Assembly: GCA_043808175.1 (NCBI GenBank) | Contig: JAZDFE010000007.1 | Span: 16,099 to 80,098 of the forward strand | Direction: 5' to 3' | Length of the DNA: 64,000 nucleotides | Source of the DNA: Candidatus Omnitrophota bacterium | GTDB taxonomy: Bacteria > Omnitrophota > Omnitrophia > Omnitrophales > Aquincolibacteriaceae | Part shown: positions 1 through 64,000 of the stretch, one piece after another | Numbering within the stretch: the stretch's first letter is position 1 | Layout of the letters: every line of letters starts with the position of its first letter | Notes under the pieces: model-generated | The model's database searches: none | Seen by the model: only the letters and a program-made list of their open reading frames with translations | Told to the model about the DNA's origin: nothing | Program-made: the position numbers and the translations under genes

Positions 1-746
1 AGAAGATCGTGCTTCGTTATCATGGCAAGGGCCCGAAGAAGATCTATATCGACGTCAAGAAACAAGGCCCGGTCAAGGCCGGCGATATCCAAGCGGATGA
101 GACGGTCGAGATTGTGAATCCCGAACTCGTACTCTGCACCCTGAGCAAATCCCACACCTTCAAGATGGAAATGGAAGTGGGCCGTGGCCGCGGTTATGTT
201 CCTGCCGAAAAAAACAAGCAAGAAGGTGCCTCCATTGGCGTGGTGACGGTCGATTCGTGCTTTTCTCCCGTGAACAAAGTGAATTTCTACGTGGAAGACA
301 CCCGCGTAGGGCAAGTGACCGATTATGACCGTCTGGTCCTGGAGATATGGACGAACGGCGCTATGGGCCCGGAAGAAGCGCTCCTTTACGCGTCGAACAT
401 TCTCCAACGGCATCTCGATGTCTTCGTGAACTACGGCGAATTGCCGGAAGAAGAGGAAGAAGAAGAGGTTGAGGACAAAGAATTTTTGGATATGATCCAC
501 AAGCCTATCAGCGAGTTGGAGCTTTCTGTTCGAAGCGCCAACTGTCTTGAGGCCGCTAATATCAAAACGATCGGGGAGCTTATTCAGAAGACGGAAGGGC
601 AAATGCTCAAATACAAAAACTTTGGGAAAAAGTCCCTCAACGAGATCAACGCGATCTTGGTCGGGATGAACCTTCATCTCGGCATGAACATCGAGGACTC
701 TTCACCGAACAAGGGCGCGACGCACGCGGCCTCGGCAGAATCATAA
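1..746 (+). CDS. rpoA: DNA-directed RNA polymerase subunit alpha, C-terminal part. The 5' end lies upstream of the window and the frame runs in from base 3.
   Basis: An alpha-CTD helix-hairpin-helix region is visible in the translation (ELELSVRSANCLEAANIKTIGELIQKTEGQMLKYKNFGKKSLNEINAIL). rplQ follows, as in the alpha operon. Confidence 0.9.
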   Translation, partial: KIVLRYHGKGPKKIYIDVKKQGPVKAGDIQADETVEIVNPELVLCTLSKSHTFKMEMEVGRGRGYVPAEKNKQEGASIGVVTVDSCFSPVNKVNFYVEDTRVGQVTDYDRLVLEIWTNGAMGPEEALLYASNILQRHLDVFVNYGELPEEEEEEEVEDKEFLDMIHKPISELELSVRSANCLEAANIKTIGELIQKTEGQMLKYKNFGKKSLNEINAILVGMNLHLGMNIEDSSPNKGATHAASAES

Positions 747-755
747 GGATTCATC

Positions 756-1307
756 ATGCGCCATCAACGTCGCAGAAGGACATTAGGGGTCGTCACCGCT
801 CATCGCACGGCGAAGCTCAGGAATCTCGTGCGGGCGCTCGTCCTAAAAAAACGGATCGAGACGACGCACGCCAAAGCCAAAGAGACCAGCGCGTTCGCGG
901 ATAAGATGATCACGATCGCGAAGCGCGAGGGGCTTCATGCCCGCCGGCTTTTGATCTCCAAAGTCCGGGATCCGGAGATCGCGCGTGTTTTGATCACCCA
1001 GATCGCCCCGCTTTTTAAGGGCCGCGAAGGCGGCTATACTCGCGTGCTCCGGCTGGGGTATCGTGCCGGGGACGGAGCCCAAATGGCTCTTTTGGAATGG
1101 ACCGCGGTCTTTGAAGCTCCTGCCAAAAAAGCCAAGAAAAAGAAAGCAACAAAACCCGCTGAGAAGGCACCTGCCAAGGAATCTCCCAAGACCGCGGATA
1201 CGAAAAAAGGGTCTGAAGTCGCGGAACAGGCAGAGAAGAAGGATCCGGAGAAAAAAGGCGGTTTTCTCGGGAAACTCCGGAAGTTCTTCAAGGGCGACGA
1301 ATACTAG
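756..1307 (+). CDS. rplQ: 50S ribosomal protein L17 with a Lys/Ala/Pro-rich C-terminal extension of about 60 residues.
   Basis: L17 core sequence is present (RHQRRRRTLGVVTAHRTAKLRNLVRALV...GGYTRVLRLGYRAGDGA). Its position after rpoA fits. The tail AKKAKKKKATKPAEKAPAKE... is low-complexity. Confidence 0.9.
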   Translation: MRHQRRRRTLGVVTAHRTAKLRNLVRALVLKKRIETTHAKAKETSAFADKMITIAKREGLHARRLLISKVRDPEIARVLITQIAPLFKGREGGYTRVLRLGYRAGDGAQMALLEWTAVFEAPAKKAKKKKATKPAEKAPAKESPKTADTKKGSEVAEQAEKKDPEKKGGFLGKLRKFFKGDEY

Positions 1308-1318
1308 GAGTCTGGGGT

Positions 1319-2482
1319 ATGGAACTTTCAAGCAGAGTTCTCGCGGTAAAACCTTCCGTTACGCTTGAGATAGCCGCCAAGGCGAAGGCGATGAAAGCGC
1401 AGGGGATCGACGTAATCTCCTTGAGCGCCGGCGAACCGGACTTTGATACACCGGCCTTTATTAAAAATGCCTGCATCGAATCCCTCAAAAAAGGAAATAC
1501 CAAATACACCCCCGTCCCCGGAACCGTCGAACTCCGCCAGGCCATTTGCCGTAAACTGAAGCGTGATCAGGGCCTTGATTTTACTCCCGAGCAGATCGTA
1601 GTCGGTTGCGGCGCCAAGCATGTGATCTTTAATGTGCTTTTTGCCCTTCTGAACCCGGGCGATGAAGTGCTTATCCCCGTGCCCTACTGGTTGAGTTATC
1701 CCGAAATGGTGACTGTCCTCGGCGGCACAAGCGTTTTTCTCCCGTCGACGGAAAAGACGGATTTCAAGATCACGCCCGAGGTGCTCGCAAAAGCACTCAC
1801 GCCGCGTTCCAAGATCCTCATCCTGAACTCACCGTCGAATCCTACGGGGGCCGTTTATTCCCGGGAAGAGCTCTTGGCGCTTTGCGCGGTGCTTGAGAAG
1901 TTCCCGAACGTGACCGTGCTGAGCGACGAGATCTATGAAAAACTTGTTTTTGACGGCCGTAAACACGTTTCGATCGCGTCCTTGGATCCCGAGATCGCCA
2001 AACGTACGGTGATCGTGAACGGACACAGCAAGGCCTATGCGATGACCGGTTGGCGTTTGGGATATGCCGCATTCCCGGAAAAAACCCTTGCCAAGGCCGT
2101 GGAGAGCATCCAGAGCCACTCGACATCGAATCCGGTCTCTTTTACGCAGCCCGGCGGGGTGGTCGCCCTGGACCAGGGGGACGCAGAAGCCCAAAAGATG
2201 TGCGAAGTATTCCAGAAACGCCGCGACCTTTTCATCGAAAAACTGAAAGCCGTAAAGTCCTTCAAACCGTTCAAATCGAACGGGGCTTTCTATCTTTTCG
2301 TGGACATTCAAGGAACGGGCTTGAGCGGCTTTGAAGTCGCGAAAAAACTCCTTGATGAAGTCCATGTCGCGGTGATCCCTTGCGAGCCTTTCGGCAGTCC
2401 TCATCATATCCGCATGAGTTACGCCACCTCAGAAAAAGACATCGAAACCGCCGTCCAACGCATCGCCTCTATCTTCAAGTAG
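1319..2482 (+). CDS. Class I (aspartate/aromatic) aminotransferase.
   Basis: PLP-fold I motifs are present (NSPSNPTGAVY, SKAYAMTGWRLGY). At 387 aa the length is typical. Confidence 0.85.
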   Translation: MELSSRVLAVKPSVTLEIAAKAKAMKAQGIDVISLSAGEPDFDTPAFIKNACIESLKKGNTKYTPVPGTVELRQAICRKLKRDQGLDFTPEQIVVGCGAKHVIFNVLFALLNPGDEVLIPVPYWLSYPEMVTVLGGTSVFLPSTEKTDFKITPEVLAKALTPRSKILILNSPSNPTGAVYSREELLALCAVLEKFPNVTVLSDEIYEKLVFDGRKHVSIASLDPEIAKRTVIVNGHSKAYAMTGWRLGYAAFPEKTLAKAVESIQSHSTSNPVSFTQPGGVVALDQGDAEAQKMCEVFQKRRDLFIEKLKAVKSFKPFKSNGAFYLFVDIQGTGLSGFEVAKKLLDEVHVAVIPCEPFGSPHHIRMSYATSEKDIETAVQRIASIFK

Positions 2483-2552
2483 TTCCCGCCCGACCAAAAT
2501 CGCTTTTCTTGAAAAAATGAATAAGGCCACTTTGTGTTAAAATATCCCCCCT

Positions 2553-4439
2553 ATGGAGATCAGACGGCTTAGGATCAACGCGCAGATCGGGATCGGGCAG
2601 CTCGAGGAGCTTCTTACCGGGCTCCAATACCAGAAGCGGGAATATGTTGCCCTGCCCGGGGAATTCGCCGTGCGCGGCGGGGTGGTGGACATCTATCCCG
2701 TGACCTACCGGCTTCCGGTCCGCGTTCAGTTCCGGGGCGACACACCCGTCCAGATCCGTGATTTCTCGCTCGCCACCGGCGAAAGCACGGCGACCTTTGA
2801 AGAGGTGTTCCTCATCCAGGTCTCCGAGATGTTCCGGAAAAAACTCCGGCGTATGGAGGAGCGGCTTGAGACCTTCGAACCCGTGGCCGGCACCAAAGAC
2901 CTCGAGCGCGGAGACCTCGTGGTGCACCTCAAGTACGGCATCGGCCGTTTTCTCGGTACCAAGACCATTCAAATGCAGGGGGTCCGCACCCGTTGCATGG
3001 CGATCGAATACGCCGAGCGTGAGATCCTTTACCTTTCCGTTGAAGAGCCCGTGGAGCGTTACATCGGCGGCTCCGGCGCAGGGCCGAAACTTACCAAGCT
3101 CAATACCCAGGAATGGGAGAGGATCAAGCACCGGACGCGAACGGCGCTCCACAAGGTCGCCAAAGACCTTCTTGAGATCCAGGCCAAGCGCAGTCTCTTG
3201 CAAGGGCTGGCTTTCCCGAAGGACACGCCGTGGCAAAAAGAGTTCGAAAAAGAATTCCCTTTTGAGGAAACGCCCGGGCAAAAGCGCGCGATCGAAGAAG
3301 TAAAACGGGATATGGAATCCTCGGGGCCAATGGATCGCCTGCTTTGCGGGGACGTGGGCTACGGTAAGACCGAGGTCGCGATGCGCGCGGCATTCAAGGC
3401 GGTGATGGGAGGCAAGCAGGTGGCCTTCCTGGTGCCGACCACGATCCTTGCCGAACAGCATTATGTTTTACTGAAAGAGCGCGCGAAAAATTTTCCGGCC
3501 ACAGTCGAGCTTCTCTCCCGATTCCAATCCCCGAAAGAACAAAAAGTGATCGTCAGGTCCCTCCAGGAAGGCGCGACGGACGTCGTGATCGGCACGCACC
3601 GCCTGCTTTCCAAGGATATCCGGTTCAAGGATCTCGGACTTGTCATTATCGACGAGGAACAGCGCTTCGGCGTACGACACAAGGAAAAGCTGAAACAGAT
3701 GCGCAAGCAAGTGGATGTCCTGACGCTTACGGCCACGCCCATCCCGAGGACACTCCATATGGCGCTCCTCGGCGTGCGCGATATGTCGGTCATCGATACT
3801 CCGCCCAAGAGCCGGATGCCGATCGAGACCTTTGTCATGGAATATCATGAGACGATTATCAAGCAGGCGATCGAACGGGAACTTACGCGCAAGGGGCAGG
3901 TCTATTTTGTGCACAACCGTGTGCAGTCGATCGAACGAGTCTATGAGCGGATGCAAACAATTTTACCCGACGTGCGGTTTGGGGTCATGCACGGGCAGAT
4001 GCCGGTCGATGGGCTTGAAACCGTGATGAAAGCATTCCTGAAGGGCGAGATTGATTGTCTTATCTCAACCTGCATCGTGGAATCCGGAATCGATATCCCG
4101 AACGTGAATACGCTCCTTGTGGACCGGGCCGATTGCTTTGGGCTCGCGGATCTTTATCAACTGCGGGGCCGCGTGGGGCGTTTCAAGGAAAAGCGGCAAG
4201 CCTACGCTTATTTTCTGATCCCGAAGAACTGGGTGATGACCCAGGACGCCCAAAAAAGGCTTTCCGCCATCGAAAAATTCACCCAGCTGGGCTCGGGTTT
4301 TAAGATCGCGATGGAGGATCTCGAGATCCGCGGCGCCGGGAACCTGCTCGGGCATGAGCAAAGCGGTTTCATTCAGGCTGTGGGTTTTGATCTTTACTGC
4401 CGTATGCTCAAAAAAGCCGTGGAAGAGCAGCGTAAATAA
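2553..4439 (+). CDS. mfd: Transcription-repair coupling factor Mfd. At 628 aa it is a short form that appears to lack most of the N-terminal UvrB-homology module and the C-terminal D7 domain.
   Basis: An RNA-polymerase-interaction region and a superfamily-2 helicase core are present (LLCGDVGYGKTEVAMRAA, DEEQRFGV, LTATPIPRT, LYQLRGRVGR). The ORF is bounded by the aminotransferase stop upstream. Confidence 0.8.
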   Translation: MEIRRLRINAQIGIGQLEELLTGLQYQKREYVALPGEFAVRGGVVDIYPVTYRLPVRVQFRGDTPVQIRDFSLATGESTATFEEVFLIQVSEMFRKKLRRMEERLETFEPVAGTKDLERGDLVVHLKYGIGRFLGTKTIQMQGVRTRCMAIEYAEREILYLSVEEPVERYIGGSGAGPKLTKLNTQEWERIKHRTRTALHKVAKDLLEIQAKRSLLQGLAFPKDTPWQKEFEKEFPFEETPGQKRAIEEVKRDMESSGPMDRLLCGDVGYGKTEVAMRAAFKAVMGGKQVAFLVPTTILAEQHYVLLKERAKNFPATVELLSRFQSPKEQKVIVRSLQEGATDVVIGTHRLLSKDIRFKDLGLVIIDEEQRFGVRHKEKLKQMRKQVDVLTLTATPIPRTLHMALLGVRDMSVIDTPPKSRMPIETFVMEYHETIIKQAIERELTRKGQVYFVHNRVQSIERVYERMQTILPDVRFGVMHGQMPVDGLETVMKAFLKGEIDCLISTCIVESGIDIPNVNTLLVDRADCFGLADLYQLRGRVGRFKEKRQAYAYFLIPKNWVMTQDAQKRLSAIEKFTQLGSGFKIAMEDLEIRGAGNLLGHEQSGFIQAVGFDLYCRMLKKAVEEQRK

Positions 4440-4531
4440 GTCGTACCACGGGACACGATACCACGAGCCACGTGGTACGTGGACCGTGGTGCGTGGAGCG
4501 TATGATTCTTATCTGCGTTGACCGTTGCGCG

Positions 4532-4559
4532 TTGCGCGTTGCGCAATAAGGGTTATAAT
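4532..4559 (+). promoter_or_regulatory. Candidate sigma70 promoter (TTGCGC-N16-TATAAT) immediately upstream of surA. It would give a near-leaderless transcript.
   Basis: TATAAT lies at about 4554-4559 and TTGCGC at about 4532-4537. The -35 overlaps a triple tandem heptamer (cgttgcg x3). Confidence 0.35.
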
Positions 4560-4568
4560 GTGGCCCCT

Positions 4569-5537
4569 ATGATGAAAATCGTTCTATTCTCTCTAATAAT
4601 GACTTTATCCGTGCCATTCGCCCGCGCCGCGGAACAGGAATTGCTGGATCGCGTGGTGGCGGTGGTCAATGACGAGGTCATCACCCAGGCCGAACTGGAT
4701 ACTTTCCTCCGCCCGATCTATGAACAATACAGCAAGGAATACAGCGGCGCGGAATTGGTGAAAGCGATCGACGAGGTTCGCCAAAAGATCCTAGGCCAGA
4801 TGATCGAGGATAAGCTTGTATACCAGGAAGCGGTCCTGATGGGGATCGAGATCAAGGAAGAAGACGAGGAGAAGGAGTTCCAGGAGTTCAAGTCCAAGCT
4901 GGAAAAACCCGGGGACTTGGACGAGATGCTTGAGCGGGAAGGTCTTACGATGAAAGCTCTGCGCGAGCGGCTCAAGAAGCAGGCGATGGTCCGTCAGCTT
5001 CAGGATCGCGAGATCCGTTCCAAGGTGATCGTGTCTCCTGCCGAGATAGAAGCTTTTTTCAAGAATAATCCTGACAAGTTCAAGAGCAAGGAGCGCATCC
5101 GGGTCAAGTCGCTTACGATCAAGAAAAGCGAAGAAGCGCGCGCGAAGGGTTTGACGGACGAAAAAGCAAAGCAACGGATCGGGCTTTTGGCGCAAAAGAT
5201 CCGGCTCGATCGCAATTTTGATCAGATCGTCAAGGATCTTTCCGAAGATAGCCATGCCAAAGAGGAAGGCCTGGGAGAATGGATCGAGCGCGGCGCCATG
5301 ATCGAATCCGTGGATGAAGTGATCTTTAAAACTCCCGTGGGAGCAATCACCGGGGTTGTGGAGACTCCCATCGGGTATCATATTTTTCGTATCGAGGCGA
5401 AAGAGCCTGAGAAGGTTCGGACTTTTGAGGAAGTGAAAGATCAGATTGCGGGATATCTCTTTCAGGAAAAAAGTAACGTGAGGTTCCACGACTGGATGGA
5501 GGAAATCAAGAAGGCGGCCTATATTTCAATCAAATAA
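4569..5537 (+). CDS. surA: Periplasmic chaperone / peptidyl-prolyl cis-trans isomerase of the SurA family. It has a signal peptide, a SurA N-domain and one parvulin domain.
   Basis: The start is refined to MMKIVLFSLIMTLSVPFARA, which is a signal peptide. A parvulin motif is present (GVVETPIGYHIFRIE). surA-pdxA-rsmA synteny is conserved. Confidence 0.75.
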   Translation: MMKIVLFSLIMTLSVPFARAAEQELLDRVVAVVNDEVITQAELDTFLRPIYEQYSKEYSGAELVKAIDEVRQKILGQMIEDKLVYQEAVLMGIEIKEEDEEKEFQEFKSKLEKPGDLDEMLEREGLTMKALRERLKKQAMVRQLQDREIRSKVIVSPAEIEAFFKNNPDKFKSKERIRVKSLTIKKSEEARAKGLTDEKAKQRIGLLAQKIRLDRNFDQIVKDLSEDSHAKEEGLGEWIERGAMIESVDEVIFKTPVGAITGVVETPIGYHIFRIEAKEPEKVRTFEEVKDQIAGYLFQEKSNVRFHDWMEEIKKAAYISIK

Positions 5538-5543
5538 AACAGG

Positions 5544-6644
5544 ATGACGGAGGGCGGAAGGAGGATGACGAAGAAAGACAGGATGAAAAAGGGCAGAAAG
5601 CTAATAACGAAAAACCCAAGACTCCATCCATCCTCCGCCATCCGGCATCCGGTGATCGCAATCACCATGGGCGATCCGGGCGGCATCGGCCCCGAGATCC
5701 TCGTGAAGGCCCTCCAAAAGGAAAAACCCTCCAAGCGCTTGGCCTATCTTCTGATAGGGTCCCGGCAGGCGTTTAAAACACTGTGTCAAAAAACAGGCCT
5801 TTGGCTTCCGTTTCAAACCGCTCCTTCCGTTCTTTCCGGGTCCCTTCGCGCCGGGAATATTTACTTTCTTGATGTTTCACAGGGACCTTCCGGTAACGAG
5901 ACATTTCAAATAGGGAAGTTATACCGCGAAAACGGGCGGCTTGCGCTCTTGGCGATCAAAAAAGCAGCCTCTTTGGCAAAACAAGGGATCATCGATGCGA
6001 TCGTGACCGCGCCGGTGAACAAGACAGCGATCCGCCTTGTCGACGGAAAATTCATCGGCCACACGGAGTTCCTCGCCGGGAAAGCCAAGGTCCGGCGATT
6101 TGCCATGATGTTCATGAGCCCTCGCCTTAATGTGACGCTTGCGACCATTCACGTGCCGCTCAAAAAAGTAAGCGGGCTGCTCACAAAAAAGTCCATCCTT
6201 GAAAAGATCCGCCTGACGAATGAAATGCTTAAAGAAGGGCTCGCCATCAAAAAACCCAGGATCGCGATCTGTGCTTTGAACCCGCACGGCAAAGAATTCG
6301 GGGAGGAAGAGACGAAAGTGATCGAACCTGCAGTCCGTGCGGCATGCCGCGAGGGCATGGACGCTTCGGGGCCGTTTTCGGCCGATCTTCTTTTCCATGC
6401 CGCTTATCAGGGTCGATATGATGCGGTGATCGGTATGTACCATGATCAGGCGCTCGCGCCGTTCAAGCTGATCGCGTTCCACGACGGCGTGAACGTCACA
6501 CTCGGGCTTCCCTATGTCCGCACCTCTCCGGACCACGGCACGGCTTTTGATATTGCTTATCAGGGCAAGGCCGATCCTTCCTCCATGCTTGCGGCGCTCC
6601 GCCTTGCCGAGAAAGCCGTACTTGCGAAATGCTCACGCAGATAG
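5544..6644 (+). CDS. pdxA: 4-hydroxythreonine-4-phosphate dehydrogenase PdxA. The true start is possibly the internal GTG near 5652; the upstream 36 codons encode an RHP-rich leader.
   Basis: PdxA N-terminal signature is present (IAITMGDPGGIGPEI) with downstream PdxA/PdxA2 family sequence. An AGGAGG ribosome-binding site plus ATG lies at about 5560-5568. Confidence 0.85.
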   Translation: MTEGGRRMTKKDRMKKGRKLITKNPRLHPSSAIRHPVIAITMGDPGGIGPEILVKALQKEKPSKRLAYLLIGSRQAFKTLCQKTGLWLPFQTAPSVLSGSLRAGNIYFLDVSQGPSGNETFQIGKLYRENGRLALLAIKKAASLAKQGIIDAIVTAPVNKTAIRLVDGKFIGHTEFLAGKAKVRRFAMMFMSPRLNVTLATIHVPLKKVSGLLTKKSILEKIRLTNEMLKEGLAIKKPRIAICALNPHGKEFGEEETKVIEPAVRAACREGMDASGPFSADLLFHAAYQGRYDAVIGMYHDQALAPFKLIAFHDGVNVTLGLPYVRTSPDHGTAFDIAYQGKADPSSMLAALRLAEKAVLAKCSRR

Positions 6645-7480
6645 AGCTGCTTAAAAAATACGCGCTCCGGATCCGTGGCCATTTTGGCCAGCACCTCTTG
6701 ATGGACCCAAACACGATCCGCAAGATCGTGGACGCCCTGGATCTTCAACCCGGCGAACACGTTTTTGAGATCGGGCCGGGACTGGGGGCAGTGACGCGGG
6801 AGGTCCTGCGGCGGGGGTTTCCTTTGCTCGCGGTGGAAACAGACAAGAAGTTCGTCGAGATCCTGACGCGAGAACTTAGCCCGGAGCATCCCGATCGCTT
6901 CAAATTGATCCAGGGCGATATTCTTAAAAGCGATCCTACGAAAATGATCCGCGAATGGGCCGGTCCCGGGGTCAGGGCAAAGGTGATCGGGAATCTTCCT
7001 TACTACATCAGCACGCCCATTCTTTTTCATTTGATCGAGCACGCCAAAGTTTTTTCGAAAGCCGTGCTCATGCTCCAAAAAGAGGTGGCTGCGCGGCTTA
7101 CCGCGCAAGCGGGGGATAAAGACTATGGACGCTTGAGCGTTACAAGCCGGCTCTACGGAGAAGCGCAGTTCCTTTTCGATGTTTCGCCGAAGTGTTTTCT
7201 CCCGCCGCCCGAAGTTACTTCGCGGGTCGTGCGGTATGCTTTTCGAAGCGATATCAAACCAGGTCACGAAAAATTCCTTCTCGAGATCATCCGGGTCGCG
7301 TTCAGCCAGCGGCGCAAAACCCTTTTGTCATTACTGGCGCATCATTTTAAGTCCGAGCATGGGCGTGAAGATCTTGAGCGTATTTTCGAAAAGCTCGGCT
7401 TTTCCACCAAAATCCGAGGCGAAACCCTTTCTCTCGAGCAATTCGGCCTTCTTGCGGAGGCTTTGGAAACGGCCCGTTAG
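6629..7480 (+). CDS. rsmA: 16S rRNA (adenine1518/1519-N6)-dimethyltransferase.
   Basis: KsgA motifs are present (GQHLLMD, FEIGPGLGAVT, IGNLPYYISTPI). It overlaps the pdxA 3' end, as in the surA-pdxA-ksgA operon. Confidence 0.9.
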   Translation: MLTQIELLKKYALRIRGHFGQHLLMDPNTIRKIVDALDLQPGEHVFEIGPGLGAVTREVLRRGFPLLAVETDKKFVEILTRELSPEHPDRFKLIQGDILKSDPTKMIREWAGPGVRAKVIGNLPYYISTPILFHLIEHAKVFSKAVLMLQKEVAARLTAQAGDKDYGRLSVTSRLYGEAQFLFDVSPKCFLPPPEVTSRVVRYAFRSDIKPGHEKFLLEIIRVAFSQRRKTLLSLLAHHFKSEHGREDLERIFEKLGFSTKIRGETLSLEQFGLLAEALETAR

Positions 7481-7524
7481 CCGTTTCCCGCAGTTGTTTA
7501 TTTGTTGTATAATACCGCCCTCTT

Positions 7525-8532
7525 ATGACCACCACACTGAATCTCGAGACGATTTATGCGCCGGTGCAAGCCAGCATGAGCCGGGTCCCATCGCTTATCC
7601 GGGAGACGCTCGACACTCCCATTCTCAAGATGCAAGAGATGGTGGACCATTTTTTTTCGAAGAACGGGAAGCTCCTACGGCCGGCCTTCGTTTTTCTAGG
7701 AGCCGGTCTTTCAAGGACTTTAAAATACGAACAGGAGATCTCGTCCGAGCGCAACGAAACAGCGGAGCTTCATCTTGCCGCAGCAGCCGAGATCTTCCAT
7801 GCCGCGACGCTCATTCATGACGACATCATTGATTCCGCACCCTTACGGCGGGGTGTTTCAGCCCTTCACATTCGATCAGGGTCCCAGGCGGCGGTTCTCG
7901 CGGGGGATTACTTTCATGACCGCGCCATCGTAACAATCTTTCGTTATGGCGATAACCGGATCATTCCGCTTTTCCTCCGGACGGCCGGCGAGATCTGTGA
8001 AGGAGAGGTTCAGGAGATCAGTGAAAAAAAGAACATCAACATGACCGAAGAGATCCATCTCGAGATCATCCGGAAAAAAACAGCGTCGTTCCTTGCGTGC
8101 GCCCTTCAGACGGGGGCGTTTATTTGGGGGATCGAACCGGAGAAAGCAGAGGCCCTCGGCCGGTTCGGGGAATTTTTCGGAATGGCGTTCCAGATCACGG
8201 ATGACTATCTGGATTTTTCCGGCGAAGAAAGCAAATTCGGAAAAACTCTCGGGTCGGACCTGGAAGAAGGAGTCTACACGCTTCCCGTGATTCATTGCCT
8301 CGCATCGGGAGAGCGGGACAAAGTCGTTCGCATTCTTTATTCCCGCAGCCACAAAAGACGTTTTTCCATACTTCGGGAGACTCTTGAAAAAAACGGGGCC
8401 CTGGATTATGCGCTTGCCAAGGCAAAAGGGTTTATGGACATGGCCAAACGCGAACTCGAGGTTTTCCCGCCGTCCATTTTCAGGACAAGTCTCGAACAGC
8501 TTGCGGATTATGCTCTTGGGCGGAATTGTTGA
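7525..8532 (+). CDS. Trans-polyprenyl diphosphate synthase, IspB-like.
   Basis: Both aspartate-rich motifs are present (LIHDDIIDSAPLRRG and QITDDYLDF). Confidence 0.8.
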   Translation: MTTTLNLETIYAPVQASMSRVPSLIRETLDTPILKMQEMVDHFFSKNGKLLRPAFVFLGAGLSRTLKYEQEISSERNETAELHLAAAAEIFHAATLIHDDIIDSAPLRRGVSALHIRSGSQAAVLAGDYFHDRAIVTIFRYGDNRIIPLFLRTAGEICEGEVQEISEKKNINMTEEIHLEIIRKKTASFLACALQTGAFIWGIEPEKAEALGRFGEFFGMAFQITDDYLDFSGEESKFGKTLGSDLEEGVYTLPVIHCLASGERDKVVRILYSRSHKRRFSILRETLEKNGALDYALAKAKGFMDMAKRELEVFPPSIFRTSLEQLADYALGRNC

Positions 8533-8538
8533 CCGGCC

Positions 8539-9237
8539 ATGTTGACCATTGTCCCGACGCCGATCGGTAATCTTTCAGACATCACGTTCAGGGCGCTTGA
8601 GGTCTTGAAACAGGCGGACATCATCGTCTGTGAGGATACGCGACAGACGCAGAAACTTCTCCAGCATTACGGGATCGTGAAACAGCTGCTCAGCTATCAC
8701 GATCATAGCACTCCGCAGAAGACAGCGGGGGTTGTAGCTCTTCTCAGGGAAGGAAAGCGTCTCGCGTTGGTTTCAGACGGTGGAATGCCGCTGGTATCCG
8801 ATCCGGGGTTCCAGGTCGTTCACGCGGCGCTTGCGGAGCAACTGCCGCTGGAGGTGTTGCCGGGGCCGTCGGCAGTCACAACAGCACTCGTTTTAAGCGG
8901 CCTTCCGACGGACAGTTTCAGTTTTTTGGGTTTTCTCTCCAATAAGGGTGAACGGCGCAAGCATGAGCTCCGGGCGCTCGCAGAGCGGGAAGAAACGCTC
9001 ATTTTTTTTGAGTCCCCCTTCAGAATCGTGAAAATGCTTCAGGATGCAAGCGAGATTTTGGGAGATCGGGAAGCTGCGGTTGCACGCGAACTTACGAAAA
9101 AATTCGAAGAGATTTTGCGCGGCAACCTGTCCGAACTCATCCGGGATATGACGCAAAAGCCCCGCAAAGGTGAGATGGTGGTTCTGATATCGGGCAAGGA
9201 CCGGAAAAGCGTTTTACCCAAGAGGAAAACCCCATGA
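8539..9237 (+). CDS. rsmI: 16S rRNA 2'-O-methyltransferase RsmI (tetrapyrrole-methylase fold).
   Basis: N-terminal sequence matches the family (MLTIVPTPIGNLSDITFRALEVLKQADIIVCEDTR). Confidence 0.8.
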   Translation: MLTIVPTPIGNLSDITFRALEVLKQADIIVCEDTRQTQKLLQHYGIVKQLLSYHDHSTPQKTAGVVALLREGKRLALVSDGGMPLVSDPGFQVVHAALAEQLPLEVLPGPSAVTTALVLSGLPTDSFSFLGFLSNKGERRKHELRALAEREETLIFFESPFRIVKMLQDASEILGDREAAVARELTKKFEEILRGNLSELIRDMTQKPRKGEMVVLISGKDRKSVLPKRKTP

Positions 9238-9812
9238 AGCGTATCGCGTTTTTGGTGTCGGGTTCTGGAACCAATATGGAGAATTTGATCCGACGGATTC
9301 GGGCGGGGGAGATCCATGCCGAAGCCGCGGTCGTGATCTCAAACAAGCCCGGCGTGAAGGCGCTCGAGAAGGCGGCTGCGCTTGGGGTGAAAACGGTCGT
9401 GATCGATCATAAGGTATACGCGGATCGGGCGGCTTTTGATCAGGCCCTTAGCGAATGTCTTGAAAAACACAAGGTCGATATCATTGTGCTGGCTGGGTTC
9501 ATGCGCATCCTGACCGAAGAATTCGTAAAAAAACACCATGGCCGGCTTATTAACATTCATCCCGCGCTTTTGCCGGCATTTCCGGGAGCTCACGCGATTA
9601 AAGACGCCTGGGGCGCGAAAGTGAAGGAGACCGGCGTAACGGTTCATTTTGTCGATGCGGGGGTGGACACCGGCCCCGTTATCCTCCAGCGCAAAGTCCC
9701 GATTCTCCCCAAGGATACGCTTGAGACGCTAGAATCCCGCGTCCACAGACTCGAATACGAAATTTACCCCCAGGCCTTGAATCTCGTATTGTCCGGAAAA
9801 TTAACGATATGA
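9234..9812 (+). CDS. purN: Phosphoribosylglycinamide formyltransferase.
   Basis: PurN sequence is present (IAFLVSGSGTNMENLI ... INIHPALLPAFPG). Its start overlaps the rsmI stop (ATGA). Confidence 0.85.
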   Translation: MKRIAFLVSGSGTNMENLIRRIRAGEIHAEAAVVISNKPGVKALEKAAALGVKTVVIDHKVYADRAAFDQALSECLEKHKVDIIVLAGFMRILTEEFVKKHHGRLINIHPALLPAFPGAHAIKDAWGAKVKETGVTVHFVDAGVDTGPVILQRKVPILPKDTLETLESRVHRLEYEIYPQALNLVLSGKLTI

Positions 9813-9856
9813 GCGGGTTTTAACTGCCCACGGTGCTGGACACCCTCTGGGGATTT

Positions 9857-9865
9857 GTTATAATC
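9857..9865 (+). promoter_or_regulatory. Extended -10 promoter element (TGtTATAAT) upstream of eno.
   Basis: tgttataat lies at about 9857-9865. The ribosome-binding site aaaaggagctct follows 8 nt before the eno ATG. Confidence 0.45.
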
Positions 9866-9908
9866 ATGCTCGAATTCAAGTGGTTTTCTTGCCTGGCATT
9901 CTCTTTAA

Positions 9909-11698
<1,790 letters not shown>

Positions 11699-11762
11699 CC
11701 TGATCCCCAAAAGAAGCTAAAGGTTTCCCAAAAGGCATGCTTTGGGGACCCTTTCAGTCGCG

Positions 11763-11790
11763 TTGACAAGCCAAAGGTTATCCATATAAT
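11763..11790 (+). promoter_or_regulatory. Near-consensus sigma70 promoter (TTGACA-N16-TATAAT) for the 11852 gene.
   Basis: TTGACA lies at about 11763-11768 and TATAAT at about 11785-11790. Confidence 0.55.
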
Positions 11791-11851
11791 AATAACCTCT
11801 TTCATTGCAGCAAGTTACATCAATTTAAGTCCCCACGGGATTGAAGGTCCA

Positions 11852-12907
11852 ATGGAAAACTGTCGCACGAGGGTTTTATTTCTTTTTTTCGCCGTTTTTT
11901 TCATCGCGTTCAGCGTAGCTGTTCGCGCTGAAACGGTTGAAGAAAAAAAAGCCGCAGCGAATTATGACGAGACTTTACCGGCACCTGGGGAAGCCCGGGT
12001 GGTCGAAGGGGCTTCTTCGGTCCCACAAGTTTCCACGGGAGTACAGCCTGCGCAAGTGATCGTTCCGCCGGTCCGAGTAGTCCCGGCAGCCACTCAAGCG
12101 GAGGGGTTTCAAGCGCTTGGAACGGTACAGTCCCCGCCGGCGGCACCAAAATTAGTTTCCCAAAAGATGCCGGAAGCCCAGGTATTCACAGCTTCAAACC
12201 CTTCCGGGCTTGTGGAGGTCAGCGGTTACAAATATCCGGTCTTTTTTTTCGCCCCGAAGGATTACAAGACCGACAGGACCTATGCGATGATCATGATCGC
12301 GCCGGCCAAGGATGCGAAAGCGGAAGAACAGATCGAGTATTTGACGGGGCTCGCTCAAAGAAAGAGCATCTTTATCCTAGCTCCTTATGTTCTCTGGCCG
12401 AAAGCGGGGGACACACCTTATAGGCTGGACGAATGGCTTCTCACAGTGAAAAGAGATATGGTGGAACGCTTCCCCATAAGTAAAGAGCGTGTCTATCTTG
12501 TCGGAAAAGATTTGGGAGCCCACTATGCGGCTTACATGGCGATCAAATATCCCAAAGAATTTGCGGCAGTGGCTTTGCTGGGCCAAGCGTGGGACGGGCC
12601 TTTTTCTCAACTGATCCGGCCCCGCACGGATGCAGCAGACCAGGTTCCCTTTTACATCGCCATGAAAGTGAATGGCGAAGCTCGGTCCCGGAACCAGGCT
12701 TGGTTCGATGAGCTTCAAAAAAAGGGTTATCCGCTCCATCTCGTGGATTACAATCGGGATGAGGAGCTGAATGACCTGGAATTTAAAAAATCAATTTTTG
12801 ATTGGATGGAATCCACGGGGCAGAGTTGGAAAGCTTCCGTGGCTCAGGGCCAAAAGACCTGGAAGGGAAAATTCAAAAAAGGCGTTAAGGATTTCTTCGC
12901 AGTTTGA
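11852..12907 (+). CDS. Secreted alpha/beta-hydrolase-fold protein (esterase-like). The nucleophile elbow reads G-K-D-L-G, with Asp instead of Ser.
   Basis: It has a signal peptide (MENCRTRVLFLFFAVFFIAFSVAVRA). The central region resembles esterase/depolymerase alpha/beta hydrolases. I cannot assign a specific family. Confidence 0.45.
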   Translation: MENCRTRVLFLFFAVFFIAFSVAVRAETVEEKKAAANYDETLPAPGEARVVEGASSVPQVSTGVQPAQVIVPPVRVVPAATQAEGFQALGTVQSPPAAPKLVSQKMPEAQVFTASNPSGLVEVSGYKYPVFFFAPKDYKTDRTYAMIMIAPAKDAKAEEQIEYLTGLAQRKSIFILAPYVLWPKAGDTPYRLDEWLLTVKRDMVERFPISKERVYLVGKDLGAHYAAYMAIKYPKEFAAVALLGQAWDGPFSQLIRPRTDAADQVPFYIAMKVNGEARSRNQAWFDELQKKGYPLHLVDYNRDEELNDLEFKKSIFDWMESTGQSWKASVAQGQKTWKGKFKKGVKDFFAV

Positions 12908-12966
12908 TTTTTCTCCGATTTTTATTCAATGAAATGGCGGCCAAGACTCATCATGGAAAATAGATC

Positions 12967-14652
12967 GTGAAACTTACAGGCGCTCAAATTCTGATCCGGT
13001 GTCTTGAAAAGGAAGGCGTGGAGCACATTTTTGGGCTTCCCGGCGGGGTCATTCTGCCCACTTACGATGCGCTCTATGATTCCAAGATGAAACTGATCTT
13101 GACCAAGCATGAGCAAGGTGCGACGCATATGGCGGATGGGTACGCTCGCGCGACGGGACGTCCTGGCGTTTGTTTGGTGACTTCAGGACCCGCAGCCACG
13201 AACACCGTAACCGGTTTGGCGACCGCTTATATGGATTCCGTGCCTTTGGTCTGCATCACCGGGCAGGTGACTACGAATGCGATCGGGAGTGATGCGTTCC
13301 AGGAAGTGGATATCGTCGGGATCACGCGCCCTATCACGAAACATAATTTTCTGATCAAAGATGTCCGGGACATTGCGCGGATCGTGCGTGAAGCATTCTA
13401 TATCGCGACGACCGGGAAGCCCGGCCCGGTGTTGATCGATTTTCCTGTGGATGTCAGTCGAGCCAAAACAGAGTTTGTCTGGCCGAAAGATGTCTTTATC
13501 CGGAGTTATCAACCGGATGTGGAATGTCCCGGGGTGGAAGAGCAGATTCGGAAGGCCGCCGAGCTGATCCGTGGAAGCAAACGGCCCGTGCTCTATGTGG
13601 GGGGCGGGGCGATCATTTCCGGAGCTGAAAAAGAGATCCGCGAATTCGTGGAAAAAACGGGGATCCCTATTACGACGACGATCCTGGGACTCGGGATCTT
13701 TCCGGAAACGCACGAGTCGTCGCTGAGGATGCTCGGGATGCACGGCACTCATTTCGCGAATTATGCGGTGCAGAATTCCGATGTTTTGATCGGGGTCGGC
13801 GCGCGTTTTGACGATCGCGTGACCGGTAATGTGACGAAGTTCGCACCACACGCCAAGATCATTCATATTGATATCGATCCATCATCGATCTCGAAGACCG
13901 TTCGGGTGCACGTGCCTTTGGTAAGCGACGTAAAGCGAGCGATCGGGAAATTGATCGCGCTTGTTCCGGACAAGCGCTCGGACATGAAAGAGTGGCTCGC
14001 CCGGATCGCGGCTTGGAAGCAAAAGCATCCGATGAAATATGAGAGCACGGGGCCGAAGATCCATCCTGCGTACGTGATCAAAAAGATCGGAGAACTAACG
14101 AAGCACCAGGCGATCGTGGTTACCGGCGTGGGACAGCATCAGATGTGGACGGCGCAATGGTATCAATTCGACCGGTCGCGCACCATGCTCACCTCCGGTG
14201 GGCTTGGGACCATGGGCTATGGTTTTCCCGCCGCGATCGGCGCGCAGCTCGGAAAACCTAAAGATACCGTGGTTTGCATCGAAGGCGACGGGTCGTTCCA
14301 GATGACCATGACGGAGCTTGCAACCGCGGCTTATAACAAAGTGCCGGTCAAGACGTTTATCATGGATAATGGTTACTATGGCATGGTACGCCAATGGCAG
14401 GAACTTTTCTACAAACGGCGCTATTCGGGTTCCGTGATCGGTCCTACCAACCCTGATTTTGTAAAATTGGTGGGCGCTTACGGGATCCTTGCGTTTCGGG
14501 TCTCGCAGGAAAAGGAAGTGGTGCCGGCGATCAAAAAGGCGCTGGCTCACAAAGGCCCTGTGGTCGTGCAATGCCTTGTTTCCAGAGAAGCGAATGTGTA
14601 TCCGATGGTCGCGGCCGGGAATGCCTTGGACCAAATTATGGATATGGCGTAA
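12967..14652 (+). CDS. ilvB: Acetolactate synthase large subunit; the start codon is GTG.
   Basis: ThDP-enzyme motifs are present (GLPGGVILPTYDAL, GTMGYGFPAAIGAQ). It is followed by ilvN and ilvC. Confidence 0.9.
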   Translation: MKLTGAQILIRCLEKEGVEHIFGLPGGVILPTYDALYDSKMKLILTKHEQGATHMADGYARATGRPGVCLVTSGPAATNTVTGLATAYMDSVPLVCITGQVTTNAIGSDAFQEVDIVGITRPITKHNFLIKDVRDIARIVREAFYIATTGKPGPVLIDFPVDVSRAKTEFVWPKDVFIRSYQPDVECPGVEEQIRKAAELIRGSKRPVLYVGGGAIISGAEKEIREFVEKTGIPITTTILGLGIFPETHESSLRMLGMHGTHFANYAVQNSDVLIGVGARFDDRVTGNVTKFAPHAKIIHIDIDPSSISKTVRVHVPLVSDVKRAIGKLIALVPDKRSDMKEWLARIAAWKQKHPMKYESTGPKIHPAYVIKKIGELTKHQAIVVTGVGQHQMWTAQWYQFDRSRTMLTSGGLGTMGYGFPAAIGAQLGKPKDTVVCIEGDGSFQMTMTELATAAYNKVPVKTFIMDNGYYGMVRQWQELFYKRRYSGSVIGPTNPDFVKLVGAYGILAFRVSQEKEVVPAIKKALAHKGPVVVQCLVSREANVYPMVAAGNALDQIMDMA

Positions 14653-14720
14653 TCCAGTTAAGCGGTAAGTTATAAGAAAAAGGTTTACCGCTTATCACTT
14701 ATCACTGAAAAGGAGCTCTT

Positions 14721-15332
14721 ATGCAACATACGGTCTCAGTATTGGTGGAAAACCACGCCGGTGTTTTAGCGCGCGTCGCGGGACTTTTTTCGGCGCGCGG
14801 ATTCAATATCGACAGTCTCGCGGTGGGGGAGACCCAGGATCCGGAAGTGTCGCGCATGACCGTGATCGCGAACGGGGATGACCGCGTGGTCGAGCAGATC
14901 ATGAAGCAGCTGAATAAGCTGGTGGACGTGATCTGTGTGGAAGATCTCACGGCAAAAGATATGATCACGCGGGAGCTTGTGCTGATCAAGATCAGCGCGA
15001 ACGCGTCCAATCGTAACGATATCATGCATGTCGTCAATACGTTCCGCGCGAAGATTGTGGACGTAAGCCCGGAATCCCTGACGATCGAGGTCACGGGAAG
15101 CGAAGGTAAGATCGACGCCATGCTCGAGCTTTTGAAGCCGTTCGATCTCAAAGAGGTTGTCCGGACAGGGCAGATCGCCATGGCTCGCCGGGACGAACTG
15201 AAAGCTCCCTTAAAATGCGGCGAGAAGACCGGCACTTGTAAGACGGCAAAAAAACAAAAAGGAAATAATTTTACAAAGCGCGTAAAGAGCAAAGGGCAAA
15301 GCGCAAGGAAAAACACCGGTCTTGCGCATTGA
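14721..15332 (+). CDS. ilvN: Acetolactate synthase small (regulatory) subunit with a Lys-rich C-terminal tail of about 40 aa.
   Basis: An ACT domain is present (VSVLVENHAGVLARVAGLFSARGFNIDSLAVG). The tail reads KCGEKTGTCKTAKKQKGNNFTKRVKSKGQSARK. Confidence 0.85.
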   Translation: MQHTVSVLVENHAGVLARVAGLFSARGFNIDSLAVGETQDPEVSRMTVIANGDDRVVEQIMKQLNKLVDVICVEDLTAKDMITRELVLIKISANASNRNDIMHVVNTFRAKIVDVSPESLTIEVTGSEGKIDAMLELLKPFDLKEVVRTGQIAMARRDELKAPLKCGEKTGTCKTAKKQKGNNFTKRVKSKGQSARKNTGLAH

Positions 15333-15372
15333 ACTTTGAGCCTTGCGCCAAAGTCAACGAAAGGAAAATAAA

Positions 15373-16374
15373 ATGGCAGTCAAAATCTATTACGACAAAG
15401 ACGCGGATCTAAACCTTTTAAAAGACAAAAAAATCGCCATCATCGGGTATGGGATCCAAGGCCGCGGGCAGGGACTGAATCTTCGTGATTCGGGCGTGAA
15501 TGTGATCGTCTCCGAGCTCTCCGGGACGCCGAACTATGAACAAGCGGTGAAAGACGGTTTCAAGCCTATGGCCGCGAGCGAAGCAGCTCAACAAGCGGAT
15601 ATTATCCAGATCTTGACGCAGGATCATCTTCAGGCCGAGATCTATGAAAAACATATCGCACCGCACATGAAGGCCGGTAAATCGCTTTGTTTCTCTCACG
15701 GGTTCAACATCCACTTCGGCTATATCCAGCCCGCAAAGGAGATCGATGTATTTATGGTCGCCCCTAAGGGACCGGGTTCGCTCGTGCGTTCCCAATTCGT
15801 GGAAGGCGGAGGCGTGCCGTGTCTGGTGGCCGTAAAACAGAATCCCAGCGGTAAAGCACTCCAGATCGGTCTTGCGTATGCCAAGGCGATCGGCGGCGCT
15901 CGCGCGGGTGTGATCGAAACTACTTTCAAGGAAGAGACCGAGACGGATCTTTTCGGCGAGCAAGCGGTTCTCTGCGGCGGTTTGAGCGAACTGATCACGG
16001 CCGGTTTTGATACTTTGGTTGAGGCGGGGTATCAGCCGGAGATGGCGTATTTTGAATGTCTTCATGAAGTGAAACTTATTGTGGACGCGATGTTCGTGCA
16101 CGGGATCAGCGGTATGTATCGACGCGTTTCCGATACCGCGGAATATGGCGGTTATAGCCGCGGGCCACGCGTGATCACGAAGGACACCCGCAAGGAAATG
16201 AAGAAAATGCTGGAAGAGATCATGTCCGGGAAATTCGCGAAGGAATGGATGGAAGAGAATAGAAAAGGGCGCCCCAATTTTAAAAAGATGCGCGAAAATT
16301 GCGACAAACATCTGGTCGAAAAAGTTGGAGCGCAGCTGCGCGGGATGATGGAATTCATCCGCAAAGCAAAATAA
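15373..16374 (+). CDS. ilvC: Ketol-acid reductoisomerase (class I). The start is refined to [12 protein letters not shown].
   Basis: KARI motifs are present ([30 protein letters not shown]). Confidence 0.9.
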
Positions 16375-16397
16375 GAAAGGAAGTTACCAGGACTGTC

Positions 16398-17945
16398 ATG
16401 GCGGGAAAACGGAAGATTCACATATTTGACACCACGCTGAGAGACGGCGAGCAATCACCCGGGGCGTCGCTTACTCCGGATGAGAAGCTGACGATCGCGC
16501 GCCAGCTTGAGCGGTTGAATATCGATGTGATCGAAGCCGGGTTTCCGGCATCTTCACTTGGGGAGATGAAGGCCGTCTCCATGATCGCGGAAAATGTGCG
16601 TAAGCCCGTGATCTGCGGTCTTTCGCGCATGATCCCACGGGATATCGATGCCTGCCGACGGGCCCTTGAAAAGGCCGCGAGAAAACGCCTGCATCTTTTT
16701 CTCGCAACCTCCCAGATTCATCGTGAGTTCAAGCTCAAAAAAAACAAAAGAGAGATCTTAGCGATGGTAGAACAGAACATCAAATCTGCGGCTAAGGATT
16801 TTAAGCAGATCGAATTTTCGCCTGAGGATGCGTCACGTACCGAACGGGACTTTTTGGCGGGGACCGTCCGGGCCGCGATCCATGCGGGGGCCACTTCGAT
16901 CAATATTCCGGATACTGTGGGTTACACGGTCCCGCAGGAATTCACGGAGCTGATCCGTTTCTTGATCAAGAAAAACCCCGAATTGGGCAAAAAGGTCGTG
17001 CTTTCGGTTCATTGTCATAACGACCTCGGTCTCGCGACAGCCAATTCCTTGGCCGCCGTCCTGGCGGGTGCGAATCAGGTGGAGTGTACGGTGAATGGGA
17101 TTGGCGAACGTGCGGGGAACGCTTCGCTGGAAGAGATCGCCATGGCGATCGATACGCGCGCGGATTTCATGAATTGTTACACAGATATCAAACTCTCTGA
17201 GATCACCAAAGCTTCGCGGTTGGTATCTAATTTGACGGGAATGGTCGTTCAGCCTAACAAAGCGATCGTCGGGCGCAATGCCTTCTGGCATGCTTCCGGC
17301 ATCCATCAGGACGGGGTGCTCAAGAAGCGCCAGACCTATGAGATCATGGACCCGAAAAAGATCGGGCTTTCCGGCAACCAGCTGATGCTCGGGAAACTCT
17401 CGGGCAAGCACGCCTTTGAGGTGCGTGTGAAAAAGCTCGGGTTCCGCTTGGGGCTCAAGGAACTCGATCAGGCTTTCGTTCAATTCAAGGCTCTCGCGGA
17501 CAAGAAGAAATATATTTTTGACGAAGATCTCGAGGCCATCTTGCAAAATGAAATCGCCAAGATCCCGGAGACCTGGAAGCTGGCATCCATGAAGGTGGTG
17601 TCTGAAACCGGCGCAAAGCCTCATGCTCAGATCAAGCTTTCTTATGAAGGCAAGGCCAAGCAAGCCGTTTCGAACGGAGACGGTCCCGTGGATGCTTGTT
17701 ACAAGGCCATTGAGAAGATCGTCAATTCCAGGGCACAACTTATTCATTACGGTCTGCAATCGGTCACGAGCGGCAAAGATGCTTTGGGCGAAGTGCTGGT
17801 TAAGCTTGAGATCGGTGGCAAGGAAGTGACCGGTCGCGGCACGAGTACTGACATTATTGAAGCCAGCGTACGCGCCTATCTTTTCGCGATTAATAAAGTT
17901 TCGGCGAACTCTCAACGGGCCGCGAGCCAGTCTTCCCCGGTGTGA
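16398..17945 (+). CDS. leuA: 2-isopropylmalate synthase / (R)-citramalate synthase family. The start is refined to MAGKRKIHIFDTTLRDGEQ.
   Basis: The HMGL-like TIM barrel (HCHNDLGLATANSLAAVLAGA) and a C-terminal LeuA dimerisation/regulatory domain are present. Confidence 0.8.
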   Translation: MAGKRKIHIFDTTLRDGEQSPGASLTPDEKLTIARQLERLNIDVIEAGFPASSLGEMKAVSMIAENVRKPVICGLSRMIPRDIDACRRALEKAARKRLHLFLATSQIHREFKLKKNKREILAMVEQNIKSAAKDFKQIEFSPEDASRTERDFLAGTVRAAIHAGATSINIPDTVGYTVPQEFTELIRFLIKKNPELGKKVVLSVHCHNDLGLATANSLAAVLAGANQVECTVNGIGERAGNASLEEIAMAIDTRADFMNCYTDIKLSEITKASRLVSNLTGMVVQPNKAIVGRNAFWHASGIHQDGVLKKRQTYEIMDPKKIGLSGNQLMLGKLSGKHAFEVRVKKLGFRLGLKELDQAFVQFKALADKKKYIFDEDLEAILQNEIAKIPETWKLASMKVVSETGAKPHAQIKLSYEGKAKQAVSNGDGPVDACYKAIEKIVNSRAQLIHYGLQSVTSGKDALGEVLVKLEIGGKEVTGRGTSTDIIEASVRAYLFAINKVSANSQRAASQSSPV

Positions 17946-18952
17946 AAAAAGACAAGCCCAATTCCCCATCAAAGAATTTAAAGGTCAATTGGACTAGTCC
18001 TGGCAACCTTCAGTCAGGAAAAAATAGATGCCAGGACAAGACCTTCAAGCTTTACGGAATCTTCGGGTACCCCCTTTCGCACACTCTTTCTCCGACCATG
18101 CACGAAGCCGCGTTCCGCAGGCTCGGGATCGACGCCCACTATATCGTTCTGGAATTGATTCCCGCCGATTTCAAAAAGCTCATGCGCCAATCCTCCGAAC
18201 TTTCTCTTTCAGGTTTTAATGTCACAGTGCCCTACAAAGAAACAGTGATGAAAGATCTCGCCGGCATCCGGCCGGAAGCGCGTGTCATCGGCGCGGTCAA
18301 TACGGTTTTCAAACAAGGGAAACGGTGGATAGGTACCAATACGGACATGGAAGGTTTTCTTACGGCGATCATGAAGGAAGGCGGGTTTCGCCCGTCCGGG
18401 AAAAAGGCCGTGATCCTCGGGGCCGGTGGCGCGGCACGCGCGGTGGTTTATGGTCTTTCGAGAGAGGGAATCCGGGAGATCCTGATCGCGGATTGCTTTC
18501 CCCAAAAAGCCCAGAAGATCGCGAGTGACATGCGGAAACTTTTCAAACGGGTGAATTACTATGCTGCAATGGCCGGAACACCGGAGGTCAAGGAGGCTCT
18601 TCAAAAAGCCGATGTTATTATCAACGCGACTCCGATCGGGCTGAAGTCTCAAGACCCAAAGGTGGTCCCGGAAAGATGGATCCCTCGAGCGGGAAGGGCT
18701 CGAGGAACTCCGCGGGGGCGAGCCTCGAAAAGATCAAGCTGCGGCTCGATGCTTTTTATGGATCTTATTTATAATCCGGCCGTGACACCTTTTTTAAAGA
18801 TGGCAAAAAAGAAAGGGCATCGGACCCTAAACGGGCTCGGGATGCTGCTTCATCAAGGCGCTCGGGCTTTGGAGCTTTGGACGGGACGAAAGGCGCCGGT
18901 GGGCGTGATGCGCCGGGCGCTTCTTAACGCTCTAAGCGAACGGGGGAAATGA
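17942..18952 (+). CDS. aroE: Shikimate dehydrogenase carrying two insertions. One is an N-terminal family-1 repeat element of about 30 aa. The other is an internal Arg-rich insert of about 20 aa.
   Basis: AroE signature is present (LYGIFGYPLSHTLSPTMHEAAF ... ILGAGGAARAVVYGL ... NATPIGL ... DLIYNP). The GTG start overlaps the leuA stop (GTGA). Confidence 0.8.
   Translation: MKKDKPNSPSKNLKVNWTSPGNLQSGKNRCQDKTFKLYGIFGYPLSHTLSPTMHEAAFRRLGIDAHYIVLELIPADFKKLMRQSSELSLSGFNVTVPYKETVMKDLAGIRPEARVIGAVNTVFKQGKRWIGTNTDMEGFLTAIMKEGGFRPSGKKAVILGAGGAARAVVYGLSREGIREILIADCFPQKAQKIASDMRKLFKRVNYYAAMAGTPEVKEALQKADVIINATPIGLKSQDPKVVPERWIPRAGRARGTPRGRASKRSSCGSMLFMDLIYNPAVTPFLKMAKKKGHRTLNGLGMLLHQGARALELWTGRKAPVGVMRRALLNALSERGK
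17954..18040 (+). repeat. Family-1 intragenic repeat, copy A. It is about 87-90 bp, lies in-frame in the aroE 5' coding region and translates as PNSPSKNLKVNWTSPGNLQSGKNRCQDKTF.
   Basis: By eye it is roughly 75% identical to copies at about 39917-40005 and 40244-40331. An internal inverted repeat is present: gtcctggca (17996-18004) pairs with tgccaggac (18028-18036). Confidence 0.8.
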
Positions 18953-18953
18953 C

Positions 18954-19742
18954 TTGGATCCAATGACGTCGTGGTTTGTTTTTTTTGTCGGGGCGGTCGT
19001 GGGGAGTTTTTTGAATGTTTGTATTTATCGGATGCCGCGCGATCTTTCGATCGTGCTTCCCCGGTCCTTTTGCCCGCATTGCAAAGCGAAGATACCCTGG
19101 TATGAGAATATACCGCTCGCGAGCTATCTCCTGCTTCGTGGAAAATGTTTCCGCTGCCGAAAACCGATCGCCTTTCGCTATTTTCTCGTGGAATTGGCCG
19201 CGGCCGGGATCGCCTTGTGGTTATGGCAACGGTACGGTCTGTCGGTCGAATTTGTGGCGAGCGCGATCTTTTTTGCCATGATCATTGTAGTCACCATGAC
19301 GGACTTTGAGACCGGGCTGATCCCGGATCAGATCACGTACGCAGGGATGATCTTGGGATTAGGGCTCAGCGTGGCCGGCTACGGGCATTTTACACAAGCA
19401 TTTTGGTATCAAAAACTCCTCGCTTCCGGGGCCGGGCTTTTGACGGGAGGCGGGATCCTTCTCTTGATCGGATGGCTCGGGAAACTGGTTTTTCGCAAGG
19501 ACAGCATGGGAGGCGGGGACGTGAAGCTTTTGGCCATGATCGGCGCTTTTGTGGGAGTGACGAAGGTCGTCCTTATTTTTTTTCTTGCGCCTTTTCCGGC
19601 CTTGCCGCTCGCGATCTGGCAGCGTTTTGTAAAAAAAGAAGAAACGATTCCTTTTGGGCCGTTCCTGGCTCTCACGGGGGCGTTCATTTTTATGGAAGGG
19701 GACGCCGTCCTGAATTTTTTATCAAGAACCTACGGAGTCTAA
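18954..19742 (+). CDS. pilD: Type IV prepilin leader peptidase / N-methyltransferase (A24 family).
   Basis: A zinc-binding Cys tetrad is present (CPHCKAKI...CFRCRKPI). There are multiple transmembrane segments and a DQITYAG...GGGDVKL motif. Confidence 0.75.
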   Translation: MDPMTSWFVFFVGAVVGSFLNVCIYRMPRDLSIVLPRSFCPHCKAKIPWYENIPLASYLLLRGKCFRCRKPIAFRYFLVELAAAGIALWLWQRYGLSVEFVASAIFFAMIIVVTMTDFETGLIPDQITYAGMILGLGLSVAGYGHFTQAFWYQKLLASGAGLLTGGGILLLIGWLGKLVFRKDSMGGGDVKLLAMIGAFVGVTKVVLIFFLAPFPALPLAIWQRFVKKEETIPFGPFLALTGAFIFMEGDAVLNFLSRTYGV

Positions 19743-19802
19743 TACCGCATCACATTTAAATTTAGGGGTATGCGGTATAGTACTGTTAACCCCTAAAATC
19801 AA

Positions 19803-20939
19803 ATGGAGAACAGTGCTAATATGCTCAAATATATTACTGCAGGAGAGTCTCACGGACATTACTTGGCCGCCATCCTGGAAGGTTTTCCAAGCGGCCTTAT
19901 GCTCGACCTTGATTTTATCAACGGAGAGATGCGCCGTCGTCAGGGAGGGTATGGCCGTGGAGGCAGGCAAAAGATCGAAACGGACGGCGTTGAGATCATG
20001 GGGGGCGTGATCAAGAAGGTCACGACCGGCGCGCCGCTGGGCTTTCTTCTTTCGAACAAGGACTTTAAGATCGAAGAAATGCCGGAGCTCTTCCGTCCCC
20101 GGCCCGGCCATGCGGATCTTGCGGGATCTCTTAAATATGATCAGGGGATCCGTGCGGTCCTGGAACGTTCGAGCGCGCGCGAGACCGCCATGCGTGTTGC
20201 GGTGGGTGCGGCCTGCAAACTCTTGCTCAAGACATTCGGGATCGAGATCGCCGCTCACGTGGTCCAGATCGGGAGCGTTCTACTCCCGGCACGGCATATT
20301 ACCGTCGGAGAAATTCGAAAAGGGGCCGAGGATTCACCCGTTCGGTGCGTTGACAAAAAGACCGAAAAAGCCATGATGCAGGCGATCGCGAAAGTCATGA
20401 AGAGCGGGGATTCGCTGGGCGGGAAATACGAGGTCCGTGTCACGGGTCTGCCGATCGGTTTGGGTTCTTACGTTCATTTTGAAAGAAAACTCGATGCACG
20501 CCTTGCCATGATCCTTATGAGCCAGCAGTCCGCGAAGGCGGTCGAGATCGGGGAGGGAGTGGGGCTCGCCGGGATTCCGGGTTCCGAAGCGCATGACGAG
20601 ATCTTCTATGGGAAGACTCGCGGTTATTTTCATAAGACCAATCATGCCGGGGGGATTGAAGGCGGGATGACGAACGGGGCGGATCTTGTGGTGCGTCTCA
20701 CGATGAAACCGATATCGACACTTGCGCGACCTCTCGCGTCGGTGAACATGAAAACGAAAAAAGCGGAAAAGGCTGATTTTGAGCGCAGCGACGTCTGCGC
20801 CGTGCCGGCCGGAAGCGTGATCGGGGAAGCGCTTGTCGCGTACACGCTCGCGGATGCTTTTCTCGAAAAATTCGGCGGCGATTCTCTTGGAGAGATCCGT
20901 CGTAATTACGAAGGTTATTTAAAACACGTCCGTGCCTGA
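19803..20939 (+). CDS. aroC: Chorismate synthase; the start is possibly 19821 (MLKYITAGESHG).
   Basis: AroC signatures are present (TAGESHGHYLAAILEGFPSGL, RPGHADLAG, SARETAMRVA). Confidence 0.9.
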   Translation: MENSANMLKYITAGESHGHYLAAILEGFPSGLMLDLDFINGEMRRRQGGYGRGGRQKIETDGVEIMGGVIKKVTTGAPLGFLLSNKDFKIEEMPELFRPRPGHADLAGSLKYDQGIRAVLERSSARETAMRVAVGAACKLLLKTFGIEIAAHVVQIGSVLLPARHITVGEIRKGAEDSPVRCVDKKTEKAMMQAIAKVMKSGDSLGGKYEVRVTGLPIGLGSYVHFERKLDARLAMILMSQQSAKAVEIGEGVGLAGIPGSEAHDEIFYGKTRGYFHKTNHAGGIEGGMTNGADLVVRLTMKPISTLARPLASVNMKTKKAEKADFERSDVCAVPAGSVIGEALVAYTLADAFLEKFGGDSLGEIRRNYEGYLKHVRA

Positions 20940-21447
20940 CAATATTTATCTGATCGGTATGATGGGTTCGGGCAAGACTGTGACCGGGAAAGCCCTGGCG
21001 GAACGGCTCGGCTACGCGTTCGTGGATTTGGATGTCGAGATCCAAGCAAAAGAAGGACGTTCTATTCCGGAGATCTTTGCGGGATTCGGGGAACCTTATT
21101 TCCGCAATGCGGAGTCGTCGGTCCTGGAGCATTTTTCAAAGCAAGCCAAGCAAGTGATCGCGACGGGCGGAGGCATTGTGCTGCGTGAAGAAAATGTGCG
21201 ACGCATGAAAGAGACCGGAAAGGTCGTACGGCTTGACGCATCCGTCGAATCTTTGTGGCAACGCGTCCGTTATTCGAAGGACCGCCCGCTCCTTAATAAG
21301 CCCGATCCTTTGGGCGCGCTTCGGCAGATCTTAAGCGATCGGGGGGCCTTCTACGAGAAAGCCAGCCATTTTTCCGTACTGACGGATGGCAAAAGAGCCG
21401 AAGACGTCGCCAATGAGATCCTGAAAATGTTGAGGCCTGGAACATGA
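20932..21447 (+). CDS. aroK: Shikimate kinase.
   Basis: A P-loop is present (IYLIGMMGSGKTVTGKALAERLGYAFVDLD). It overlaps the aroC stop and the aroB start. Confidence 0.85.
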   Translation: MPDNIYLIGMMGSGKTVTGKALAERLGYAFVDLDVEIQAKEGRSIPEIFAGFGEPYFRNAESSVLEHFSKQAKQVIATGGGIVLREENVRRMKETGKVVRLDASVESLWQRVRYSKDRPLLNKPDPLGALRQILSDRGAFYEKASHFSVLTDGKRAEDVANEILKMLRPGT

Positions 21448-22541
21448 GAACGATACAAGTAACAAGCTTGAAGGGAAATTACAAGATCTGCGTGGGCCGG
21501 GATCTCTTGGCGCAAACCGGGGCGCGGATTGCCGGGGTTTTTAAGCCCGGGACAAAGCTTATGATCGTTTCCCAGAAGAACCTTGCGCCTTATCTGAAAG
21601 TCATTTCCTCATCGCTTTCCAAAAAAGGTTTCGAGGTCTATGTCCATGTGCTTCCGGACGGTGAGATCGCGAAATCCGGGGCAGAACTGTTCCGGCTCTC
21701 CAACGATCTTCTCGCGAAGGGATTTGAGCGCAAAGACGGGATCGTGGCCGTAGGCGGGGGCGTGGTGAGCGATCTTGCGGGGTTTGCGGCGTCGGTCTAT
21801 CTGCGCGGGATCCGTTATGTAAATATTGCGACAACCTTGCTCGCCCAGGTGGACAGCGCGATCGGAGGGAAGACCGCGATCGACCTCAAGGAAGGAAAGA
21901 ATCTCATGGGCTCTTTTTGGCCCCCAGCCCTTGTGATCTCGGATGTAAGCGTACTTCGTTCACTTCCGCAGCGGGAGCTTTGCGCTTCCCTGGGGGAAGT
22001 CGTGAAATGCGGTGTGATCCGCGATCCCGCCTTGTTCAATTTCCTGGAGAAAAATTTCAAAAAAATACTGCGAAAAGATCTTGGGGCGATCGAGAAGGTC
22101 GTTCTTGCCTGCGCAAAGATCAAAGCCGGGGTTGTGAGCTGTGATGAGTTCGAGACCCAAGGGGAGCGTGCGATCCTTAACTATGGCCATACCTTCGCGC
22201 ATGGGGTCGAAGGGGTGCTGGGTTATAAGGGCCTGGTGCACGGGGAAGCGGTTGCGATCGGGATGATGATGGCGGCGCAGCTTGCTGCGGATCTCGGGCT
22301 TTGCCCGCAAGAACTTCCATGGCGTCAGACGAAGCTTCTTATTTCCATAAAACTACCTGTTTCGATCAAGAAATTCAACCTCAAAGCCGCTGCGATCCTG
22401 AAAACCATGATGACGGACAAGAAGAAAAACAAAGGTGCGTTGCATTTTGTCCTGCCCCGGCGCATCGGTAAAGTCACCGTCGAGAAAGATATCCCCATCG
22501 AAAACGTTCGCAAGATCCTTCGTTTCGCCGGCGCAAAGTAA
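21444..22541 (+). CDS. aroB: 3-dehydroquinate synthase.
   Basis: DHQS motifs are present (GGGVVSDLAGFAAS, LNYGHTFAHGVE). Confidence 0.9.
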   Translation: MRTIQVTSLKGNYKICVGRDLLAQTGARIAGVFKPGTKLMIVSQKNLAPYLKVISSSLSKKGFEVYVHVLPDGEIAKSGAELFRLSNDLLAKGFERKDGIVAVGGGVVSDLAGFAASVYLRGIRYVNIATTLLAQVDSAIGGKTAIDLKEGKNLMGSFWPPALVISDVSVLRSLPQRELCASLGEVVKCGVIRDPALFNFLEKNFKKILRKDLGAIEKVVLACAKIKAGVVSCDEFETQGERAILNYGHTFAHGVEGVLGYKGLVHGEAVAIGMMMAAQLAADLGLCPQELPWRQTKLLISIKLPVSIKKFNLKAAAILKTMMTDKKKNKGALHFVLPRRIGKVTVEKDIPIENVRKILRFAGAK

Positions 22542-22611
22542 CCTCCCGCCAATCCCAGTTCCCATCGCTGCAAAAAGCCTCTTACTGAAAGTTTATTTTA
22601 ATTAAATAAAT

Positions 22612-22628
22612 ATTGATTTTAAATCAAT
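22612..22628. promoter_or_regulatory. Perfect 8+1+8 palindrome (attgattt-t-aaatcaat) in an AT-rich island upstream of dprA. It is a candidate operator or DNA-binding site.
   Basis: The palindrome is read directly from the sequence. The surrounding 60 bp is more than 80% A/T in an otherwise GC-rich window and carries aatcaat direct repeats. Confidence 0.3.
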
Positions 22629-22697
22629 AATCAATTATGCTTCTCCTATGAAAAAACGAAGCTGTCCCAGTCCATAGCGGATGAAAAGAGCCCATCC

Positions 22698-23858
22698 ATG
22701 ACGTCCATTGAGGAGAAGGAGATCCTGGCGTTTTTAGCGCTGAACCGATTGCGGATCGAAGGCCGTCGCAGGGCCTTGGCAATTCTCTCGGAGGGGAAGA
22801 GCGCTCAAGAAGTCGTAGAACGCATACAGTCCGAGGATTTGATAAGAGACTTTCCGGTCCCGGAAAATGCGACGCCCTTCAATGCGGAAAAAGAGGTCGA
22901 ACTTTGTGTTCAAAAAGGGATCGATTTTCTGCTCTACTCCGACAGGGATTATCCAGCCATGCTTAAAGAAGTCGCGGATCCGCCGCTTCTTCTCTATAAA
23001 AAAGGAACCTTAATCGAGAATGACCGGAATGCCATCGCCATCGTGGGGACGCGGCATCCGAGTTTTTATGGGCGGATGCAGACAAGGCGCTTTGCCCAGG
23101 AGTTGGCCGCAAGGGGGCTCACGATCGTGTCCGGGTTGGCGCGTGGGATCGACCAGGTTGCGCACGACGGCGCGCTTCATATCTCTTACGGTCGCACGAT
23201 CGCAGTGATGGGATGCGGGCTCGATGTGATCTATCCCAAGGAGAACGAAAACCTTTTTCAGAGAATTTTGGAAAGGGGCTCGGTTTTAAGCGAATATCCT
23301 TTGGGAACACCACCTCTTTTGGAGAATTTCCCGCGCCGCAACAGGATCCTGTCAGGACTTTCGTATGCCACATTCGTGGTCGAAGCCCATTCACGAAGCG
23401 GATCCCTTATCACGGCGCATCAGGCGGTTGAACAGGGGCGGGAGGTCTTTGCGCTTCCGGGGCCCGTAGACCAGCTGACGTCGCGCGGAGCCCATCAACT
23501 CATTAAAGAAGGCGCGTACCTGGTGGAGACTCCCGAGGATATTCTGCTTGCTCTGGCTGATCGGTTGAAATGGGAAAATAAATTCGAGGCAGCGTTCCAA
23601 GCTCCCGTTGAGGAATCCGATACGGCGAGTCCAGAAGAGATAGCGCTCAAGACAGGTGACGGGCACCTTTTGGGGGACACCCACATGGAAGATGAGTCGA
23701 TTATTTTAGAACTTCTTAAAGATGAGGGTCCTTTGGGTCCGGACGAGATGATGGAGTTTACGGGACTCGAGTCCACAAAATTACCAGTCATTTTGCTGAA
23801 GATGGAGCTGGGCGGAAAGATCAAAAAGGGAAGCGATGGGAAGTATAACAGCAGGTGA
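22698..23858 (+). CDS. dprA: DNA processing protein DprA (Smf).
   Basis: A Rossmann-like DprA core is present (IAIVGTRHPSFYGRMQTRRFAQELAARGLTIVSGLARGIDQVAHDGAL), together with a C-terminal winged-helix-like domain. Confidence 0.85.
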   Translation: MTSIEEKEILAFLALNRLRIEGRRRALAILSEGKSAQEVVERIQSEDLIRDFPVPENATPFNAEKEVELCVQKGIDFLLYSDRDYPAMLKEVADPPLLLYKKGTLIENDRNAIAIVGTRHPSFYGRMQTRRFAQELAARGLTIVSGLARGIDQVAHDGALHISYGRTIAVMGCGLDVIYPKENENLFQRILERGSVLSEYPLGTPPLLENFPRRNRILSGLSYATFVVEAHSRSGSLITAHQAVEQGREVFALPGPVDQLTSRGAHQLIKEGAYLVETPEDILLALADRLKWENKFEAAFQAPVEESDTASPEEIALKTGDGHLLGDTHMEDESIILELLKDEGPLGPDEMMEFTGLESTKLPVILLKMELGGKIKKGSDGKYNSR

Positions 23859-24055
23859 CTTTCACTTGTTTTTCTGGGAATGACGGGTTGGGTGAATTTG
23901 CGCCTATTTCGTCCGTTAAGCTTCGGCATGGGCAGGTCGTTATTGGATAGAGTAGCGCGGGAAAAAAGTTTTGACAGACGGGTCTTTCCTCTATAGAGTT
24001 TTACGTGAGAACCATGTCTTGTTAAAGAAAGTTCTTAAAACGAAAGGAGTCAAAG

Positions 24056-24445
24056 ATGGAAGGATTGGTGCCAGCAAATAAAGGGAAGAGGTTCGCGGCG
24101 GGGCTGATCGATCTGGTTGTTATTCCCATCGTTCTAGGGGTCGTGATCGGTTTGGTTCTTTTGGCGGCTCCGGACATGGTGCGTAGTATCGTGCTTGTGA
24201 TCGTCAACATCCTTTGGTTGGTATTCCGTGACGCGGTCTATTCTCCAGGACGGGCGATGGTCAAGATCAAGCTCATCAGCCTTACGGGGGAAAAGGTGAC
24301 GTGGTTGCAGGCTTTGATCCGGAACATTCTTTTGATTATTCCGTTCGTGCTTGTGGTTGGGTATATCGTCGAGATCGTGATGCTGATCGCCAAAGGGCAT
24401 CGTCTCGCGGACAATTGGGCCAAGACGCAGGTCGTTGAAGCCTAA
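24056..24445 (+). CDS. RDD-family small membrane protein.
   Basis: An RDD-like N-terminus is present (KRFAAGLIDLVVIPIVLGVV). There are 3 transmembrane segments. Confidence 0.65.
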   Translation: MEGLVPANKGKRFAAGLIDLVVIPIVLGVVIGLVLLAAPDMVRSIVLVIVNILWLVFRDAVYSPGRAMVKIKLISLTGEKVTWLQALIRNILLIIPFVLVVGYIVEIVMLIAKGHRLADNWAKTQVVEA

Positions 24446-24472
24446 AGGCTGTCAGGGTTTTGTTAAGTTTTG

Positions 24473-24517
24473 AAGATTCTCCTCCGTGGGCGACCGTGGA
24501 GGAGAATCTTTATTTTC
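24473..24517 (+). terminator. Rho-independent terminator after the RDD gene.
   Basis: A 12-bp stem (agattctcctcc / ggaggagaatct) with a 12-nt loop is followed by ttatttt. Confidence 0.7.
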
Positions 24518-24650
24518 TCCCCGTTAGAGATTCTAAGGGCAAAAAGACGGTTCCTTCATAGTCGTTAAGACGCGAATGTTTTAAACGGTTTTTCTGATAA
24601 CTTGACGAAAGTGTTTCTCAAAACACTTCCTGTCTCTTACGGGGTAAAGC

Positions 24651-25847
24651 ATGAACGACGCTCCCACAATCGGAAACATGATCAAGTTCTCTTGGGCAAA
24701 AAGCCTGAAGATCCTTTTTCCGTTCCATTTCAAACGCTGGCTCAAGATCCTAATCGTCGTCTGGCTCGCGGGTGTGGGCATCCAGGGGTTCAGCACGAAT
24801 TTTAAAGCCCCGGCAAAACCAGCGCAGCCTTTTACTGCGTCTCAAAAAGGCGCTATGCCCGCACTTCCGAAAGACATGCTATCGCAATTGATGGGAAAGG
24901 CATCTCAGGCCCCGGCGTTCGTTAGCTCTCCTACTCCTTCTTCTATGGCGCAAGTCCAAAAGCCGCCTCAAAAGGGGGTGAACTCCTTTTCGATTGCCCA
25001 GGGCGCGGATCGCATTGCGAAACTTGGGGCGAAAGCGGAACGCCCGGAAGCTAAAGCGAAACCTGTTCTTGTGGCGCTGCTTGTGTCCGGAGTGATCGTA
25101 CTTGGGCTTGTTTTTGCGGTATTTTTCATGTGGCTATCGAGTCGGTTCAATTTCGTGCTCCTGGATATGATTCTAGCACAAGAACCGGCGATCAGGGGAC
25201 CGTTCAGAAAGCACGGAGAGGCAGGGAATTCCTATTTTGCATGGACGTTGGCTTTCATAGGGATCGGTCTTGTCGCTTTTTTATCGGCAGGGCTGCTCAT
25301 AGTGCTTTCTTTGGGAATTATGAAATGGAGTTCGGTGATGGGGATCCCTCTCATTGTTCTTGGGGGTCTTTTGGCTCTGGCGGTGATGGTGGCCATAGTC
25401 TTTGTCGGGACCATCATGCGCGACTTTGCTCTTCCGATCATGTATCGTGAAAAGATTCCGGCGATGAGCGCCCTAAATAAATTTTTGAAGGCCGGTACAT
25501 TTACTTTTGGAAAGACATTTCAATATCTTCTTGTGGTCTTCGGTCTATGGCTTCTCGCCATAATTGCTCAGAGCATCGTCGGCATTTTTGCCGTGATCGG
25601 CGGAGTGATCGCAGGCGGTATCGTGGCTATCCCGGGAATCATTCTGTTCAAGGCTCTTCCCCTTCTGAAGATTCCACTTATTATTCTTGGGAGTCTTGCG
25701 GCAACGGCGCTCTTCCTGGCTGTGATCGTGGTGATCGGTATGGTCATGTTGCCGGTGGTGATCTTCTTTCGAGTGTTCGCATTAGCGTATTTGACGCGCC
25801 TTTATCCTGAATACGATCTGCTAGGATTCACCGGCAATAAGTCATAG
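24651..25847 (+). CDS. Hypothetical polytopic membrane protein. It has a Pro/Ala/Ser-rich N-terminal region and 7 or more predicted transmembrane helices.
   Basis: This is a long ORF with codon usage like its neighbours and strongly hydrophobic segments. I recognise no family. Confidence 0.5.
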   Translation: MNDAPTIGNMIKFSWAKSLKILFPFHFKRWLKILIVVWLAGVGIQGFSTNFKAPAKPAQPFTASQKGAMPALPKDMLSQLMGKASQAPAFVSSPTPSSMAQVQKPPQKGVNSFSIAQGADRIAKLGAKAERPEAKAKPVLVALLVSGVIVLGLVFAVFFMWLSSRFNFVLLDMILAQEPAIRGPFRKHGEAGNSYFAWTLAFIGIGLVAFLSAGLLIVLSLGIMKWSSVMGIPLIVLGGLLALAVMVAIVFVGTIMRDFALPIMYREKIPAMSALNKFLKAGTFTFGKTFQYLLVVFGLWLLAIIAQSIVGIFAVIGGVIAGGIVAIPGIILFKALPLLKIPLIILGSLAATALFLAVIVVIGMVMLPVVIFFRVFALAYLTRLYPEYDLLGFTGNKS

Positions 25848-25943
25848 CACAAAGCTCATAGCTTAAAGCCCGAGGGTAGAAATTTTACGTTTTACGCCTT
25901 GTGTTGTTTTATATGTTATGCTTTGATTTGAGAGACAGACATC

Positions 25944-26339
25944 ATGCCCAAGAGAAAACGTTCCAGAAAATCCAGGTCTGTCAGCAAAAGGGGAGGAGGG
26001 GCATTTAAAGAAGTCCTTTCCCTTTATGCGAAGCTCGCGGACTTCAAAAAAGAGGTGGTCAAGGCGGCGGAGGGTGGGGAGCGGGCGAATGATCGCCTGA
26101 CGAGCATGGAAGTTCATCTGAATATCCTGGCTCGGCTTTTGACCACGCTTTGCATTGAGAAACTTGGCATTCGTCTCGGAGCGCTCAGACGTCTGGTTCG
26201 CCGCGTTGAAAGAGAAGCGGTGCGCGATTCCCAGATTATGGAATTAGAGTCCCTTTATAAGCTTTCCCACGGGAACTCAAAGAAAACACCTTCGGCCAAC
26301 ATCAAACCCAAAGACGACCCTTGGGAGCAAATTTCTTGA
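25944..26339 (+). CDS. Hypothetical small basic protein.
   Basis: The ORF has a Lys/Arg-rich N-terminus (MPKRKRSRKSRSVSKRGGG) and a predicted helical remainder. No recognisable motif. Confidence 0.35.
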   Translation: MPKRKRSRKSRSVSKRGGGAFKEVLSLYAKLADFKKEVVKAAEGGERANDRLTSMEVHLNILARLLTTLCIEKLGIRLGALRRLVRRVEREAVRDSQIMELESLYKLSHGNSKKTPSANIKPKDDPWEQIS

Positions 26340-26445
26340 GCCATAGAGATTTTTAAGGAGGTCATCCTTGGAGGGATGCGCTACCTTTGGCAGATGACGT
26401 AATGGTTTACTTAAGCCAAAACGCATTGTCCAATCAATTTCCCTA

Positions 26446-26468
26446 ACCCGTTTTAATAAAACGGGTTA
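26446..26468. terminator. Perfect 10-bp palindromic hairpin (aacccgtttt aat aaaacgggtt). It is a possible bidirectional terminator or protein-binding site.
   Basis: Read directly from the sequence. There is no extended T-run outside the stem, so the terminator call is weak. Confidence 0.35.
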
Positions 26469-26490
26469 CAAGCGTCCGATAAACTTGCCG

Positions 26491-26519
26491 TTTACAATCA
26501 TCCGCATTTTGTTTAGAAT
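26491..26519 (+). promoter_or_regulatory. Candidate sigma70 promoter for topA (TTTACA-N17-TAGAAT). It is followed by a roughly 125-nt leader with two hairpins at about 26535-26558 and 26562-26587.
   Basis: The hexamers and spacing are read from the sequence. The hairpins are cttcgcaaa...tttgcgaag and atccgcc...ggcggat. Confidence 0.4.
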
Positions 26520-26651
26520 CCCTCCACTTTTCGTCTTCGCAAAGGGTTGTTTGCGAAGGACGGATCCGCCGCGCTGTATGGCGGATACGTGGGACTTCTG
26601 ATCTTCCGGTAGGCAATTATTTTGGAACCACGAGTTATTCAGGGAGGCATT

Positions 26652-28751
26652 GTGGTAAAAGCAAAGAAGGGCGTGAAAGCTTCAAAGACTGCGAAGGGAC
26701 CCAAGCATCTGGTGGTCGTGGAGTCACCGGCCAAGGCTAAAACCATCAATAAGTTCCTTGGCAAAGATTTCCATGTTGTAGCGTCCATGGGTCATGTCCG
26801 GGATTTACCGAAGAGCCGAATGGCTGTCGATATCGAACATGGTTTCACCCCGGAATACATCATCATCCGGCGGGCCCTCAAAACGGTCAAACAACTTAAG
26901 AAGGACGCTCAGGATAAGGAAACCATCTATGTCGCGCCCGATCCGGACCGTGAAGGCGAGGCCATCAGCTGGCATCTTGCCCATATCTTTTCAGAGGAAG
27001 GCCACGGCCCGAAGATCCTCCGGGTGGAATTCAACGAGATCACGAAAGAGGCCGTGTTAAAGGCCTTTAACCATCCCCGCAAGATCGACATGAATCTTGT
27101 GAATGCACAACAGGCGCGCCGCATTCTGGACCGCGTGGTCGGATATCAATTGAGCCCGCTCCTTTGGCGCAACGTCGGCCGGGGACTCAGCGCAGGTCGC
27201 GTGCAGTCGGTGGCGCTCAGATTTATCGTGGATCGCGAGCGCGAGATCCGGAAATTCATGCCGCAAGAATACTGGACACTGGACGCAAAGCTTTCCGCTG
27301 CGGAAGGTCCCGAGCAGTCAAAAGTTTTTCTTTCCCGTCTTTCTCAGATCGACAAAGCAAAACCCGAACTCAAGACTCAGGCCGAGATCGACCGAATCAA
27401 GCAAGAACTCCACCAGCTTCCCTTCCAGGTTTCGGATATCGAAAAGACCGAAAAGCGCCGCAACCCGCAGGCGCCTTATTCCACAAGCAAACTCCAGCAG
27501 GAAGCTTACAGCCGGCTCGGGTTCTCGGCGACGAATACAATGCGCATCGCGCAGAAGCTTTATGAGGGCGTGGAGCTCGGAGACGAAGGCAGCGTCGGTC
27601 TTATTACTTATATGAGAACAGATTCCGTGAACGTTGCTGTTTCCGCGCAAGAGGAAGCCGTGCGCTATATTCGGGAGAAATTCGGGAAAGATTATCTTCC
27701 TAAAAAACCGCCGGTCTACAAATCCCGCAAAGGCGCTCAGGAAGCTCACGAAGCCGTCCGCCCGACCTCGGCCTTTCGCATCCCGGATTCGGTGAAGGAT
27801 TTTCTCGAAAGCGACGAGTTGAAACTCTACGAACTTATCTGGAGGAAATTCCTGGCGTCGCAAATGGTGCCTGCGGTCGATGAACACACCGCTATTTCGA
27901 TCCTGGCCGGCGAAAGATACAAATTCCGTACGACCGGCAAGCGCAATCTCTTTCTGGGATTTACCGCTGCCTTCGGCGAGATCAAGATCGAAACAGAGAA
28001 TTCCAAGGAAGCCGAAGAAGACGAAGTTCCGGAAGCGTCTGAGCTTCCTGATCTCAAAGTGGGACAGAAACTGACGCTTCATGAACTCCTGGGCGAGCAG
28101 CACTTTACGAAACCGCCGGCGCGATTCAATGACGCGAGTCTGATCAAACTGCTCGAAGAAAAGGGCATCGGCCGCCCGAGTACCTACGCGCCCACGATCT
28201 CGACCATCCTGGGGCGTATTTATGCCGAGCGTAAGAACGGCGCGCTGATACCCACCGAACTTGGCAAGACGGTCGTGGATATTTTAGTGCGGCATTTCCC
28301 GACGATCCTGGATGTGGAGTTTACGGCGCTTATGGAAGAGGAGCTGGATGAGATCGAAGAAGGGAAAATGGAATGGGTCAAAGTCCTGAAGGATTTTTAC
28401 GGCCCTTTCAGCGAGTTTCTAGCGCGCGCGCAGACCGAAATGAAAAGCGTCAAGCAGGCACCCATCCCCACGGATCACAAATGCGACTTGTGCGGCAAAC
28501 AGGTTTTTATTAAGTTCGGGCGGTTCGGCAAATTCATGGCTTGCTCCGGATTCCCGGAGTGCAAGTATACGCGGTCTCTCCCGACAGGGTTCTTTTGTCC
28601 GGAGCCGGGTTGTGGCGGAGAATTGGTGAAACGCCGGGCCAAAGGTCGCCGGGCGTTCTACGGTTGCTCGAATTATCCGAAGTGCACGTACGTGGTCAAT
28701 GAGCTGCCGAAAAAAGAAGACGCCGCCGAAGCTTCGTCCGAAGCACCATGA
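26652..28751 (+). CDS. topA: DNA topoisomerase I. The start is refined to GTG, giving MVKAKKG after a GGAGG ribosome-binding site.
   Basis: A Toprim domain is present (HLVVVESPAKAKTINKFLG). A type IA core and C-terminal zinc ribbons are also present (CDLCGKQ...CSGFPECKYT...CPEPGCGG...CSNYPKC). Confidence 0.9.
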   Translation: MVKAKKGVKASKTAKGPKHLVVVESPAKAKTINKFLGKDFHVVASMGHVRDLPKSRMAVDIEHGFTPEYIIIRRALKTVKQLKKDAQDKETIYVAPDPDREGEAISWHLAHIFSEEGHGPKILRVEFNEITKEAVLKAFNHPRKIDMNLVNAQQARRILDRVVGYQLSPLLWRNVGRGLSAGRVQSVALRFIVDREREIRKFMPQEYWTLDAKLSAAEGPEQSKVFLSRLSQIDKAKPELKTQAEIDRIKQELHQLPFQVSDIEKTEKRRNPQAPYSTSKLQQEAYSRLGFSATNTMRIAQKLYEGVELGDEGSVGLITYMRTDSVNVAVSAQEEAVRYIREKFGKDYLPKKPPVYKSRKGAQEAHEAVRPTSAFRIPDSVKDFLESDELKLYELIWRKFLASQMVPAVDEHTAISILAGERYKFRTTGKRNLFLGFTAAFGEIKIETENSKEAEEDEVPEASELPDLKVGQKLTLHELLGEQHFTKPPARFNDASLIKLLEEKGIGRPSTYAPTISTILGRIYAERKNGALIPTELGKTVVDILVRHFPTILDVEFTALMEEELDEIEEGKMEWVKVLKDFYGPFSEFLARAQTEMKSVKQAPIPTDHKCDLCGKQVFIKFGRFGKFMACSGFPECKYTRSLPTGFFCPEPGCGGELVKRRAKGRRAFYGCSNYPKCTYVVNELPKKEDAAEASSEAP

Positions 28752-28761
28752 GCCACGAAAT

Positions 28762-29640
28762 ATGAATAAGCGGGTTGAAGATTTTCTGAATTTTCTGACG
28801 ACCGAGAAGGGCGCCTCGGAGCATACGACCAAAAATTACGGGATCGATCTCCGGGAGTTCATGAAATTCATTGCGGAGAAAGAACTCCAGGGCTTGACCT
28901 ATCTTGATATCCGTTCCTTTCTGGCGTTCTTAAAGACCCGCGAATATAGTAAAAGTTCTATTTCCCGCAAACTTGCCTGCCTCCGTTCGTTCTTTAAATA
29001 TCTAGTGCGCGAGAACGTCCTGGCGCAAAATCCCGCGGCGGGGATCGCGACCCCGAAAAAGGAAAAACGACTCCCTTCTTTTATGAATCTTGACGAGATT
29101 ACTAAACTTCTCGACGCTCCGGCCAAGAACTCCTGGGAAGAAAAGCGCGATAAGGCGATCCTGGAGATGCTTTACAGCTCCGGGCTTCGCGTGAGCGAAC
29201 TTGCGGGGCTCAATCATGACGATCTGGATTTTTTCGGAGGCCTGGTCCGGGTGCGTGGCAAAGGGAAAAAAGAACGCATTGTCCCCGTGGGGCAAACGGC
29301 GTTGAACAGCTTGCGCGCCTATTGGGACATGAAGGCGCCGCGAGAAATCGCAAACGTGATCAAAAAGCCTCTTTTTCTCAGCCGGATCGGGAGCCGTCTT
29401 ACCGACCGGAGTGTCCGGCGGATGATCCTGAAATATGTGAAACGGACGGGGCTTGGAAAAGAGATCTCACCCCACACGTTCCGTCACTCCTTCGCGACCC
29501 ACATGCTCGATCGCGGAGCGGACCTGCGGAGCGTTCAGGAGCTTTTGGGACATGCAAACCTCTCGACTACGCAGATCTATACGCATGTGACAACCCAGCG
29601 TCTTAAGGACGCCTATACGGCGGCGCATCCGAGGGCGTAA
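28762..29640 (+). CDS. xerC: Tyrosine site-specific recombinase XerC/XerD. The start is refined to MNKRVEDFLNFL.
   Basis: The catalytic R..HxxR..Y region is present (HTFRHSFATHMLDRGADLRSVQELLGHANLSTTQIYTHV). Confidence 0.8.
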   Translation: MNKRVEDFLNFLTTEKGASEHTTKNYGIDLREFMKFIAEKELQGLTYLDIRSFLAFLKTREYSKSSISRKLACLRSFFKYLVRENVLAQNPAAGIATPKKEKRLPSFMNLDEITKLLDAPAKNSWEEKRDKAILEMLYSSGLRVSELAGLNHDDLDFFGGLVRVRGKGKKERIVPVGQTALNSLRAYWDMKAPREIANVIKKPLFLSRIGSRLTDRSVRRMILKYVKRTGLGKEISPHTFRHSFATHMLDRGADLRSVQELLGHANLSTTQIYTHVTTQRLKDAYTAAHPRA

Positions 29641-29716
29641 ACAATGCGGGCCACGATCCACGCGTCACGCTTTTCGTGGCCCGTAGTTCATGACACAAGG
29701 AACGCGAAGGCAACAA

Positions 29717-31102
29717 ATGATTAGAACCTTTTTATACAATCTGGGGTTCATGGTGTTCGGGGTCTTTTATTTCCCGATTTTCCTGACAAAACTCCGTCAA
29801 GCCGAGGATCCGGGGGCGCTGTGGAAAGAACGCCGTGGGATCTTTCCGAAGGACTGGGCCGGAAAATTTGCCGGAAAAAAGATCGTCTGGCTTCACGCCG
29901 TGAGCGTGGGAGAAGTGATGGCCATTGAAAAGTTCATTCACGAATGGCTTGCCTCCGCGCCGGGATATGAACTGTTGCTAACGACCGTTACGCCGACCGG
30001 GCAGAGGATCGCGAAAAAACTCGCGGGCGAGCGGGTCCATGTCTGTTATTTCCCGTTCGACCTCACCCCGGTCGTGAAACATTTTCTCGATCTTTTCAGG
30101 CCGGTTTGTTTGTTGCTCGTGGAGACCGAGATCTGGCCGAACCTCTTGACCGAAGCCAAGCGACGGAACATTCCGGTGGGTGTAGTGAACGCCCGGCTCT
30201 CGGAACGTTCATTCAAAAGGTATAAGCTTTTTCCATGGCTTTTTAAACCCTTGTGGGAAAAACTAGATTTTGTGCTCACACAATCGGAAGAAGATGCGGC
30301 CCGTTTTCGGAAGTTGGGCGTTACGGAAGGATCCGTGCGAGATATGGGGAATATGAAATTCGATCAGGCAGAATGGGCCGCCGAGGGTGGGGTGGACGTG
30401 GCGGGATTGCGGCAGGCCTGGGGGTATGCCGCCGAAGATCTTGTATGGATCGCGGGCAGCACGCATCCGGGGGAAGAAGAAATGCTCATGGCCGCTTTTA
30501 AAGCGTTGCGCGAACGGTTTCCGGCGCTCAAATTGATCCTCGCGCCGCGCCACATCGAACGTTCGGAGAGTCTTTTGAAGCAATTGGGAAAATATGGTTT
30601 TAACATGGCTTCGTCAACAAGCCCAGTTCTCCATCAAAAAAAAGAAGGCCCGGGACCTGATCTGCAGATCCTGGATCGGCTGGGCATTCTCAAGAATCTG
30701 TACGGAATCGCAGACTTTGTGTTCATGGGCGGGAGCCTGATCCCTCACGGGGGTCAGAATCCGATCGAGCCCGCGCGTTTTAGCAAAGCTATCCTCCATG
30801 GACCACATGTTTTTAACTTTCACAAGATCTACCACCAGCTCGATCATGACGGTGGCGCTTTCAGGATCTCGGCTCCGGACGAACTGTCGTCCGCGGCGGC
30901 GGAGATCCTCGCGAATGAAAGCAGGCGTCATGAAATGGGGCAAAAAGCTTTTCAGATCGTCAACCGTCTACGGGGTGCCAGCAAACGTCAGGCCGGGTGG
31001 ATCCTGACGTTTCTCAGGAGCCGGTACTCTCAAGAAAGGATTACAAGCAATGGACAGCATGAAGAATTACTTTCGTCTCTTGGCAGAGGACAAGCAAAAT
31101 GA
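29717..31102 (+). CDS. waaA: 3-deoxy-D-manno-octulosonic acid (Kdo) transferase.
   Basis: An N-terminal membrane anchor and a GT30 core are present (WLHAVSVGEVMA, TVTPTGQ, LVETEIWPNL, FVGGSLIPHGGQNPIEPA). The 3' end overlaps lpxK by about 50 nt. Confidence 0.85.
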   Translation: MIRTFLYNLGFMVFGVFYFPIFLTKLRQAEDPGALWKERRGIFPKDWAGKFAGKKIVWLHAVSVGEVMAIEKFIHEWLASAPGYELLLTTVTPTGQRIAKKLAGERVHVCYFPFDLTPVVKHFLDLFRPVCLLLVETEIWPNLLTEAKRRNIPVGVVNARLSERSFKRYKLFPWLFKPLWEKLDFVLTQSEEDAARFRKLGVTEGSVRDMGNMKFDQAEWAAEGGVDVAGLRQAWGYAAEDLVWIAGSTHPGEEEMLMAAFKALRERFPALKLILAPRHIERSESLLKQLGKYGFNMASSTSPVLHQKKEGPGPDLQILDRLGILKNLYGIADFVFMGGSLIPHGGQNPIEPARFSKAILHGPHVFNFHKIYHQLDHDGGAFRISAPDELSSAAAEILANESRRHEMGQKAFQIVNRLRGASKRQAGWILTFLRSRYSQERITSNGQHEELLSSLGRGQAK

Positions 31103-32099
31103 TCCGACGAGCGGAGTTCTCTCCGCGCTTCTTTCTCTTGCGGCATGGGGGTACGGGCTCGGGGTCCGGACATTTCGCTGGCTTTATGAGAACAAGGTGT
31201 TGGCGCGCAAACGTCTTCCGTATCCGGTCGTCAGTGTCGGCAATCTGACTTGGGGCGGCACGGGGAAAACGCCTTTTGTGGAATACCTCGCGCGCAAGAT
31301 CGGTATACACCGGCGCGTGCCTCTGGTCCTCACGCGCGGCTACAGTCATGATGAGGCCTTGGAACTTCAGAATCATCTTCCGACCGCGGTGATCGGCGTC
31401 GGCAAGGATCGCGCGAAGGTCGCCGAGCGCGTCAAAACGGAAAAACGGCATGTGGATATCGCCATCCTCGACGACGGACTTCAGCATCAGATCCTTCAAC
31501 GGGACGTCGATATCGTGGTCGTCAACTCCTTGAACCCTTTTGGCAACGGAAAGCTCATTCCGCGCGGCATTTTGCGCGAACCTCTTACCGTCTTGAAGCG
31601 TGCGGCCATCATCGTGCTAACTCACGTGAATCTCGTAAGTCCCGAGGAGCTGGGGAAGCTCAAGGAAAAGATCAAGACCCTGGCACCTCAGGCGCAAATG
31701 GTCGAGACCCTCATGGTAGTGTTGTTCCTTTATCGCGCCAAGAGCTAGGTTCTGACGGCGATCGAGAAGATGACCGGCCGGCGCGTCGCAACTTTCGCAG
31801 CGGTAGGAACACCTAGGTCCTTCCAGCTCGTCTTGCAGCGTTTTCAACTCAAGACCGTCCGGAACTTTGAATTTCTGGATCACTATGAATATACGAAGAA
31901 AGATCTTTTGAAGATCAAGGAAGTCGCGCAGTCGGCCGGCGCCGAGGAGATCATCACAACGGAAAAGGATTTTTACCGTTCCCGCGGGTTAATCACGGAG
32001 ATGCTGAATCCGCTGGTTCTTGCCGCGCGGCTCCGGGTCGTGTCGGGAGAGGAAATCCTCACCGACCGGCTTTTCCGTTTATTAGGAGTGAGAAATTAA
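31050..32099 (+). pseudogene. lpxK: Tetraacyldisaccharide 4'-kinase LpxK, interrupted by a single in-frame TAG at 31746-31748. It splits into two same-frame ORFs, 31050..31748 and 31770..32099. It is either a pseudogene, a functional split gene, a readthrough gene or a sequencing error.
   Basis: An N-terminal P-loop is present (PVVSVGNLTWGGTGKTPFVEYLARKI). A C-terminal LpxK region is also present (RRVATFAAVGTPRSF...FLDHYEY...ITTEKD). Both halves are in frame 0 and are separated only by TAG. Confidence 0.6.
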
Positions 32100-34048
32100 T
32101 GGAAGATCTGCTCGATCGGACCGCTTATCTTGTGGCCCGCATGCTCATTTTTCTTTTTGGCCAAATCCCGCTTGCCGCGGGTCTTCGGATAGGCGATTTT
32201 TTAGGGCACTGTGTGTTTTTTGTCTCAAAAAAACGGCGCATTGCTTATATCAATCTGAAAACGGCGCTTGGAAGCCAATTAACGCCGGCCGAGCGCTGGA
32301 AAACCGTGCGCGATCATTTTGGATTTATGGGGCAATCGGTCGTGGAGGTGATGTCCTTTAAGCGGATGAAACGCAAGCATCACGATCTTAACGTCAAAAC
32401 CCATGACCTCGAGCGGTACGAAGCGCTTCTTCGTTCGGGACACGGCGGCGTTCTGATCACCGCTCATTTCGGGAACTGGGAGCTTCTTCAGGTCTGGTCC
32501 GGGCTTCGCGGTACGCCGATCCATATGCTGACACGCGAGCAGAAATATCCGAGACTCAACGGATTGATCAACGAGCTTCGCGAAAGCCATGGTTCGGTTT
32601 CTATCAGCCGGGGTGCCGGCATCCGTGGGCTGATTCGGGCGCTCCGGGAGGAAAAAATGATTGGGGTCCTGGGCGACCAGTCCGCCGGTAAGACCGAGGG
32701 GATCATCTTGCCGTTCTTGGGCCGGAGGACTACGGTCCCGACTGGGGCCTTCCAGCTGGCTCACCGTACGGATGCCTTGATTATGCCATTTTTTATCGTA
32801 AGGACCGGAGGCCCGGAGCACGAGGTTTATGCCGGGGAAGTTCTGAAAGACGATCCCTCTCTCGCGCCGCAGGCGCGTGTCGAGTTTCAAGCCCGGCAAT
32901 ACCTGAAGGTGCTCGAAGGTTTTATCCGGAAATTTCCGAACCAATGGCTCTGGGAGAACAAACGGTGGAAATACTGTTGGGACAGGAAGATCGTGATCCT
33001 CTCGGACGGCAAGGCCGGGCATTTCAAACAATCCGAGGTTGTGGCGGAAATGCTTGCAGGTTTCAAAGAATTTCACGGACGCCCCGGTCTTAAGTTTGAA
33101 ACGGAAGAGATCCACGTGGAATACCGCTCGGCGCTCCACCGGACGGCTTTATTCTTGACGGCACTTTTGATGAAACCCTGGATCCAGGGAAGACTTCACT
33201 GGCTCGCGCGCTTTTTTACGCCGGAAACTCAAAAGGCGATCGAACAAGCGAACGCGGATTTCATTATTGCGGCGGGTTCCGGGCTCGCGCCGCTTCAGAG
33301 GCTTCTCGCTCAAGAGACCGGCGCGAAGTCGATCGTGATCATGAACCCGCCCTTTCCTTATTCCGTGACGAATTATGATCTCGCGATCGTGCCGGCGCAT
33401 GATGGTGGCAGGGTCCCTAAACGGACGTTCCGCTGCGTGATCATGCCGAGCGGTTACAAGACTTCGGATCGCGAGGAGGATGTGAAACAGCTGCAAGCAA
33501 AACTGGGCGAAGGGGTTCGGCCGACCCTGGCGGTGTTTCTCGGCGGCGCAACACGAAATTATGATCTGACGGTCTCGGACGCGGAAAAACTTTGCTCGAC
33601 CTTAAAGCGTGCCAGCTCGCGCGCGGGAGACTACATGATCACCACGTCGCGGCGGACTTCCGTGCATGTGGAACGATTTCTGAAGAACGCGCTCGCGCGG
33701 GATCCGGCCTGCCGGTTTCTTATGATCGCGAATGAAGACAATCCGTCTTATGCGGCGGGCGGTATGTTAGGGCTCGCGGACCTCCTGATCGTGACGGAGG
33801 ACAGTCTCGCCATGATCTCGGAAGCTGTGGGAACGGGTAAACGCGTGATCGTGCTTAGCCTCGGGGAAGGAGAGCTTCCCAAAAAGCATTACCGTTTTCA
33901 TCAGATCCTTGTCCAACGGGGACTCGTGACCTTGAGTGGTCTGGCGGACCTGGAAAAGAATATCACAGGACTTCTTAAAAAGCCGGCCACGCCAGTCCTT
34001 CAACGTGAAAAAGACGCGCTCATCGAACGGTTGGGAGCTTTAATATGA
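32099..34048 (+). CDS. Two-domain protein. The N-terminal part is a LpxL/HtrB-type lysophospholipid (lipid A late) acyltransferase. The C-terminal part is a DUF1022/ELM1-like domain of about 330 aa.
   Basis: The acyltransferase motif is present (ITAHFGNWELL). The C-terminal half starts IVILSDGKAGHFKQSEV, which is typical of bacterial ELM1/DUF1022 proteins. Confidence 0.65.
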   Translation: MEDLLDRTAYLVARMLIFLFGQIPLAAGLRIGDFLGHCVFFVSKKRRIAYINLKTALGSQLTPAERWKTVRDHFGFMGQSVVEVMSFKRMKRKHHDLNVKTHDLERYEALLRSGHGGVLITAHFGNWELLQVWSGLRGTPIHMLTREQKYPRLNGLINELRESHGSVSISRGAGIRGLIRALREEKMIGVLGDQSAGKTEGIILPFLGRRTTVPTGAFQLAHRTDALIMPFFIVRTGGPEHEVYAGEVLKDDPSLAPQARVEFQARQYLKVLEGFIRKFPNQWLWENKRWKYCWDRKIVILSDGKAGHFKQSEVVAEMLAGFKEFHGRPGLKFETEEIHVEYRSALHRTALFLTALLMKPWIQGRLHWLARFFTPETQKAIEQANADFIIAAGSGLAPLQRLLAQETGAKSIVIMNPPFPYSVTNYDLAIVPAHDGGRVPKRTFRCVIMPSGYKTSDREEDVKQLQAKLGEGVRPTLAVFLGGATRNYDLTVSDAEKLCSTLKRASSRAGDYMITTSRRTSVHVERFLKNALARDPACRFLMIANEDNPSYAAGGMLGLADLLIVTEDSLAMISEAVGTGKRVIVLSLGEGELPKKHYRFHQILVQRGLVTLSGLADLEKNITGLLKKPATPVLQREKDALIERLGALI

Positions 34049-36141
34049 AGGTGATGCAGCTCTTGCCGGCGCTTGAGCTCGGCGGGACCGAGCGCGGGGT
34101 GGTGGATCTTGCGAAAGCCATGAAAAAAGAAGGGCACGCGACCCTGGTCGTTTCATCCGGCGGGGCGCTTGTGGCCGAACTCCAGAAGATCGGGATCCCG
34201 CATTACGGGCTACCCGTGCATCAGAAATCTCTGGCGAGTTTATTCCTGGTCGAAGAGCTGGTGAAGATCATCCAGCGGGAGCGCGTGGACATCATTCACG
34301 CCCGCAGCCGCGTCCCGGCCTGGCTCGGGTGGCTCGCGGCCCGCAAGACCGGCATTCCGTTCATCACGACCTGCCACGGACATTATTCTGTTCATCCGAT
34401 GAGCTTTGTCATGGGGTGGGGGAAGCGTGTGATCGTGGCATCGCATGCCATCGGCCGGAGAATGATCGATGAATTTCATGTTCCGCCGGACAGGATCCGT
34501 TTGGTCCCGCGCGGTGTGGATCTTTCACAGTTCACATTCTCATTCGCGAAATTCGAAAAGCACAAGGGGCCGATGAGGATCATCCATATCGGACGGTTCT
34601 CGCCGGCCAAAGGCCAGGTGGAATTCCTTAAGGCCGTTCATTTATTGCGTAGCCGGCTCCCTCATTTTGAAGTTTGGATCGTCGGCTCCGAAGCCCGCGG
34701 CAGGCACCGTTACACAGATCTGATGAAAAAAACGGTGCAACAGTTCGGGCTTGAGACCTGCGTCAAGATCCTCCCGCCGACGCGTGACGTCGCAGGACTT
34801 TTGGCCCAGTCCGATCTTCTGGTGCTTTCCTCGCTGATCCCGGAGCCTTTTGGGCGGGTGGTCATTGAGGCCGGTGCCGTGGGAACCCCTGTGGTCGCGA
34901 CCTGGTTGGGCGGCGTGCGGGATATTATTGATCACAACGAGACAGGCCTTCTATTCCCTCCAAGAAATATTCCCGCGATGGCCGAGGCCATGTACGAACT
35001 TTTGACGGACCGGGAAAAGGCCAAAGCATTCGCGGTAAAGCTTCGAAAAAAAGTAGAAGAGCAATTTAATCTGGAACAAATGGTCCGGAAAACGCTCGAG
35101 ATCTATGAGGAAGTCCGCAAGCGGCGGAGGATCCTCGTGATCAAGCTTGGGGCCATGGGAGATCTCATCCTGGTCGTGCCGAGTTTAAGGATGCTCAAGG
35201 AGCGCTTCCCGGATGCGGTGATCACGCTCCTGGTCGATCGCAAACTCGCGCCGATCGTGTCGGCATGTCCTTACCTGGACGATATGATCCTGGTGGACCG
35301 GAAAAAACTTTCGAACATTTTTTATCTTTTAAAGACCGCCCGGCGCATCCGCCGGGAAGGATTTGACATGTCCATCGATCTCCATAACAACAAATGGACG
35401 CATCTTCTGGCGTATCTCGGCGGCGCGGTCCAGCGTTTCGGTTTTGAGCGCGGGAGATGGGGATGGCTTTTGAACCGTCCCGACAGGACCTTTGAGGTCG
35501 GGGATTCGCCTCTCCGCCATCAATTCCGGGTGCTGTCCAAGGCCGGGGTCATCAAATTCGATGACATGTTGGAGCTTTGGGTGAAATCCGAGAGCCTTGA
35601 AAAAGCACGCCAGATGATCGGTACGCTCGAGCCCAAAGAATCTACCCGGATCGTCGGGTTCGTGATGGGGTCCAGCCCCAACTGGCCGAGCAAACGCTGG
35701 CCTTCGGAGCATTTTGTCGATTTGGCAAAAAGGCTCTTTGAAAAATATGACGCGCGGATCGTCCTTATCGGCTCTCCTGAAGAAACGGATCTCGGGACTC
35801 CTTTTTATTCTTTCGGGTCCGGCAAGATCCTCGATCTCATCGGGAAAACAGCGTTGGAGGAACTGCCGGCTTTTTTCAAACAGCTTCATTTGGTGGTAAC
35901 AGGGGATACGGCGCCGCTTCACATGGCTGCGGCCATGAATGTCCCGGTCGTGGCCTTGTTTGGCCCGACGGACGCCAAACGTCATATTCCTCCCGGAAAA
36001 AAGATCGACGCGCTCTCACATCATCTGCCATGCCAGCCCTGCTACGAGGGTGTCTGCAAAGCCAAAGAAACGAAGGCCTGTCTTACGCATATTTCCGTGG
36101 AAGAAGTTTTCGAACATTGCCAAAGAGCGCTCGTGCCATGA
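34045..36141 (+). CDS. Fusion of a GT4 (GT-B, RfaG-like) glycosyltransferase of about 370 aa to a GT9 heptosyltransferase-like domain of about 330 aa.
   Basis: GT4 motif is present (EPFGRVVIEAGAVGTPVVATWLGGVRDII). The GT9 part reads RILVIKLGAMGDLILVVPSLRMLKERFPDA and GDTAPLHMAAAMNVPVVALFGPTD. Confidence 0.75.
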   Translation: MKVMQLLPALELGGTERGVVDLAKAMKKEGHATLVVSSGGALVAELQKIGIPHYGLPVHQKSLASLFLVEELVKIIQRERVDIIHARSRVPAWLGWLAARKTGIPFITTCHGHYSVHPMSFVMGWGKRVIVASHAIGRRMIDEFHVPPDRIRLVPRGVDLSQFTFSFAKFEKHKGPMRIIHIGRFSPAKGQVEFLKAVHLLRSRLPHFEVWIVGSEARGRHRYTDLMKKTVQQFGLETCVKILPPTRDVAGLLAQSDLLVLSSLIPEPFGRVVIEAGAVGTPVVATWLGGVRDIIDHNETGLLFPPRNIPAMAEAMYELLTDREKAKAFAVKLRKKVEEQFNLEQMVRKTLEIYEEVRKRRRILVIKLGAMGDLILVVPSLRMLKERFPDAVITLLVDRKLAPIVSACPYLDDMILVDRKKLSNIFYLLKTARRIRREGFDMSIDLHNNKWTHLLAYLGGAVQRFGFERGRWGWLLNRPDRTFEVGDSPLRHQFRVLSKAGVIKFDDMLELWVKSESLEKARQMIGTLEPKESTRIVGFVMGSSPNWPSKRWPSEHFVDLAKRLFEKYDARIVLIGSPEETDLGTPFYSFGSGKILDLIGKTALEELPAFFKQLHLVVTGDTAPLHMAAAMNVPVVALFGPTDAKRHIPPGKKIDALSHHLPCQPCYEGVCKAKETKACLTHISVEEVFEHCQRALVP

Positions 36142-36174
36142 TTTTCCTTAATCAAAAAAATAAATGGGTGATCA

Positions 36175-36307
36175 TGATAGCCCAAACTTTTCATTTATTT
36201 TCCAAAACGGTAGTTTGGACAGCCCCAATTTCAACTCCGTTGAAATTGATAGATATTGGGACAGTCCAAGTCACCATCCATGAAGAACAAAGGAAGACTT
36301 GGGCGCT
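36175..36307 (+). repeat. Family-2 intergenic repeat, copy R3. It is hairpin-rich and ends at the start codon of the next heptosyltransferase.
   Basis: It shares the gtccaagtc...agacttgggcg module with the copy at 63150-63192. Hairpins: caatttcaa/ttgaaattg and ccaagtc/gacttgg. Confidence 0.6.
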
Positions 36308-37330
36308 ATGAAGATCCTCGCCGTGATGAAAAATTGGCTTGGGGACCTGCTTTTCCAGATGCCCGCGCTAGATTTGATCAAACAAAAATACCCCGAAGCC
36401 TCGATCGTTTGTATCGCACCCGAAAGGTGCCGGGAAATCCTCGAGGCTTACCCGGTGGTTTCGGAGGTCCTGAGCTTTGACGAAAAAAGCACGCACCGTT
36501 CCTGGCTCGCGAGAATGCGATTCGTTCTGGAACTGAGAAAGCGCGGACCCTGGGACCAGGGCTATCTCTTTCATCGTTCCCGTTCGCGAGCGGCGTTTCT
36601 CGCGCTCGCTGGAGTGAAAGAACGCATCGGTTACGGAAAAGGGAGAAAAGGATTCTTGTCGTGGGCGGTCGAAGAGCCCGCGTTGCCGATGCACCAGCTG
36701 GATTATTTTTTTAATATGATGAAAAGGGCCGGATTTGAGCTTCCCGCGGAAAGGGAATACCGGTTTTTTTACAAAGAAGAAGATGAACAAGTCGCGGGTG
36801 AGATTCTCGAGATGTATGGTATCGGAAAGAGCACGAAATACATTTGCTTTCATTTAGGTGCGAATTGGGAGCCCAAGCGCTGGCCGGTCGCGCATTTTGC
36901 CGCGCTCGCAGAGAAGATCGAAGCGAAATGGCAACTTCCGGTCGTAGTAACCGGCTCTCAAAATGACGAGCCCCTCTTTGAAGATTTCCTATCCAGGGTC
37001 CGTCGTGCGAAGATCATTTCTTTGATCGGAAAAACAGGACTACGCATTTCCGCCGTGATCTACAAGCATGCGGGATGTCTTGTGACCGGAGATTCCGGGC
37101 CTATGCACATCGCTTCCGGAGTCGGCGCCCCGGTCGTTGCCCTTTTTGGTCCCACGGACCCGAAACTCACCGGACCCCGCGGGAGAGGCGAGAGCATCGT
37201 GTTGCAATATGTTCCGTCAGGTTACATGGTCCCTTTTTTCGGCAAGGAACTTCCGGCAGAAGGCTGGCTTTCGCGCATCACTCCGAAGGAGGTTTTGAAT
37301 GCGGTCGAGAAAATCTTGAGAAAAACATGA
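36308..37330 (+). CDS. GT9 ADP-heptose:LPS heptosyltransferase (WaaF/WaaC family). The start is refined to ATG, giving MKILAV.
   Basis: GT9 motifs are present (MKILAVMKNWLGDLLFQMPALDLIKQKYPEA and GDSGPMHIASGVGAPVVALFGPTDP). Confidence 0.8.
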   Translation: MKILAVMKNWLGDLLFQMPALDLIKQKYPEASIVCIAPERCREILEAYPVVSEVLSFDEKSTHRSWLARMRFVLELRKRGPWDQGYLFHRSRSRAAFLALAGVKERIGYGKGRKGFLSWAVEEPALPMHQLDYFFNMMKRAGFELPAEREYRFFYKEEDEQVAGEILEMYGIGKSTKYICFHLGANWEPKRWPVAHFAALAEKIEAKWQLPVVVTGSQNDEPLFEDFLSRVRRAKIISLIGKTGLRISAVIYKHAGCLVTGDSGPMHIASGVGAPVVALFGPTDPKLTGPRGRGESIVLQYVPSGYMVPFFGKELPAEGWLSRITPKEVLNAVEKILRKT

Positions 37331-38289
37331 ATATTCTTGTCGTGACGTTGAGCAATTTCGGGGACGTGATCCTGACGACCCCCGTGATCATGGCACTTGC
37401 CCGGAAATATCCCGAGGCTCGGATCACGGTGGTGGTGGGGCCGCGCGCGAGAAGTGTTCTTCAGAGAAGCCCCGATATCCATAAGATCGTGATCTACGAC
37501 AAGAAGGCTTCTTTCCTGGAAAAATTAAAATTCATCGCAGAACTTCGCAAAGTAAAATATCACTGCGTCGTGGACCTGCGTAATACCGCCATTCCGTTCC
37601 TGGTCTCCTGCGGCAAGAAAACCCCTCTTTTCAGGAAATTCACCAAGGTCAACATGCGGGATCGTCACCTCGAAATGCTCGCGACAGTGGAACCCGGCAT
37701 TCCCCATCCCTCTCCTTTTCATTTTTTTAACCAAGAGGATGAGATCTTTGCGATGCGCACTCTGGATGCTGCGGGGATCACGGAAAAGAAAGGATGGATC
37801 CTGGTGGCGGCAGGGGCGGCCAGCGAGAGAAAACGGTGGCCGGTTCAATCCTTTAAGGAAGTGATCCAAGCGCTTCACGAGAGGACCGGCAAGAAGATCC
37901 TCCTGGTGGGAACCCTTAATGAAAGACCGGTGGCCGACAGCATTCTGAAAAAACTTCCAGGAATCGTCGGGATCCTTTGCGGTGACCTTGTTTTGCCCGA
38001 GACGGCAGCGCTTATCGCGAACGCTTCGCTTGTGATCGCTAACGACAGCGCGATCATGCATCTTGGGTTCGAATTGGGCACGCCGACTGTCGGGATCTTC
38101 GGACCGACAGACCATGAGAAATACGGACACGAAGGTCCGAAATTCCGCATTGCGCGGGAAAAGGCCCAAGGTTGTGCCTGCAGGTCCGATCAATTGCCTC
38201 GCGCCGAGCGGAGTTGTTTTCACGGACTTAAACCCGAAAAAGTGATCGGACTTTCTTTGGAGCTTCTGAATGCCACTCAATCTTCCTGA
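37327..38289 (+). CDS. GT9 heptosyltransferase. The true ATG start, MNILVVTL, overlaps the upstream stop (ATGA). The listed 404-aa ORF from 37075 is an out-of-register extension.
   Basis: GT9 motifs are present (MNILVVTLSNFGDVILTTPVIMALARKYPEA and NDSAIMHLGFELGTPTVGIFGPTDHEKYG). Confidence 0.8.
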   Translation: MNILVVTLSNFGDVILTTPVIMALARKYPEARITVVVGPRARSVLQRSPDIHKIVIYDKKASFLEKLKFIAELRKVKYHCVVDLRNTAIPFLVSCGKKTPLFRKFTKVNMRDRHLEMLATVEPGIPHPSPFHFFNQEDEIFAMRTLDAAGITEKKGWILVAAGAASERKRWPVQSFKEVIQALHERTGKKILLVGTLNERPVADSILKKLPGIVGILCGDLVLPETAALIANASLVIANDSAIMHLGFELGTPTVGIFGPTDHEKYGHEGPKFRIAREKAQGCACRSDQLPRAERSCFHGLKPEKVIGLSLELLNATQSS

Positions 38290-40666
38290 CACTCCGCGCA
38301 TTCTCATCACGCGCACCGATCGCATCGGGGACCTCGTCCTCACCACGCCGCTCTTCAAAGCCTTGCGGGAAAAATTCCCGAAAGCCTGGATCGCGGCGGT
38401 TGTGTTCCTCGAACACCGCGAAATCGTACAGGAAAATCCTTTTCTGGATGAGGTGATCCTCTATGATAAAAAAGGGAGCGAGCGCGGTCTTTGGGGGCAG
38501 TTCTGTTTTAGCCAAAAACTCCGGAACAAAAAATTTAATGTGGTGATCCATGCCCATGGTACGAACAGGATGCATCTTGCCGCGTGGTTCGCGGGGATCC
38601 CCCTGCGCATAGGTTACGCGCGCCGCGCGCCGTGGACGCTCACGCATGTTCATCCTTATAATAAAAAAGAAGGAAAAAAACAGGAGGCCGAATATCTCTT
38701 TGAGCTTCTGGATCTTTTGGGCGTGACCCCTCCCAAAGAGATCGAGACTTTTTTCCCCATCACGGACCGATCCGTCCGCTCTTTCGAGAGTTTGCGTGTG
38801 TTTCGCAAAATCCCGTACGATCGGCCCTGGATCGTTCTCAATCCCTCGGCGAGCGATGTGACCAAAATGTGGCCGGCGGAGCGCTTTGCCGAACTTGTGA
38901 CCCGGATCCAAAAGAATCATCCAAGCGTTTTTATTGCGATAGGGACCGTCCAGGACCGTTCTCTCATCGAAAGATTGATCAAAAACACTCCGGTTCCGGT
39001 CTTTGATCTGAGCGGAAGACTTTCCCTTGGAATGCTAGGCGCGCTTTTGAAGCGATCGGCCCTGCTTGTCTCCAACGATTCCGGGCCCGTGCATATCGCG
39101 ACGACGGTTGGCACGCCGGTGGTTTCCATTTTTGGGAGGTATGAGGCAGGTCTTGGGCCCAACCGCTGGCAACCGCTTGGGGAGCGTTCGCGCGTGGTCG
39201 CGAAGGATGTTTCGCGCATTCCGGAAGCCGTGCGGAAGTTCACCTACATCGATGAGATCACGGTGGATGAAGTTTTTCGGACCGCAAATGATCTATTGGG
39301 TAGTAGCGGCAAAAAGTTTTTGCGTGAAGAGGAGCCTTCCACGAAAGGGATATCGGGTGGAGGAGGGAGGATGGCAGAAACGGTTCCTCGCCATCCGCCA
39401 TCCGTCATCCGCCATCCGCAAAAGATCCGCAGGGTTTTGATCGTGCACCCCTACGGAATCGGGGATCTTCTCTTTGTGACGCCAGTTATGCGGGCGCTTC
39501 GTCTCGTCCCGACGGTCGAGACCGTCGATCTTCTTTTGGGATCCCGCACGCGGGAGGTCGTGGAGAATAATCCTCACATCAATGATATTTTCGTCGTGGA
39601 TAAGGACCGCGCTCATCGTCAGACTTGGCTCGAAAATCTTCGCGACCACTGGAAACTGGGCCGGAAACTCCGGGCCAAGCATTACGACCTGATCCTGGAT
39701 TATTCGCTGCAGCGCGAACATGCTTTTTGGGGTCGGTTCTTTCTCGGTATTCCGAAATGCGCGGGGTTTGCGTATAAAAAGCGCGCGACATTCCACAATA
39801 TCCGTTTTCCACTTCCAGAGGGGTTCTGGAAACGGCATGCCGTGGATTTTTATTGTGATCTTGCGGAGGCAGCCAGGATTCCCGTGGAAGACCGTTTTCT
39901 GGAATATTTTTTTCCCAAGCCCCATTCTCCATCAGAAGGATCAAAGGTTAATGGGACTAGCCCTGGCGACCTTTTAGGAAAAGAAAATAGATGCCAGGGC
40001 AAGCACGAATCTTTGATCGAAGCAGAGATTGCCGGAAAGTTAAAACTTCTGCCGGAACGTTTTCTCGCGGTCGCTCCCGGCGGCGGGGATTCGTGGGGGA
40101 AGGAAGCTTCTTTCAAGCGCTGGCCTGTGAAGTATTTCGCGGCATTGATCGAAAAACTTCAAATGGAACGAAACATCCGCGGCGTCGCCATCCTGGGCAG
40201 TCGTTCCGAGCGGGCGCTGTGTGAAGAATTGCAGGCGATGATCGAGCCCCATTCTCCATCAAAAGCATCAAAGGTTAATGGGACTAGTCCCGGCAACCTT
40301 TTAAGAAACGAAAATAGAAGTCAGGACAAGCCACCCTCAGTCGTGCTGGCGGGGGAGACAAGCCTCACGCAAACGGCCATGGTCCTCAAAAAGTCCGCGC
40401 TTTTTGTCGGCAACGACGGAGGCCTGGTTCATTTGGCGCATGCGCTTCATGTGCCGCTCCTGGCTTTTTACGGGCCCGTGCCGCCCGAAGTGTACGGACC
40501 CTACCCGCCATCGCCTGATGCGATCGCCATCTTCAAACGAGGATTAAAATGCCGTCCGTGTTACTACAAATTCCGCTATCATAAAAAGTGTCCAACGATC
40601 GCGTGTCTTACAGATTTAAAGCCGGAAGAGGCGCTTGAACAGACAAAGGGTCAGGTGCCTTTTTGA
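38270..40666 (+). CDS. 798-aa ORF with two complete GT9 heptosyltransferase domains in tandem. The second begins at an in-frame AGGAGG ribosome-binding site plus ATG at 39371. The second domain carries two family-1 repeat insertions.
   Basis: Domain 1 reads ILITRTDRIGDLVLTTPLFKALREKFPKA ... NDSGPVHIATTVGTPVVSIFGR. Domain 2 reads RVLIVHPYGIGDLLFVTPVMRAL ... GNDGGLVHLAHALHVPLLAFYGP. There is no stop between the two domains. Confidence 0.7.
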   Translation: MPLNLPDTPRILITRTDRIGDLVLTTPLFKALREKFPKAWIAAVVFLEHREIVQENPFLDEVILYDKKGSERGLWGQFCFSQKLRNKKFNVVIHAHGTNRMHLAAWFAGIPLRIGYARRAPWTLTHVHPYNKKEGKKQEAEYLFELLDLLGVTPPKEIETFFPITDRSVRSFESLRVFRKIPYDRPWIVLNPSASDVTKMWPAERFAELVTRIQKNHPSVFIAIGTVQDRSLIERLIKNTPVPVFDLSGRLSLGMLGALLKRSALLVSNDSGPVHIATTVGTPVVSIFGRYEAGLGPNRWQPLGERSRVVAKDVSRIPEAVRKFTYIDEITVDEVFRTANDLLGSSGKKFLREEEPSTKGISGGGGRMAETVPRHPPSVIRHPQKIRRVLIVHPYGIGDLLFVTPVMRALRLVPTVETVDLLLGSRTREVVENNPHINDIFVVDKDRAHRQTWLENLRDHWKLGRKLRAKHYDLILDYSLQREHAFWGRFFLGIPKCAGFAYKKRATFHNIRFPLPEGFWKRHAVDFYCDLAEAARIPVEDRFLEYFFPKPHSPSEGSKVNGTSPGDLLGKENRCQGKHESLIEAEIAGKLKLLPERFLAVAPGGGDSWGKEASFKRWPVKYFAALIEKLQMERNIRGVAILGSRSERALCEELQAMIEPHSPSKASKVNGTSPGNLLRNENRSQDKPPSVVLAGETSLTQTAMVLKKSALFVGNDGGLVHLAHALHVPLLAFYGPVPPEVYGPYPPSPDAIAIFKRGLKCRPCYYKFRYHKKCPTIACLTDLKPEEALEQTKGQVPF
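39917..40005 (+). repeat. Family-1 intragenic repeat, copy B. It is in-frame in GT9 domain 2 and translates as PHSPSEGSKVNGTSPGDLLGKENRCQGKHE.
   Basis: It is homologous to copies A and C. The internal inverted repeat is gccctggcg (39960-39968) pairing with tgccagggc (39992-40000). Confidence 0.8.
40244..40331 (+). repeat. Family-1 intragenic repeat, copy C. It is in-frame in GT9 domain 2 and translates as PHSPSKASKVNGTSPGNLLRNENRSQDKPP. Its hairpin arm is degenerate.
   Basis: By eye it is about 80% identical to copy B over some 88 bp (cccattctccatca...aaggttaatgggactag...aaaatagaag). Confidence 0.8.
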
Positions 40667-40723
40667 AAAAAGGTGTCCGATTCCTTTAACAACACTTGAC
40701 GGAACTATCCGGAACTGATCCCC

Positions 40724-41515
40724 ATGAAAAAATCCGCGTTCTTTCTTCTAGCGCTGGTCTTTCTTATTCCGATGAGTTCTGCCCAAGAGACGGAAAAGAT
40801 CTTCTCCTACTCCGAAAAATCCGCTACGAAGATCTTTCTGGGAGAGAAAATAAAATTCGAAATCAATTATCTCGGGATCATCGTGGGGGAAGCGGAGTCT
40901 GAGGTCAAAGGAATCGTTAAAGTGAATGGTCGCGACGCCTATCACATAGAGATCAACATTCGCTCGCGAGCGGTGATCGATTGGATCTACAAGGTTCGGG
41001 ACACACATCATACCTATATCGACGCCGAGCATTTTTACTCCCTCCGATATAAAAAGAAGATCAAGGAGGGCCGCTACTGGACGGACGAGTCAATGGAATA
41101 CGACCAGGACGAACACATCGGCCGCTTTCATTCCCGCAAGGACAACAGCCGAAAAGAGATGTTCATCCCCAAACACGTTCAGGATCAGATCTCCTGTTGC
41201 TACTGGCTCCGGCTCCAGGATCTTAAACCCGGTTCCAAGACCCTGATCCCGGTGAATGCGGACGAGAAGAACTGGGATCTTGAAGTCATTACGCATGGCG
41301 TCAAGGAAATGAAGATTGACCCTGTAGGCGTTTTTCAGGCGGTTGAGATCGAGCCGATCATTTTGTTCGAAGGTTTTTTTGTCCGGCGCGGAAAAGTCCG
41401 TGGCTGGATGAGCATGGACGAGCGTCGCATCCCGCTTGTGATGAAGGTCAAGGTTCCCGTTCTCGGCGAAGTCGTCGCCACGCTCGCCGGCTACGAACCC
41501 GGCGTCAGTTCCTAG
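40724..41515 (+). CDS. Secreted DUF3108-like protein.
   Basis: It has a signal peptide (MKKSAFFLLALVFLIPMSSAQE). The DUF3108 call rests on my recollection of that family's Tyr/Trp-rich beta-rich composition. Confidence 0.45.
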   Translation: MKKSAFFLLALVFLIPMSSAQETEKIFSYSEKSATKIFLGEKIKFEINYLGIIVGEAESEVKGIVKVNGRDAYHIEINIRSRAVIDWIYKVRDTHHTYIDAEHFYSLRYKKKIKEGRYWTDESMEYDQDEHIGRFHSRKDNSRKEMFIPKHVQDQISCCYWLRLQDLKPGSKTLIPVNADEKNWDLEVITHGVKEMKIDPVGVFQAVEIEPIILFEGFFVRRGKVRGWMSMDERRIPLVMKVKVPVLGEVVATLAGYEPGVSS

Positions 41516-41644
41516 CCGGACTCCGTTGCTTGCAAGGTTCTCCCCCCGTAAATTAACCCGTTCTTTCTTGTGTCTCACGTGATAAAATCCAACTCGCTTT
41601 AAACACAAGTATGAATCCCAAGGGAGATCGCAAGGCGTCATCGC

Positions 41645-43180
41645 TTGCGAAAAGGGGCTGGATCCATGAAGAAGACCGGTTTTGATAACGAAAAATATCT
41701 AAAAGAACAGTCCGAAGCCATTCTCAAACGGGTCAAGAAATACAGCAACAAACTTTATATCGAGTTTGGCGGAAAATTGCTTTTTGATCATCATGCCGCG
41801 CGGGTCCTGCCCGGGTACGATCCGAACGTCAAGATGAGGCTTCTTCAAAAGCTTAAGGACAAGATCGATATCATCCTTTGCATTCACGCCGGGGATATCG
41901 AACGGCGGAAATTGCGGGCGGATTTTGGCATCACCTATGATGCCGATGCCTTTAAAATGATCGATGATCTGAAGACCTGGGGGCTTGCGATCACGGCGGT
42001 GGTAATCACGCGGTTCAATGAGCAGCCGGCCGCCACGATCTTCAAAAATAAGCTGGAAAGGCGCGGTATTCGCGTCTATACGCACCGGTTCACCAAAGGA
42101 TATCCCACGGACGTGGAGATGATCGTCAGCCCTGCGGGTTATGGGGCGAACGAATACATTGAGACCAAAAATCCGATCGCGATCGTAACCGGGCCGGGGC
42201 CCGGAAGCGGAAAACTTGCGACCTGTCTTTCCCAGCTTTACCACGATCACACACGGGGCCTCGAAAGCGGCTACTCGAAGTTCGAGACTTTTCCAATCTG
42301 GAATCTGCCGCTCAAGCATCCCGTGAACGTGGCGTATGAAGCTGCGACTGCGGACCTGGGCGATATCAACATGATCGATTCGTTCCATCTGGAGGCCCAC
42401 AAAAAGACCACGGTCAATTACAACCGTGATCTCGAGATATTCCCGGTGCTTCAACGCATCCTGAAAAAGATCATGGGGAAACGCTCGATCTACAAGTCGC
42501 CCACGGATATGGGAGTCAACTGCGCCGGTTTCGGGATCGTGGATGATGAAGTGGTCCGGAAGGCCGCTGTTCAGGAAGTCATCTCGCGGTATTTCCGCTA
42601 TTCTTGCGAATACGTCATGGGGTTTGTAGAAAAAGAAGCGGCGCAGAGGACGGAACTTTTGATGAAGGAGCTGGATGCGAAGATCGAGGACCGGCGCGTG
42701 GTACTCCCCGCGCGGGAAATGGCCCAGGAATCGCAACGTCTCGGAGAGGGCAATAAAGGGATTTATTGTGGAGCAGCGATCGAGCTTCACGATGGGTCCA
42801 TTGTGACCGGGAAGAATACGCCGCTTATGCACGCAGCCTCGAGTCTCGTGTTGAATGCCGTCAAGAAGCTCGCCGGTATCCCCGACAGCATTCATCTCCT
42901 ATCACTGGGCGTGATCGAATCCATCGGACGTCTCAAACAGGATATTATGGGGTCTCACGCGGTGAGCCTGAACCTGGATGAGATCTTAGTGGCCTTGAGT
43001 ATCAGCGCCGCAACAAATCCCTCGGCCGAGGCCGCCATGGCGAAACTGAAAGAATTAAGCGGGTGCGAAGCCCATATGACCCATATTCCGACCTCCGGGG
43101 ATGATAAAGGGCTTAAACGTCTTGGGATCAATGTCACTAGCGATACGGATTTTTCTACCGTGAGTCTTTTCGACGCGTAA
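41645..43180 (+). CDS. UPF0371 / DUF1846 family protein of unknown function. The start is possibly 41666 (MKKTGF).
   Basis: N-terminal region matches my recollection of UPF0371 proteins (KLYIEFGGKLLFDHHAARVLPGYDPNVKMRLLQKLK...VTGPGPGSGKLATCLSQLYHD...FETFPIWNLPLKHPVNVAYEAATADL). Confidence 0.7.
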   Translation: MRKGAGSMKKTGFDNEKYLKEQSEAILKRVKKYSNKLYIEFGGKLLFDHHAARVLPGYDPNVKMRLLQKLKDKIDIILCIHAGDIERRKLRADFGITYDADAFKMIDDLKTWGLAITAVVITRFNEQPAATIFKNKLERRGIRVYTHRFTKGYPTDVEMIVSPAGYGANEYIETKNPIAIVTGPGPGSGKLATCLSQLYHDHTRGLESGYSKFETFPIWNLPLKHPVNVAYEAATADLGDINMIDSFHLEAHKKTTVNYNRDLEIFPVLQRILKKIMGKRSIYKSPTDMGVNCAGFGIVDDEVVRKAAVQEVISRYFRYSCEYVMGFVEKEAAQRTELLMKELDAKIEDRRVVLPAREMAQESQRLGEGNKGIYCGAAIELHDGSIVTGKNTPLMHAASSLVLNAVKKLAGIPDSIHLLSLGVIESIGRLKQDIMGSHAVSLNLDEILVALSISAATNPSAEAAMAKLKELSGCEAHMTHIPTSGDDKGLKRLGINVTSDTDFSTVSLFDA

Positions 43181-43231
43181 GACTTTTTAAGGAAAAAGTC
43201 ATTCTTGAAAACCAGGGTCCGCGCAGGACAC

Positions 43232-43260
43232 GGAAGCCGCGGAGGCTTTCCGTTTTTTTA
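43232..43260 (+). terminator. Rho-independent terminator after the UPF0371 gene.
   Basis: The stem cggaagcc/ggctttccg has a 1-nt bulge and is followed by ttttttt. Confidence 0.6.
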
Positions 43261-43313
43261 GTAATGATAGGGCTTATTCTATGGAACCGTTCCAAGCAAA
43301 GGAGAAATAATGT

Positions 43314-43601
43314 ATGCCGACTTATGAGTATGAATGCGGGGCGTGCGAGCACCGGTTCGAGAAATACCAGTCCATGAGCGACAAGCCCATCAAGAAATGT
43401 CCGAAATGCGGAAAAGCCAAGGTCCGGCGCGTGATCTCTGGAGGGGCGGGGGTGCTTTTCAAAGGAAGCGGCTTTTATCAGACCGATTACTGCTCCAAGG
43501 GTTACAAGGAGTCAGCCAAGAAGGATGTTCCCAAAAAAGATGCTCCCCCGGCCCCAGCCTGTCCCAGCGATTGCTCGTCCTGCGATGTAAAGAAGAAATA
43601 A
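43314..43601 (+). CDS. FmdB-family zinc-ribbon protein.
   Basis: Two CxxC pairs are present at the N-terminus (MPTYEYECGACEHRFE...CPKCG). Confidence 0.7.
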   Translation: MPTYEYECGACEHRFEKYQSMSDKPIKKCPKCGKAKVRRVISGGAGVLFKGSGFYQTDYCSKGYKESAKKDVPKKDAPPAPACPSDCSSCDVKKK

Positions 43602-43664
43602 GATTTTTCGCCACGAATCATTTCTAACCCACCATATTTAAAAGACTTATAGAGATTTCCTTTC

Positions 43665-43693
43665 ATTGACACGGCCTCTCTCTGATGTTAGAA
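43665..43693 (+). promoter_or_regulatory. Candidate sigma70 promoter (TTGACA-N17-TAGAAT) upstream of the heptose kinase gene. A terminator-like hairpin plus T-run follows at about 43721-43763.
   Basis: Hexamers are read from the sequence. The hairpin is ggacaggc / gcctgtcc followed by tctttttt. An alternative pairing partner, ggacaagc, lies inside the loop. Confidence 0.4.
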
Positions 43694-43780
43694 TGCGCCC
43701 CTATAATTCTGAATTATTAAAGGACAGGCGGGTTGCAGAGAAGGACAAGCCTGTCCTCTTTTTTGGTATGAGAGGAATCT

Positions 43781-44796
43781 ATGAAGACCACATCCTTGCC
43801 GCTGAGTAATTTGGAAAAAAGACGTTTTCTCGAAATCCTTGAAAGATTCCAGGAGGTCCGCATCCTCGTGATCGGGGATTTCATTCTGGATCAATTTGTC
43901 TGGGGGAGCGTGAAACGTATTTCCCCCGAGGCGCCGGTTCCGGTAGTCAAGGTCGAGAGGGAATCTTTTATGCCCGGGGGATCGCTTAACGTGGCTAATA
44001 ATATCCGGTCTCTTCGAGGTCAGGTTTGTCCTTGCGGAGTGGTAGGCCGCGATTTTTATGGGCGTATGTTGCTTAGAGCAATGCGCAAACAGGGGATCGA
44101 GACAGGCGGGATCGTTTATGATCCGGCGCGTCCGACGTCCCTTAAAACCCGCGTGATTGCACATTCCCAGCAGGTGGTCCGTTTTGACCGTGAAAAAACA
44201 GATGACGTCGCCAAGGCATATCTTTTAAAGATCCTGAAATTTGTCCGCGAGAACATCAGCCGAATGGATGTGGTGGTTCTTGAAGATTACGGGAAAGGTG
44301 TGATGCAACCCTTTCTTTTAAAAGAGATTGTCCGCCTTGCCAAGAAGTTCAAAAAACCCGTGCTTGTAGATCCAAAGGAAAAACATTTCGTCTATTACCA
44401 GGGCGTGACCTGCATCACCCCGAACCGTAGTGAAGCCTACACAGGCTATGAACGCACGCATGGTTCCTGTTACAAAACGCCGGGGCTCGAAGAGGTGGGG
44501 TGGGGCCTGATGAAAAAATTGAAACTTGATTCCGTGCTGATCACGCTCGGCGAGGATGGCATGGCGCTTTTTGAAAAAAATAAAAAACTAACCCTAGTCC
44601 CGACCGCTGCGCGCGAAGTCTATGATGTCTCCGGCGCCGGGGATACGGTGATTGCGACACTTGCGGTTGCATTGGCGGCGGGCGCGAAAATGCAAGAAGC
44701 CGCGAAGATTTCGAACCTTGCCGCTGGTATTGTGGTCGGAAAACTTGGCACTGCAACGGTCGCTCCCGACGAACTTGAAGAAGCGATCCGGAAGGC

Positions 44797-44800
<4 letters not shown>
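43781..44800 (+). CDS. D-glycero-beta-D-manno-heptose-7-phosphate kinase. This is the RfaE/HldE domain I only (HldA-type, ribokinase/PfkB fold).
   Basis: PfkB motifs are present (RILVIGDFILDQFVWGSVKRISPEAPVPVV ... DVSGAGDTVIATLA). Confidence 0.8.
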
Positions 44801-48066
<3,266 letters not shown>

Positions 48067-48070
48067 GACT

Positions 48071-49042
48071 ATGAAAACGTCGAATGTGATACGAATTGCC
48101 AAAGAGGTTCTCAGGATGGAAGCCCGAGCTATCTCGCGGCTTCGCTCCGGGATCGGCAAGAATTTTGAGACGGTGGTTCAATGGATGGCGAATTGCAAAG
48201 GACGCGTGATACTTACCGGGATAGGAAAACCCGGTTTTATTGCCCGCAAGATCGCCGCGACCATGGCCTCAACGGGGACACCCGCTTTTTTTCTTCATCC
48301 TGCCGAAGCGGTGCACGGTGATTTTGGGATGGTGACTTCCAAGGACCTTGTGATTGCGATCTCGCAAAGCGGGGAAAGCGAAGAGATCGTGAGGCTTCTC
48401 CCTCTAATGAAGAAAAAAGGCGTGAAACTTGTCGCGCTGACGAGTGTCCCGGGATCCGCTCTTGGGAAAAATGCGGACATGGTGCTTGATCTCGGCGTGC
48501 GGCGCGAAGCGTGCCCTTTGAATTTGGCGCCTTCCGCTTCGACGACCGCTTCGCTTGCGATGGGGGACGCGCTCGCGCTTTCACTTCTTAAGAAAAAAGA
48601 TTTTTGCTCCGAAGATTTCGCAGCGCTGCATCCGGCGGGAAGTCTCGGAAGACGGTTGCTGAAGGTCGGGGAGATCATGCGCACCGGGAAGGCCAATCCG
48701 CTCGTAGGGGTGAAGACCACGGTGCGTCACGCGCTTCTTAAGATCACGGCCTCAAGGGCCGGCAGTTGTACGATCGTCGACGGGCAGGGAAAATTGATGG
48801 GCGTCTTTACAGACGGAGATCTCCGGCGTCACCTGAGATCCCAGGGCGAAAAGATCCTGAACCGGCCTGTGGTCCAATTAGCCACCCTCAAACCCCGCTA
48901 TATTCGGAAGGAAAAACTCGCGGAAGAAGCGTTCCATATCATGGAGTCTCTCCGCATCGATGAATTGCCGGTGGTGGACAAAGCCCGGCGCGTCGTAGGT
49001 CTCCTGGACGTTCAGGACCTCATGAGGGCGGGACGGGTTTGA
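48071..49042 (+). CDS. kdsD: Arabinose-5-phosphate isomerase (KpsF/GutQ; SIS domain plus 2 CBS domains). The start is refined to MKTSNV.
   Basis: An SIS domain (ILTGIGKPGFIARKIAATMASTGTPAFFLHPAEAVHGDFG) and a CBS pair are present. Confidence 0.85.
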   Translation: MKTSNVIRIAKEVLRMEARAISRLRSGIGKNFETVVQWMANCKGRVILTGIGKPGFIARKIAATMASTGTPAFFLHPAEAVHGDFGMVTSKDLVIAISQSGESEEIVRLLPLMKKKGVKLVALTSVPGSALGKNADMVLDLGVRREACPLNLAPSASTTASLAMGDALALSLLKKKDFCSEDFAALHPAGSLGRRLLKVGEIMRTGKANPLVGVKTTVRHALLKITASRAGSCTIVDGQGKLMGVFTDGDLRRHLRSQGEKILNRPVVQLATLKPRYIRKEKLAEEAFHIMESLRIDELPVVDKARRVVGLLDVQDLMRAGRV

Positions 49043-49049
49043 TCCGCCT

Positions 49050-49994
49050 ATGGCCAAGCGCAAATTCTATCGCTATCCGCTTTATCTTTTAACAAGGCTC
49101 GGAGCGGAGCTTCTGCTGGTTCTGCCTCGAAGTTGGGCATTGGCGCTCGCGAAGGGGGTCGGGTATTTAGGATACCGGGTCGTTTCGCGCCAAAGAACAA
49201 AGATCCTTGAAAATCTGAAGTTTGCGTACGGCAACACGGAAAGTCCTGCGGCATTGGAAACGACTGGCCGTCGGGTGATGGGACATATGCTCCAGACGGC
49301 TGTGGATTTCCTGCGTTTTGCCACGCTTTCACGTGACCTGGCGGCCTTGTTTGTGGAGGCGGGTGATGCCTATTCTTTTTGCAAAGATATTTTGCAAGAA
49401 GGGAGAGGGCTCATTATAATGACGGCGCACATGGGCAACTGGGAACTTTTAGCCGGGATTTTTGGCCTGCAGGGTTTCCGGGGCGCCGTCGTCGGTCGAC
49501 GCATCTATTATGAGCCGTACAATCGGTGGATCGTAGGTTTGCGGAGCGCCGTAGGGGTCCGGACCATCTATCAAGATGAGGCGGTCAGGCAAGTTCATGC
49601 TTGTTTGAAGGCGGGCGAGATCGTCGGGCTTTTGCCGGATCAGGATCGAGATAATGTCCGTGGTATTTTCGTGGATTTTTTTGGAAAGCCGGCTTATACG
49701 TCCGTGGCGCCAGTGAAATTTGCCATGGCTTCAAAAACGCCGATCCTTCCGGCTTTTATGATCCGGATGCCCGGGAATCGCTACAAGCTCTTTTTAGGTA
49801 ACCTGATACGGCCGAAGATCGAAGGCAATGACCGGACGGCCTCGATCCGAAAATACACAGAAGCCTGGATGAAAGATTTTGAAGAAGTGATCCGCCATTA
49901 CCCGGAGCAATGGGGATGGATGCATGACCGCTGGAAAACGAAGCCTGACGAGGTTGCCGCGGCGGAACTTAAGGAGACAGTGAAACACTCATGA
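49050..49994 (+). CDS. Lipid A biosynthesis late acyltransferase (LpxL/HtrB family).
   Basis: The motif IIMTAHMGNWELLAGIF (HX4E) is present, and the protein is about 310 aa. Confidence 0.75.
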   Translation: MAKRKFYRYPLYLLTRLGAELLLVLPRSWALALAKGVGYLGYRVVSRQRTKILENLKFAYGNTESPAALETTGRRVMGHMLQTAVDFLRFATLSRDLAALFVEAGDAYSFCKDILQEGRGLIIMTAHMGNWELLAGIFGLQGFRGAVVGRRIYYEPYNRWIVGLRSAVGVRTIYQDEAVRQVHACLKAGEIVGLLPDQDRDNVRGIFVDFFGKPAYTSVAPVKFAMASKTPILPAFMIRMPGNRYKLFLGNLIRPKIEGNDRTASIRKYTEAWMKDFEEVIRHYPEQWGWMHDRWKTKPDEVAAAELKETVKHS

Positions 49995-50875
49995 TCAAGC
50001 GTCTTGTTTTTATCTTTGTCGTGCTTGTGGTGTTCTATGTGTTTTTCGTGCAGATGCAGGTGGTGATCGCCCGCAAGCAAAGGGCCGAACAAGGGGCCGT
50101 GCAACCCTCCGAACAGAAACCGCAGAAAGTCCTCTCTTTTTCATTCACCAAGTACACGACCGAAGGGCAACGCGAAATCGAGATCGAAGGCGATTCCGCA
50201 AATATTCTCTCTAATACGGTGCAGCTGATGAATGTGATGGCCAAGGCGTATGCCGAAGAAGTCCCCGTGACCGTCACGGCAGATCGCGGCAATTACGACA
50301 AGAAAAAGAACAAGATCCATCTTGAAAAAAATGTTGTGGCTACGACCGATGACGGGACGCGCCTCATGACCGAGGCTCTGGACATGAGTCCTTCGGAGCA
50401 CATTGTGGAAACCGATCTACCGACACAGGTCAAGAAGGACAATATTAATGTGGAGGGCACCGGCGCTCGGGCAGAGACGAACCTGAAAAAAGTGAAATTT
50501 CAAAAAAATGTGACGGTAGTAGTACAGAATAACGAGGATAAAGAAACCGGGCCGACGACCATCACTTGCGACGGGCCCCTTGTGGTCGACTACGAAAAGA
50601 ATATCGCGCATTTCAGAGACAACGTCGTGGCGCAGGATTCCCGCGGGAAGCTTACGGCCGATACGATGGATGTTTATTACAACCGCGTGAGCCGTCGCGT
50701 TTCAAAGATCGTGTCCGCGGGCGACGTGGTGATCGAGAACCCCGACGGGAATAAGACCTACTCGGATAGCGTGATCTATCTGGCGGACGAAGGGCGGATC
50801 ATTTTGGGCGGGGACACGGAAGCCCTTTATTTTGGCGGGGATGCTCCCAACGGTCTTGGAAAGGGAGTGGTCTGA
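49991..50875 (+). CDS. lptC: LPS export protein of the LptC/LptA (OstA-N) fold. It has an N-terminal membrane anchor and appears to contain both an LptC-like and an LptA-like module.
   Basis: It has a transmembrane helix (LVFIFVVLVVFYVFFV). Its position upstream of lptB fits. An OstA-like repeat segment is present (TITCDGPLVVDYEKNIAHFRDNVVAQDSRGKLTADTMDVYYN). Confidence 0.55.
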   Translation: MIKRLVFIFVVLVVFYVFFVQMQVVIARKQRAEQGAVQPSEQKPQKVLSFSFTKYTTEGQREIEIEGDSANILSNTVQLMNVMAKAYAEEVPVTVTADRGNYDKKKNKIHLEKNVVATTDDGTRLMTEALDMSPSEHIVETDLPTQVKKDNINVEGTGARAETNLKKVKFQKNVTVVVQNNEDKETGPTTITCDGPLVVDYEKNIAHFRDNVVAQDSRGKLTADTMDVYYNRVSRRVSKIVSAGDVVIENPDGNKTYSDSVIYLADEGRIILGGDTEALYFGGDAPNGLGKGVV

Positions 50876-50877
50876 TC

Positions 50878-51603
50878 GTGAATTTACTTGAGACGAAACA
50901 GCTGACGAAAAGTTACAAAGGTCGCACGGTCGTAAACAATGTGAATATCCAGATCTCACGTGGCGAGATCGTGGGACTTTTGGGTCCCAACGGCGCCGGA
51001 AAGACCACGTCATTCTACATGGTGGTCGGGGTCATCCGTCCGGAATCCGGACAAATCTTTTTCCAGGGCGAGGAGATCACGAACCTTCCGATGTTTGAGC
51101 GGTCGCGGCTCGGAATCGGTTATCTTTCCCAGGAGCCTTCGATTTTTCGCAAATTGACCGTGGAAGAAAATATCATGGCCATCCTGGAGACTTTAGAGAT
51201 CCCTCAGGAGGAACGCGACCGTCGCCTCAAACGGCTCTTAAACGATCTCGATATCGCCTATCTTGCGAAGAACAAAGCCTACACGCTTTCCGGAGGCGAA
51301 CGTCGACGACTTGAGATCACGCGCGCGCTCGTGACAAATCCGTCTCTTATTCTTTTGGATGAACCTTTTAGCGGTGTGGATCCCATTGCGGTTTTTGAGG
51401 TGCAGAAGATCCTCCAACGGCTCAAGGCTCAGGGTCTTAGCATTTTGTTGACGGATCACAGCGTTCGCGAAACGCTTTCCATTACCGACCGTTCTTATCT
51501 TCTTTTCGAGGGCAAAATCGAGGTTTCCGGAACCTCGGAGTTTCTTGCCTCCGATTCCAAAGCTAGAGAGATCTATCTTGGGGAGAGGTTCACCTTAGCT
51601 TGA
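50878..51603 (+). CDS. lptB: LPS export ABC transporter ATP-binding protein; the start codon is GTG.
   Basis: Walker A (GPNGAGKTT), the ABC signature (LSGGERRRLEI) and Walker B (ILLDEPFSGVD) are all present. Confidence 0.9.
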   Translation: MNLLETKQLTKSYKGRTVVNNVNIQISRGEIVGLLGPNGAGKTTSFYMVVGVIRPESGQIFFQGEEITNLPMFERSRLGIGYLSQEPSIFRKLTVEENIMAILETLEIPQEERDRRLKRLLNDLDIAYLAKNKAYTLSGGERRRLEITRALVTNPSLILLDEPFSGVDPIAVFEVQKILQRLKAQGLSILLTDHSVRETLSITDRSYLLFEGKIEVSGTSEFLASDSKAREIYLGERFTLA

Positions 51604-51652
51604 TCCGGCATCCGCGTTTTACATCCATTCACCCAAGACCCTCAAGGAGGAA

Positions 51653-52210
51653 ATGACAGTGGATATTCGTTTTTCGGGGCAGAATCTTAAGATCACCGCG
51701 GGGATGAAGGAGCATTTGGAGGAAAGACTTCCCAAATTCGAAAAGTACGCTCCGCGAATCATAGAAGCCCATGTATTCCTTAAAAAAGAGAAATACGTCT
51801 TTAAGGCGGAGATCACGCTTGCGGCCAAGGACTTTCATGCTTTCGGGATGGGTGAAGCTAAAGATAATATCTTTGCGGCGATCGACGAGGCCTATGAGCG
51901 CGTTGTGAAACAGTTGAAAAAATTCCGCTCGAAATCAAAGGGGCATCATAAAAAAAATGCCAAAGCTTCAGCGAAGGTCGCCCGGGCGCTCGGAATGATC
52001 GAAACGGAAAGCATTTTGCCCGAAGATCATCCGAAGATCGTTCGTTCCTCAGTGTTTGCACTCAAGCCGATGTCTGCCGAAGAGGCCAGTCTTCAGCTTG
52101 AGATCTCTCCTGAGACCTTCCTTGTTTTTTTAAACCAAAATACCAACAGTGTGAATGTGATCCATAAGCGCAAGGACGGGAATCACGGGCTGATCGAGCC
52201 GGGATTCTAG
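51653..52210 (+). CDS. hpf: Ribosome hibernation promoting factor (long form, with a C-terminal dimerisation domain).
   Basis: The N-terminal sequence matches the RaiA/HPF fold (MTVDIRFSGQNLKITAGMKEHLEERLPKFEKYAPRIIEAHVFLKKEK). Confidence 0.85.
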   Translation: MTVDIRFSGQNLKITAGMKEHLEERLPKFEKYAPRIIEAHVFLKKEKYVFKAEITLAAKDFHAFGMGEAKDNIFAAIDEAYERVVKQLKKFRSKSKGHHKKNAKASAKVARALGMIETESILPEDHPKIVRSSVFALKPMSAEEASLQLEISPETFLVFLNQNTNSVNVIHKRKDGNHGLIEPGF

Positions 52211-52350
52211 TCCCAATTTTTATCAATTGAAGCGAAGCGGTCCCAATCCCAATCAATCGAAGCGTAGCTGAGATTGGGGCCGTCTCGACTACCATAAATG
52301 AAAAGAAAATAAAAGTCGCGACGGAAATTGGGGCAATCCTGATTACCATT
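52209..52350 (+). repeat. Family-2 intergenic repeat, copy R1, between hpf and ptsN.
   Basis: It shares two modules with copy R2 at 63085-63230: gtcccaa-N4-tatcaatt...agcgg and ca(t)aa(a)tgaaaagaaaa-aaaag...cggaaattgggg. Confidence 0.6.
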
Positions 52351-52412
52351 CATCAAAAAAAATGAAAGTCAGGATAGTTCCACAACCTTTTTCAATCAGG
52401 AGGAATACATCC

Positions 52413-52877
52413 ATGAAGATTACCGATTTTCTCAACGTCAAAGGCATCAAGGTTGATCTGGAAGCGACCGACAAAGAAAGCATTCTCAAAGAAATGGTCG
52501 ATCTTCTGGCCGAGGTCAAGGACGTGGGGGATAAAAAAAATATCCTTCGTGCTCTGATTGAGCGCGAGAACCTGGGTTCTACGGGTATCGGGCAGGGGAT
52601 CGCGATCCCGCACGGAAAGACCGATAAGGTGGACGGACTCGTGGCTGTGCTCGGCGTAAGCCGCAAAGGAGTGAACTTTGAAGCATTGGACGGCGAACCC
52701 GTCTATATCCTGTTCCTTCTTGTCGCACCCAAGGACACCGCCGGACCGCATCTCAAAGCGTTGGCACAGATATCAAGACTTCTCCGGGACACTTATTTTT
52801 GCGAACTTATCAGAAAGTGTAAAACCCCAAAGGATATTTTCGACTTGATCGCAAAAGAAGAGAACCGCAAGGTCTGA
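52413..52877 (+). CDS. ptsN: Nitrogen-regulatory PTS enzyme IIA (IIA-Ntr). The start is refined to MKITDFL after an AGGAGG ribosome-binding site.
   Basis: A PTS EIIA type-2 domain with its His loop is present (GIGQGIAIPHGKTD). Confidence 0.8.
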   Translation: MKITDFLNVKGIKVDLEATDKESILKEMVDLLAEVKDVGDKKNILRALIERENLGSTGIGQGIAIPHGKTDKVDGLVAVLGVSRKGVNFEALDGEPVYILFLLVAPKDTAGPHLKALAQISRLLRDTYFCELIRKCKTPKDIFDLIAKEENRKV

Positions 52878-52904
52878 TCCGGACCGTCTTCGCGACAGCC
52901 TTCT

Positions 52905-54164
52905 ATGAAATTCTTTAAATGGCTTTATCCTGGCATCGGAATCAAGCGGTGGATCTTTCTCTGCGCGTTGGGGCTCGGATTTATCGTATTGGTGGCTCTT
53001 TTGACCGTGCAGACCATGGCCAAGACGAGTGTGTTATTGGCCTCGTTCGCAACGGCATTTTTGATTCTTGGGATCTTTCTTATCTATACCTCGATAAAAA
53101 ACATGGTCCGGATCTTCGTGCGCGCGCTGATGCCTTTGAACGGGAACGATTCGCTTGTGGATATTGTTTACCAGAAACGCCGGGTGGAGTCTCTGTTGCA
53201 TGGACCGCGCGTTGTGGCGATCGGAGGCGGGACCGGCTTGAGCACCATGCTTTCAGGTGTCAAGGCGTTTACGAGTAATATCACTGCGATCGTGACGGTG
53301 ACGGACACAGGTGGAAGTTCCGGCCGTTTGCGCGACGAAATGGACATGCTGCCACCGGGCGATATCCGTAACTGTCTGGTGGCGCTCGCCGATGCAGGGC
53401 CGCTCATTCGCGATCTATTTCAGTACCGTTTTGAACTCGGGGAAGGACTGAAGGGACACAGCTTTGGGAATCTTTTTATTACCGCGCTTTCGAAGGTGAC
53501 GGGAGACTTTGAAAAAGCGATCGCGGAATCCAGCAAGGTTCTGGCTATCCGAGGACGGGTGCTTCCGTCGACGCTTGAAAAAGTGACGCTTGTGGGCGAA
53601 TTCATGGACGGGACTTCGGTCGAAGGCGAGACGAACATTACGGATCTGAAAAGACCGCTTCGCAGCATCCGTCTCCGGCCGGACGATTGCAAGGCGTGTC
53701 AGGAAGCCCTGGACGCGATCGAGATCGCAGACCTTATTCTCATGGGCCCGGGAAGTCTTTACACCAGTATTTTGCCGAATCTTTTGATCAAGGATATTCG
53801 TGATGCCGTGCTTCGGTCCGATGCGTACAAGGTTTATATCATGAACGCGATGACGCAGCCTGGTGAGACTATGGGGATGAGCGCATGGGATCATTTGAAC
53901 GTAATTCTGGACCATACGGACCCAAGGATCGTGGATGCTTGTTTTGTGAATACGGCGATCATTCCGGCGGCGATGCTTCAACGTTATGCTAAACAAGGCG
54001 CGATGCCAGTGAAATTGGATGTCGAGAAGATCCGGGAAAAAGGCTACCAGATCATCCAAGGGGATGTGCTTCAGGAGGGCGAGCAGGTTCGCCATAATTC
54101 TGAGCTTTTGATGAAATTTATTTTGGAACATTACAGGGAATATGCCGAGCGAACGGAAGAATGA
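52905..54164 (+). CDS. YvcK / UPF0052 (CofD-like) gluconeogenesis-factor family protein with an unusual N-terminal two-helix membrane anchor of about 90 aa.
   Basis: YvcK signature is present (VVAIGGGTGLSTMLSGVKAFTSNITAIVTVTDTGGSSGRLRDE). The extension reads IFLCALGLGFIVLVALL ... FLILGIFLIY. Confidence 0.75.
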   Translation: MKFFKWLYPGIGIKRWIFLCALGLGFIVLVALLTVQTMAKTSVLLASFATAFLILGIFLIYTSIKNMVRIFVRALMPLNGNDSLVDIVYQKRRVESLLHGPRVVAIGGGTGLSTMLSGVKAFTSNITAIVTVTDTGGSSGRLRDEMDMLPPGDIRNCLVALADAGPLIRDLFQYRFELGEGLKGHSFGNLFITALSKVTGDFEKAIAESSKVLAIRGRVLPSTLEKVTLVGEFMDGTSVEGETNITDLKRPLRSIRLRPDDCKACQEALDAIEIADLILMGPGSLYTSILPNLLIKDIRDAVLRSDAYKVYIMNAMTQPGETMGMSAWDHLNVILDHTDPRIVDACFVNTAIIPAAMLQRYAKQGAMPVKLDVEKIREKGYQIIQGDVLQEGEQVRHNSELLMKFILEHYREYAERTEE

Positions 54165-54255
54165 TGGGGCCATGATGTTCAAGTCTTTATTTTTTTCATG
54201 AATGGCGACTTGGACCGCCATGATTTTCGATTCGTTTTTTTAATTAAGGAAAATC

Positions 54256-54552
54256 ATGACAAAACGACCTAAAAAAATCAAGCAAGAGACGATCGAACGG
54301 ATTTTTATGATTGGCAACAAACTGGGCCTTCACGCCCGGCCCGCCGCTGTTTTTGTCCAGACGGCAAATCGGTTTGAGGCGTCGGTCGAGGTTCAAAAAG
54401 ATGATATCAAGATCGATGGTAAATCGATCATGGGCATCATGACGCTTGCGGCTGAAATGGGTTCGTCGATCGCGGTGCGCGTGACCGGCAAGGACGCTGC
54501 GGAGGCCATGGAAGCGTTGGCCAAACTCATAGGATCTAATTTCGGGGAATAA
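54256..54552 (+). CDS. ptsH: Phosphocarrier protein HPr/NPr.
   Basis: The active-site His region is present (GLHARPAAVFV). Confidence 0.8.
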   Translation: MTKRPKKIKQETIERIFMIGNKLGLHARPAAVFVQTANRFEASVEVQKDDIKIDGKSIMGIMTLAAEMGSSIAVRVTGKDAAEAMEALAKLIGSNFGE

Positions 54553-54556
54553 ACCA

Positions 54557-56305
54557 ATGAAAGAGTACAAAGGGATCGGGGTATCGCCCGGCATTGCGAT
54601 CGGCAAGGTGTTTATCCTGCATAGCGGGGGATCTTTCAATCTTCCCAAACGTCCCGTGGGTCCCGAGCAGATCTCCAACGAGATCGCCCGGTTCGAAGAA
54701 GCCCTTACGCGCACCCGCACCGAGATCCTTGGCATTCGCCGGAGACTTTCGGGCCAGATCGGCCGGGAGAGTTCGGATATCTTTACGGCACATCTTCTGA
54801 TCCTCGAAGACCGGACCCTGATCGAAGATGTGATCGAAGTCATCAAGAGCGAGAAAGTCGGTGCGGAGTACGCCTTCGCGGCTGTGATCCAGCGTTACTT
54901 TCAGGCCTTTTCCCAGATCAATGATGAATATCTCAAAGAGCGCATTTCGGACATTCGCGATGTGGGCAAGCGTCTTCTCGCAAATCTTTGCGGCGAAGAG
55001 AAAAAACGCCTTGAGGAATTCCAAGGGAAAGTGATCATCGCTTCCCATGATCTTTCGCCGTCGGATACGGCTTCACTTGATCGGAACAAAGTCATAGCGT
55101 TCGTGACCGAGATCGGCGGGGCGACGTCACACACGGCGATCCTCGGACGTTCACTTGAGATCCCGGCCGTCGTGGGACTTGAAAAGATCATCAATGAATT
55201 CCAGGATGACGACACGATCATCGTAGATGGGACGCATGGGGTTGTGATCATCAATCCCGATCAAGCGACCATTGACAAATTTAATTCTCAGGGGAGCCGT
55301 CTTATCCAACTCACCGGAGAGCTGGATAAATTGCGCGACCTTCCGGCCGAAACACTGGACGGAAAACGCATCATACTGGCCGCCAATATCGAATTTTATC
55401 ACGAGGCATCGTCCGTCATTTCTCACGGCGGCGAAGGGGTCGGGCTTTTCCGCACGGAATATTTTTACATGAACCGGGCGACGCTTCCGACCGAACAGGA
55501 ACAATACGAGGCGTATCGCAATATCGCGCAAGCGATGCATCCGCATTCGGTGGTTATTCGCACGCTCGATCTTGGAGGCGATAAGTTCGCTTCCACGCTC
55601 GAGATCCCCCATGAGATGAATCCTTATCTTGGCTGGCGCGCCATTCGCTTCTGTCTGACGCGCACGGACATCTTTAAGACCCAGCTTCGGGCGATCCTCC
55701 GGGCGAGTGCCCACGGAGATTTGAAGATCATGTATCCCATGATCACGGGTGTTTACGAGATTCGTGACGCGTGTAAAATATTAAACGAGGCAAAAGCCGA
55801 ACTTGAAAATGAAGGCATGCCGTTTAACAAGAACATTCCTGTCGGGGCTATGATCGAGATCCCTTCGGCAGCGTTGGCCAGCGACGTGTTGGCCAAAGAA
55901 GTGGATTTCTTTTCTCTCGGGACAAACGATTTGATTCAGTATGTGCTCGCGATCGACCGCATGAACGAGAAGATAGCGCATCTTTATGAGCCGACCCATC
56001 CGGCGATCATCCGCCTGATTGATCTGACGATTCGGAACGGTCACGGTCACAACATCTGGGTGGGAAGTTGCGGAGAAATGTCCTCAGATCCGGCGATCGC
56101 CATCCTCTTGGTGGGGCTCGGGATCGACGAGATCAGCGCCAGTCCTGTCATGCTGCCCAAGATCAAGAAAGCGATCCGTTCGATCCGCTATTCCGACGCC
56201 AAGGAGATCGCCCAAAAGGCTCTCGCGTTCCACACTGGTAAAGAGACCTATGCTTTTCTGAAGGAAAAGCTCAAAGACGTTTGCGCGGAGCTTGCCGACG
56301 AATAA
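54557..56305 (+). CDS. ptsI: Phosphoenolpyruvate-protein phosphotransferase (PTS enzyme I).
   Basis: The phosphohistidine domain (TEIGGATSHTAILGRSLEIPAVVG) and a PEP-utilising TIM barrel are present. Confidence 0.9.
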   Translation: MKEYKGIGVSPGIAIGKVFILHSGGSFNLPKRPVGPEQISNEIARFEEALTRTRTEILGIRRRLSGQIGRESSDIFTAHLLILEDRTLIEDVIEVIKSEKVGAEYAFAAVIQRYFQAFSQINDEYLKERISDIRDVGKRLLANLCGEEKKRLEEFQGKVIIASHDLSPSDTASLDRNKVIAFVTEIGGATSHTAILGRSLEIPAVVGLEKIINEFQDDDTIIVDGTHGVVIINPDQATIDKFNSQGSRLIQLTGELDKLRDLPAETLDGKRIILAANIEFYHEASSVISHGGEGVGLFRTEYFYMNRATLPTEQEQYEAYRNIAQAMHPHSVVIRTLDLGGDKFASTLEIPHEMNPYLGWRAIRFCLTRTDIFKTQLRAILRASAHGDLKIMYPMITGVYEIRDACKILNEAKAELENEGMPFNKNIPVGAMIEIPSAALASDVLAKEVDFFSLGTNDLIQYVLAIDRMNEKIAHLYEPTHPAIIRLIDLTIRNGHGHNIWVGSCGEMSSDPAIAILLVGLGIDEISASPVMLPKIKKAIRSIRYSDAKEIAQKALAFHTGKETYAFLKEKLKDVCAELADE

Positions 56306-57297
56306 TGGAAGTTTATCTGAAGGATCTCGCCAATCAGGTCGTGAAGGCCCGTGCGATCGCCGGAGGCATCAGCCTCCCGTCCTCGTTCATTAAAAGGCCG
56401 GAAAAAGTCCTTTATTGCGGGATGGGCGGTTCTGCCATCAGCGGAGATATCCTTGGGACCATTGCCCAGAGTCGTTCGCGTATCCATTGGACGGTGAACC
56501 GGACTTCGCGGCTTCCCGAATGGGTCGATTCTAAAACGATCGTGATCCTTTCGAGCTACTCCGGCAACACGGATGAAGTCGAATCGATCTTTGAACAAGC
56601 GGTTGCGCGCAAAGCACATTTTCTTGTCGTGGCGTCCGGGGGACGGCTCGCGGAGGAAGCTCTCAAGAGAAAGATCCCGTTTTTCCGTTTGCCCCAGGGG
56701 TACCCGCCGCGTTTTGCGATCGGGTACACGACTTTTTCGCTTCTTTTTCTTTTTATGCGCTACCGGTGGTTCTCGGTCTCCGACAAAGAGATCAGGGAAG
56801 CGCTTCGTGGGATCCGTCATTTTCCTGAAGCAGAAGCACGCAAACTCGCGAAGCTGCTTTTCGACAAGAATATCGCGATCTACGGCGGCGGTCTGATGCA
56901 ATCCGTGGCGCTTAGGTGGCGCACCCAGTTCGCGGAGAACGCAAAGACACTGGCATCTTGCGAAGCACTGCCTGAGATGTTCCATCATGAGGTCGAAGGT
57001 TGGCATTTCCCGAAGTTCAAGGTCAGGCGCTCAGTGGCTGTTTTTCTGACGGATCGGAACGAACCCGAGTGGCTTCGCAGGAAAAAGAAGGTCGCGATGG
57101 AGGCGATCCGGGAACATGGCGCCAAGGTTGTGGAGGTCAAGGCCCGGGGCGAGGGGGTTCTTGCCCGGATTTTTTCTATGATCATGCTGGGGGATTGGAC
57201 AAGTTGCGGGTTGGCAAAACTTTACAAGGTCGATTCCATGTCGGTCGAGGTGATCGACCGGATCAAAAAGGCCTGCCCCGTTAGAGACCGACGGTAG
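56305..57297 (+). CDS. Bifunctional phosphoglucose/phosphomannose isomerase family (SIS domain). The start is refined to MEVYLKDL, overlapping the ptsI stop (TAATG).
   Basis: An SIS motif is present (VLYCGMGGSAISGDILG) and the protein is about 330 aa. Confidence 0.65.
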   Translation: MEVYLKDLANQVVKARAIAGGISLPSSFIKRPEKVLYCGMGGSAISGDILGTIAQSRSRIHWTVNRTSRLPEWVDSKTIVILSSYSGNTDEVESIFEQAVARKAHFLVVASGGRLAEEALKRKIPFFRLPQGYPPRFAIGYTTFSLLFLFMRYRWFSVSDKEIREALRGIRHFPEAEARKLAKLLFDKNIAIYGGGLMQSVALRWRTQFAENAKTLASCEALPEMFHHEVEGWHFPKFKVRRSVAVFLTDRNEPEWLRRKKKVAMEAIREHGAKVVEVKARGEGVLARIFSMIMLGDWTSCGLAKLYKVDSMSVEVIDRIKKACPVRDRR

Positions 57298-57396
57298 CAT
57301 GCTTGGGTTTGATAAGAAAACAGGGAGAGAGGTACGGATGAGATTTTTCGGATCATACGGAAGCGCCGCAGGCGTTTCCTGTAACGGGGTGAACTT

Positions 57397-58155
57397 ATGA
57401 AGGTCATCATTCTTTGCGCGGGATATGCGACGCGTCTTTATCCGCTGACCGAGAATATGCCGAAGCCCCTGCTCTCGGTGGGCAATAGGCCCATTCTGGA
57501 GTGGATCCTGGAGCGTGTCCAGAAAGTTCAAGGCGTTCAGACCGTTTATCTCGTGAGTAATCAAAAATTCGCCGGGCATTTTGAAACTTGGGCGGCGAAG
57601 ATGAAATATCCCTGGCCGATCGAGGTCGTGAACGATCACACTACGAGTAATGAGACGCGTCTTGGAGCTATCGGGGACCTGGCGTACGTGATCGAAACGA
57701 AGAAGGTCAGTCCTTGCGACCTTTTAGTGATCGCGGGAGATAATTTCTTCGATTTTGACCTGGCGTCGTTCGTTCATTTTGGAACAAAGAAACGGCCGCA
57801 CGGAGTGATCGCGGCCTATGATGTTGGGGATAAAGAGCTGGCCAAACGCTACGGTCTTGTCAGAATCGATGCGCAGGGAAAGATCCTGGAATTTCAGGAA
57901 AAACCACCCCAACCGACCACCACGCTGGCCTCGAGTGGTATTTATTGGCTTCCCCAGGAAATTTGGAGCCTGCTTGACAGGTATATCACAAGCGGCCATA
58001 ATACCGACCAACCCGGCCATTATATGCGTTGGCTGGCTGAAACATCGGGTCTCTTTGCTTTTTCTCTTAAGGGAAAATGGTTGGATATCGGTGACCTCGA
58101 CTCTTATCGGAAAGCCAACGCCATTGTTAATACCCCAACAAATCCAAAGGAGTAA
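57397..58155 (+). CDS. Sugar-1-phosphate nucleotidyltransferase.
   Basis: The NTP-transferase N-terminus is present ([39 protein letters not shown]). Confidence 0.75.
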
Positions 58156-58162
58156 CACCACT

Positions 58163-59350
58163 ATGAAAAAAGGGCATTATTTCTTCACATCTGAATCTGT
58201 TTCCGAGGGACATCCGGACAAGGTTTGCGACCAGGTTTCGGACGGGATCCTGGACGCCTACCTTGCGGGAGATCCTACGTCGCGCGTGGCCTGCGAATGT
58301 CTGGCCACGACTGACCGCTTGACCATTGCCGGCGAGATCACGAGCAAAACCAAGGTCGATGCCGAAAAAGTTGCGCGAAACATCATCCGGAAGATCGGTT
58401 ATGTGGATCCCAAGATCGGTTTCGATTATAAGACCTGCCGGGTGGATATTGCGCTCCATACCCAGTCGCCCGATATCGCGATGGGCGTGGATACGGGCGG
58501 CGCCGGGGACCAAGGCATGATGTTCGGGTTTGCGTCAAATGAGACAAAAGAACTTATGCCGCTTCCGATCATGCTCGCTCAAAAACTCGTCCGTTATTTG
58601 ACCGCCGTTCGTAAAAGCGGCAAGATCAAGTATCTTCGGCCGGATTCGAAGAGCCAAGTTACGGTGGAATACGATGGCGATGTGCCGGTGCGCGTGGATG
58701 CCGTGGTGCTTAGTTCTCAGCATGATGGGGATGTGACGCTTCCGACGATCACCAAGGACCTGACCGAAAAAGTCATCAAGAAGGTCATCCCGGCCAACTT
58801 GATGGACAAGAACACCAAGATATTCATCAATCCGACCGGACGTTTCGAGGTAGGCGGACCACATGGAGACACAGGTCTTACGGGTCGCAAGATCATCGTG
58901 GACACCTATGGCGGCATGGGCCGTCACGGGGGCGGCGCGTTCAGCGGTAAGGATCCTTCCAAAGTGGACCGCTCGGCCGCGTATTTTGCCCGTTATGTCG
59001 CAAAAAATATCGTTGCCGCCGGCATCGCCAAGCGTTGTGAGATCCAGGTTTCCTACGCGATCGGCGTGGCAGAACCCGTTTCGATCCGCGTGGAAACATT
59101 CGGGACCAGCAAGTTCGACAACGAAGAGATCGTGGAAGCGGTCCGGAAAGTTTTTGATTTTACGCCTAAAGGCATCATCGCGACCTTGGATCTTCGCCGT
59201 CCTATCTACAATAAGACCGCCGCGTACGGGCATTTTGGCCGTTCGGAAGCCGGTTTTACATGGGAAAAAACGGATGCGGTCGATCAACTTCGAAAAGCGC
59301 TGAAGCTCAAAGACAACTGTGGTTGCAGAAAAGTCGTCTGTGCAGCTTAA
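58163..59350 (+). CDS. metK: S-adenosylmethionine synthetase. The start is refined to [20 protein letters not shown] after an AAAGGAG ribosome-binding site.
   Basis: MetK signatures are present ([31 protein letters not shown]). Confidence 0.95.
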
Positions 59351-59366
59351 CTTAGAAGAAAAGACC

Positions 59367-60806
59367 ATGACAAAAAAAGGCAAAAAGAAAGTCCATGCTT
59401 TCAAAGTGAAGAACGATTTCAAGGTCGCGGACCTTTCGCTTGCCGACTGGGGCCGTAAGGAACTCGATATGGCCGAGAAAGAAATGCCGGGGCTGATGGC
59501 GACCCGCAAGAAGTACGGGCCCAAGAAACCTCTTCAGGGCAAGCGGATCATGGGCAGTCTCCACATGACGATCCAGACCGCAGTACTGATCGAGACTTTG
59601 ATCGAGCTTGGGGCCGATGTTCGTTGGTGCTCCTGTAATATTTTTTCCACACAGGACCATGCCGCGGCCGCTTTGGCCGTGAAGGGCATTCCGGTGTTCG
59701 CTTGGAAAGGAGAGACTCTGGAAGAATATTGGTGGTGTACGCTCCAGGCGCTCAACTTTTCGGGCGGCAAGGGCCCGAATCTTATCGTGGACGACGGGGG
59801 CGATGCGACGCTCATGATCCATTTGGGTTATGACGCGGAGAAAGATCCGAAGATCCTCGACAAGAAGGTCGGCACTCAGGACGAGATCGAACTTTTCAAA
59901 CTTCTGAAAAAGGTCATGAAGGACGATCCCAGGAAATGGCACAGAGTGGTCAAGGAATGGGAAGGCGTTTCCGAGGAAACGACGACGGGCGTTCATCGCC
60001 TGTACAAAATGCAGGAACAGGGGAAACTTCTGGTCCCGGCAATCAACGTGAACGATTCTGTGACCAAATCCAAATTTGATAATCTCTACGGGTGCCGCGA
60101 ATCCCTGGCGGATGGCATCAAACGAGCGACCGATGTAATGATCGCGGGCAAGGTTGCCGTGGTGTTAGGCTACGGGGACGTGGGCAAAGGCAGCGCCCAG
60201 GCCATGCACGGTTTCGGAGCTCGCGTCATCGTGACCGAGATCGATCCGATCTGTGCGCTCCAGGCGACAATGGCCGGTTTTCAAGTCGCGCGACTGGAGG
60301 ATGTGCTTGATATCGGGGATATCTATGTGACCACGACGGGCAATATCGACGTCATCACCGCCGAACACATGTCCAAGATGAAGGACGAATCTATCGTCTG
60401 CAACATCGGACATTTTGATCATGAGATCCAGGTCGCTCAGCTTCAAAAGTGGCCGGGCATCAAAAAGATCAACATCAAACCGCAGGTCGATAAATATGTT
60501 TTCCCGGACGGGCATTCGATCATTCTTCTTGCGGAAGGCCGTCTCGTGAACCTTGGCTGTGCCACGGGCCATCCGAGCTTTGTGATGTCGAACTCCTTCA
60601 CGAATCAGACGCTCGCGCAGATCGATCTGGTGATGAACCCTAAAAAGCCCGGCGTTTATCGCCTTGAGAAGAAGCTTGATGAGGAAGTGGCCCGGCTCCA
60701 TTTGGAAAAACTGGGCGCCCGGCTCACAAGGCTTACGAAAAAACAATCCGAGTATCTTGACGTTCCTCTCGATGGTCCCTACAAACCCGAGCATTATAAA
60801 TATTAA
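59367..60806 (+). CDS. ahcY: Adenosylhomocysteinase. The start is refined to MTKKGKKK.
   Basis: AhcY sequence is present ([28 protein letters not shown]) with an NAD-binding region ([14 protein letters not shown]). Confidence 0.95.
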
Positions 60807-60892
60807 ACAGGCGGGTTGTCGCGGTGCCTCATCCTGAGCTAGCCCTCCGGCAATGGTTTGTGGCTTTGCGTCCACTTTGATAGGAGCTATTC

Positions 60893-62035
60893 ATGCAAAA
60901 TTTTATTTACAAAAATCCCACCGAGGTCCTTTTTGGCAAAGGCATGATCCGCGAGATCACGGGACGTGTTCCCAAAGATCTCGGCGTGCTTTTTCTTTAT
61001 GGCGGTGGATCGATCAAAAAGAACGGCGTCTACACGCAGGTCAAGGCCGCGCTCAAAGGCCATCGCGTGACCGAATTCGGCGGTGTCGAACCCAACCCGC
61101 TCTATGAAACCTGCCTTAAAGCCGTCGAGGTTGTTAAAAAGGAAAAGATCGGTTTTATCATGGCGGTGGGGGGTGGCTCGGTCCTGGACGCCGCGAAATT
61201 CATCGCGGCCGCAGCGTGCTTCAGCGGAGCAGATCCATGGACTATTCTTCTGGAAGACGGCGCCAATGTCAAAACAGCGCTCCCGATCGGCACCGTGTTG
61301 ACGCTTCCCGCGACGGGCTCCGAAGTGAACGGAAATTCTGTGATCTCCCGGGGGGCGACCCGGGAAAAGCTTTATTTTTTTTCGCCTCACGTGTTTCCCC
61401 GGTTCTCTGTCTTGGATCCCGAAACGACATTTTCATTACCCGTCAAGCAAGTGCGCAATGGGATCGTGGACGCGTTCGTGCACGTGATGGAGCAGTACAT
61501 GACATATCCGGCGCATGCTCCGCTCCAGGACCGGATGGCGGAATCGCTTCTTCAAACCTTGATCGAAGTGGCGCCTTTGGCCTTGAACAAGCCCAAGGAC
61601 TATGAGGCCCGCGCGACATTCATGTGGAGCGCGGCGCTTGCGTTGAATACTTTGATCGGTTGCGGCGTGCCGCAGGATTGGTCGACACACATGATCGCCC
61701 ACGAGTTGACCGCTTTTTACGGGCTTGATCACGCGGAAACCCTGGCGATTGTTCTTCCGGGGGTCTGGCAATATAAATTGACCGCAAAAAAGAAAAAACT
61801 GGAACAGTATGGGCAACGCATTTGGAATGTTAAGACCGCGAAAGAGGCCATCCTGAAAACCGAAACGTTTTTTCATTCCATGAAGATGCCGACGCGTCTT
61901 GGCGACTACAAGATCTCCGCCAAGGAGGCCGCTCGCAAAGTGCGTGAACGCTTCAAAGAGAGAGACTCTGTTTTTGGTGAACACGGCGACATTACGCCTG
62001 ATGCCGTGGCAAAGATCATTGCTTCCCGCGTCTGA
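60893..62035 (+). CDS. Iron-containing (group III) alcohol dehydrogenase.
   Basis: Fe-ADH motifs are present (GGGSVLDAAKFIAAA, GTGSEVN, and metal-binding His residues HMIAHELTAFYGLDHAETLAIVL). Confidence 0.85.
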   Translation: MQNFIYKNPTEVLFGKGMIREITGRVPKDLGVLFLYGGGSIKKNGVYTQVKAALKGHRVTEFGGVEPNPLYETCLKAVEVVKKEKIGFIMAVGGGSVLDAAKFIAAAACFSGADPWTILLEDGANVKTALPIGTVLTLPATGSEVNGNSVISRGATREKLYFFSPHVFPRFSVLDPETTFSLPVKQVRNGIVDAFVHVMEQYMTYPAHAPLQDRMAESLLQTLIEVAPLALNKPKDYEARATFMWSAALALNTLIGCGVPQDWSTHMIAHELTAFYGLDHAETLAIVLPGVWQYKLTAKKKKLEQYGQRIWNVKTAKEAILKTETFFHSMKMPTRLGDYKISAKEAARKVRERFKERDSVFGEHGDITPDAVAKIIASRV

Positions 62036-62059
62036 GTTTTCTACCCAAGGAGCATCTCC

Positions 62060-63079
62060 ATGACGAGCACAAAGATCATTTGCACGCTGGGTCCCGCTTC
62101 AAGCCGGGCCAATGTCCTGCGGCAGATGATGCGTGCGGGAATGGATGTGGTACGGCTTAATTTTTCCCACGGAACGCTTGCGGAGCACCGGGAGAAGATC
62201 TGTCTCATCAGAGCGCTGAACAAAAAATATCGCCGCCGCATCCAAATCCTGGGAGATCTCGAAGGTTATCGAATGAGGATTGGTGAGCTGAAGGGGCAGA
62301 AGCCGGTCGAGGTCAAGAAGCGGCAGATTCTCTGGCTCACGACGGAAAACACGGTCGGAGAAAATTCCCATATTCCCTTTGATTGGGTGGGTTCTTTGCG
62401 ACCTATCAAACCAGGCCAGCTTATCTACATTGACGACGGTCTTATTGCCCTCAAAGTCGAGGCTCGTGATCAAAAAAATCTCAAGACTCGCGTGATCGTT
62501 GGAGGTGCGATCAAAGAACGCAAAGGAATCAATATGCCTGGCGTGCAATTGGATGTCACGGGGCTGACCCGGAAGGACAGGGAGGACATTCATTTTTGCA
62601 TCGAGCATAAAGTGGATTATATCGCACAATCTTTCGTACGGAATAAAAGGGATATTTTAGATCTCCGGTCTCATCTGAAAAGCCACTCCCACGAATGCGA
62701 CGTGATCGCCAAGATTGAGAACCGGGAAGGGATCCGAAATATCGATGAAATCATAAGCGTTTGCGAAGGGATCATGGTCGCACGCGGGGATATGGGGATC
62801 TCTGTTCCGATTTATGAAGTGCCCTCGATTCAGAAGAAGATCATTAAGAAATGCAATAAGGCGAAGAAATTCGTGATCACGGCGACCCAGATGCTTGAGA
62901 GCATGACGGAACATCCCATCCCGACCCGCGCCGAAGTCAGTGATGTGGCGAACGCAATTCTCGATGGAACGGACTACGTGATGCTTTCCGCCGAATCTGC
63001 CGCTGGCCTTTATCCCGTTCAATGCGTTGAAATGATGAGCCAGATCATTAAATTTACCGAAAAAAATCTTAGACAATGA
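62060..63079 (+). CDS. pyk: Pyruvate kinase, short form (339 aa; TIM-barrel plus lid domains only). The C-terminal allosteric domain of about 120 aa is absent.
   Basis: PK signatures are present ([53 protein letters not shown]). The ORF ends at TGA 63077-63079, exactly at the edge of a repeat insertion. Confidence 0.8.
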
Positions 63080-63084
63080 CTGTC
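63058..63084 (+). repeat. Left copy of a roughly 26-bp direct repeat (gaaaaaaatcttagacaATGActgtc). It contains the pyk stop codon. The right copy at 63221-63247 contains the ABC-F start codon.
   Basis: A 16-bp exact core, aatcttagacaatgac, is present in both copies. Flanks differ at 2 positions. Confidence 0.75.
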
Positions 63085-63230
63085 CCAACACCTATCAATT
63101 TCTACGTAGCGGCACTTGATTCTGTTTCAAAATGAAGGTAATCAGTGCCGCCCAAGTCGCCATTGATTAAAAGAAAACAAAGACTTGGGCGGAAATTGGG
63201 CGGTTATCATCAACCCTAATGGAAAAGAAT
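63085..63230 (+). repeat. Family-2 intergenic repeat, copy R2. It has an 11-bp perfect stem (ccgcccaagtc/gacttgggcgg) and a second hairpin (gcggcacttgatt/aatcagtgccgc).
   Basis: It is homologous to R1 (52209-52350) and R3 (36175-36307); see the shared modules listed there. Confidence 0.65.
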
Positions 63231-63238
63231 CTTAGACA

Positions 63239-64000
63239 ATGACCGTCTTATTACAAGTCAATGAATTGCACAAGGCCTATGGCGCTGTAACGATCCTCGA
63301 TAACGCCACCGCGTCATTCGGAGATGATCAAAAGATCGGTGTGATCGGCCGCAACGGGGCCGGGAAATCCACGCTTTGCCGTATCATCACCGGACACGAA
63401 TCGGCTGAAAGCGGTACCGTCACGCGCAACGCTGCGTTGCGCCTCTCCTATCTCGAACAGCATGATACGTTCAAGCCCGGGGAGCGGGTGGTGGACTTCC
63501 TGATGCGCACCACGCGGAGCGAGCATTGGGAGTGCGGGCAGATCGCCGCGCGGTTCCAGCTTGAAAATGAGATCCTTGAAGAATCCGTACGGAATCTTCC
63601 GGGAGGTTTTCAGACGCGCGTGAAGCTTGCGGCAATGCTTTTGGGCGACCCCAATTTCCTGATTCTTGACGAACCTAGCAACTATTTAGATTTGAGCACG
63701 TTGATCCTTTTAGAAAATTTTCTGCTCGATTTCAAAGGCGGGTATCTGGTCGTCTCCCACGATCGGGAATTCTTGAAGCGGACCTGTGATCACACGCTTG
63801 AGGTCGAGAACGGAGGGCTTGCCCTTTATCCCGGGGACATTGAAGAGTATTTCGAATTCAAGGAGGAGCAACTCGCCCAGAAACAGGCCTATAACCGCGG
63901 TCTCGACAAGAAACGGGAACAACTCCAGATCTTCATTGACCGGTTCAAGGCGAAGGCTTCCACGGCGACGCGTGCACAGTCGAAAATGAAACAACTCGCA
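63239..64000 (+). CDS. ABC-F family ATP-binding protein (N-terminal part; continues beyond the window).
   Basis: The start reads MTVLLQVNELHKAYGAVTIL. Walker A (GRNGAGKST), the signature (LPGGFQTRVKLA) and Walker B (LILDEPSNYLD) are present, then the inter-domain linker begins. Confidence 0.8.
   Translation, partial: MTVLLQVNELHKAYGAVTILDNATASFGDDQKIGVIGRNGAGKSTLCRIITGHESAESGTVTRNAALRLSYLEQHDTFKPGERVVDFLMRTTRSEHWECGQIAARFQLENEILEESVRNLPGGFQTRVKLAAMLLGDPNFLILDEPSNYLDLSTLILLENFLLDFKGGYLVVSHDREFLKRTCDHTLEVENGGLALYPGDIEEYFEFKEEQLAQKQAYNRGLDKKREQLQIFIDRFKAKASTATRAQSKMKQLA

Follow-up and report, generated by a model that had tools for sequence, protein, structure and literature searches.

The window, that is, the whole stretch of 64,000 nt of Candidatus Omnitrophota DNA analysed here, carries one XerC/D-like tyrosine recombinase gene adjoining topA and otherwise housekeeping genes. 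Two of its open reading frames harbour copies (A, B and C) of a unit of exactly 84 nt (28 codons): the aroE (shikimate dehydrogenase) ORF, whose sole plausible start is a GTG at 17942 overlapping the upstream stop, and an ORF encoding a 798-residue double heptosyltransferase, the second GT9 domain of which contains both remaining copies. Each unit possesses two stem-loops with a 23-nt loop in each, and the hairpin that was originally reported is the 3' (right-end) one. Relatives belonging to a wider superfamily of 84-nt elements are located between genes of the same window. The features are as follows.

17951..17956, plus strand: left flank (target) of copy A, GACAAG, equal to the last six bases of the unit, 18035-18040
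17957..18040, plus strand: copy A, 84-nt unit that forms, in frame, the N-terminal extension of the aroE ORF 17942-18952
17958..17992, plus strand: 5' hairpin (helix 1) of copy A, CCAATT 17958-17963 and AATTGG 17987-17992, 23-nt loop
17997..18037, plus strand: 3' hairpin (helix 2) of copy A, the hairpin originally reported, arms 17997-18005 and 18029-18037, 23-nt loop
36178..36261, minus strand: intergenic family-2-like element, stem GTCCAAAC / GTTTGGGC
39920..40003, plus strand: copy B, 84-nt unit, in frame, second GT9 (heptosyltransferase) domain of ORF 38270-40666
39921-39926 and 39950-39955, plus strand: helix 1 of copy B
39960-39968 and 39992-40000, plus strand: helix 2 of copy B
40247..40330, plus strand: copy C, 84-nt unit, in frame, same GT9 domain as copy B
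40248-40253 and 40277-40282, plus strand: helix 1 of copy C
40287-40295 and 40319-40327, plus strand: helix 2 of copy C, degenerate
52211..52377, plus strand: nested intergenic family-2-like pair, the outer element being 52211-52240 plus 52325-52377 and the inner 84-nt element 52241-52324
about 63083-63230: intergenic relative of the superfamily

The initial annotation described the right-end hairpin of copy A as gtcctggca pairing with tgccaggac; these arms are indeed perfect reverse complements, but the coordinates assigned to them were one base too low, the true positions being 17997-18005 and 18029-18037. In copy B the arms lie exactly where they had been placed (gccctggcg at 39960-39968, tgccagggc at 39992-40000), with C-G at stem position 2 where copy A has T-A and with a G.T (G.U) wobble at position 9, and copy C is degenerate as described, retaining six of nine Watson-Crick pairs plus one G.U. 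The 5' hairpin, which holds the strongest covariation, was missed in that account.

The 84-nt unit, its copies and its host genes

In the ungapped alignment of family-1 copies (A2) the unit takes the form YCCMATTCTCC...CCAGGRC-AWG. Copies A, B and C themselves constitute an ungapped 87-nt repeat family, and a degenerate 32-nt repeat pattern gave three matches in the window and none in 100 shuffles, which together with the profile search matches given below rules out chance similarity. The scan of species-representative genomes yielded 24 loci in 15 MAGs, and all 14 loci that carried a phylum name belonged to Candidatus Omnitrophota/Omnitrophica; the metagenome scan, with its anchor placed outside the stem, yielded 50 loci, six of them chance pattern matches without the element. 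The profile search built on these loci resulted in 104 matches, including 61 unique full-length copies. Beyond the window about 100 further copies are present in Omnitrophota MAGs and metagenomes, as ascertained by patterns that fix columns 30-47, and no match to the unit was obtained in viral contigs or in PLSDB plasmids. Tandem arrays with an 84-nt period were detected at locus L002 (three units) and at loci L007 and L053 (two units each). Small as it is, the unit could not encode an enzyme, and the lengths related to it (84 nt, nested 84 nt, an additional 21-nt mini-hairpin and half units of roughly 42 nt) are multiples of three.

Among the copies of the first scan 27 of 31 were located in sense orientation and in one and the same frame within ORFs of 131-1107 codons, the host proteins including AroE, GT9 and DUF3108 proteins, histidine kinases, and helicase-like and UvrA-like proteins. 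Intergenic, stop-containing and 86-nt copies also occur. Stop codons occur in all antisense frames of the unit and in one sense frame. Copy A represents residues 6-33 of shikimate dehydrogenase, in which the Pfam domain Shikimate_dh_N begins only at residue 40. Copy B falls between the aligned blocks when its host is compared with PDB structures 1PSW and 3TOV, and copy C appears in comparison with 1PSW as about 28 extra residues in the loop preceding the conserved L-A-G-x-T-x-L segment. An intron, an intein and translational bypass were considered and rejected, since lengths in multiples of three and an open frame would be needless if the unit were removed or skipped. The target of a diversity-generating retroelement was likewise rejected, the variation being not adenine-specific.

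Filled and empty sites and the insertion target

Synteny with the window, at 77-90% identity, is seen in several loci, which provide both filled and empty alleles. The site of copy B is empty in L074, L068/L008 and L011, and the site of copy C is empty in L056, L068/L008 and L011; at locus L014 a unit resides inside a DUF3108 gene, and the window is empty there. All filled/empty differences amount to exactly 84 nt, and the insertion point is always 3' of an AAG Lys codon. Orthologous filled copies were also found: of copy A in L031 and L049, of copy B in L056, and of copy C in L074. In L011 an independent insertion is located 13 codons downstream of site B, and in L056 the 36 nt between site B and this L011 insertion site are lost. 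Loci L005 and L059 carry the same element lineage, recognised by the unique loop GAAGCAGGAG, at sites two codons apart in one gene, which makes them reciprocal empty sites, with the flank and end reading ATG[...]ATG in the former and AAG[...]AAG in the latter. Because the empty sites differ by exactly 84 nt, the unit is mobile, and the earlier suggestion of a structured mobile element is borne out by this precise presence and absence between related genomes. As judged from these comparisons of genome sequences, it is mobile DNA inserting in frame into working protein genes of Omnitrophota, and in practice 84-nt in-frame length differences between Omnitrophota orthologues are mobile-element insertions and not errors of assembly or annotation.

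In 30 independent insertions the left flank, from position -8 to -1, reads A (63%), G (50%), G (67%), R (67%), C (93%), A (100%), A (80%), G (90%), a consensus that reproduces the 3' end of the element itself; CC stands at +2/+3 in 53% of the same insertions, as it does at the 5' start of the element. The insertion point is always 3' of (G)RC-AAG or of a family-specific NNG. Flank base -2 equals end base -2 (AA in 23 insertions, TT in five, one mismatch; p=5e-5), one further insertion shows ACG/ACG, and the identity between flank and end often reaches 5-8 nt. Flank position -5 tends to track the element's own R (p=0.015); a pairing of this position with the left arm (column 48) was rejected, as no association was revealed by hand count. 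In the window the motif G[AG]CAAG is found 45 times in sense phase 0, six and four times in the other sense phases, nine times between genes and 36 times in antisense. This phase of the motif, together with purifying selection, explains most of the in-frame bias, and no coupling to translation is needed.

The repeated trinucleotide differs across subfamilies (CCG, CGG, TCG, TAG, TGG, CAG, CTG), and for the most part it can pair with the bases immediately 5' of the foot of the right hairpin, as in CGGT..ACCG, CCGT..ACGG, CGAT..ATCG and CCAT..ATGG. Foot and trinucleotide are complementary in 7/7 subfamilies with G or C at -2, while subfamilies with A or T at this position have identical bases instead (A.A, T.T). 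In family 1 the foot pairs T45-A89, G45-C89 and A45-T89 were seen, and six independent ATG-flanked copies retain T45 with a T.T mismatch, T45 being a base that the search pattern had fixed. No left-end guide was found in the rows of the superfamily alignment, where the bases 5' of hairpin 1 are unrelated to the target, and in A2 no terminal inverted repeat beyond 3 nt links YCCMATTCTCC at the 5' end with GCCAGGRC(AAG) at the 3' end.

Hairpin covariation within and beyond the family

Folded singly, each unit gives the same two hairpins, the predicted fold of the antisense strand being at least as stable, and the RNA fold z-scores of single units were -2.9, -2.3 and -1.6 for copies A, B and C, respectively. 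RNAalifold applied to 46 canonical copies predicted two hairpins and recovered the reported stem independently as one of them: the 3' hairpin with eight solid pairs (A2 columns 47-54 / 80-87) and the 5' hairpin (columns 8-12 / 38-42). When both helices were imposed on the 46 copies, 94.8% of cells were paired against 90.7+-0.6 in shuffles, six pairs displayed changes on both sides, a number reached by 0/500 shuffles, and slid-partner controls resulted in 16-43% pairing; as the copies are related by descent, shuffle statistics of this kind overstate significance. The stem had been described as 9 bp long, and eight of these nine pairs are kept in the 46 copies, but the ninth (A-T, columns 55-79) is non-standard in 16 of them.

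The change at stem position 2 (columns 48-86), originally presented as covariation, was no evidence by itself with only three copies in hand. The 46 copies have UA in 16, UG in 16, CG in nine and CA in five cases, and the 30 independent insertions show T-A in eight, T-G in 11, C-G in eight and C-A in three, without association (Fisher p=0.47). What stood of this claim is the switch on both sides in situ in two pairs of orthologous copies, copy B having C-G where L056 has T-A, and copy C having T-A where L074 has C-G; in L031 the pair is a C.A intermediate. Other double changes in the stem are C-G to G-C (L032/L054/L041), T-A to C-G (L035), G-C to A-T (L019_6332) and G-C to C-G (L034).

The best covarying pair belongs to the 5' hairpin, columns 10-40, with C-G in 22 copies, A-T in 20 (copy A among them) and four exceptions. 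Its mutual information of 0.74 is the highest among all column pairs, that of column 10 with other subfamily markers being at most 0.26, the association is retained in independent insertions (Fisher p=5e-6), and the two columns are paired in 26/28 independent insertions with scored bases at both. Conservation of the loop relative to the stem, which had been proposed as a sign of a protein-recognition site, gave a divided picture: ACC beside the left arm and GAAAAT match the conservation of the stem, but variability within the unit peaks at columns 59-65.

Outside family 1 a second 84-nt family, TCCCAAT...GTCAGGATAG, was identified nested in frame inside family-1 units, after ACTAG or AAATAG/AAATGG, and these nested units repeat the flank trinucleotide as TAG/TAG or TGG/TGG. 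Many more relatives occur, the intergenic ones of the window among them. Their right-hand stems are wholly different from one another yet complementary (GTCCTGGC, ATCCTGAC, GTCCTTGTC, GTCCAAAC, GTCTCGAC, ATCCCAAC and GCCCAAGTC), and their left hairpin shows the same behaviour. In a MAFFT alignment of 30 rows of the superfamily (A4), 9/11 stem pairs change on both sides, the double-change cells number 71 against 24.1+-4.3 in shuffles (0/500), and the covariation score of 0.60 exceeds both that of shuffles (0.27) and that of slid controls (0.05-0.11); an internal mismatch (columns 45-88) is kept in 22/30 rows. The standalone family-2-like relatives occur in both orientations relative to genes, with no clear strand bias. 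Consensus folding, the pairing excess over shuffles, the double changes of the superfamily and the codon-position pattern considered below agree with the earlier view that the stem is under constraint for its structure in nucleic acid, and selection would be the probable cause of this covariation.

Candidate mechanism, known systems and alternative explanations

It is probable that the unit represents a non-autonomous 84-nt element which is handled as a folded single strand by an HUH/Y1-type enzyme supplied in trans. The element inserts directly 3' of (A)GGRC-AAG, a sequence similar to the 3' end of the element; where this target lies in a coding region it is in most cases an in-phase Asp/Gly-Lys codon pair, and the three bases before the unit recur as its last three. 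With a length of 28 codons and one open sense frame, the unit would, after an in-phase sense insertion, be translated as a hydrophilic loop or a terminal extension and be tolerated, while antisense and stop-containing phases would presumably be lost. The hairpins may serve as cis-acting recognition features, and this proposal ascribes the retained complementarity of their arms to handling of the element in single-stranded, folded form. Foot bases on the 5' side of the right hairpin would pair with the cleavage/target trinucleotide, and the most likely agent would be a trans-acting enzyme of the IS200/IS605- or RAYT-like HUH/Y1 type. No transposase, TnpA, RAYT or Y1/HUH gene was found in the 64-kb window, and no long autonomous element, sought as a left-end module lacking an adjacent right-end module over the next 4 kb, was detected in 534 kb.

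With IS200/IS605, PATEs and REP-RAYT systems the unit shares subterminal hairpins that are conserved in structure rather than in sequence, precise presence or absence at a site and, as it appears, insertion directly 3' of a short specific sequence. IS200/IS605 elements make no target duplication, whereas the flank trinucleotide of the unit is repeated at its end and tracks the target in a duplication-like manner; the lack of a TnpA or RAYT gene in the window and of a left-end guide co-varying with the target also distinguishes the unit from IS200/IS605 and RAYT systems. As the last three bases track the target even within one lineage (L005 versus L059), the aligned ends look like a true 3-bp duplication; the repeated trinucleotide may be either such a duplication or a case of C_L = C_R. 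The duplication-like trinucleotide, the absent left-end guide, the relatives in both orientations and the lack of a Y1/HUH gene in the window point against an IS200/IS605-type mechanism. In the IS608 rule (PMC3201880), guide bases 5' of each hairpin foot read the cleavage sites, and the unit appears IS608-like in that its foot-adjacent bases are often complementary to the cleavage/target bases. More tentatively, the elements might form an undescribed superfamily in which pairing of the target trinucleotide with the hairpin foot programs the site, providing DNA-guided single-strand transposition wholly in trans, with one branch acting on in-phase Lys codons and causing 28-residue protein growth, including nested insertions; this possibility is rated clearly below even chances.

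The closest known kind, by description, are the Rickettsia palindromic elements (RPEs), hairpin repeats residing in frame in unrelated genes (Ogata et al. 2000, 2002, reviewed in PMC10969869). RPEs resemble the 84-nt unit as short hairpin-forming repeats without a transposase that often lie in frame inside housekeeping genes unrelated to one another and encode a conserved-looking peptide apparently tolerated at protein surfaces. By the same accounts RPEs are about 100-150 bp long and belong to obligate intracellular Alphaproteobacteria, whereas the unit is exactly 84 nt long and belongs to Omnitrophota; about half or less of RPEs are in frame against 27/31 units, and the unit differs further from RPEs as described there in its two-hairpin modular build, in having (G)RC-AAG as a defined target, in the repetition of three flank bases, in the relations between flank, end and foot, in forming tandem arrays of 84-nt period, in the in-frame nesting of a second 84-nt family and in a higher intragenic fraction. 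Length and host phylum argue against common descent.

Less similar systems share single traits with the unit. Unlike REP sequences, it has no GTAG/CGTC tag, and most of its copies are intragenic and not extragenic. Integron attC sites are likewise single-strand hairpin sites that keep structure over sequence and possess conserved unpaired bases, but the unit has neither RYYYAAC/GTTRRRY core sites nor a cassette ORF, and its copies are scattered in many genes whereas attC sites are arrayed at an attI site. Classical MITEs are likewise small dispersed elements that do not move autonomously; short direct repeats flank them, they occasionally give rise to in-frame fusions or C-terminal extensions, and Coxiella QMITE1/2, Correia and ERIC MITEs sometimes fuse in frame (PMC5896051, PMC10969869); however, classical MITEs end in terminal inverted repeats and lie chiefly between genes, while family 1 has no such repeats, two different hairpins and an overwhelmingly intragenic location in one phase.

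In the literature searched no description of such elements in Omnitrophota was found. Selfish DNA inside working protein genes is rare and known mainly from Rickettsia, where its mechanism was never worked out. The 84-nt family would represent a second, independent and much cleaner system of this type, combining a unit of exactly 28 codons and a defined target with alleles that are found both filled and empty in nature, with copies in tandem or nested, and with many subfamilies whose stems and flank trinucleotides co-vary. The choice of sites by such elements and the creation of new protein segments are testable with this family, which could also point to the moving enzyme.

A role in the mRNA, by which the transcribed stem-loops would act on the host message through its stability, through pausing during translation or through processing by RNase, is considered unlikely. 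All family-1 copies are indeed sense within transcription units, but this orientation is accounted for by the stops in the antisense frames and the in-phase bias of the target motif, and relatives with the same architecture are intergenic and occur in both orientations. Orthologous copies are conserved as much as or more than the flanking coding DNA (86-88% against 75-91% identity), compensatory switches occurred in situ, and G.U-type (G.T) wobbles on the sense strand exceed C.A cells (26 versus 15, a weak asymmetry), yet the antisense strand would fold at least as stably. The Rfam scan of the window gave no match at the gathering score, and at E<=10 its sole match was bxd_4 (E=3.3), regarded as chance; the functions of the host genes are unrelated and reveal no shared regulatory logic.

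It is similarly improbable that the unit is a conventional MITE moved by a DDE transposase with a 3-bp target-site duplication, the hairpin being incidental or a protein-binding palindrome. Such a mechanism would suit a small unit without enzyme coding capacity whose end copies the preceding trinucleotide in many kinds (AAG, ATG, ACG, TAG, TGG, CGG, CCG, TCG, CAG, CTG), even as ATG/ATG and AAG/AAG within the one lineage of L005 and L059. It is opposed by ends which are two different hairpins in place of terminal inverted repeats, by a target resembling the 3' end of the element over about 8 nt with flank -5 tracking the element variant, and by the co-variation of the duplicated trinucleotide with the hairpin-foot bases between subfamilies, which a protein-specified target would not predict.

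Unselected compensation, in which hairpin-templated (quasi-palindrome) correction or gene conversion among the copies would restore complementarity mechanically, appears very unlikely. Orthologous sites with different subfamily markers (L045 versus L037; L061 versus L044/L019) do suggest conversion or replacement, and many double changes are common by descent. Nevertheless, templated correction should remove the internal mismatch at A4 columns 45-88, which is retained alongside at least seven wholly different complementary stems, and conversion tracts would often split columns 10 and 40, which are 30 nt apart and still paired in nearly all independent insertions.

The preferred reading of a mobile element maintained as a folded strand is also in line with the codon pattern. 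The summed column entropy at codon positions 1, 2 and 3 was 14.9, 12.1 and 8.4 bits, respectively, and outside the stems and the search anchor it was 9.1, 9.9 and 5.2; differences between orthologous copies fall mostly on codon positions 1 and 2. Third codon positions being the least variable, the constraint acts on the nucleic acid and not on the peptide, which upholds the initial annotation in placing it beyond the protein code, and the pattern in the aligned copies is the reverse of purifying selection on a peptide. A selected protein module, in which the 28-residue peptide has its own function and the hairpin is a codon by-product, thus seems already contradicted by the codon positions and is scarcely credible, although its frame is open and always the same in nearly all copies and the motif K-V-N-G/W-T-S-P-G-N-L recurs, since intergenic, stop-containing and 86-nt copies exist and a 31-position peptide profile gave only 11 matches among 1.84 billion representative proteins. 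A 57-aa dimer peptide compared with a set of 5.8 billion proteins gave no candidate with three common 5-residue words. The matches of the peptide profile showed a few more host proteins.

Units within protein-coding genes

Units of the 84-nt two-hairpin element were found at one shared structural position in three different histidine-kinase genes, immediately past the N-box, which reads N-A-x-x-A-I/M-K and at the DNA level ends in ATCAAG, ATTAAG or GCCATG:

L002 3947-4203, units in a histidine-kinase gene
L022 3447-3534, unit in a histidine-kinase gene
L043 2153-2243, unit in a histidine-kinase gene

The L002 gene carries three units in tandem, and at the corresponding position of a metagenome contig (L039) only two were found by profile search.

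In the window the aroE ORF, which hosts copy A, begins at a GTG that shares bases with the termination codon of a LeuA/citramalate-synthase-like gene lying upstream (GTGA, 17942-17945). Copy A is followed by no in-frame start codon ahead of the conserved aroE domain, so a functional aroE requires translation of the copy.

In the locus L056 the left junction of one unit (about 1955-2250) is site B, the insertion point of copy B, while the right junction is a position 13 codons farther downstream, where another locus, L011, has its insertion. Compared with window 40004-40042, L056 lacks the 36 nt separating these two sites, and this arrangement looks like recombination between two neighbouring units.

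Unit variants and the loop position

Some units possess an extra 21-nt mini-hairpin (CCTGCCTGCCGGACAGGCAGG) within the right arm of the 5' hairpin; the added length, too, is divisible by three. There are also left-half units, some 40 nt long, or about 63 nt with the mini-hairpin (e.g., L056 1176-1225). The mini-hairpin and left-half unit loci are as follows:

L009 3148-3257
L034 7548-7656
L041 835-900
L009 1793-1860

In the ungapped alignment of family-1 copies, loop column 59, as a rule T, holds C or G instead in 5 of the 7 independent copies with an ATG or ACG flank trinucleotide and is nearly always T in AAG-flanked copies. Its relation to column 89, the middle base of the last trinucleotide, which repeats the flank, is not Watson-Crick; in copy A the two columns correspond to window 18009 and 18039.

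Related family and window context

A related 84-nt two-hairpin family, with the pattern TCCCAAT...ATTGGGGC..., has intergenic copies in the window, the stems of which are complementary, yet unlike those of family 1:

52211-52377, + strand, nested pair
36178-36261, - strand, one copy
about 63083-63230, + strand

In the nested pair unit 52241-52324 sits within another unit, inserted after GCGG and with the 3' end ACGG.

The + strand carries 51 of the 54 window ORFs of at least 120 codons, and the GC skew stays positive along the whole window. Probably the window represents a single replichore arm, which makes unit orientation relative to genes inseparable from orientation relative to replication. 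The sole recombinase in the window is a XerC/D-like tyrosine recombinase (28699-29640), which comes after dprA and topA. The 510-codon S-adenosylmethionine synthetase ORF (57818-59350) has Pfam domains starting only at residue 121, representing either an overcalled start or a long N-terminal extension.

Follow-up and report, generated by a model that had tools for sequence, protein, structure and literature searches.

Why should an essential gene carry a stop codon in the middle of its reading frame? In the Candidatus Omnitrophota metagenome-assembled genome (MAG) considered here, the gene for the lipid A kinase LpxK is interrupted by a single amber codon, and we asked whether this codon belongs to the organism at all and, if it does, whether the cell bypasses it, lives with a divided enzyme or has lost the gene. 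We analyzed it within a window of 64 kb, by which we mean the whole stretch of DNA under study (Table 1). Translating positions 31050-32099 straight through gives 349 codons with a sole internal stop (...LFLYRAKS*VLTAIEKMTGRRVATFAAVGTP...) and no frameshift. The letters at 31740-31749 are aagagcTAGg, and the open reading frames on the two sides, 31050..31748 (232 aa) and 31770..32099 (109 aa), share a frame, with both starts divisible by 3. The N-terminal piece matches Pfam family PF02606 up to position 206 of 328 in the profile (E 1.5e-44) and the C-terminal piece matches positions 226-321 of 328 (E 1.5e-13), and the joined pieces reach 210 bits against a cut-off of 27 (E 5e-62). A sequence-only reading of this DNA had described an lpxK split by one in-frame amber codon, with no frameshift, into two frames that jointly make a complete LpxK. 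Coordinates, frame and Pfam matches all agree with it, both halves belong to PF02606 in consecutive profile ranges, and the interruption is confirmed exactly as it was described. A member of the LpxK family is expected to be encoded as one uninterrupted polypeptide, which this frame, with TAG at codon 233, does not provide. The gene may begin slightly further downstream than we have placed it, at ATG 31059, because the LpxK of some relatives starts at the methionine of MKNYF (346 aa).

Table 1. Features of the lpxK locus (window coordinates)
Feature	Position	Strand	Remarks
waaA (Kdo transferase)	29690..31102	+	intact; Pfam PF04413, E 1e-64; overlaps lpxK start by 53 nt
lpxK (tetraacyldisaccharide 4'-kinase)	31050..32099	+	349 codons and TAA stop; one in-frame interruption; Pfam PF02606, E 5e-62
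Cluster of four lineage-private transversions	31717..31753	+	37 nt; plus one synonymous transition at 31751
In-frame TAG, lpxK codon 233	31746..31748	+	ancestral AAG (Lys); A>T at 31746
Stretch between TAG and ATG 31770	31749..31769	+	21 nt in frame (VLTAIEK); ordinary lpxK coding sequence in relatives; no indel
Distal 109 lpxK codons	31770..32099	+	C-terminal Rossmann-like domain, second linker strand, last helix; Q259, H278, K306
lpxL-type lipid A acyltransferase + ELM1-like fusion	32099..34048	+	PF03279 + PF06258; intact, 649 aa

Apart from the stop codon, the predicted protein keeps its catalytic residues. The residues important in Aquifex aeolicus LpxK are K51/T52 of the P-loop, D99/E100, D138/D139, Q240, H261 and K280, of which Q240, H261 and K280 sit in the C-terminal domain (PMC6286764). 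In the LpxK of the window, G69-G70-T71-G72-K73-T74, D101-E102, D141-D142, Q259, H278 and K306 are all intact, and all of them are invariant in its relatives. We located the break on an AlphaFold model of a 91% identical relative (P0001; mean pLDDT 85.6, pTM 0.83), which has the two-domain LpxK fold and matches the A. aeolicus structures 4LKV, 4EHX and 4EHY with E values of 2e-20 to 9e-20 and TM scores of 0.66-0.79. In this model residue 233 falls in a short surface loop (230-234) that follows the long first linker strand (216-229) and leads into the C-terminal Rossmann-like domain, which starts at residue 245 with its opening strand (245-250). The distal fragment contains the second linker strand (322-332) together with the last helix. 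The truncated product of 232 aa should be inactive, because it would be made without Q259, H278 and K306, and the H261A exchange in the A. aeolicus enzyme lowers kcat 850-fold (PMC6286764).

The gene lies in a conserved LPS neighborhood. The order xerC, waaA, lpxK, lpxL/ELM1 fusion and GT4/GT9 fusion is kept in relatives, and the start of the acyltransferase-ELM1 gene overlaps the lpxK stop (ATG within TAATG). About 12 LPS genes in the window are intact, the late ones being waaA, two lpxL-type acyltransferase genes, kdsA, kdsB, kdsD, lptC/A, lptB and several heptosyltransferase genes; a second lpxK is not present in the window. The locus had been credited with a full Kdo2-lipid A pathway, and the late part is indeed there and intact, but the early genes lpxA/C/D/B/H lie outside the window. 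Several of these genes are fused. The 649-aa fusion of the acyltransferase with the part annotated as "mitochondrial fission ELM1" is conserved and ungapped in 14 Omnitrophota relatives, and positions 34045-36141 encode an unusual 698-aa fusion of GT4 and GT9 (heptosyltransferase) domains beside the lipid A genes. Further on, two separate GT9 genes (36299-38289) are followed by a gene for a 798-aa protein with three GT9-matching stretches (38270-40666). At 49991-50875, one 294-aa frame joins an LptC-like to an LptA/LptD_N-like domain; lptB comes next, and the frame appears to be an LptC-LptA fusion.

Other genes of the window have features of their own. The pyruvate kinase at 62060..63079 (339 aa) consists of the barrel domain only, without the C-terminal domain of pyruvate kinases. 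About 23 nt covering its last codons, the stop and the next bases (AAAAATCTTAGACAATGACTGTC) recur some 160 nt later (AAGAATCTTAGACAATGACCGTC; window 63055-63250), where the copy AAGAATCTTAGACAATGACCGTC overlaps ATG 63240 of a gene for an ABC-F-type ATPase; the arrangement resembles a gene junction duplicated on both sides of a small insert. At 2553-4439 a 628-aa Mfd/TRCF-like protein has UvrB-interaction, CarD/RID, DEAD and Helicase_C domains; a TRCF domain was not detected at its C-terminus, and canonical Mfd proteins are much longer, at about 1,100 aa.

We compared lpxK with its counterparts in related genomes. A protein search with LpxK returned 5,869 matches, the best of them from Candidatus Omnitrophota/Omnitrophica MAGs and either unnamed or annotated as tetraacyldisaccharide 4'-kinase. 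Among the matches listed, more than 40 have exactly 349 aa at 54-91% identity. Taking all relatives, uninterrupted 349-aa LpxK proteins span 54-93% identity, and the closest ones of Omnitrophota MAGs are 86-93% identical to that of the window. A scan of GTDB species representatives yielded 79 loci, the nearest in MAGs of Omnitrophota recovered from metagenomes of fens, lakes and groundwater; the nearest genome (L003; PLLJ01000011.1, MAG fen_1321) shares about 90% DNA identity with the window. In an alignment of 43 sequences the residue at the position of the TAG is mostly K, with R or H in a few (one His). At the DNA level, codon 233 is AAG, AAA or AGG in 16 close relatives, each of which (16/16) has an uninterrupted gene of 349 codons. 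Because relatives encode Lys or Arg at this position, we read the TAG as a former AAG codon in which position 31746 underwent an A>T transversion. Neither the 16 close relatives nor the more than 40 wider relatives have a stop at codon 233, and an lpxK split there occurs in 0 of 81 loci and in none of more than 40 proteins examined. The comparison with sister genomes that the sequence-only reading had asked for thus returned a sense codon at the TAG position in every relative examined.

The sole other broken lpxK among the 81 loci (L030, UBA1443) has a frameshift adjoining Ns. The waaA gene of the nearest relative, at 4730-6050 of its contig, is also spread over two frames by an apparent frameshift, with residues 1-366 of the query aligned in frame 2 and residues 418-470 in frame 3. 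Since this waaA and the lpxK of L030 are frameshifted, LPS genes appear to be broken sporadically in MAGs of the clade.

We next considered whether TAG is read as sense in this organism. In about 55 plausible genes on the + strand the stop codons are TGA (28), TAA (17) and TAG (10, the one in lpxK counted). The other nine TAG-ended genes are rplQ, the aspartate aminotransferase gene, pdxA, rsmA, the genes for DUF7544 and DUF3108 proteins, kdsB, hpf and pgi/pmi, and each of them is matched by its family profile as far as the natural C-terminus. The view that TAG is a genuine terminator elsewhere in the window, put forward for rplQ and hpf, holds for all nine. Scans of the roughly 55 window genes with Pfam and NCBIfam profiles detected no further in-frame TAG and no other interrupted gene. 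Other pairs of frames in the same phase were inspected as possible broken genes, and each proved to be two separate intact genes. These results argue strongly against a reassignment of TAG: it is a regular terminator, and lpxK alone among about 55 genes holds one in frame.

A more local form of decoding is that the TAG in lpxK is read through to a full-length protein by a suppressor tRNA(CUA), by pyrrolysine insertion or by context-dependent readthrough. Apart from this codon the frame of lpxK is without fault, and the lost Lys lies in a tolerant loop where relatives have K, R or H, so that nearly any residue inserted at codon 233 would be acceptable. A suppressor tRNA or pyl genes could also lie elsewhere in the genome, beyond the window. 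Against this, TAG is the natural terminator of 9 among about 54 other genes and no other gene of the set holds an in-frame TAG, ARAGORN detected no tRNA of any kind within the 64 kb, the stretch around the stop (31735-31834) folds no better than its shuffles (z = +1.11), and Rfam has no match in 30500-32600. The stop is conserved in none of more than 40 relatives and, being absent from all of them, nothing about it is "programmed". The earlier suggestion of programmed readthrough or suppression therefore finds no backing in conservation, RNA structure, Rfam matches or tRNA content of the window, and we regard readthrough as very improbable.

If the stop were old, the gene should show signs of decay. 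With nine outgroups we placed the differences that separate the window from L003, its sister, on branches. On the window branch, lpxK outside the cluster of substitutions described below has 14 nonsynonymous and 22 synonymous changes versus 61 and 139 in four flanking genes. This raw ratio, slightly above that of the flanks, is what an old, decaying pseudogene might give, with either the LPS pathway or lpxK alone being lost in the lineage, and six private changes (stop included) fall at otherwise invariant residues. However, the difference between the ratios is not significant (Fisher p = 0.34), and neither private-substitution counts nor three-taxon branch assignment gave a significant excess that would signal long-term relaxed selection. 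The gene has no indel and no second stop, its catalytic residues are intact, the other LPS genes of the window are all intact, and the private change H279Y restores the A. aeolicus residue, recreating its sequence DHY(D/E)Y (DHYDY). On the window branch the distal codons 241-349 changed 3 times nonsynonymously and 9 times synonymously, which also speaks against decay; as to a split, a new or unreal stop predicts the same ratio. Judged from these substitution patterns, lpxK has therefore been under purifying selection essentially throughout its history, so that the stop is new, unreal or compensated. An old pseudogene is the least probable of the readings that we weighed, and we strongly disfavor it together with TAG reassignment and programmed readthrough.

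The main clue to the origin of the TAG is its surroundings, which the sequence-only reading had overlooked. Of 13 strictly private base changes in the lpxK of the window, 4 lie inside 37 nt: 31717 A>T (E223V), 31744 C>G (T232S), 31746 A>T (K233*) and 31753 G>T (R235L). Each of the four is a nonsynonymous transversion at a site that is invariant in the 16 close relatives; E223 and R235 are conserved to at least 90% down to relatives of 54-60% identity. Outside the cluster the window branch has 175 transitions versus 25 transversions (about 7:1), and A>T accounts for 0 of these 200 changes. With a transversion fraction of 0.20 among the nonsynonymous changes outside the cluster, the probability that four of four are transversions is 0.0015. 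The Poisson probability of at least four transversions in a given 37 nt is 1.3e-5, or about 0.1 after multiplication by 7,653 start positions. Clusters of private changes are also present at other tips, mostly where branches are long and the regions variable; because of these the cluster statistic alone is moderately convincing, and the argument from the spectrum weighs more. As a set, the four changes resemble a single non-standard event and not the ordinary substitution process of the lineage. The segment 31740-31753 forms a direct quasi-repeat with 31808-31821 (AAGAGCTAGGTTCT / AACACCTAGGTCCT; 14 nt, 68 nt apart), and 2 of the 4 transversions, including the one that makes the TAG, raise the similarity to the downstream copy AACACCTAGGTCCT. 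These two changes were possibly templated from the downstream copy, but the repeat is short enough for the resemblance to be due to chance.

The location of the break invites a different explanation, in which translation stops at the TAG, re-initiates at ATG 31770 and yields fragments of 232 and 109 aa that reassemble through the two inter-domain beta-strands. The loop 230-234 lies exactly between a linker strand and the C-terminal domain in the model (P0001, pLDDT 85.6), the in-frame ATG follows the stop by 21 nt, within coupling distance, and all catalytic residues are kept across the two fragments, the C-terminal one with its 3 nonsynonymous and 9 synonymous changes. E223V, T232S and R235L adjoin the break, where constraint would relax. 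However, the selection signal is equally expected of a new or unreal stop, and the neighboring changes comprise 4 transversions and 1 transition, whereas drift on this branch runs 7:1 in favor of transitions. No Shine-Dalgarno-like site precedes ATG 31770; its predicted duplex of -3.0 kcal/mol is no stronger than that of an average internal ATG (median -3.1) and weaker than at true starts (median -5.05). Moreover, M241 and the bases before it are ancestral, so that nothing is adapted for re-initiation, and no relative is split at codon 233 (81 loci, more than 40 proteins). Re-initiation at ATG 31770, as proposed earlier, is thus at odds with anti-Shine-Dalgarno pairing at the level of internal ATGs, with an ancestral M241 and with the lack of split relatives, and we think it improbable that LpxK works here as two pieces.

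A local error patch in the assembled consensus, comprising the TAG and the other changes of the cluster, is our best explanation, with a probability of roughly 0.45. Under this explanation this Omnitrophota lineage would have a normal lipid A 4'-kinase gene that selection maintains, and an AAG lysine codon of its lpxK was altered by A>T within a 37-nt patch of four atypical transversions. The patch could have come, for example, from a stretch of low-quality or low-coverage reads taken into the MAG consensus, and the real organism would make full-length LpxK of 349 aa. As expected of an artefact, the lesion lies inside a patch that is atypical for the spectrum of the lineage (four transversions in 37 nt). 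Many "pseudogenes" with internal stops in assemblies are assembly errors tied to low coverage (Cooley and Wright 2024, PMC11017572). The sporadic breaks in waaA of L003 and in lpxK of L030 fit this background. Several points count against an artefact. The cluster probability is about 0.1 once corrected, and private clusters are seen at other tips too. We detected no other sign of poor assembly in the 64 kb, neither frameshifts nor other internal stops. In addition, De Bruijn assemblers usually prune error paths, and a path with four errors would survive only where local coverage is very low.

A real multi-nucleotide mutation would give exactly the same pattern as an error patch. The stop could accordingly be a genuine, very recent loss-of-function allele that arose in the sampled strain or sub-population through a single complex mutation of four bases in 37 nt. 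Clustering and atypical spectrum suit a single mutational event as well as they suit an error, and the resemblance of two of the four changes to the stretch 68 nt downstream could reflect templated misrepair. The gene is without long-term decay, so that any real lesion must be recent. Loss of function itself is what the sequence predicts, since the catalytic residues of the C-terminal domain are lost and the N-terminal fragment alone should be inactive. Such an allele would be deleterious and short-lived, tolerable only with another copy of the gene or if LPS were dispensable, but the window has no second lpxK and all partner LPS genes in it are intact. Furthermore, purifying selection keeps this gene in every relative, so that few cells of a population should carry a nonsense allele of it. 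Only at very low coverage would so rare an allele be likely to end up in the assembly consensus. We consider a recent allele the second most likely explanation, less likely than the error patch, with which it shares every observable feature. The sequence-only reading had listed four explanations, and the likely answer is among them, as a sequencing or assembly error or a recent nonsense mutation; the other two, a split protein and readthrough, are unsupported.

The observation is an ordinary one: when a gene is intact and under selection in every relative, a lone nonsense codon in its copy from one MAG is the usual signature of assembly error or transient mutation. It has little biological weight, and its practical lesson concerns annotation. 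When the LPS capacity of this genome is inferred, lpxK should not be scored as "lost", and a tight group of atypical substitutions near an internal stop can usefully serve to flag such artefacts. To the lookup of both lpxK pieces and both neighboring proteins as exact sequences no record corresponded, and exact DNA patterns gave 0 matches in GTDB genomes and in JGI metagenomes, the latter also with Ns at all cluster sites. If it were true that the TAG haplotype is fixed, an essential enzyme would be split or suppressed, which would make the case interesting; a functional split would be a natural division of an essential enzyme of the Raetz pathway, cut before the C-terminal nucleotide-closing domain.

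The locus can be compared with several known systems. Relative to A. aeolicus LpxK (PF02606; 4EHX, 4LKV), the window protein is collinear over its full length and keeps the P-loop, the DE pair, the Walker B DD and the Q/H/K of the C-terminal domain, but its frame holds one TAG, at codon 233. The two proteins also differ by about 22 residues between RGY and DE (chain residues 79-100 of A. aeolicus LpxK, unmatched by phmmer), which are missing clade-wide in Omnitrophota. At 31335-31352 of the window (LpxK residues 96-102) the sequence is RGYSHDE, as it is throughout the Omnitrophota clade, so this motif is not specific to the window.

Systems in which TAG is reassigned or suppressed (pyrrolysine, phages with code 15, suppressor tRNAs) likewise have TAG where a sense codon is expected. 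In contrast to these, TAG in the window ends genes, there is a single in-frame TAG in about 55 genes and no tRNA(CUA) in the window, and the sequence is a bacterial chromosome and not a phage. Split genes expressed by termination-reinitiation (translational coupling) are similar in that an in-frame ATG follows the lpxK stop by 21 nt and the break falls at a domain boundary, but lpxK has no ribosome-binding site, conserved split or adapted restart sequence. The spurious internal-stop "pseudogenes" of assemblies (PMC11017572) are the class to which lpxK may belong. It differs from them in that the 64 kb hold no other break, and it resembles them in having one stop in a conserved, selected gene, absent from all relatives, inside a tight patch of atypical substitutions and in a MAG lineage with other sporadic gene breaks.

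What the first reader, a model, noticed from the sequence alone, without database searches (positions are those of the whole stretch)
34045..40666. Array of five GT9 heptosyltransferase domains in four consecutive ORFs, including a GT4-GT9 fusion and a double-GT9 ORF with an internal RBS+ATG
**What the sequence shows.**
- Consecutive ORFs encode, in order: a GT4 glycosyltransferase fused to a GT9 domain (698 aa), a GT9 (36308-37330), a GT9 (37327-38289), and a 798-aa ORF with two full GT9 domains.
- At 39360-39373 the sequence ggaggagggaggATGgca provides a strong Shine-Dalgarno plus ATG, exactly at the start of the second domain (MAETVPRHPPSVIRHPQKIRRVLIVHPYGIGD…). It is in frame and has no upstream stop.

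**Interpretation.**
- This suggests either a recent gene fusion through stop-codon loss, or deliberate dual expression of a fused and a stand-alone enzyme.
- Typical inner-core LPS loci carry 2-3 heptosyltransferases (WaaC, WaaF, WaaQ), not five.
- Fusions of GT9 to GT4, and of GT9 to GT9, are rare.
- Together with the LpxL-DUF1022 fusion upstream, this points to an unusually heptose-rich or otherwise non-canonical LPS core.
Basis: partly seen in the sequence, partly recalled or inferred. Interest (0 to 1): 0.6.

Follow-up and report, generated by a model that had tools for sequence, protein, structure and literature searches.

The report
Omnitrophota five-heptosyltransferase LPS core operon
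This is the standard lipopolysaccharide-core gene cluster of the uncultured phylum Omnitrophota, with five old, intact GT9 sugar-transferase modules whose fusion pattern differs between relatives; the odd 798-aa gene is a lineage-specific fusion lengthened by two in-frame copies of a small mobile repeat.

Summary
Four packed ORFs (34045-40666) encode one GT4 and five GT9 domains, and GGAGGAGGGAGGATG sits in frame at 39359-39373.

The array is not peculiar to this genome. In 84 related Omnitrophota loci the order waaA-lpxK-(LpxL-Elm1)-(GT4-GT9)-GT9-GT9-GT9-[GT9] is conserved. GT4-GT9 is fused in 62 of 64 loci.

The five GT9 domains are ancient paralogues (22-28% identical to each other). All keep the catalytic Asp, KxW, Asp and His residues.

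Only the fusion boundaries vary: C-D, B-C, B-C-D or D-E. D-E fusion is derived and rare (3 of 41 comparison loci). Very close relatives keep two genes, with the second starting MRTLRR.

The window's internal ATG lies in a disordered linker, 20 codons upstream of the second domain. It is not the ancestral start, and the closest fused relative lacks it. The motif alone is no commoner than chance.

The extra length comes from two 84-nt in-frame insertions of a dispersed repeat. Most of its copies found sit in sense orientation inside or at the edge of ORFs in unrelated genes, as with Rickettsia RPEs.

Verdict: an ordinary LPS-core operon for its phylum, with undescribed fusion plasticity and an unexpected in-frame mobile element.

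The parts
29690..31102 (+). waaA (Kdo transferase), first gene of the conserved lipid A-core block
   Evidence: PF04413 at 1.1e-64. Same position in related loci.
31050..32099 (+). lpxK (lipid A 4'-kinase), interrupted by an in-frame TAG at 31746-31748
   Evidence: PF02606 hits both pieces. The TAG replaces a Lys codon conserved in 7 relatives, whose gene is 346-349 aa.
32099..34048 (+). LpxL acyltransferase fused to an Elm1/DUF1022 domain (649 aa)
   Evidence: PF03279 plus PF06258. Fused in 53 of 53 related loci where both parts were seen.
34045..35100 (+). GT4 glycosyltransferase domain of the 698-aa ORF A
   Evidence: PF00534 at 9.8e-35 and PF13439 at 1.2e-30. No NCBIfam equivalog cut-off is reached.
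35101..36141 (+). GT9 domain A9 of the 698-aa ORF
   Evidence: PF01075 at 3.3e-31. TIGR02195 HepII scores 142.9, above the 134.6 cut-off. GT4-A9 is fused in 62 of 64 loci; 938 homologues, the top 120 full length.
36184..36262 (+). Copy of a second ~80-nt dispersed repeat, filling the A-B spacer (in L001 and in the P0001 locus A and B overlap)
   Evidence: nhmmer finds 45 copies in 2.0 Mb, in both orientations. No A-B spacer in L001 or the P0001 locus.
36308..37330 (+). GT9 gene B (340 aa)
   Evidence: PF01075 at 1.3e-29. TIGR02195 scores 142.0, above 134.6. Syntenic orthologues.
37327..38289 (+). GT9 gene C (320 aa)
   Evidence: PF01075 at 2.2e-26. Below every equivalog cut-off. Fused to D in 32 of 77 related loci.
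38270..39301 (+). GT9 domain D (aa 1-344 of the 798-aa ORF)
   Evidence: Sequence hit to PDB 3TOV at 1.6e-28. AF2 pLDDT mostly 80-95. Foldseek TM 0.83-0.87 to 3TOV.
39302..39418 (+). D-E linker (aa 345-383), predicted disordered and specific to the fused lineage
   Evidence: pLDDT below 50 for aa 345-383. Absent from two-gene relatives.
39359..39373 (+). SD-like GGAGGAGGGAGG followed by in-frame ATG (Met368)
   Evidence: The Met is present in L001/P0004, P0001, P0002, P0003 and P0005. It is absent in L006, P0006 and L004/P0012.
39389..39416 (+). Four tandem copies of the heptamer CGCCATC (one imperfect) inside the linker
   Evidence: Read. L006 has one copy, and its linker is 7 aa (21 nt) shorter here.
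39419..40666 (+). GT9 domain E (aa 384-798), the variable fifth module
   Evidence: GT9 models hit it. Catalytic residues are kept. It is a separate gene in most relatives and absent in L014 and L018.
39922..40005 (+). In-frame insertion 1 of the 84-nt dispersed repeat (boundary ambiguous by the 6-nt CAAGCC repeat)
   Evidence: Filled versus empty sites. Encodes aa 551-582, and pLDDT is below 50 for 552-583. Shared only with P0001.
40243..40326 (+). In-frame insertion 2 of the same repeat
   Evidence: Filled versus empty sites; unique to the window. Encodes aa 660-691, and pLDDT is below 50 for 661-685.
40724..41515 (+). DUF3108 gene, which usually follows E
   Evidence: PF11306 at 6.3e-34. 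Present with E in 28 loci.
43781..44800 (+). hldA-type D-glycero-beta-D-manno-heptose-7-phosphate kinase
   Evidence: TIGR02198 scores 385.7, above the 345 cut-off. A PfkB gene is present in 53 of 84 related loci.
17953..18041 (+). Third window copy of the 84-nt repeat, between leuA and aroE
   Evidence: blastn and nhmmer hits. Local context.

Best explanation
Positions 29690-43180 hold the conserved lipid A and core-oligosaccharide assembly operon of an Omnitrophota bacterium.

**The five GT9 domains.** The five domains (A9, B, C, D, E) are ancient paralogues. Each has a syntenic orthologue in other Omnitrophota, and each keeps the catalytic machinery of an inverting GT-B enzyme.

**Likely function (inferred).** They probably act in sequence at the cytoplasmic face of the inner membrane. 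They would extend Kdo-lipid A with heptose taken from ADP-heptose, while the fused GT4 domain adds a hexose.

**Fusions.**
- GT4-A9 and LpxL-Elm1 are old fusions found across the phylum.
- The boundaries among B, C, D and E have been fused repeatedly in different lineages. This argues that these enzymes work together (inferred).
- In the window's shallow lineage, D's stop and E's own start (MRTL) were lost. The result is one 798-aa protein with a disordered linker of about 40 residues.
- The fused polypeptide is the functional form. The SD-like run plus ATG in the linker is at most an optional extra start.

**ORF length.** Compared with relatives of 735-758 aa, the ORF is lengthened by two 84-nt in-frame insertions of a mobile repeat. 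They encode disordered surface loops and probably do not destroy the enzyme.
For: **Domain identity**
- Pfam and NCBIfam identify all five domains as GT9.
- Sequence hits to 3TOV and to WaaF (1PSW).
- The AF2 model has pTM 0.71 and shows two GT-B units. Foldseek gives TM 0.76-0.87 to 3TOV, WaaF and WaaC.

**Catalytic residues**
- The equivalents of Asp13, Lys195 (KxW), Asp269 and His274 are present in all five window domains. They are nearly invariant in 39-84 orthologues of each. Residue roles are taken from bioRxiv 10.1101/2022.06.13.495986.

**Age of the paralogues**
- The window domains are 22-28% identical to each other. Orthologues average 41-50%.

**Synteny and fusion states**
- Shown: - GT4-A9 has 938 homologues. 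The top 120 are all about 700 aa with both domains, and every named one is from Omnitrophota.

**D-E junction**
- Only 3 of 41 comparison loci are fused. Two-gene relatives start E at MRTLRR, with D's stop abutting it.
- L006 has no possible internal start, yet its E N-terminus is 95% identical to the window's.

**Heptose supply and context**
- The heptose kinase matches TIGR02198 above its cut-off.
- kdsB, kdsA, kdsD, a second lpxL, lptC/A and lptB lie downstream.

**Repeat insertions**
- Filled and empty sites differ by exactly 84 nt.
- The low-confidence loops of the model coincide with the insertions.
Against: - No biochemical data exist for any Omnitrophota GT9.
- Only A9 and B pass an equivalog cut-off (HepII). 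None passes HepI, so it is unknown which domain, if any, adds the first heptose to Kdo.
- Only the kinase of the ADP-heptose pathway is in the window. gmhA, gmhB, hldC and hldD could not be checked.
- lpxK carries an in-frame stop. Part of the operon in this genome may therefore be decaying, or the sequence may contain errors.
- Trees built from D and from E disagree about how the fused and two-gene forms interleave. The number of fusion events is unresolved.
- The internal Met is kept in 6 of the 9 fused sequences, the window included. This leaves room for a functional internal start.
Confidence: 0.7

Rival explanations
1. Dual expression. The ORF makes both the 798-aa D-E fusion and a separate E enzyme of about 431 aa, started at ATG 39371 with the upstream GGAGG as ribosome-binding site.
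For: - GGAGG lies 7 nt before an in-frame ATG, in an unstructured linker.
- The G-x-G-R-M motif is kept in L001/P0004, P0001, P0002, P0003 and P0005, although the rest of the linker varies.
Against: - L006, P0006 and L004/P0012 are fused without any internal Met. L006 has no in-frame start codon at all in the linker.
- In P0005 the SD has decayed to GGAATAGGAAGG.
- The motif GGAGG-N5-9-ATG is as frequent as chance in this window, and none of its other nine occurrences is at the start of a gene identified here.
- The ATG is not the ancestral E start.
Confidence: 0.25
2. Some of the GT9 domains are not LPS heptosyltransferases. They may use another nucleotide sugar, or they may glycosylate another acceptor such as a protein (as the TibC/BAHT enzymes do) or another glycolipid.
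For: - C, D and E fall below every curated equivalog cut-off.
- E has Gly where HepII has Ser270, in 36 of 39 orthologues.
- E is gained, lost or paired with DUF3108 in different lineages.
Against: - All five sit between lpxL and the kds/lpt genes, next to a heptose kinase, in an order conserved across the phylum.
- The heptose-sensing Asp and the His are conserved in every orthogroup.
- TibC is a much weaker structural match (TM 0.50-0.56) than WaaF or WaaC.
Confidence: 0.2
3. The second half of the 798-aa ORF is a decaying pseudogene, disabled by the two repeat insertions and by loss of its own start.
For: - There are two insertions within one domain.
- lpxK in the same operon has a nonsense codon.
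- E is dispensable in L014 and L018.
Against: - There is no stop or frameshift in 431 codons.
- All catalytic residues are kept.
- Apart from the insertions, the E sequence aligns closely with that of two-gene relatives.
- Both insertions are exactly 84 nt, and each coincides with a low-confidence stretch of the model that carries no helix or strand.
- The same repeat sits in frame in housekeeping genes such as uvrA and ftsK.
Confidence: 0.08
4. The D-E fusion is an assembly or sequencing artefact: a frameshift error that joined two genes.
For: An apparent nonsense codon in lpxK hints at possible sequence errors.
Against: - The same fusion, with a homologous linker, occurs in independent assemblies from NCBI, JGI, ENA and Logan: P0001-P0006, L001 and L006.
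- E's ancestral start codon is also absent, which a single error would not explain.
Confidence: 0.02

Closest known systems
E. coli LPS inner-core heptosyltransferases WaaC (HepI), WaaF (HepII) and WaaQ (HepIII), CAZy family GT9
   Same: - Same Pfam family.
- Same GT-B fold (TM 0.76-0.83).
- Same catalytic Asp, KxW, D-S/T-G and His motifs.
- Same genomic company: waaA, lpx and kds genes and a heptose kinase.
   Different: - Five modules instead of two or three.
- Only A9 and B reach the HepII equivalog score, and none reaches HepI or HepIII.
- The modules are variably fused to each other and to a GT4 domain. The E. coli enzymes are single-domain proteins (my own knowledge).
Veillonella parvula GT9 protein, PDB 3TOV (function not established)
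   Same: Best sequence match (1.6e-28) and best structural match (TM 0.83-0.87) to domain D.
   Different: It is a single-domain protein of 349 aa from a diderm Firmicute, only 23-24% identical. It gives no information on substrate.
Rosetta-stone gene fusions of consecutive pathway enzymes (for example bifunctional HldE in the ADP-heptose pathway), and the multi-enzyme fusion proteins reported for Omnitrophota
   Same: - Adjacent, translationally coupled genes of one pathway are fused in some lineages and separate in others.
- Omnitrophota are reported to have a general tendency toward multi-enzyme polypeptides (bioRxiv 10.64898/2026.06.07.730766).
   Different: - Here the fused partners are paralogous transferases, not different enzyme classes.
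- At least four different fusion patterns occur among the same four genes.
Rickettsia palindromic elements (RPEs): selfish repeats inserted in frame into protein-coding genes
   Same: - A short dispersed repeat with internal hairpins.
- Inserted in frame and in sense orientation into unrelated housekeeping genes.
- Encodes a conserved hydrophilic peptide placed in predicted loops. RPE features are taken from PMC10969869.
   Different: - A different phylum.
- Shorter: 84 nt against about 150 bp.
- Sequence similarity to RPEs was not tested.
- An apparent 6-nt target duplication (CAAGCC), and no terminal inverted repeats found.

Membership tests
GT9 glycosyltransferases (Pfam PF01075, CAZy GT9) | Significant match to the family profile above Pfam's gathering score | tested here: met
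   All five domains match. Scores are 93-201 bits against a cut-off of 22. The split halves all hit the GT9 NCBIfam models.
GT9 glycosyltransferases (Pfam PF01075, CAZy GT9) | GT-B fold of two Rossmann-like domains resembling WaaC and WaaF | tested here: met
   Tested for D and E only. The AF2 model has pLDDT 77 and pTM 0.71. Foldseek gives 3TOV TM 0.83-0.87, 1PSW 0.83 and WaaC 0.76-0.78. A9, B and C were not modelled.
GT9 glycosyltransferases (Pfam PF01075, CAZy GT9) | Catalytic-base Asp (GD motif), donor-binding Lys (KxW), heptose-sensing Asp and His (D-S/T-G-x-x-H) | tested here: met
   Present in all five window domains and nearly invariant in each orthogroup.
GT9 glycosyltransferases (Pfam PF01075, CAZy GT9) | Uses ADP-heptose as donor | not testable with these tools
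   Support is contextual only: an hldA-type kinase above its cut-off lies 3 kb downstream.
Heptosyltransferase II (WaaF; NCBIfam TIGR02195 equivalog) | Score above the curated cut-off of 134.6 bits | tested here: met
   Met by A9 (142.9) and B (142.0) only. C (109.7), D (109.0) and E (112.1) do not reach it.
Heptosyltransferase I (WaaC; NCBIfam TIGR02193 equivalog) | Score above the curated cut-off of 185.3 bits | tested here: not met
   The best score among the five domains is 95.9 bits.
Heptosyltransferase III (WaaQ; NCBIfam TIGR02201 equivalog) | Score above the curated cut-off of 170.2 bits | tested here: not met
   The best score is D at 115.6 bits.
Gene with a functional internal translation start (two isoforms) | SD and start codon conserved across all fused orthologues | tested here: not met
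   The Met is present in L001/P0004, P0001, P0002, P0003 and P0005. It is absent in L006, P0006 and L004/P0012.
Gene with a functional internal translation start (two isoforms) | Direct evidence of initiation at the internal codon | not testable with these tools
   Needs expression or proteomic data.
RPE-like or MITE-like in-frame mobile repeat (for the 84-nt element) | Many dispersed copies with nucleotide-level similarity in unrelated loci | tested here: met
   99 copies in 2.0 Mb of fetched loci, in 90 distinct flanking contexts, with 85% mean column identity. Note that 73 of these loci were retrieved because they matched the repeat.
RPE-like or MITE-like in-frame mobile repeat (for the 84-nt element) | Inserted in frame within ORFs of unrelated genes | tested here: met
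   49 of 99 copies are internal to sense ORFs and 26 lie at ORF edges. Hosts include UvrA, FtsK, histidine kinases, helicases, acyl-CoA dehydrogenase, WaaA and GT9.
RPE-like or MITE-like in-frame mobile repeat (for the 84-nt element) | Orthologous filled and empty sites with sharp boundaries | tested here: met
   At both window sites, 7 relatives lack exactly 84 nt.
RPE-like or MITE-like in-frame mobile repeat (for the 84-nt element) | Target-site duplication | tested here: inconclusive
   CAAGCC flanks both window insertions and occurs once in several empty sites. Only two sites were examined, and the L009 site is less clear.
RPE-like or MITE-like in-frame mobile repeat (for the 84-nt element) | Internal palindromes or hairpins | tested here: met
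   Two stems, with 97.3% of cells paired. One pair shows CG in 28 copies and AU in 20. This may reflect two subfamilies rather than repeated compensation.
RPE-like or MITE-like in-frame mobile repeat (for the 84-nt element) | Terminal inverted repeats and a partner transposase | tested here: not met
   Inspection of the consensus ends shows no terminal inverted repeats. No search for a transposase was made.

The most novel reading that the evidence does not exclude
The 84-nt repeat inside domain E belongs to a previously undescribed family of selfish DNA in Omnitrophota. It colonises protein-coding genes in frame and in sense orientation, duplicates a CAAGCC target, and adds a disordered peptide loop (approximately KPHSPSKESKVNGTSPGNLSGKENRGQGK). 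This would be a counterpart of the Rickettsia RPEs outside the Rickettsiales.

Separately, the shifting fusions among five sequential GT9 modules suggest that the LPS core of this phylum is built by a physically coupled assembly line.
Probability: 0.55. Interest if true: 0.6.

Novelty: new variant of a known kind. Interest (0 to 1): 0.42.

Why it matters
- **LPS in an uncultured phylum.** No paper found in the searched library describes the lipopolysaccharide of Omnitrophota. A conserved block of four or five intact GT9 modules, a GT4-GT9 fusion and an LpxL-Elm1 fusion predicts an unusual, probably heptose-rich core. It also gives defined proteins to test.
- **Fusions as evidence of partnership.** The different fusion patterns of the same genes act as a natural Rosetta stone. 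They indicate which transferases work side by side.
- **The in-frame repeat.** It shows that invasion of protein-coding genes by small mobile elements, best documented in Rickettsia, also occurs in a free-living or episymbiotic phylum. It also explains odd length differences between orthologues in metagenome annotations.
- **For the original question.** The main lesson is cautionary. An arrangement that looks exceptional against the E. coli textbook is ordinary for its own phylum.

Tried and rejected
- **Exact-sequence look-up.** The 798-aa protein is not on record, so the source genome is not in the collection.
- **Rfam.** There is no match in the window or at the repeat.
- **Assigning domains to HepI, HepII or HepIII.** NCBIfam equivalogs place only A9 and B, both as HepII. 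No WaaC-type domain could be named.
- **SD plus ATG as a statistical anomaly.** Rejected: 10 matches against 11.2 expected.
- **Recent paralogues.** Rejected: 22-28% identity between domains, and each has orthologues across the phylum.
- **Ancient D-E fusion.** I held this view, because P0012 at 36-39% identity is also fused. I dropped it after the locus survey showed that close relatives have two genes.
- **Counting fusion events.** Neighbour-joining trees of D and of E disagree. The count stays unresolved, beyond a minimum of two origins or some re-splitting.
- **Closest relative's DNA.** The DNA of P0001's contig was not available.
- **Promoter and terminator scan.** It gave nothing decisive inside the array.
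- **Literature.** Searches found no description of the Omnitrophota GT9 array, of GT9-GT9 fusions, or of the repeat.
- **Terminal inverted repeats.** None were found on the 84-nt element.
Full report

Yes. The ORF list shows 34045-36141 (698 aa), 36299/36308-37330, 37075/37327-38289 and 38270-40666 (798 aa) on the + strand.

The reading-frame details match the finding:
- ATG 37327 overlaps the preceding stop as ATGA.
- The 798-aa ORF starts 20 nt before the previous stop.

Pfam places GT4 families plus PF01075 in the 698-aa ORF. It places PF01075 in each single ORF, and PF01075 with three matched stretches in the 798-aa ORF. When the ORFs are split into halves, every GT9 half hits the heptosyltransferase models.

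The sequence GGAGGAGGGAGGATG is at 39359-39373, in frame.

Two corrections are needed:
- Met368 is not at the domain boundary. It lies in a linker, 20 codons before the first strand of domain 2.
- GGAGG-N5-9-ATG occurs 10 times in the window against 11.2 expected from shuffles. The motif alone is therefore not beyond chance.

**2. Whose genome, and what surrounds the array?**

Homologues that carry names come almost entirely from Candidatus Omnitrophota.

The array sits in a block devoted to lipid A and core synthesis:
- Upstream: waaA, lpxK and an LpxL-Elm1/DUF1022 fusion.
- Immediately downstream: DUF3108 and DUF1846.
- Further downstream: a heptose-7-phosphate kinase (TIGR02198, 385.7 bits against a cut-off of 345), then kdsB, pyrG, kdsA, kdsD, a second lpxL, lptC/A and lptB.

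**3. The array is typical of the phylum.**

I fetched 5 loci through protein hits. I fetched 79 more from GTDB species representatives, where at least 569 stretches encode a relative. I then labelled their ORFs by blastp with the window's domains.

The order waaA | lpxK | LpxL-Elm1 | GT4-A9 | [GT4] | B | C | D | [E] | [DUF3108] ... hldA is conserved.

| Feature | Count in comparison loci |
|---|---|
| LpxL-Elm1 fused | 53 of 53 |
| GT4-A9 fused | 62 of 64 |
| C-D fused | 32 of 77 |
| B-C fused | 4 of 71 |
| D-E fused (loci with both D and E) | 3 of 41 |

- The two unfused GT4-A9 cases look like split genes.
- C-D fusion occurs mostly in a clade that has an extra GT4 and lacks E.
- In L002, B-C-D forms one protein of 1070 aa with E separate.
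- A search with the 698-aa protein returned 938 homologues. The top 120 are all about 700 aa, 53-93% identical, and carry both domain sets.

Four or five GT9 modules and the GT4-GT9 fusion are therefore the rule in this phylum.

**4. Old paralogues, all apparently active.**

The window's five GT9 domains are 22-28% identical to each other. Each orthogroup averages 41-50% identity across species.

The following residues are present in all five window domains and nearly invariant in 39-84 orthologues of each:
- the catalytic-base Asp in the GD motif;
- the donor-binding Lys in KxW;
- the heptose-sensing Asp;
- the downstream His.

Their roles are taken from work on E. coli HepI and HepII.

Only A9 and B exceed an equivalog cut-off, that of HepII. 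None reaches HepI or HepIII. Acceptor specificities therefore cannot be assigned.

Domain D's best solved relative is the uncharacterised GT9 structure 3TOV, followed by WaaF. An AlphaFold model of the 798-aa protein (pLDDT 77, pTM 0.71) shows two GT-B units. Foldseek gives TM 0.76-0.87 to 3TOV, WaaF and WaaC.

**5. The D-E fusion.**

After the first alignment I thought the fusion was old, because P0012 at 36-39% identity is also fused. The locus survey overturned that view.

*The ancestral state is two genes.*
- Close relatives have two genes. L013, L009, L011, L010 and L012 are 87-97% identical to the window in the N-terminus of E.
- In these relatives D's stop abuts or overlaps E's start, usually in a different frame.
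- E begins M-R-T-L-R-R-V-L-I-V-H-P-Y. More distant two-gene relatives use the same or a very similar start. That is the ancestral state.

*The fused forms share a new linker.*
- The fused forms are the window, P0001-P0006, L001 and L006. Apart from P0006, whose linker is much more diverged, they share a linker of the form ...GGGRM.E..TV.RHPPS.I.HP.KIRR... The old start is replaced by QKIRR or similar.
- On the E tree, six of them form one clade. P0005 and P0006 form another, and L004/P0012 is far away.
- The D tree interleaves them differently.
- The fusion is thus derived and shallow. It arose at least twice, or was re-split in some lineages.

*The internal Met is not conserved throughout.*
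- It is kept in L001/P0004, P0001, P0002, P0003 and P0005.
- It is missing in L006, P0006 and L004/P0012.
- L006 has no in-frame start codon at all in its linker, yet keeps an intact E.
- In P0005 the SD has decayed.

*Linker properties.*
- It is predicted to be disordered over aa 345-383.
- It contains four tandem CGCCATC heptamers (39389-39416). L006 has one copy and is exactly 21 nt shorter here.

I conclude that the fused polypeptide is the working form. An internal start is possible but not required.

**6. Why 798 aa?**

Fused relatives are 735-758 aa long. The window's second domain contains two 84-nt insertions that are 89% identical to each other, at 39922-40005 and 40243-40326. A third copy lies between leuA and aroE at 17953-18041.

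- Seven relatives have empty sites lacking exactly 84 nt. Both insertions are flanked by CAAGCC, which occurs once in several of the empty sites.
- Insertion 1 is shared only with P0001. Insertion 2 is unique to the window. L009 has a copy 12 codons away from site 1.
- The low-confidence segments of the AlphaFold model (552-583 and 661-685) coincide with the inserted peptides.

A metagenome scan with a 23-nt core pattern found 73 stretches. A profile search then found 99 copies in 2.0 Mb of fetched loci, in 90 distinct flanking contexts. Many of these loci were retrieved because they matched the repeat, so this is not an unbiased density.

- 49 copies lie inside long sense ORFs and 26 at sense ORF edges. 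Only one is internal and antisense, and it is an artefact of tandem copies.
- Nearly all genic copies use one frame, encoding roughly KPHSPSKESKVNGTSPGNLSGKENRGQGK. Two other frames of the consensus are also open.
- Host genes are unrelated: uvrA, ftsK, histidine kinases, helicases, an acyl-CoA dehydrogenase, waaA and GT9 genes.
- Two hairpins are conserved, with 97.3% of cells paired.
- There is no Rfam match.

The closest precedent is the Rickettsia palindromic element.

**7. How it most likely works.**

*Shown:*
- five intact GT9 modules and one GT4 module;
- a conserved operon context with a heptose kinase;
- variable fusion of neighbouring modules.

*Inferred:*
- The modules act in turn on Kdo-lipid A at the inner membrane, using ADP-heptose, to build a heptose-rich core.
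- The repeated independent fusions reflect physical cooperation between them.
- The D-E protein works as one polypeptide with a flexible tether.
- The repeat-encoded loops are tolerated surface decorations.

*Rivals, with my confidence in each:*
- dual expression from Met368, 0.25;
- non-heptose donors or non-LPS acceptors for some modules, 0.2;
- decay of E into a pseudogene, 0.08;
- an assembly artefact, 0.02.

**8. Novelty and score.**

The proteins are already in public databases in large numbers, auto-named heptosyltransferase II. I found no paper describing the array, its fusions or the repeat. One preprint notes a general tendency toward multi-enzyme fusion proteins in Omnitrophota.

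The GT9 array is a new variant of a known kind, and it is ordinary for its phylum. The in-frame repeat is the more surprising item. Overall interest is moderate.

Noticed in passing
window 39922-40005, 40243-40326 and 17953-18041; also L009:9083-9170, L015:12512-12600, L014:11014-11098 and others: An 84-88-nt dispersed repeat inserted in frame and in sense orientation into unrelated genes: GT9, waaA, uvrA, ftsK, histidine kinases and helicases. It has two conserved hairpins and an apparent CAAGCC target duplication, and it resembles the Rickettsia RPEs.
   Followed up: yes
window 36184-36262 (A-B spacer), 52240-52317, 52322-52370, 63082-63183: A second dispersed repeat of about 80 nt containing a 10-bp hairpin (CAATTTCAAC...GTTGAAATTG). 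It has 45 copies in the fetched loci, in both orientations. Fourteen copies directly adjoin copies of the first repeat, which suggests composite elements. In the window it creates the 166-nt gap between ORFs A and B; these ORFs overlap in L001 and in the P0001 locus.
   Followed up: partly
window 31746-31748: lpxK has an in-frame TAG where seven relatives have a conserved Lys codon. Two neighbouring residues also differ, while the rest of the gene is intact and highly conserved. This is either a very recent nonsense mutation or a sequence error.
   Followed up: partly
window 39389-39416: Four tandem copies of the heptamer CGCCATC lie in the D-E linker. L006 has one copy, a difference of exactly three units, so the frame is kept. 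A change of one unit would shift the frame of domain E.
   Followed up: partly
window 32099-34048 and 53 related loci: The LpxL acyltransferase is fused to an Elm1/DUF1022 (GT-B-like) domain in every Omnitrophota locus where both parts were seen. The function of the second domain in lipid A synthesis is unknown.
   Followed up: partly
window 40666-40724, compared with L001:12241-13005 and the P0001 locus: Close relatives carry a gene for a 4Fe-4S ferredoxin-domain protein of about 255 aa between the D-E gene and DUF3108. The window has only a 57-nt gap there.
   Followed up: no
alignment A1, about aa 313-330 of the 798-aa ORF (window about 39210-39260): In other clades domain D has a C-terminal Cys motif (GCIxCLAHxCxxxFxCL). 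The window's clade has lost it (SRIP----EAVRKFTYIDEI). Domains A9, C and E of the window keep Cys-rich C-terminal motifs.
   Followed up: no
L014 and L018 (whole loci): These two fairly close relatives lack the fifth GT9 module (E) but keep DUF3108. E is therefore an accessory module. In L014 a copy of the repeat lies at the end of the ORF upstream of gene C.
   Followed up: partly
L075 (whole locus); L107:7015-7189: In L075, waaA and lpxK appear fused into one 805-aa ORF. In L107, two to three copies of the 84-nt repeat lie in tandem inside a histidine-kinase gene.
   Followed up: no
L009:8454-8536: The 3' tail of gene D in L009 encodes ...SCHSRGGGNPE..., which looks like a translated copy of yet another short repeat (cattcccgcggaggcgggaatcc).
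   Followed up: no

Follow-up and report, generated by a model that had tools for sequence, protein, structure and literature searches.

Four intergenic spacers of the window, by which we mean the whole 64,000-nt stretch of DNA analyzed here, carry copies of a single family of miniature repeats. These copies, R1 to R4, are probably insertions of a non-autonomous mobile repeat that belongs to one Candidatus Omnitrophota clade. By analogy, the family appears to be selfish and to resemble the Rickettsia palindromic elements (RPEs). No published description of it was found. All sequences came from metagenome assemblies. Identical proteins were sought for the heptosyltransferase and hpf products of the window and no record turned up; relatives were identified through their PtsI homologs.

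Copies of the repeat in the window

A sequence-only reading had described three hairpin-rich spacers with modules in common, and all three (R1, 52209–52350; R2, 63085–63230; R3, 36175–36307) lie where they were placed and share those modules. When up to 2 mismatches are allowed, the sequence GTCCCAATnnnnATCAAT is found at 4 places, compared with 0.56 expected, and 4 occurrences were reached by 0/100 shuffles. The loop motif CCATnnATnAAAAGAAAAnAAAG occurs 3 times compared with 0.02 expected. A covariance model was trained on copies from other genomes and then searched against the window. Its matches were confined to these spacers and to the 'Family-1' copies discussed below, with top scores of 93.8 bits at 52238–52324 and 89.3 bits at 36178–36264. 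Module sharing is far above chance, but the number of copies was too low as there is a fourth, R4, at 54165–54255. The claim of a uniform orientation was wrong, with both the complete R3 unit and R4 on the minus strand.

The left edge of R3 is an 'H3' module, CATGAT...ATCATG (36137–36176, plus strand), recognized in the sequence, whose first arm holds the TGA stop codon (36139–36141) of a GT4-GT9 glycosyltransferase gene. Because TCATGA is its own reverse complement, the H3 arms may be a direct duplication of an ATGA target instead of a true hairpin. Homologous modules are present in R4, L001, L099 and L061. The complete 84-nt unit of R3 is found at 36178–36261 on the minus strand (covariance model 89.3 bits, E = 1.4e-22; nhmmer E = 5e-20). 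It consists of TCCCAAT, hairpin 1 (CAATTTCAAC/GTTGAAATTG), GGGC, and hairpin 2 (CCAAAC/GTTTGG) with an A-rich loop. The stem-loop 'caatttcaa-ctccg-ttgaaattg', previously singled out as perfect, is indeed perfect and should be read as hairpin 1 of this minus-strand unit. On the plus strand R3 also has a lone hairpin-2 module, GTCCAAGTC ... GACTTGGGC (36262–36305; hairpin-2 HMM match 36262–36304), and this is the module that R2 and R3 had been said to have in common. Its loop contains AAGGAAG (36290–36296), 12 nt ahead of the heptosyltransferase ATG at 36308.

R1 is composed of two units, one nested within hairpin 1 of the other. The 5' part of the outer unit (52211–52240, plus strand) begins right after the hpf stop codon TAG and stops within its hairpin-1 loop. 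It was delimited from the sequence and by its L001 counterpart, in which the outer unit is uninterrupted (83 nt, L001:7740–7821). The inner unit is a complete 84 nt (52241–52324, plus strand; covariance model 93.8 bits, E = 8e-24), has CGG on either side, and is missing from L001 and L002, in which PtsI is 97% identical. The 3' part of the outer unit (52325–52377, plus strand; covariance model 34.5 bits at 52331–52377) supplies the hairpin-1 3' arm AAATTGGGGC and hairpin 2 (ATCCTGATT/AGTCAGGAT). Next comes the native leader of ptsN, ribosome-binding site included (52378–52412), which is conserved with the empty site of L003.

R4 (54165–54255, minus strand; covariance model 21.3 bits) lies between a CofD-like gene and HPr. 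It has a hairpin-2 module at approximately 54181–54219 and an H3 module at approximately 54217–54258 that includes AAGGA and the ATG (54256) at which HPr starts. R4 is common to the window, L001 and L002, and the CofD-HPr spacer of 91 nt in the window compares with 7 nt in L003.

R2 (63083–63204, plus strand; covariance model 37.6 and 17.5 bits) is a unit whose hairpin 1 bears two more inserted hairpin-2 modules. The 5' half of hairpin 1 (63083–63112) is followed by an inverted hairpin-2 module (63111–63149), a plus-strand hairpin-2 module (CCCAAGTC/GACTTGGG, 63150–63192) and the hairpin-1 3' arm AAATTGGGCGG (63193–63203). Native sequence is duplicated on the two sides of R2. The left copy (63045–63082, plus strand; core 22/24 identical to 63222–63245) comprises the final codons and stop codon (63077–63079) of a barrel-only pyruvate kinase gene. 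The right copy (63205–63245, plus strand), homologous to the L001 ABC-F leader, consists of the native leader of ABC-F with its start codon (ATG 63240). Such spacers are mosaics, with units and single hairpin modules inserted beside and within one another.

The closeness of the copies to start codons was also correctly noted (3, 36 and about 36–48 nt). The reason is that the sites are gene junctions, which in relatives are 0–34 nt long or overlapping.

Unit structure, distribution and in-frame copies

The 84-nt unit reads, from 5' to 3', TCCCAAT, hairpin 1, GGGC, a linker trinucleotide and hairpin 2. Hairpin 1, near the 5' end, has a covarying 10-bp stem and a 3-nt loop. Hairpin 2, at the 3' end, has a variable stem of 8–10 bp and a conserved A-rich loop of approximately 25 nt; the two hairpins differ and stand in direct order. 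Within the helices 88.2% of cells are base paired, compared with 75.6% in shuffled and 25–43% in slid controls. Two-sided changes were found at 18/20 stem pairs, and the observed values were reached by 0/500 shuffles. Both helices are backed by covariation. The idea that 56 apparent solo hairpin-1 matches are the ends of a longer element was discarded, as these are units of the usual kind whose hairpin-2 stems have diverged (for example CCTTGTC/GACAAGG).

An exact-pattern scan recovered at least 103 stretches in approximately 22 species-level MAGs, almost all of them Candidatus Omnitrophota. In 0.86 Mb of fetched sequence nhmmer gave 183 matches, and hairpin 1 gave 164. A BLAST search of R1 against 72,556 plasmids gave no match. 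Copies within a genome have a mean identity of 72%, and only about 6% of their pairs are above 90%. Because most copies have diverged, the indications of current activity are indirect.

Occupancy of individual sites differs among relatives. Between hpf and ptsN the window has 202 nt, L001 has 117 nt and L003 has 25–34 nt, and the KpsF-LpxL junction carries an element in L001 only. The R3 site is empty in L007 ('ctcactATGAagatt'), where the genes meet in a plain ATGA stop/start overlap. Over 21.7 kb, L001 has six copies and L003 has none. Junctions without the element occur in relatives whose PtsI proteins are 88–97% identical. With more than 100 further copies, and presence or absence differing among close relatives, the earlier comparison with REP, ERIC and Correia elements, taken broadly as dispersed miniature repeats, was sound.

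The 'Family-1' copies belong to the same superfamily as the R1–R4 units. Two are in-frame in heptosyltransferase II. The first (39917–40003, plus strand; 41.5 bits, spanning the full covariance model) is 29 codons long and missing from most orthologs. The second (40244–40329, plus strand; 33.7 bits) is also present in P0124, P0125 and P0126 and missing from the other nine aligned orthologs. A third unit (17953–18039, plus strand; 32.6 bits) lies either at the junction preceding a shikimate dehydrogenase ORF or inside its first 33 codons; the Pfam domain of this ORF starts at residue 40. In an AlphaFold model of the window heptosyltransferase II (mean pLDDT 87.6) both inserts are coil with pLDDT 55–58 and sit between well-predicted elements. 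In-frame inserts would become surface loops, as is predicted here for 'Family-1' copies. An example of a peptide segment encoded by a unit is VPIPINRSEAEIGAVQTTILEKK.

Approximately 24% of units are in long ORFs. Sense units in long ORFs (n = 20) are distributed 10/8/2 over the three frames, and 19/20 are exactly 84 nt. The Fe-ADH gene of L001 has two exact 84-nt (28-codon) inserts in different frames, and the orthologs of window gene 29690..31102 in L007 and L042 each have a 28-residue insert. We suggest that copies survive where they would be harmless, at the short or overlapping junctions of compact operons, and that they would also persist inside genes as exact 28-codon in-frame insertions. 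The compactness of operon junctions would then place copies just upstream of start codons.

RPEs are found in-frame within unrelated housekeeping genes, to which they add peptide without breaking the ORF (PMC10969869). Like RPEs, the Omnitrophota repeats are short and hairpin-forming, have no known transposase, occur both between genes and in-frame in unrelated genes, and comprise several related families side by side; their inserted peptides, by prediction, also lie in loops. They differ in that the host is not a member of the Rickettsiales, so they are at most an analogue of RPEs. Furthermore, the unit is 84 nt compared with about 100–150 nt for RPEs, it is built from two different hairpins with a conserved A-rich loop instead of one long palindrome, and its terminal trinucleotide is tied to the flanking one, as described below.

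Flanking trinucleotides and a proposed mode of insertion

The trinucleotide to the left of the unit, YNG, is the same as the final three bases of the unit in 58/95 copies (permutation mean 17, maximum 28), although not every one of the 95 units represents a separate insertion. Flank position −3 and linker column 46 are complementary in 94/95 units, and mutual information between flank, linker and terminus is 0.7–0.99 bits. The right copy of the 3-nt flank repeat lies in stem 2 and covaries with the internal trinucleotide. Upstream of hairpin 1 (columns 11–16) no separate left-end guide was found, the weak subfamily linkage there having mutual information of at most 0.28 bits. Flank identity often extends beyond 3 nt, to 6–8 nt in many copies and approximately 38 nt at R2, lengths that a simple cut-and-join model does not predict. 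TAG flanks were considered as a stop-codon target and rejected, because TAG terminates an ORF of 80 codons or more in just 7/32 units.

An alternative reading of the flank rule is a 3-bp target duplication. The repeat would then be an ordinary MITE, that is, an internal-deletion derivative of an IS with short TCC...GGA inverted repeats, moved by the DDE transposase of that IS. A 3-nt direct repeat around 58/95 units and a unit size typical of MITEs agree with this. So do the termini, which are 5'-TCC...GGA-3' once the last trinucleotide is excluded and which in the CCCAAC subfamily agree at 6/7 positions (TCCCAAT/TCCCAAC). However, complementarity of the ends is weak, with a mean of 5.5/12 matches without the terminal trinucleotide and 3.1/12 with it compared with 3.7 in shuffled sequences, and the units do not have terminal inverted repeats of approximately 10 bp or more. 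Target duplication alone also leaves unexplained why the right copy pairs and covaries with the internal trinucleotide, and no IS or transposase was seen in the 0.86 Mb sampled. We consider a MITE of this type improbable.

The same comparison applies to Correia/NEMIS, ERIC and other MITEs with terminal inverted repeats. They too are small, dispersed and non-autonomous, often lie at gene junctions and occasionally within genes, and are incidental donors of expression signals. The Omnitrophota repeat differs from them in having neither long terminal inverted repeats nor a fixed duplication of the TA type, and no parent IS was found in the loci sampled. Resemblance to an IHF site or an integron attC site was considered by eye, and the consensus does not fit either.

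REP sequences are defined as palindromes of 20–40 nt that carry an unpaired tag, GTAG or CGTC, at one of their ends (PMC3733652). Elements of the REP/REPIN type, served by a single-copy RAYT (Y1 HUH) transposase, would account for hairpin-based elements without long terminal inverted repeats and for their mosaic, BIME-like arrays in the intergenic spacers of operons. As in REP, BIME and REPIN sequences, the stems are held by compensatory change, and the mobilization proposed for both acts on single-stranded hairpins. The pairing of flank, terminus and linker resembles the guide logic of Y1 transposases, and CTAC, which is GTAG on the other strand, occurs at the stem foot in 59/95 units. This GTAG is within the hairpin-2 loop and not an external tag, and it is absent from 36/95 units; no conserved tag was found outside the stems. 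The repeat is also not limited to extragenic DNA, many copies being intragenic. Its unlike hairpins are in direct orientation and do not form inverted REP doublets, and its long hairpin-2 loop of approximately 25 nt is unlike that of a REP. No RAYT-like ORF was found among the ORF families that recur across the loci sampled around the repeats. We consider a REP/RAYT system very unlikely.

For a non-autonomous mobile repeat, a different route of insertion can be proposed. We infer that an enzyme acting in trans would read both hairpins on a single DNA strand. The 5' end of the unit would be joined directly 3' of a YNG that matches the unit's own 3' terminal trinucleotide, and this trinucleotide would pair with the linker at the base of hairpin 2. 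The nearest analogy is IS200/IS605-type single-strand transposition, with its guides and cleavage sites, or else integration that depends on a shared core.

Miniature elements derived from IS200/IS605, the palindrome-associated transposable elements, have a hairpin near either end and no real terminal inverted repeats. They insert directly 3' of a short specific sequence, and both this target and their own 3' end are related to internal sequence at the foot of a hairpin. The Omnitrophota unit likewise has subterminal hairpins without terminal inverted repeats and sits 3' of a short YNG, and YNG and the 3' end of the unit covary with hairpin-foot sequence. It differs in that the left hairpin is only about 14 nt from the end with no separate left guide detected, the two hairpins are dissimilar, and strand bias is not clear. 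Neither a TnpA nor a TnpB gene was found in the loci sampled around the repeats. Clear strand bias is expected of IS200/IS605-type elements. With the local majority gene strand as a proxy for the direction of replication, intergenic copies are co-oriented in 21 cases and anti-oriented in 36, a weak and non-significant trend (p = 0.06) that counts against this expectation.

A mobilizing gene was sought in 8-kb blocks around the matches. The 786 ORFs from these element-rich loci (0.86 Mb) were clustered, and Pfam was applied to the recurrent clusters; no recurrent transposase was found. The recurrent clusters were response regulators or kinases, a DUF1016 N-terminal domain protein, an epimerase, MnmA, aminotransferases and a Peptidase_S74 protein.

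A bolder proposal is that targets are chosen by base pairing. Through its linker trinucleotide, at the base of hairpin 2, the unit would set both its own 3' cleavage site and the YNG behind which it is inserted, and sub-lineages would retarget by a three-base mutation. Guide pairing would fit the covariation of flank, linker and terminus, as would ordinary duplication plus selection on the stem. We regard the proposal as rather doubtful.

Regulation and significance

The copies had been suggested to supply promoters or terminators and to co-regulate genes at PTS, LPS-core and pyk junctions. Neither suggestion is supported. Promoter and terminator scans of the four spacers gave no matches above shuffled expectation, copies occur in both orientations, the junctions of relatives work without the element, and about one quarter of copies are in coding sequence.

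A broader form of the idea is that the copies are RNA modules selected by the host, such as mRNA stabilizers, RNase sites, translational gates or attenuators, that co-regulate genes at the PTS, LPS-core and pyk/ABC-F junctions. As RNA the spacers form more stable structures than shuffled sequences do (R3, z = −3.3; R1, z = −3.45), the stems covary, and the hairpin-2 loop is conserved. Stem G-T wobbles exceed A-C mismatches (73 compared with 44), a strand-specific bias too weak to tell constraint on RNA from constraint on DNA. In addition, AAGGAAG or AAGGA and a start codon lie in or beside a hairpin at R3 (36290–36310) and R4 (54246–54258). Against this reading, copies between co-directional genes are 14 sense and 22 antisense. 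Empty junctions in relatives with 88–97% identical PtsI, the quarter of copies within ORFs, and the chance level of promoter- and terminator-like matches also argue against it. Two orthologous copy pairs shared by the window and L001 (the R1 outer unit and R4) differ, by eye, by one-sided, non-compensating changes. Rfam 15 gave no match in the whole window at gathering thresholds. A permissive search returned sub-threshold eukaryotic miRNA hairpins and one CRISPR repeat model at chance level (E = 0.07–0.7), and tRNA or tmRNA genes were not present. Host-selected RNA modules have little probability. Nothing indicates a shared regulatory switch, and we infer that the family has no host function. 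Individual copies could possibly have a local side effect, for example by supplying a ribosome-binding site at 36290–36296.

A selfish mobile repeat explains both the odd hairpin-rich spacers and the unexpected insertions of 28–29 residues in conserved Omnitrophota genes, including heptosyltransferase, Fe-ADH and window gene 29690..31102. Gene callers and MAG annotators would otherwise take such sequences for novel domains, fused genes or regulatory RNAs. The range of in-frame selfish repeats of the Rickettsia type would extend beyond the Rickettsiales, to Omnitrophota. The Omnitrophota have been described as a phylum of ultra-small and probably host-dependent bacteria, and the finding supports a link of compact genomes and small populations with tolerated intragenic repeats. 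Because copy content differs between genomes with 97% identical PtsI, the insertions can serve as fine-scale strain markers. The covariation of flank, linker and terminus offers a testable hypothesis for how orphan mini-elements choose their targets, a question that includes RPEs. If target choice by base pairing is true, this repeat would be the smallest known 'programmable' mobile element, and its exact 28-codon additions would be a steady source of surface loops in the essential enzymes of a nanobacterial phylum.

A two-hairpin unit in Omnitrophota genomes

Three hairpin-rich spacers had been proposed to share a repeat: R1 between hpf and ptsN, R2 upstream of an ABC-F ATG, and R3 upstream of a heptosyltransferase ATG. 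These spacers were correctly placed, and motif counts and a covariance model agree that the repeat is real. GTCCCAATnnnnATCAAT has 4 matches in the window at ≤2 mismatches (0.56 expected) and the loop motif CCATnnATnAAAAGAAAAnAAAG occurs 3 times (0.02 expected). A covariance model trained on copies from other genomes was scanned across all 64 kb with filters off. It matched only the R1-R3 spacers, a fourth spacer (R4) and three copies of a related repeat flagged earlier as Family 1. R4 (54165-54255) is a fourth copy, on the minus strand, at the junction of a CofD-like gene and HPr. Both R3 (z = -3.3) and R1 (z = -3.45) fold more stably than dinucleotide shuffles.

The unit, deduced by comparing copies, is 84 nt long. 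It begins with TCCCAAT and ~6 variable bases. Hairpin 1 follows, with ATCAAT and 6 variable bases pairing with 6 variable bases and ATTGG across a 3 nt loop. Next come GGC, a linker trinucleotide, and hairpin 2, which has a variable-sequence stem of 8-10 bp (TCCnnAC/GTnnGGA) and a loop of ~21-27 nt that is A-rich and conserved (tACCATTnnnGAAAAGAAAAtAAAa). The unit closes with a terminal trinucleotide that lengthens stem 2. The modules seen as common to R2 and R3 correspond to hairpin 2, and those common to R1 and R2 are the hairpin-1 5' half, the hairpin-2 loop and a displaced hairpin-1 3' arm (cggaaattggg).

R1, R2 and R3 do carry the repeat, but R1 and R2 are composites rather than single copies. 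In R1 an inner unit (52241-52324) is nested within the hairpin-1 loop of an outer unit (52211-52240 plus 52325-52377), which is uninterrupted in L001, a locus from another genome. R2 (63083-63204) is a unit with hairpin 1 split by two hairpin-2 modules. R3 consists of a CATGAT...ATCATG module (36137-36176), a complete minus-strand unit (36178-36261; 89.3 bits on the minus strand vs 30.2 on the plus) and a solo plus-strand hairpin 2 (36262-36305). Since the complete R3 unit and R4 are both on the minus strand, the single orientation ascribed to all copies was wrong.

The CATGAT...ATCATG module lies at ATGA stop/start overlaps, in R3, at 54217-54258, and in two fetched loci (L099:1902 and L071). 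Because TCATGA is self-complementary, a direct target duplication at this module resembles a hairpin. In one orientation the module provides AAGGA(GG) and ATG to the downstream gene. Unrelated junctions of L099 and L071 hold the same composite between ATGA copies.

PtsI homologs assign the window to Candidatus Omnitrophota. The module search beyond the window that the sequence-only reading had suggested did find further copies. Scanning one genome per species for exact matches to TCCCAAT-N6-CAAT-N15-ATTGGGGC gave at least 103 stretches; the pattern fixes TCCCAAT, CAAT and ATTGGGGC, so invariance there is uninformative, and it leaves the covarying columns free. Among the matches listed, ~20 of ~22 metagenome-assembled genomes (MAGs) bear the label Omnitrophota/Omnitrophica or 'uncultured bacterium'. 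Two matching contigs are labelled otherwise, L032 (JAYVZE010000020.1) as a Blastocatellia bin and L084 (CAILAO010001019.1) as 'uncultured proteobacterium'; the copy on L084 is genuine. These could be misbinned Omnitrophota contigs or rare transfer. The source material throughout is metagenome assemblies. With nhmmer, 0.86 Mb of fetched sequence gave 183 matches, and hairpin 1 gave 164; apparent solo hairpin-1 matches proved to be units carrying different hairpin-2 stems. Mean copy identity is 72% within and 69% between genomes, and a few near-identical pairs (96-99%) occur in three MAGs.

Occupied and empty sites in junctions and genes

Comparison with relatives shows that the copies are insertions. 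In ~20 kb syntenic with window 44-64 kb, L001/L002 (PtsI 97% identical) contain six copies and L003/L004 (PtsI 88% identical) contain none. The hpf-ptsN spacer is 202 nt in the window, 117 nt in L001 and 25-34 nt in L003. The CofD-HPr spacer is 91 nt in the window and L001 and 7 nt in L003, and the KpsF-LpxL junction is 7 nt in the window and L003 and 91 nt in L001. The R3 site is empty in the fetched locus L007, where 'ctcactATGAagatt' forms the overlap of the two glycosyltransferase genes. In the window, 166 nt lie between two ATGA copies, so that stop codon and start codon both survive. Around R2, ~38 nt of native sequence is duplicated (63045-63082 and 63205-63245; core 22/24 identical), which leaves pyruvate kinase its stop codon at the left and ABC-F its leader and start codon at the right.

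The pyruvate kinase gene itself (62060-63079) encodes the barrel domain only, without PK_C; neither L001 nor L003 has it at this site. The final codons of the gene, with the stop, copy the ABC-F leader together with its start codon. The L001 spacer resembles a remnant of the gene's 3' end.

Copies also lie in frame within genes. The Fe-ADH of L001 has 436 residues vs 380 in the window (gene 60893..62035, an empty allele) and L003, and two exact 84-nt units (L001:16686-16772 and 16940-17026) in different reading frames account for the difference; L001 PtsI is 97% identical to that of the window. Orthologs of window gene 29690..31102 in two fetched loci (L007:6188-7726 and L042:4489-5700) carry a 28-residue unit-encoded insert, VPIPINRS.A.IGAVQ.TILE.K.KVWA, that is absent in the window. 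The L007 ortholog has a second insert of ~23 residues further along. Overall, 23/95 distinct units lie within frames that are stop-free for 50 codons or more to either side. Twenty of these are sense, with frames used 10/8/2 and a length of exactly 84 nt in 19/20.

The Family 1 copies match the full two-hairpin covariance model (41.5, 33.7 and 32.6 bits), so they belong to the same superfamily. Heptosyltransferase II (gene 39371..40666) contains two in-frame Family 1 units (39917-40003 and 40244-40329) and has 431 residues vs 356-370 in most orthologs. Most orthologs have no such insert and some have one or two; in the relative's protein P0128 a Family 2 peptide (SPNTVQFSPRGNWGNPDYHNERENKSQDR) is nested within a Family 1 insert. 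In the AlphaFold model of the window protein (mean pLDDT 87.6) both inserts are coil (pLDDT 55-58) between confident elements.

ORF 38270..40666 (798 aa), which includes this gene, joins two family-9 heptosyltransferases. Fused homologs P0121-P0123 have 740-747 aa, and other relatives have separate genes of ~360 aa. A further Family 1 unit (17953-18039) forms codons 4-33 of the longest shikimate dehydrogenase ORF (17942..18952), in which the Pfam domain starts at residue 40. An ATG lies within its hairpin-2 3' arm; translation either runs through the unit or now begins further downstream.

Stem covariation and the flank rule

To score pairing, 95 units, not all independent insertion events, were aligned and 20 base pairs across both helices examined. 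Paired cells made up 88.2%, vs 75.6% in shuffled alignments and 25-43% when partners were slid. Both-sided changes occurred in 18/20 pairs, totalling 300 cells, and 0/500 shuffles matched any observed pairing measure. One subfamily retains a tandem G·A/A·G mismatch in hairpin 1. G-T pairs numbered 73 vs 44 A-C mismatches, too weak a difference to discriminate RNA-level from DNA-level constraint. Because two orthologous pairs compared by eye between the window and L001 (the R1 outer unit and R4) showed one-sided differences, we infer that the covariation arose as active lineages needing hairpins to spread diversified, not through selection on each resident copy.

The trinucleotide to the left of the unit is identical to its last three bases in 58/95 units (permutation mean 17, maximum 28), and the identity frequently reaches 6-8 nt. 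The commonest left flanks, TAG (32), CGG (29), CAG (16) and CTG (6), all fit YNG. The terminal trinucleotide lies within stem 2, where its partner is the linker (covariation at pairs 44-91 and 46-89), hence the left flank tracks the linker too. Column 46 complements flank position -3 in 94/95 units. Flank, linker and terminus share mutual information of 0.7-0.99 bits, far more than the flank shares with other columns (at most 0.31 bits). Target duplication alone fails to account for an external flank that follows an internal site. Two readings remain: linker pairing selects the target, or the terminal trinucleotide is inherited and integration requires an identical core in the target.

Regulation, mobility and known repeat classes

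The spacers had been suggested to co-regulate their genes. This role is unsupported, as units occur in both orientations, promoter- and terminator-like matches in R1-R4 are not above shuffles, and native leaders are kept (that of ptsN downstream of R1, that of ABC-F downstream of R2). Between co-directional genes 14 units are sense and 22 antisense; relative to the local majority gene strand 21 are co-oriented and 36 anti-oriented (p = 0.06). In window 1-64000 the plus strand carries all long non-overlapping ORFs with a Pfam or ortholog assignment, and overlaps of 1-8 nt between neighbours, of ATGA or GTGA type, are frequent. With such extreme compaction any insertion falls just upstream of a start codon. 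R3 and R4 contain AAGGAAG or AAGGA 7-12 nt ahead of the start codon, and a local effect on translation is possible; such an effect looks like a by-product of insertion into an ATGA overlap.

The evidence best supports a selfish, non-autonomous mobile repeat. A trans-acting enzyme would recognize its hairpins, the unit would insert 3' of a YNG matching its own end, and copies would persist in compact junctions and, within genes, as in-frame additions of 28 codons. Among 786 ORFs of the fetched loci, recurring ORF families contained no transposase domains. The unit architecture and the flank rule fit single-strand, hairpin-guided transposition as in IS200/IS605 or RAYT systems; this mechanism lacks the support of a clear strand bias and does not account for the long flank identities.

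The repeat lacks three features that define REP/REPINs: an external GTAG or CGTC tag (PMC3733652), restriction to extragenic DNA, and inverted doublets. It also lacks the terminal inverted repeats of TIR-MITEs. The closest functional analogue is the RPEs, hairpin repeats found in frame within housekeeping genes with no known mobiliser (PMC10969869). The likeness is one of features, and host, size and architecture all differ. Rfam held no matching family, BLAST against plasmids gave no match, and a full-text literature search returned no paper on such repeats in Omnitrophota. The family is real, and we could not find a description of it anywhere. We class it with the known miniature hairpin repeats; its in-frame behaviour is RPE-like. 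The covariation of flank and linker is the sole feature that could prove mechanistically new.
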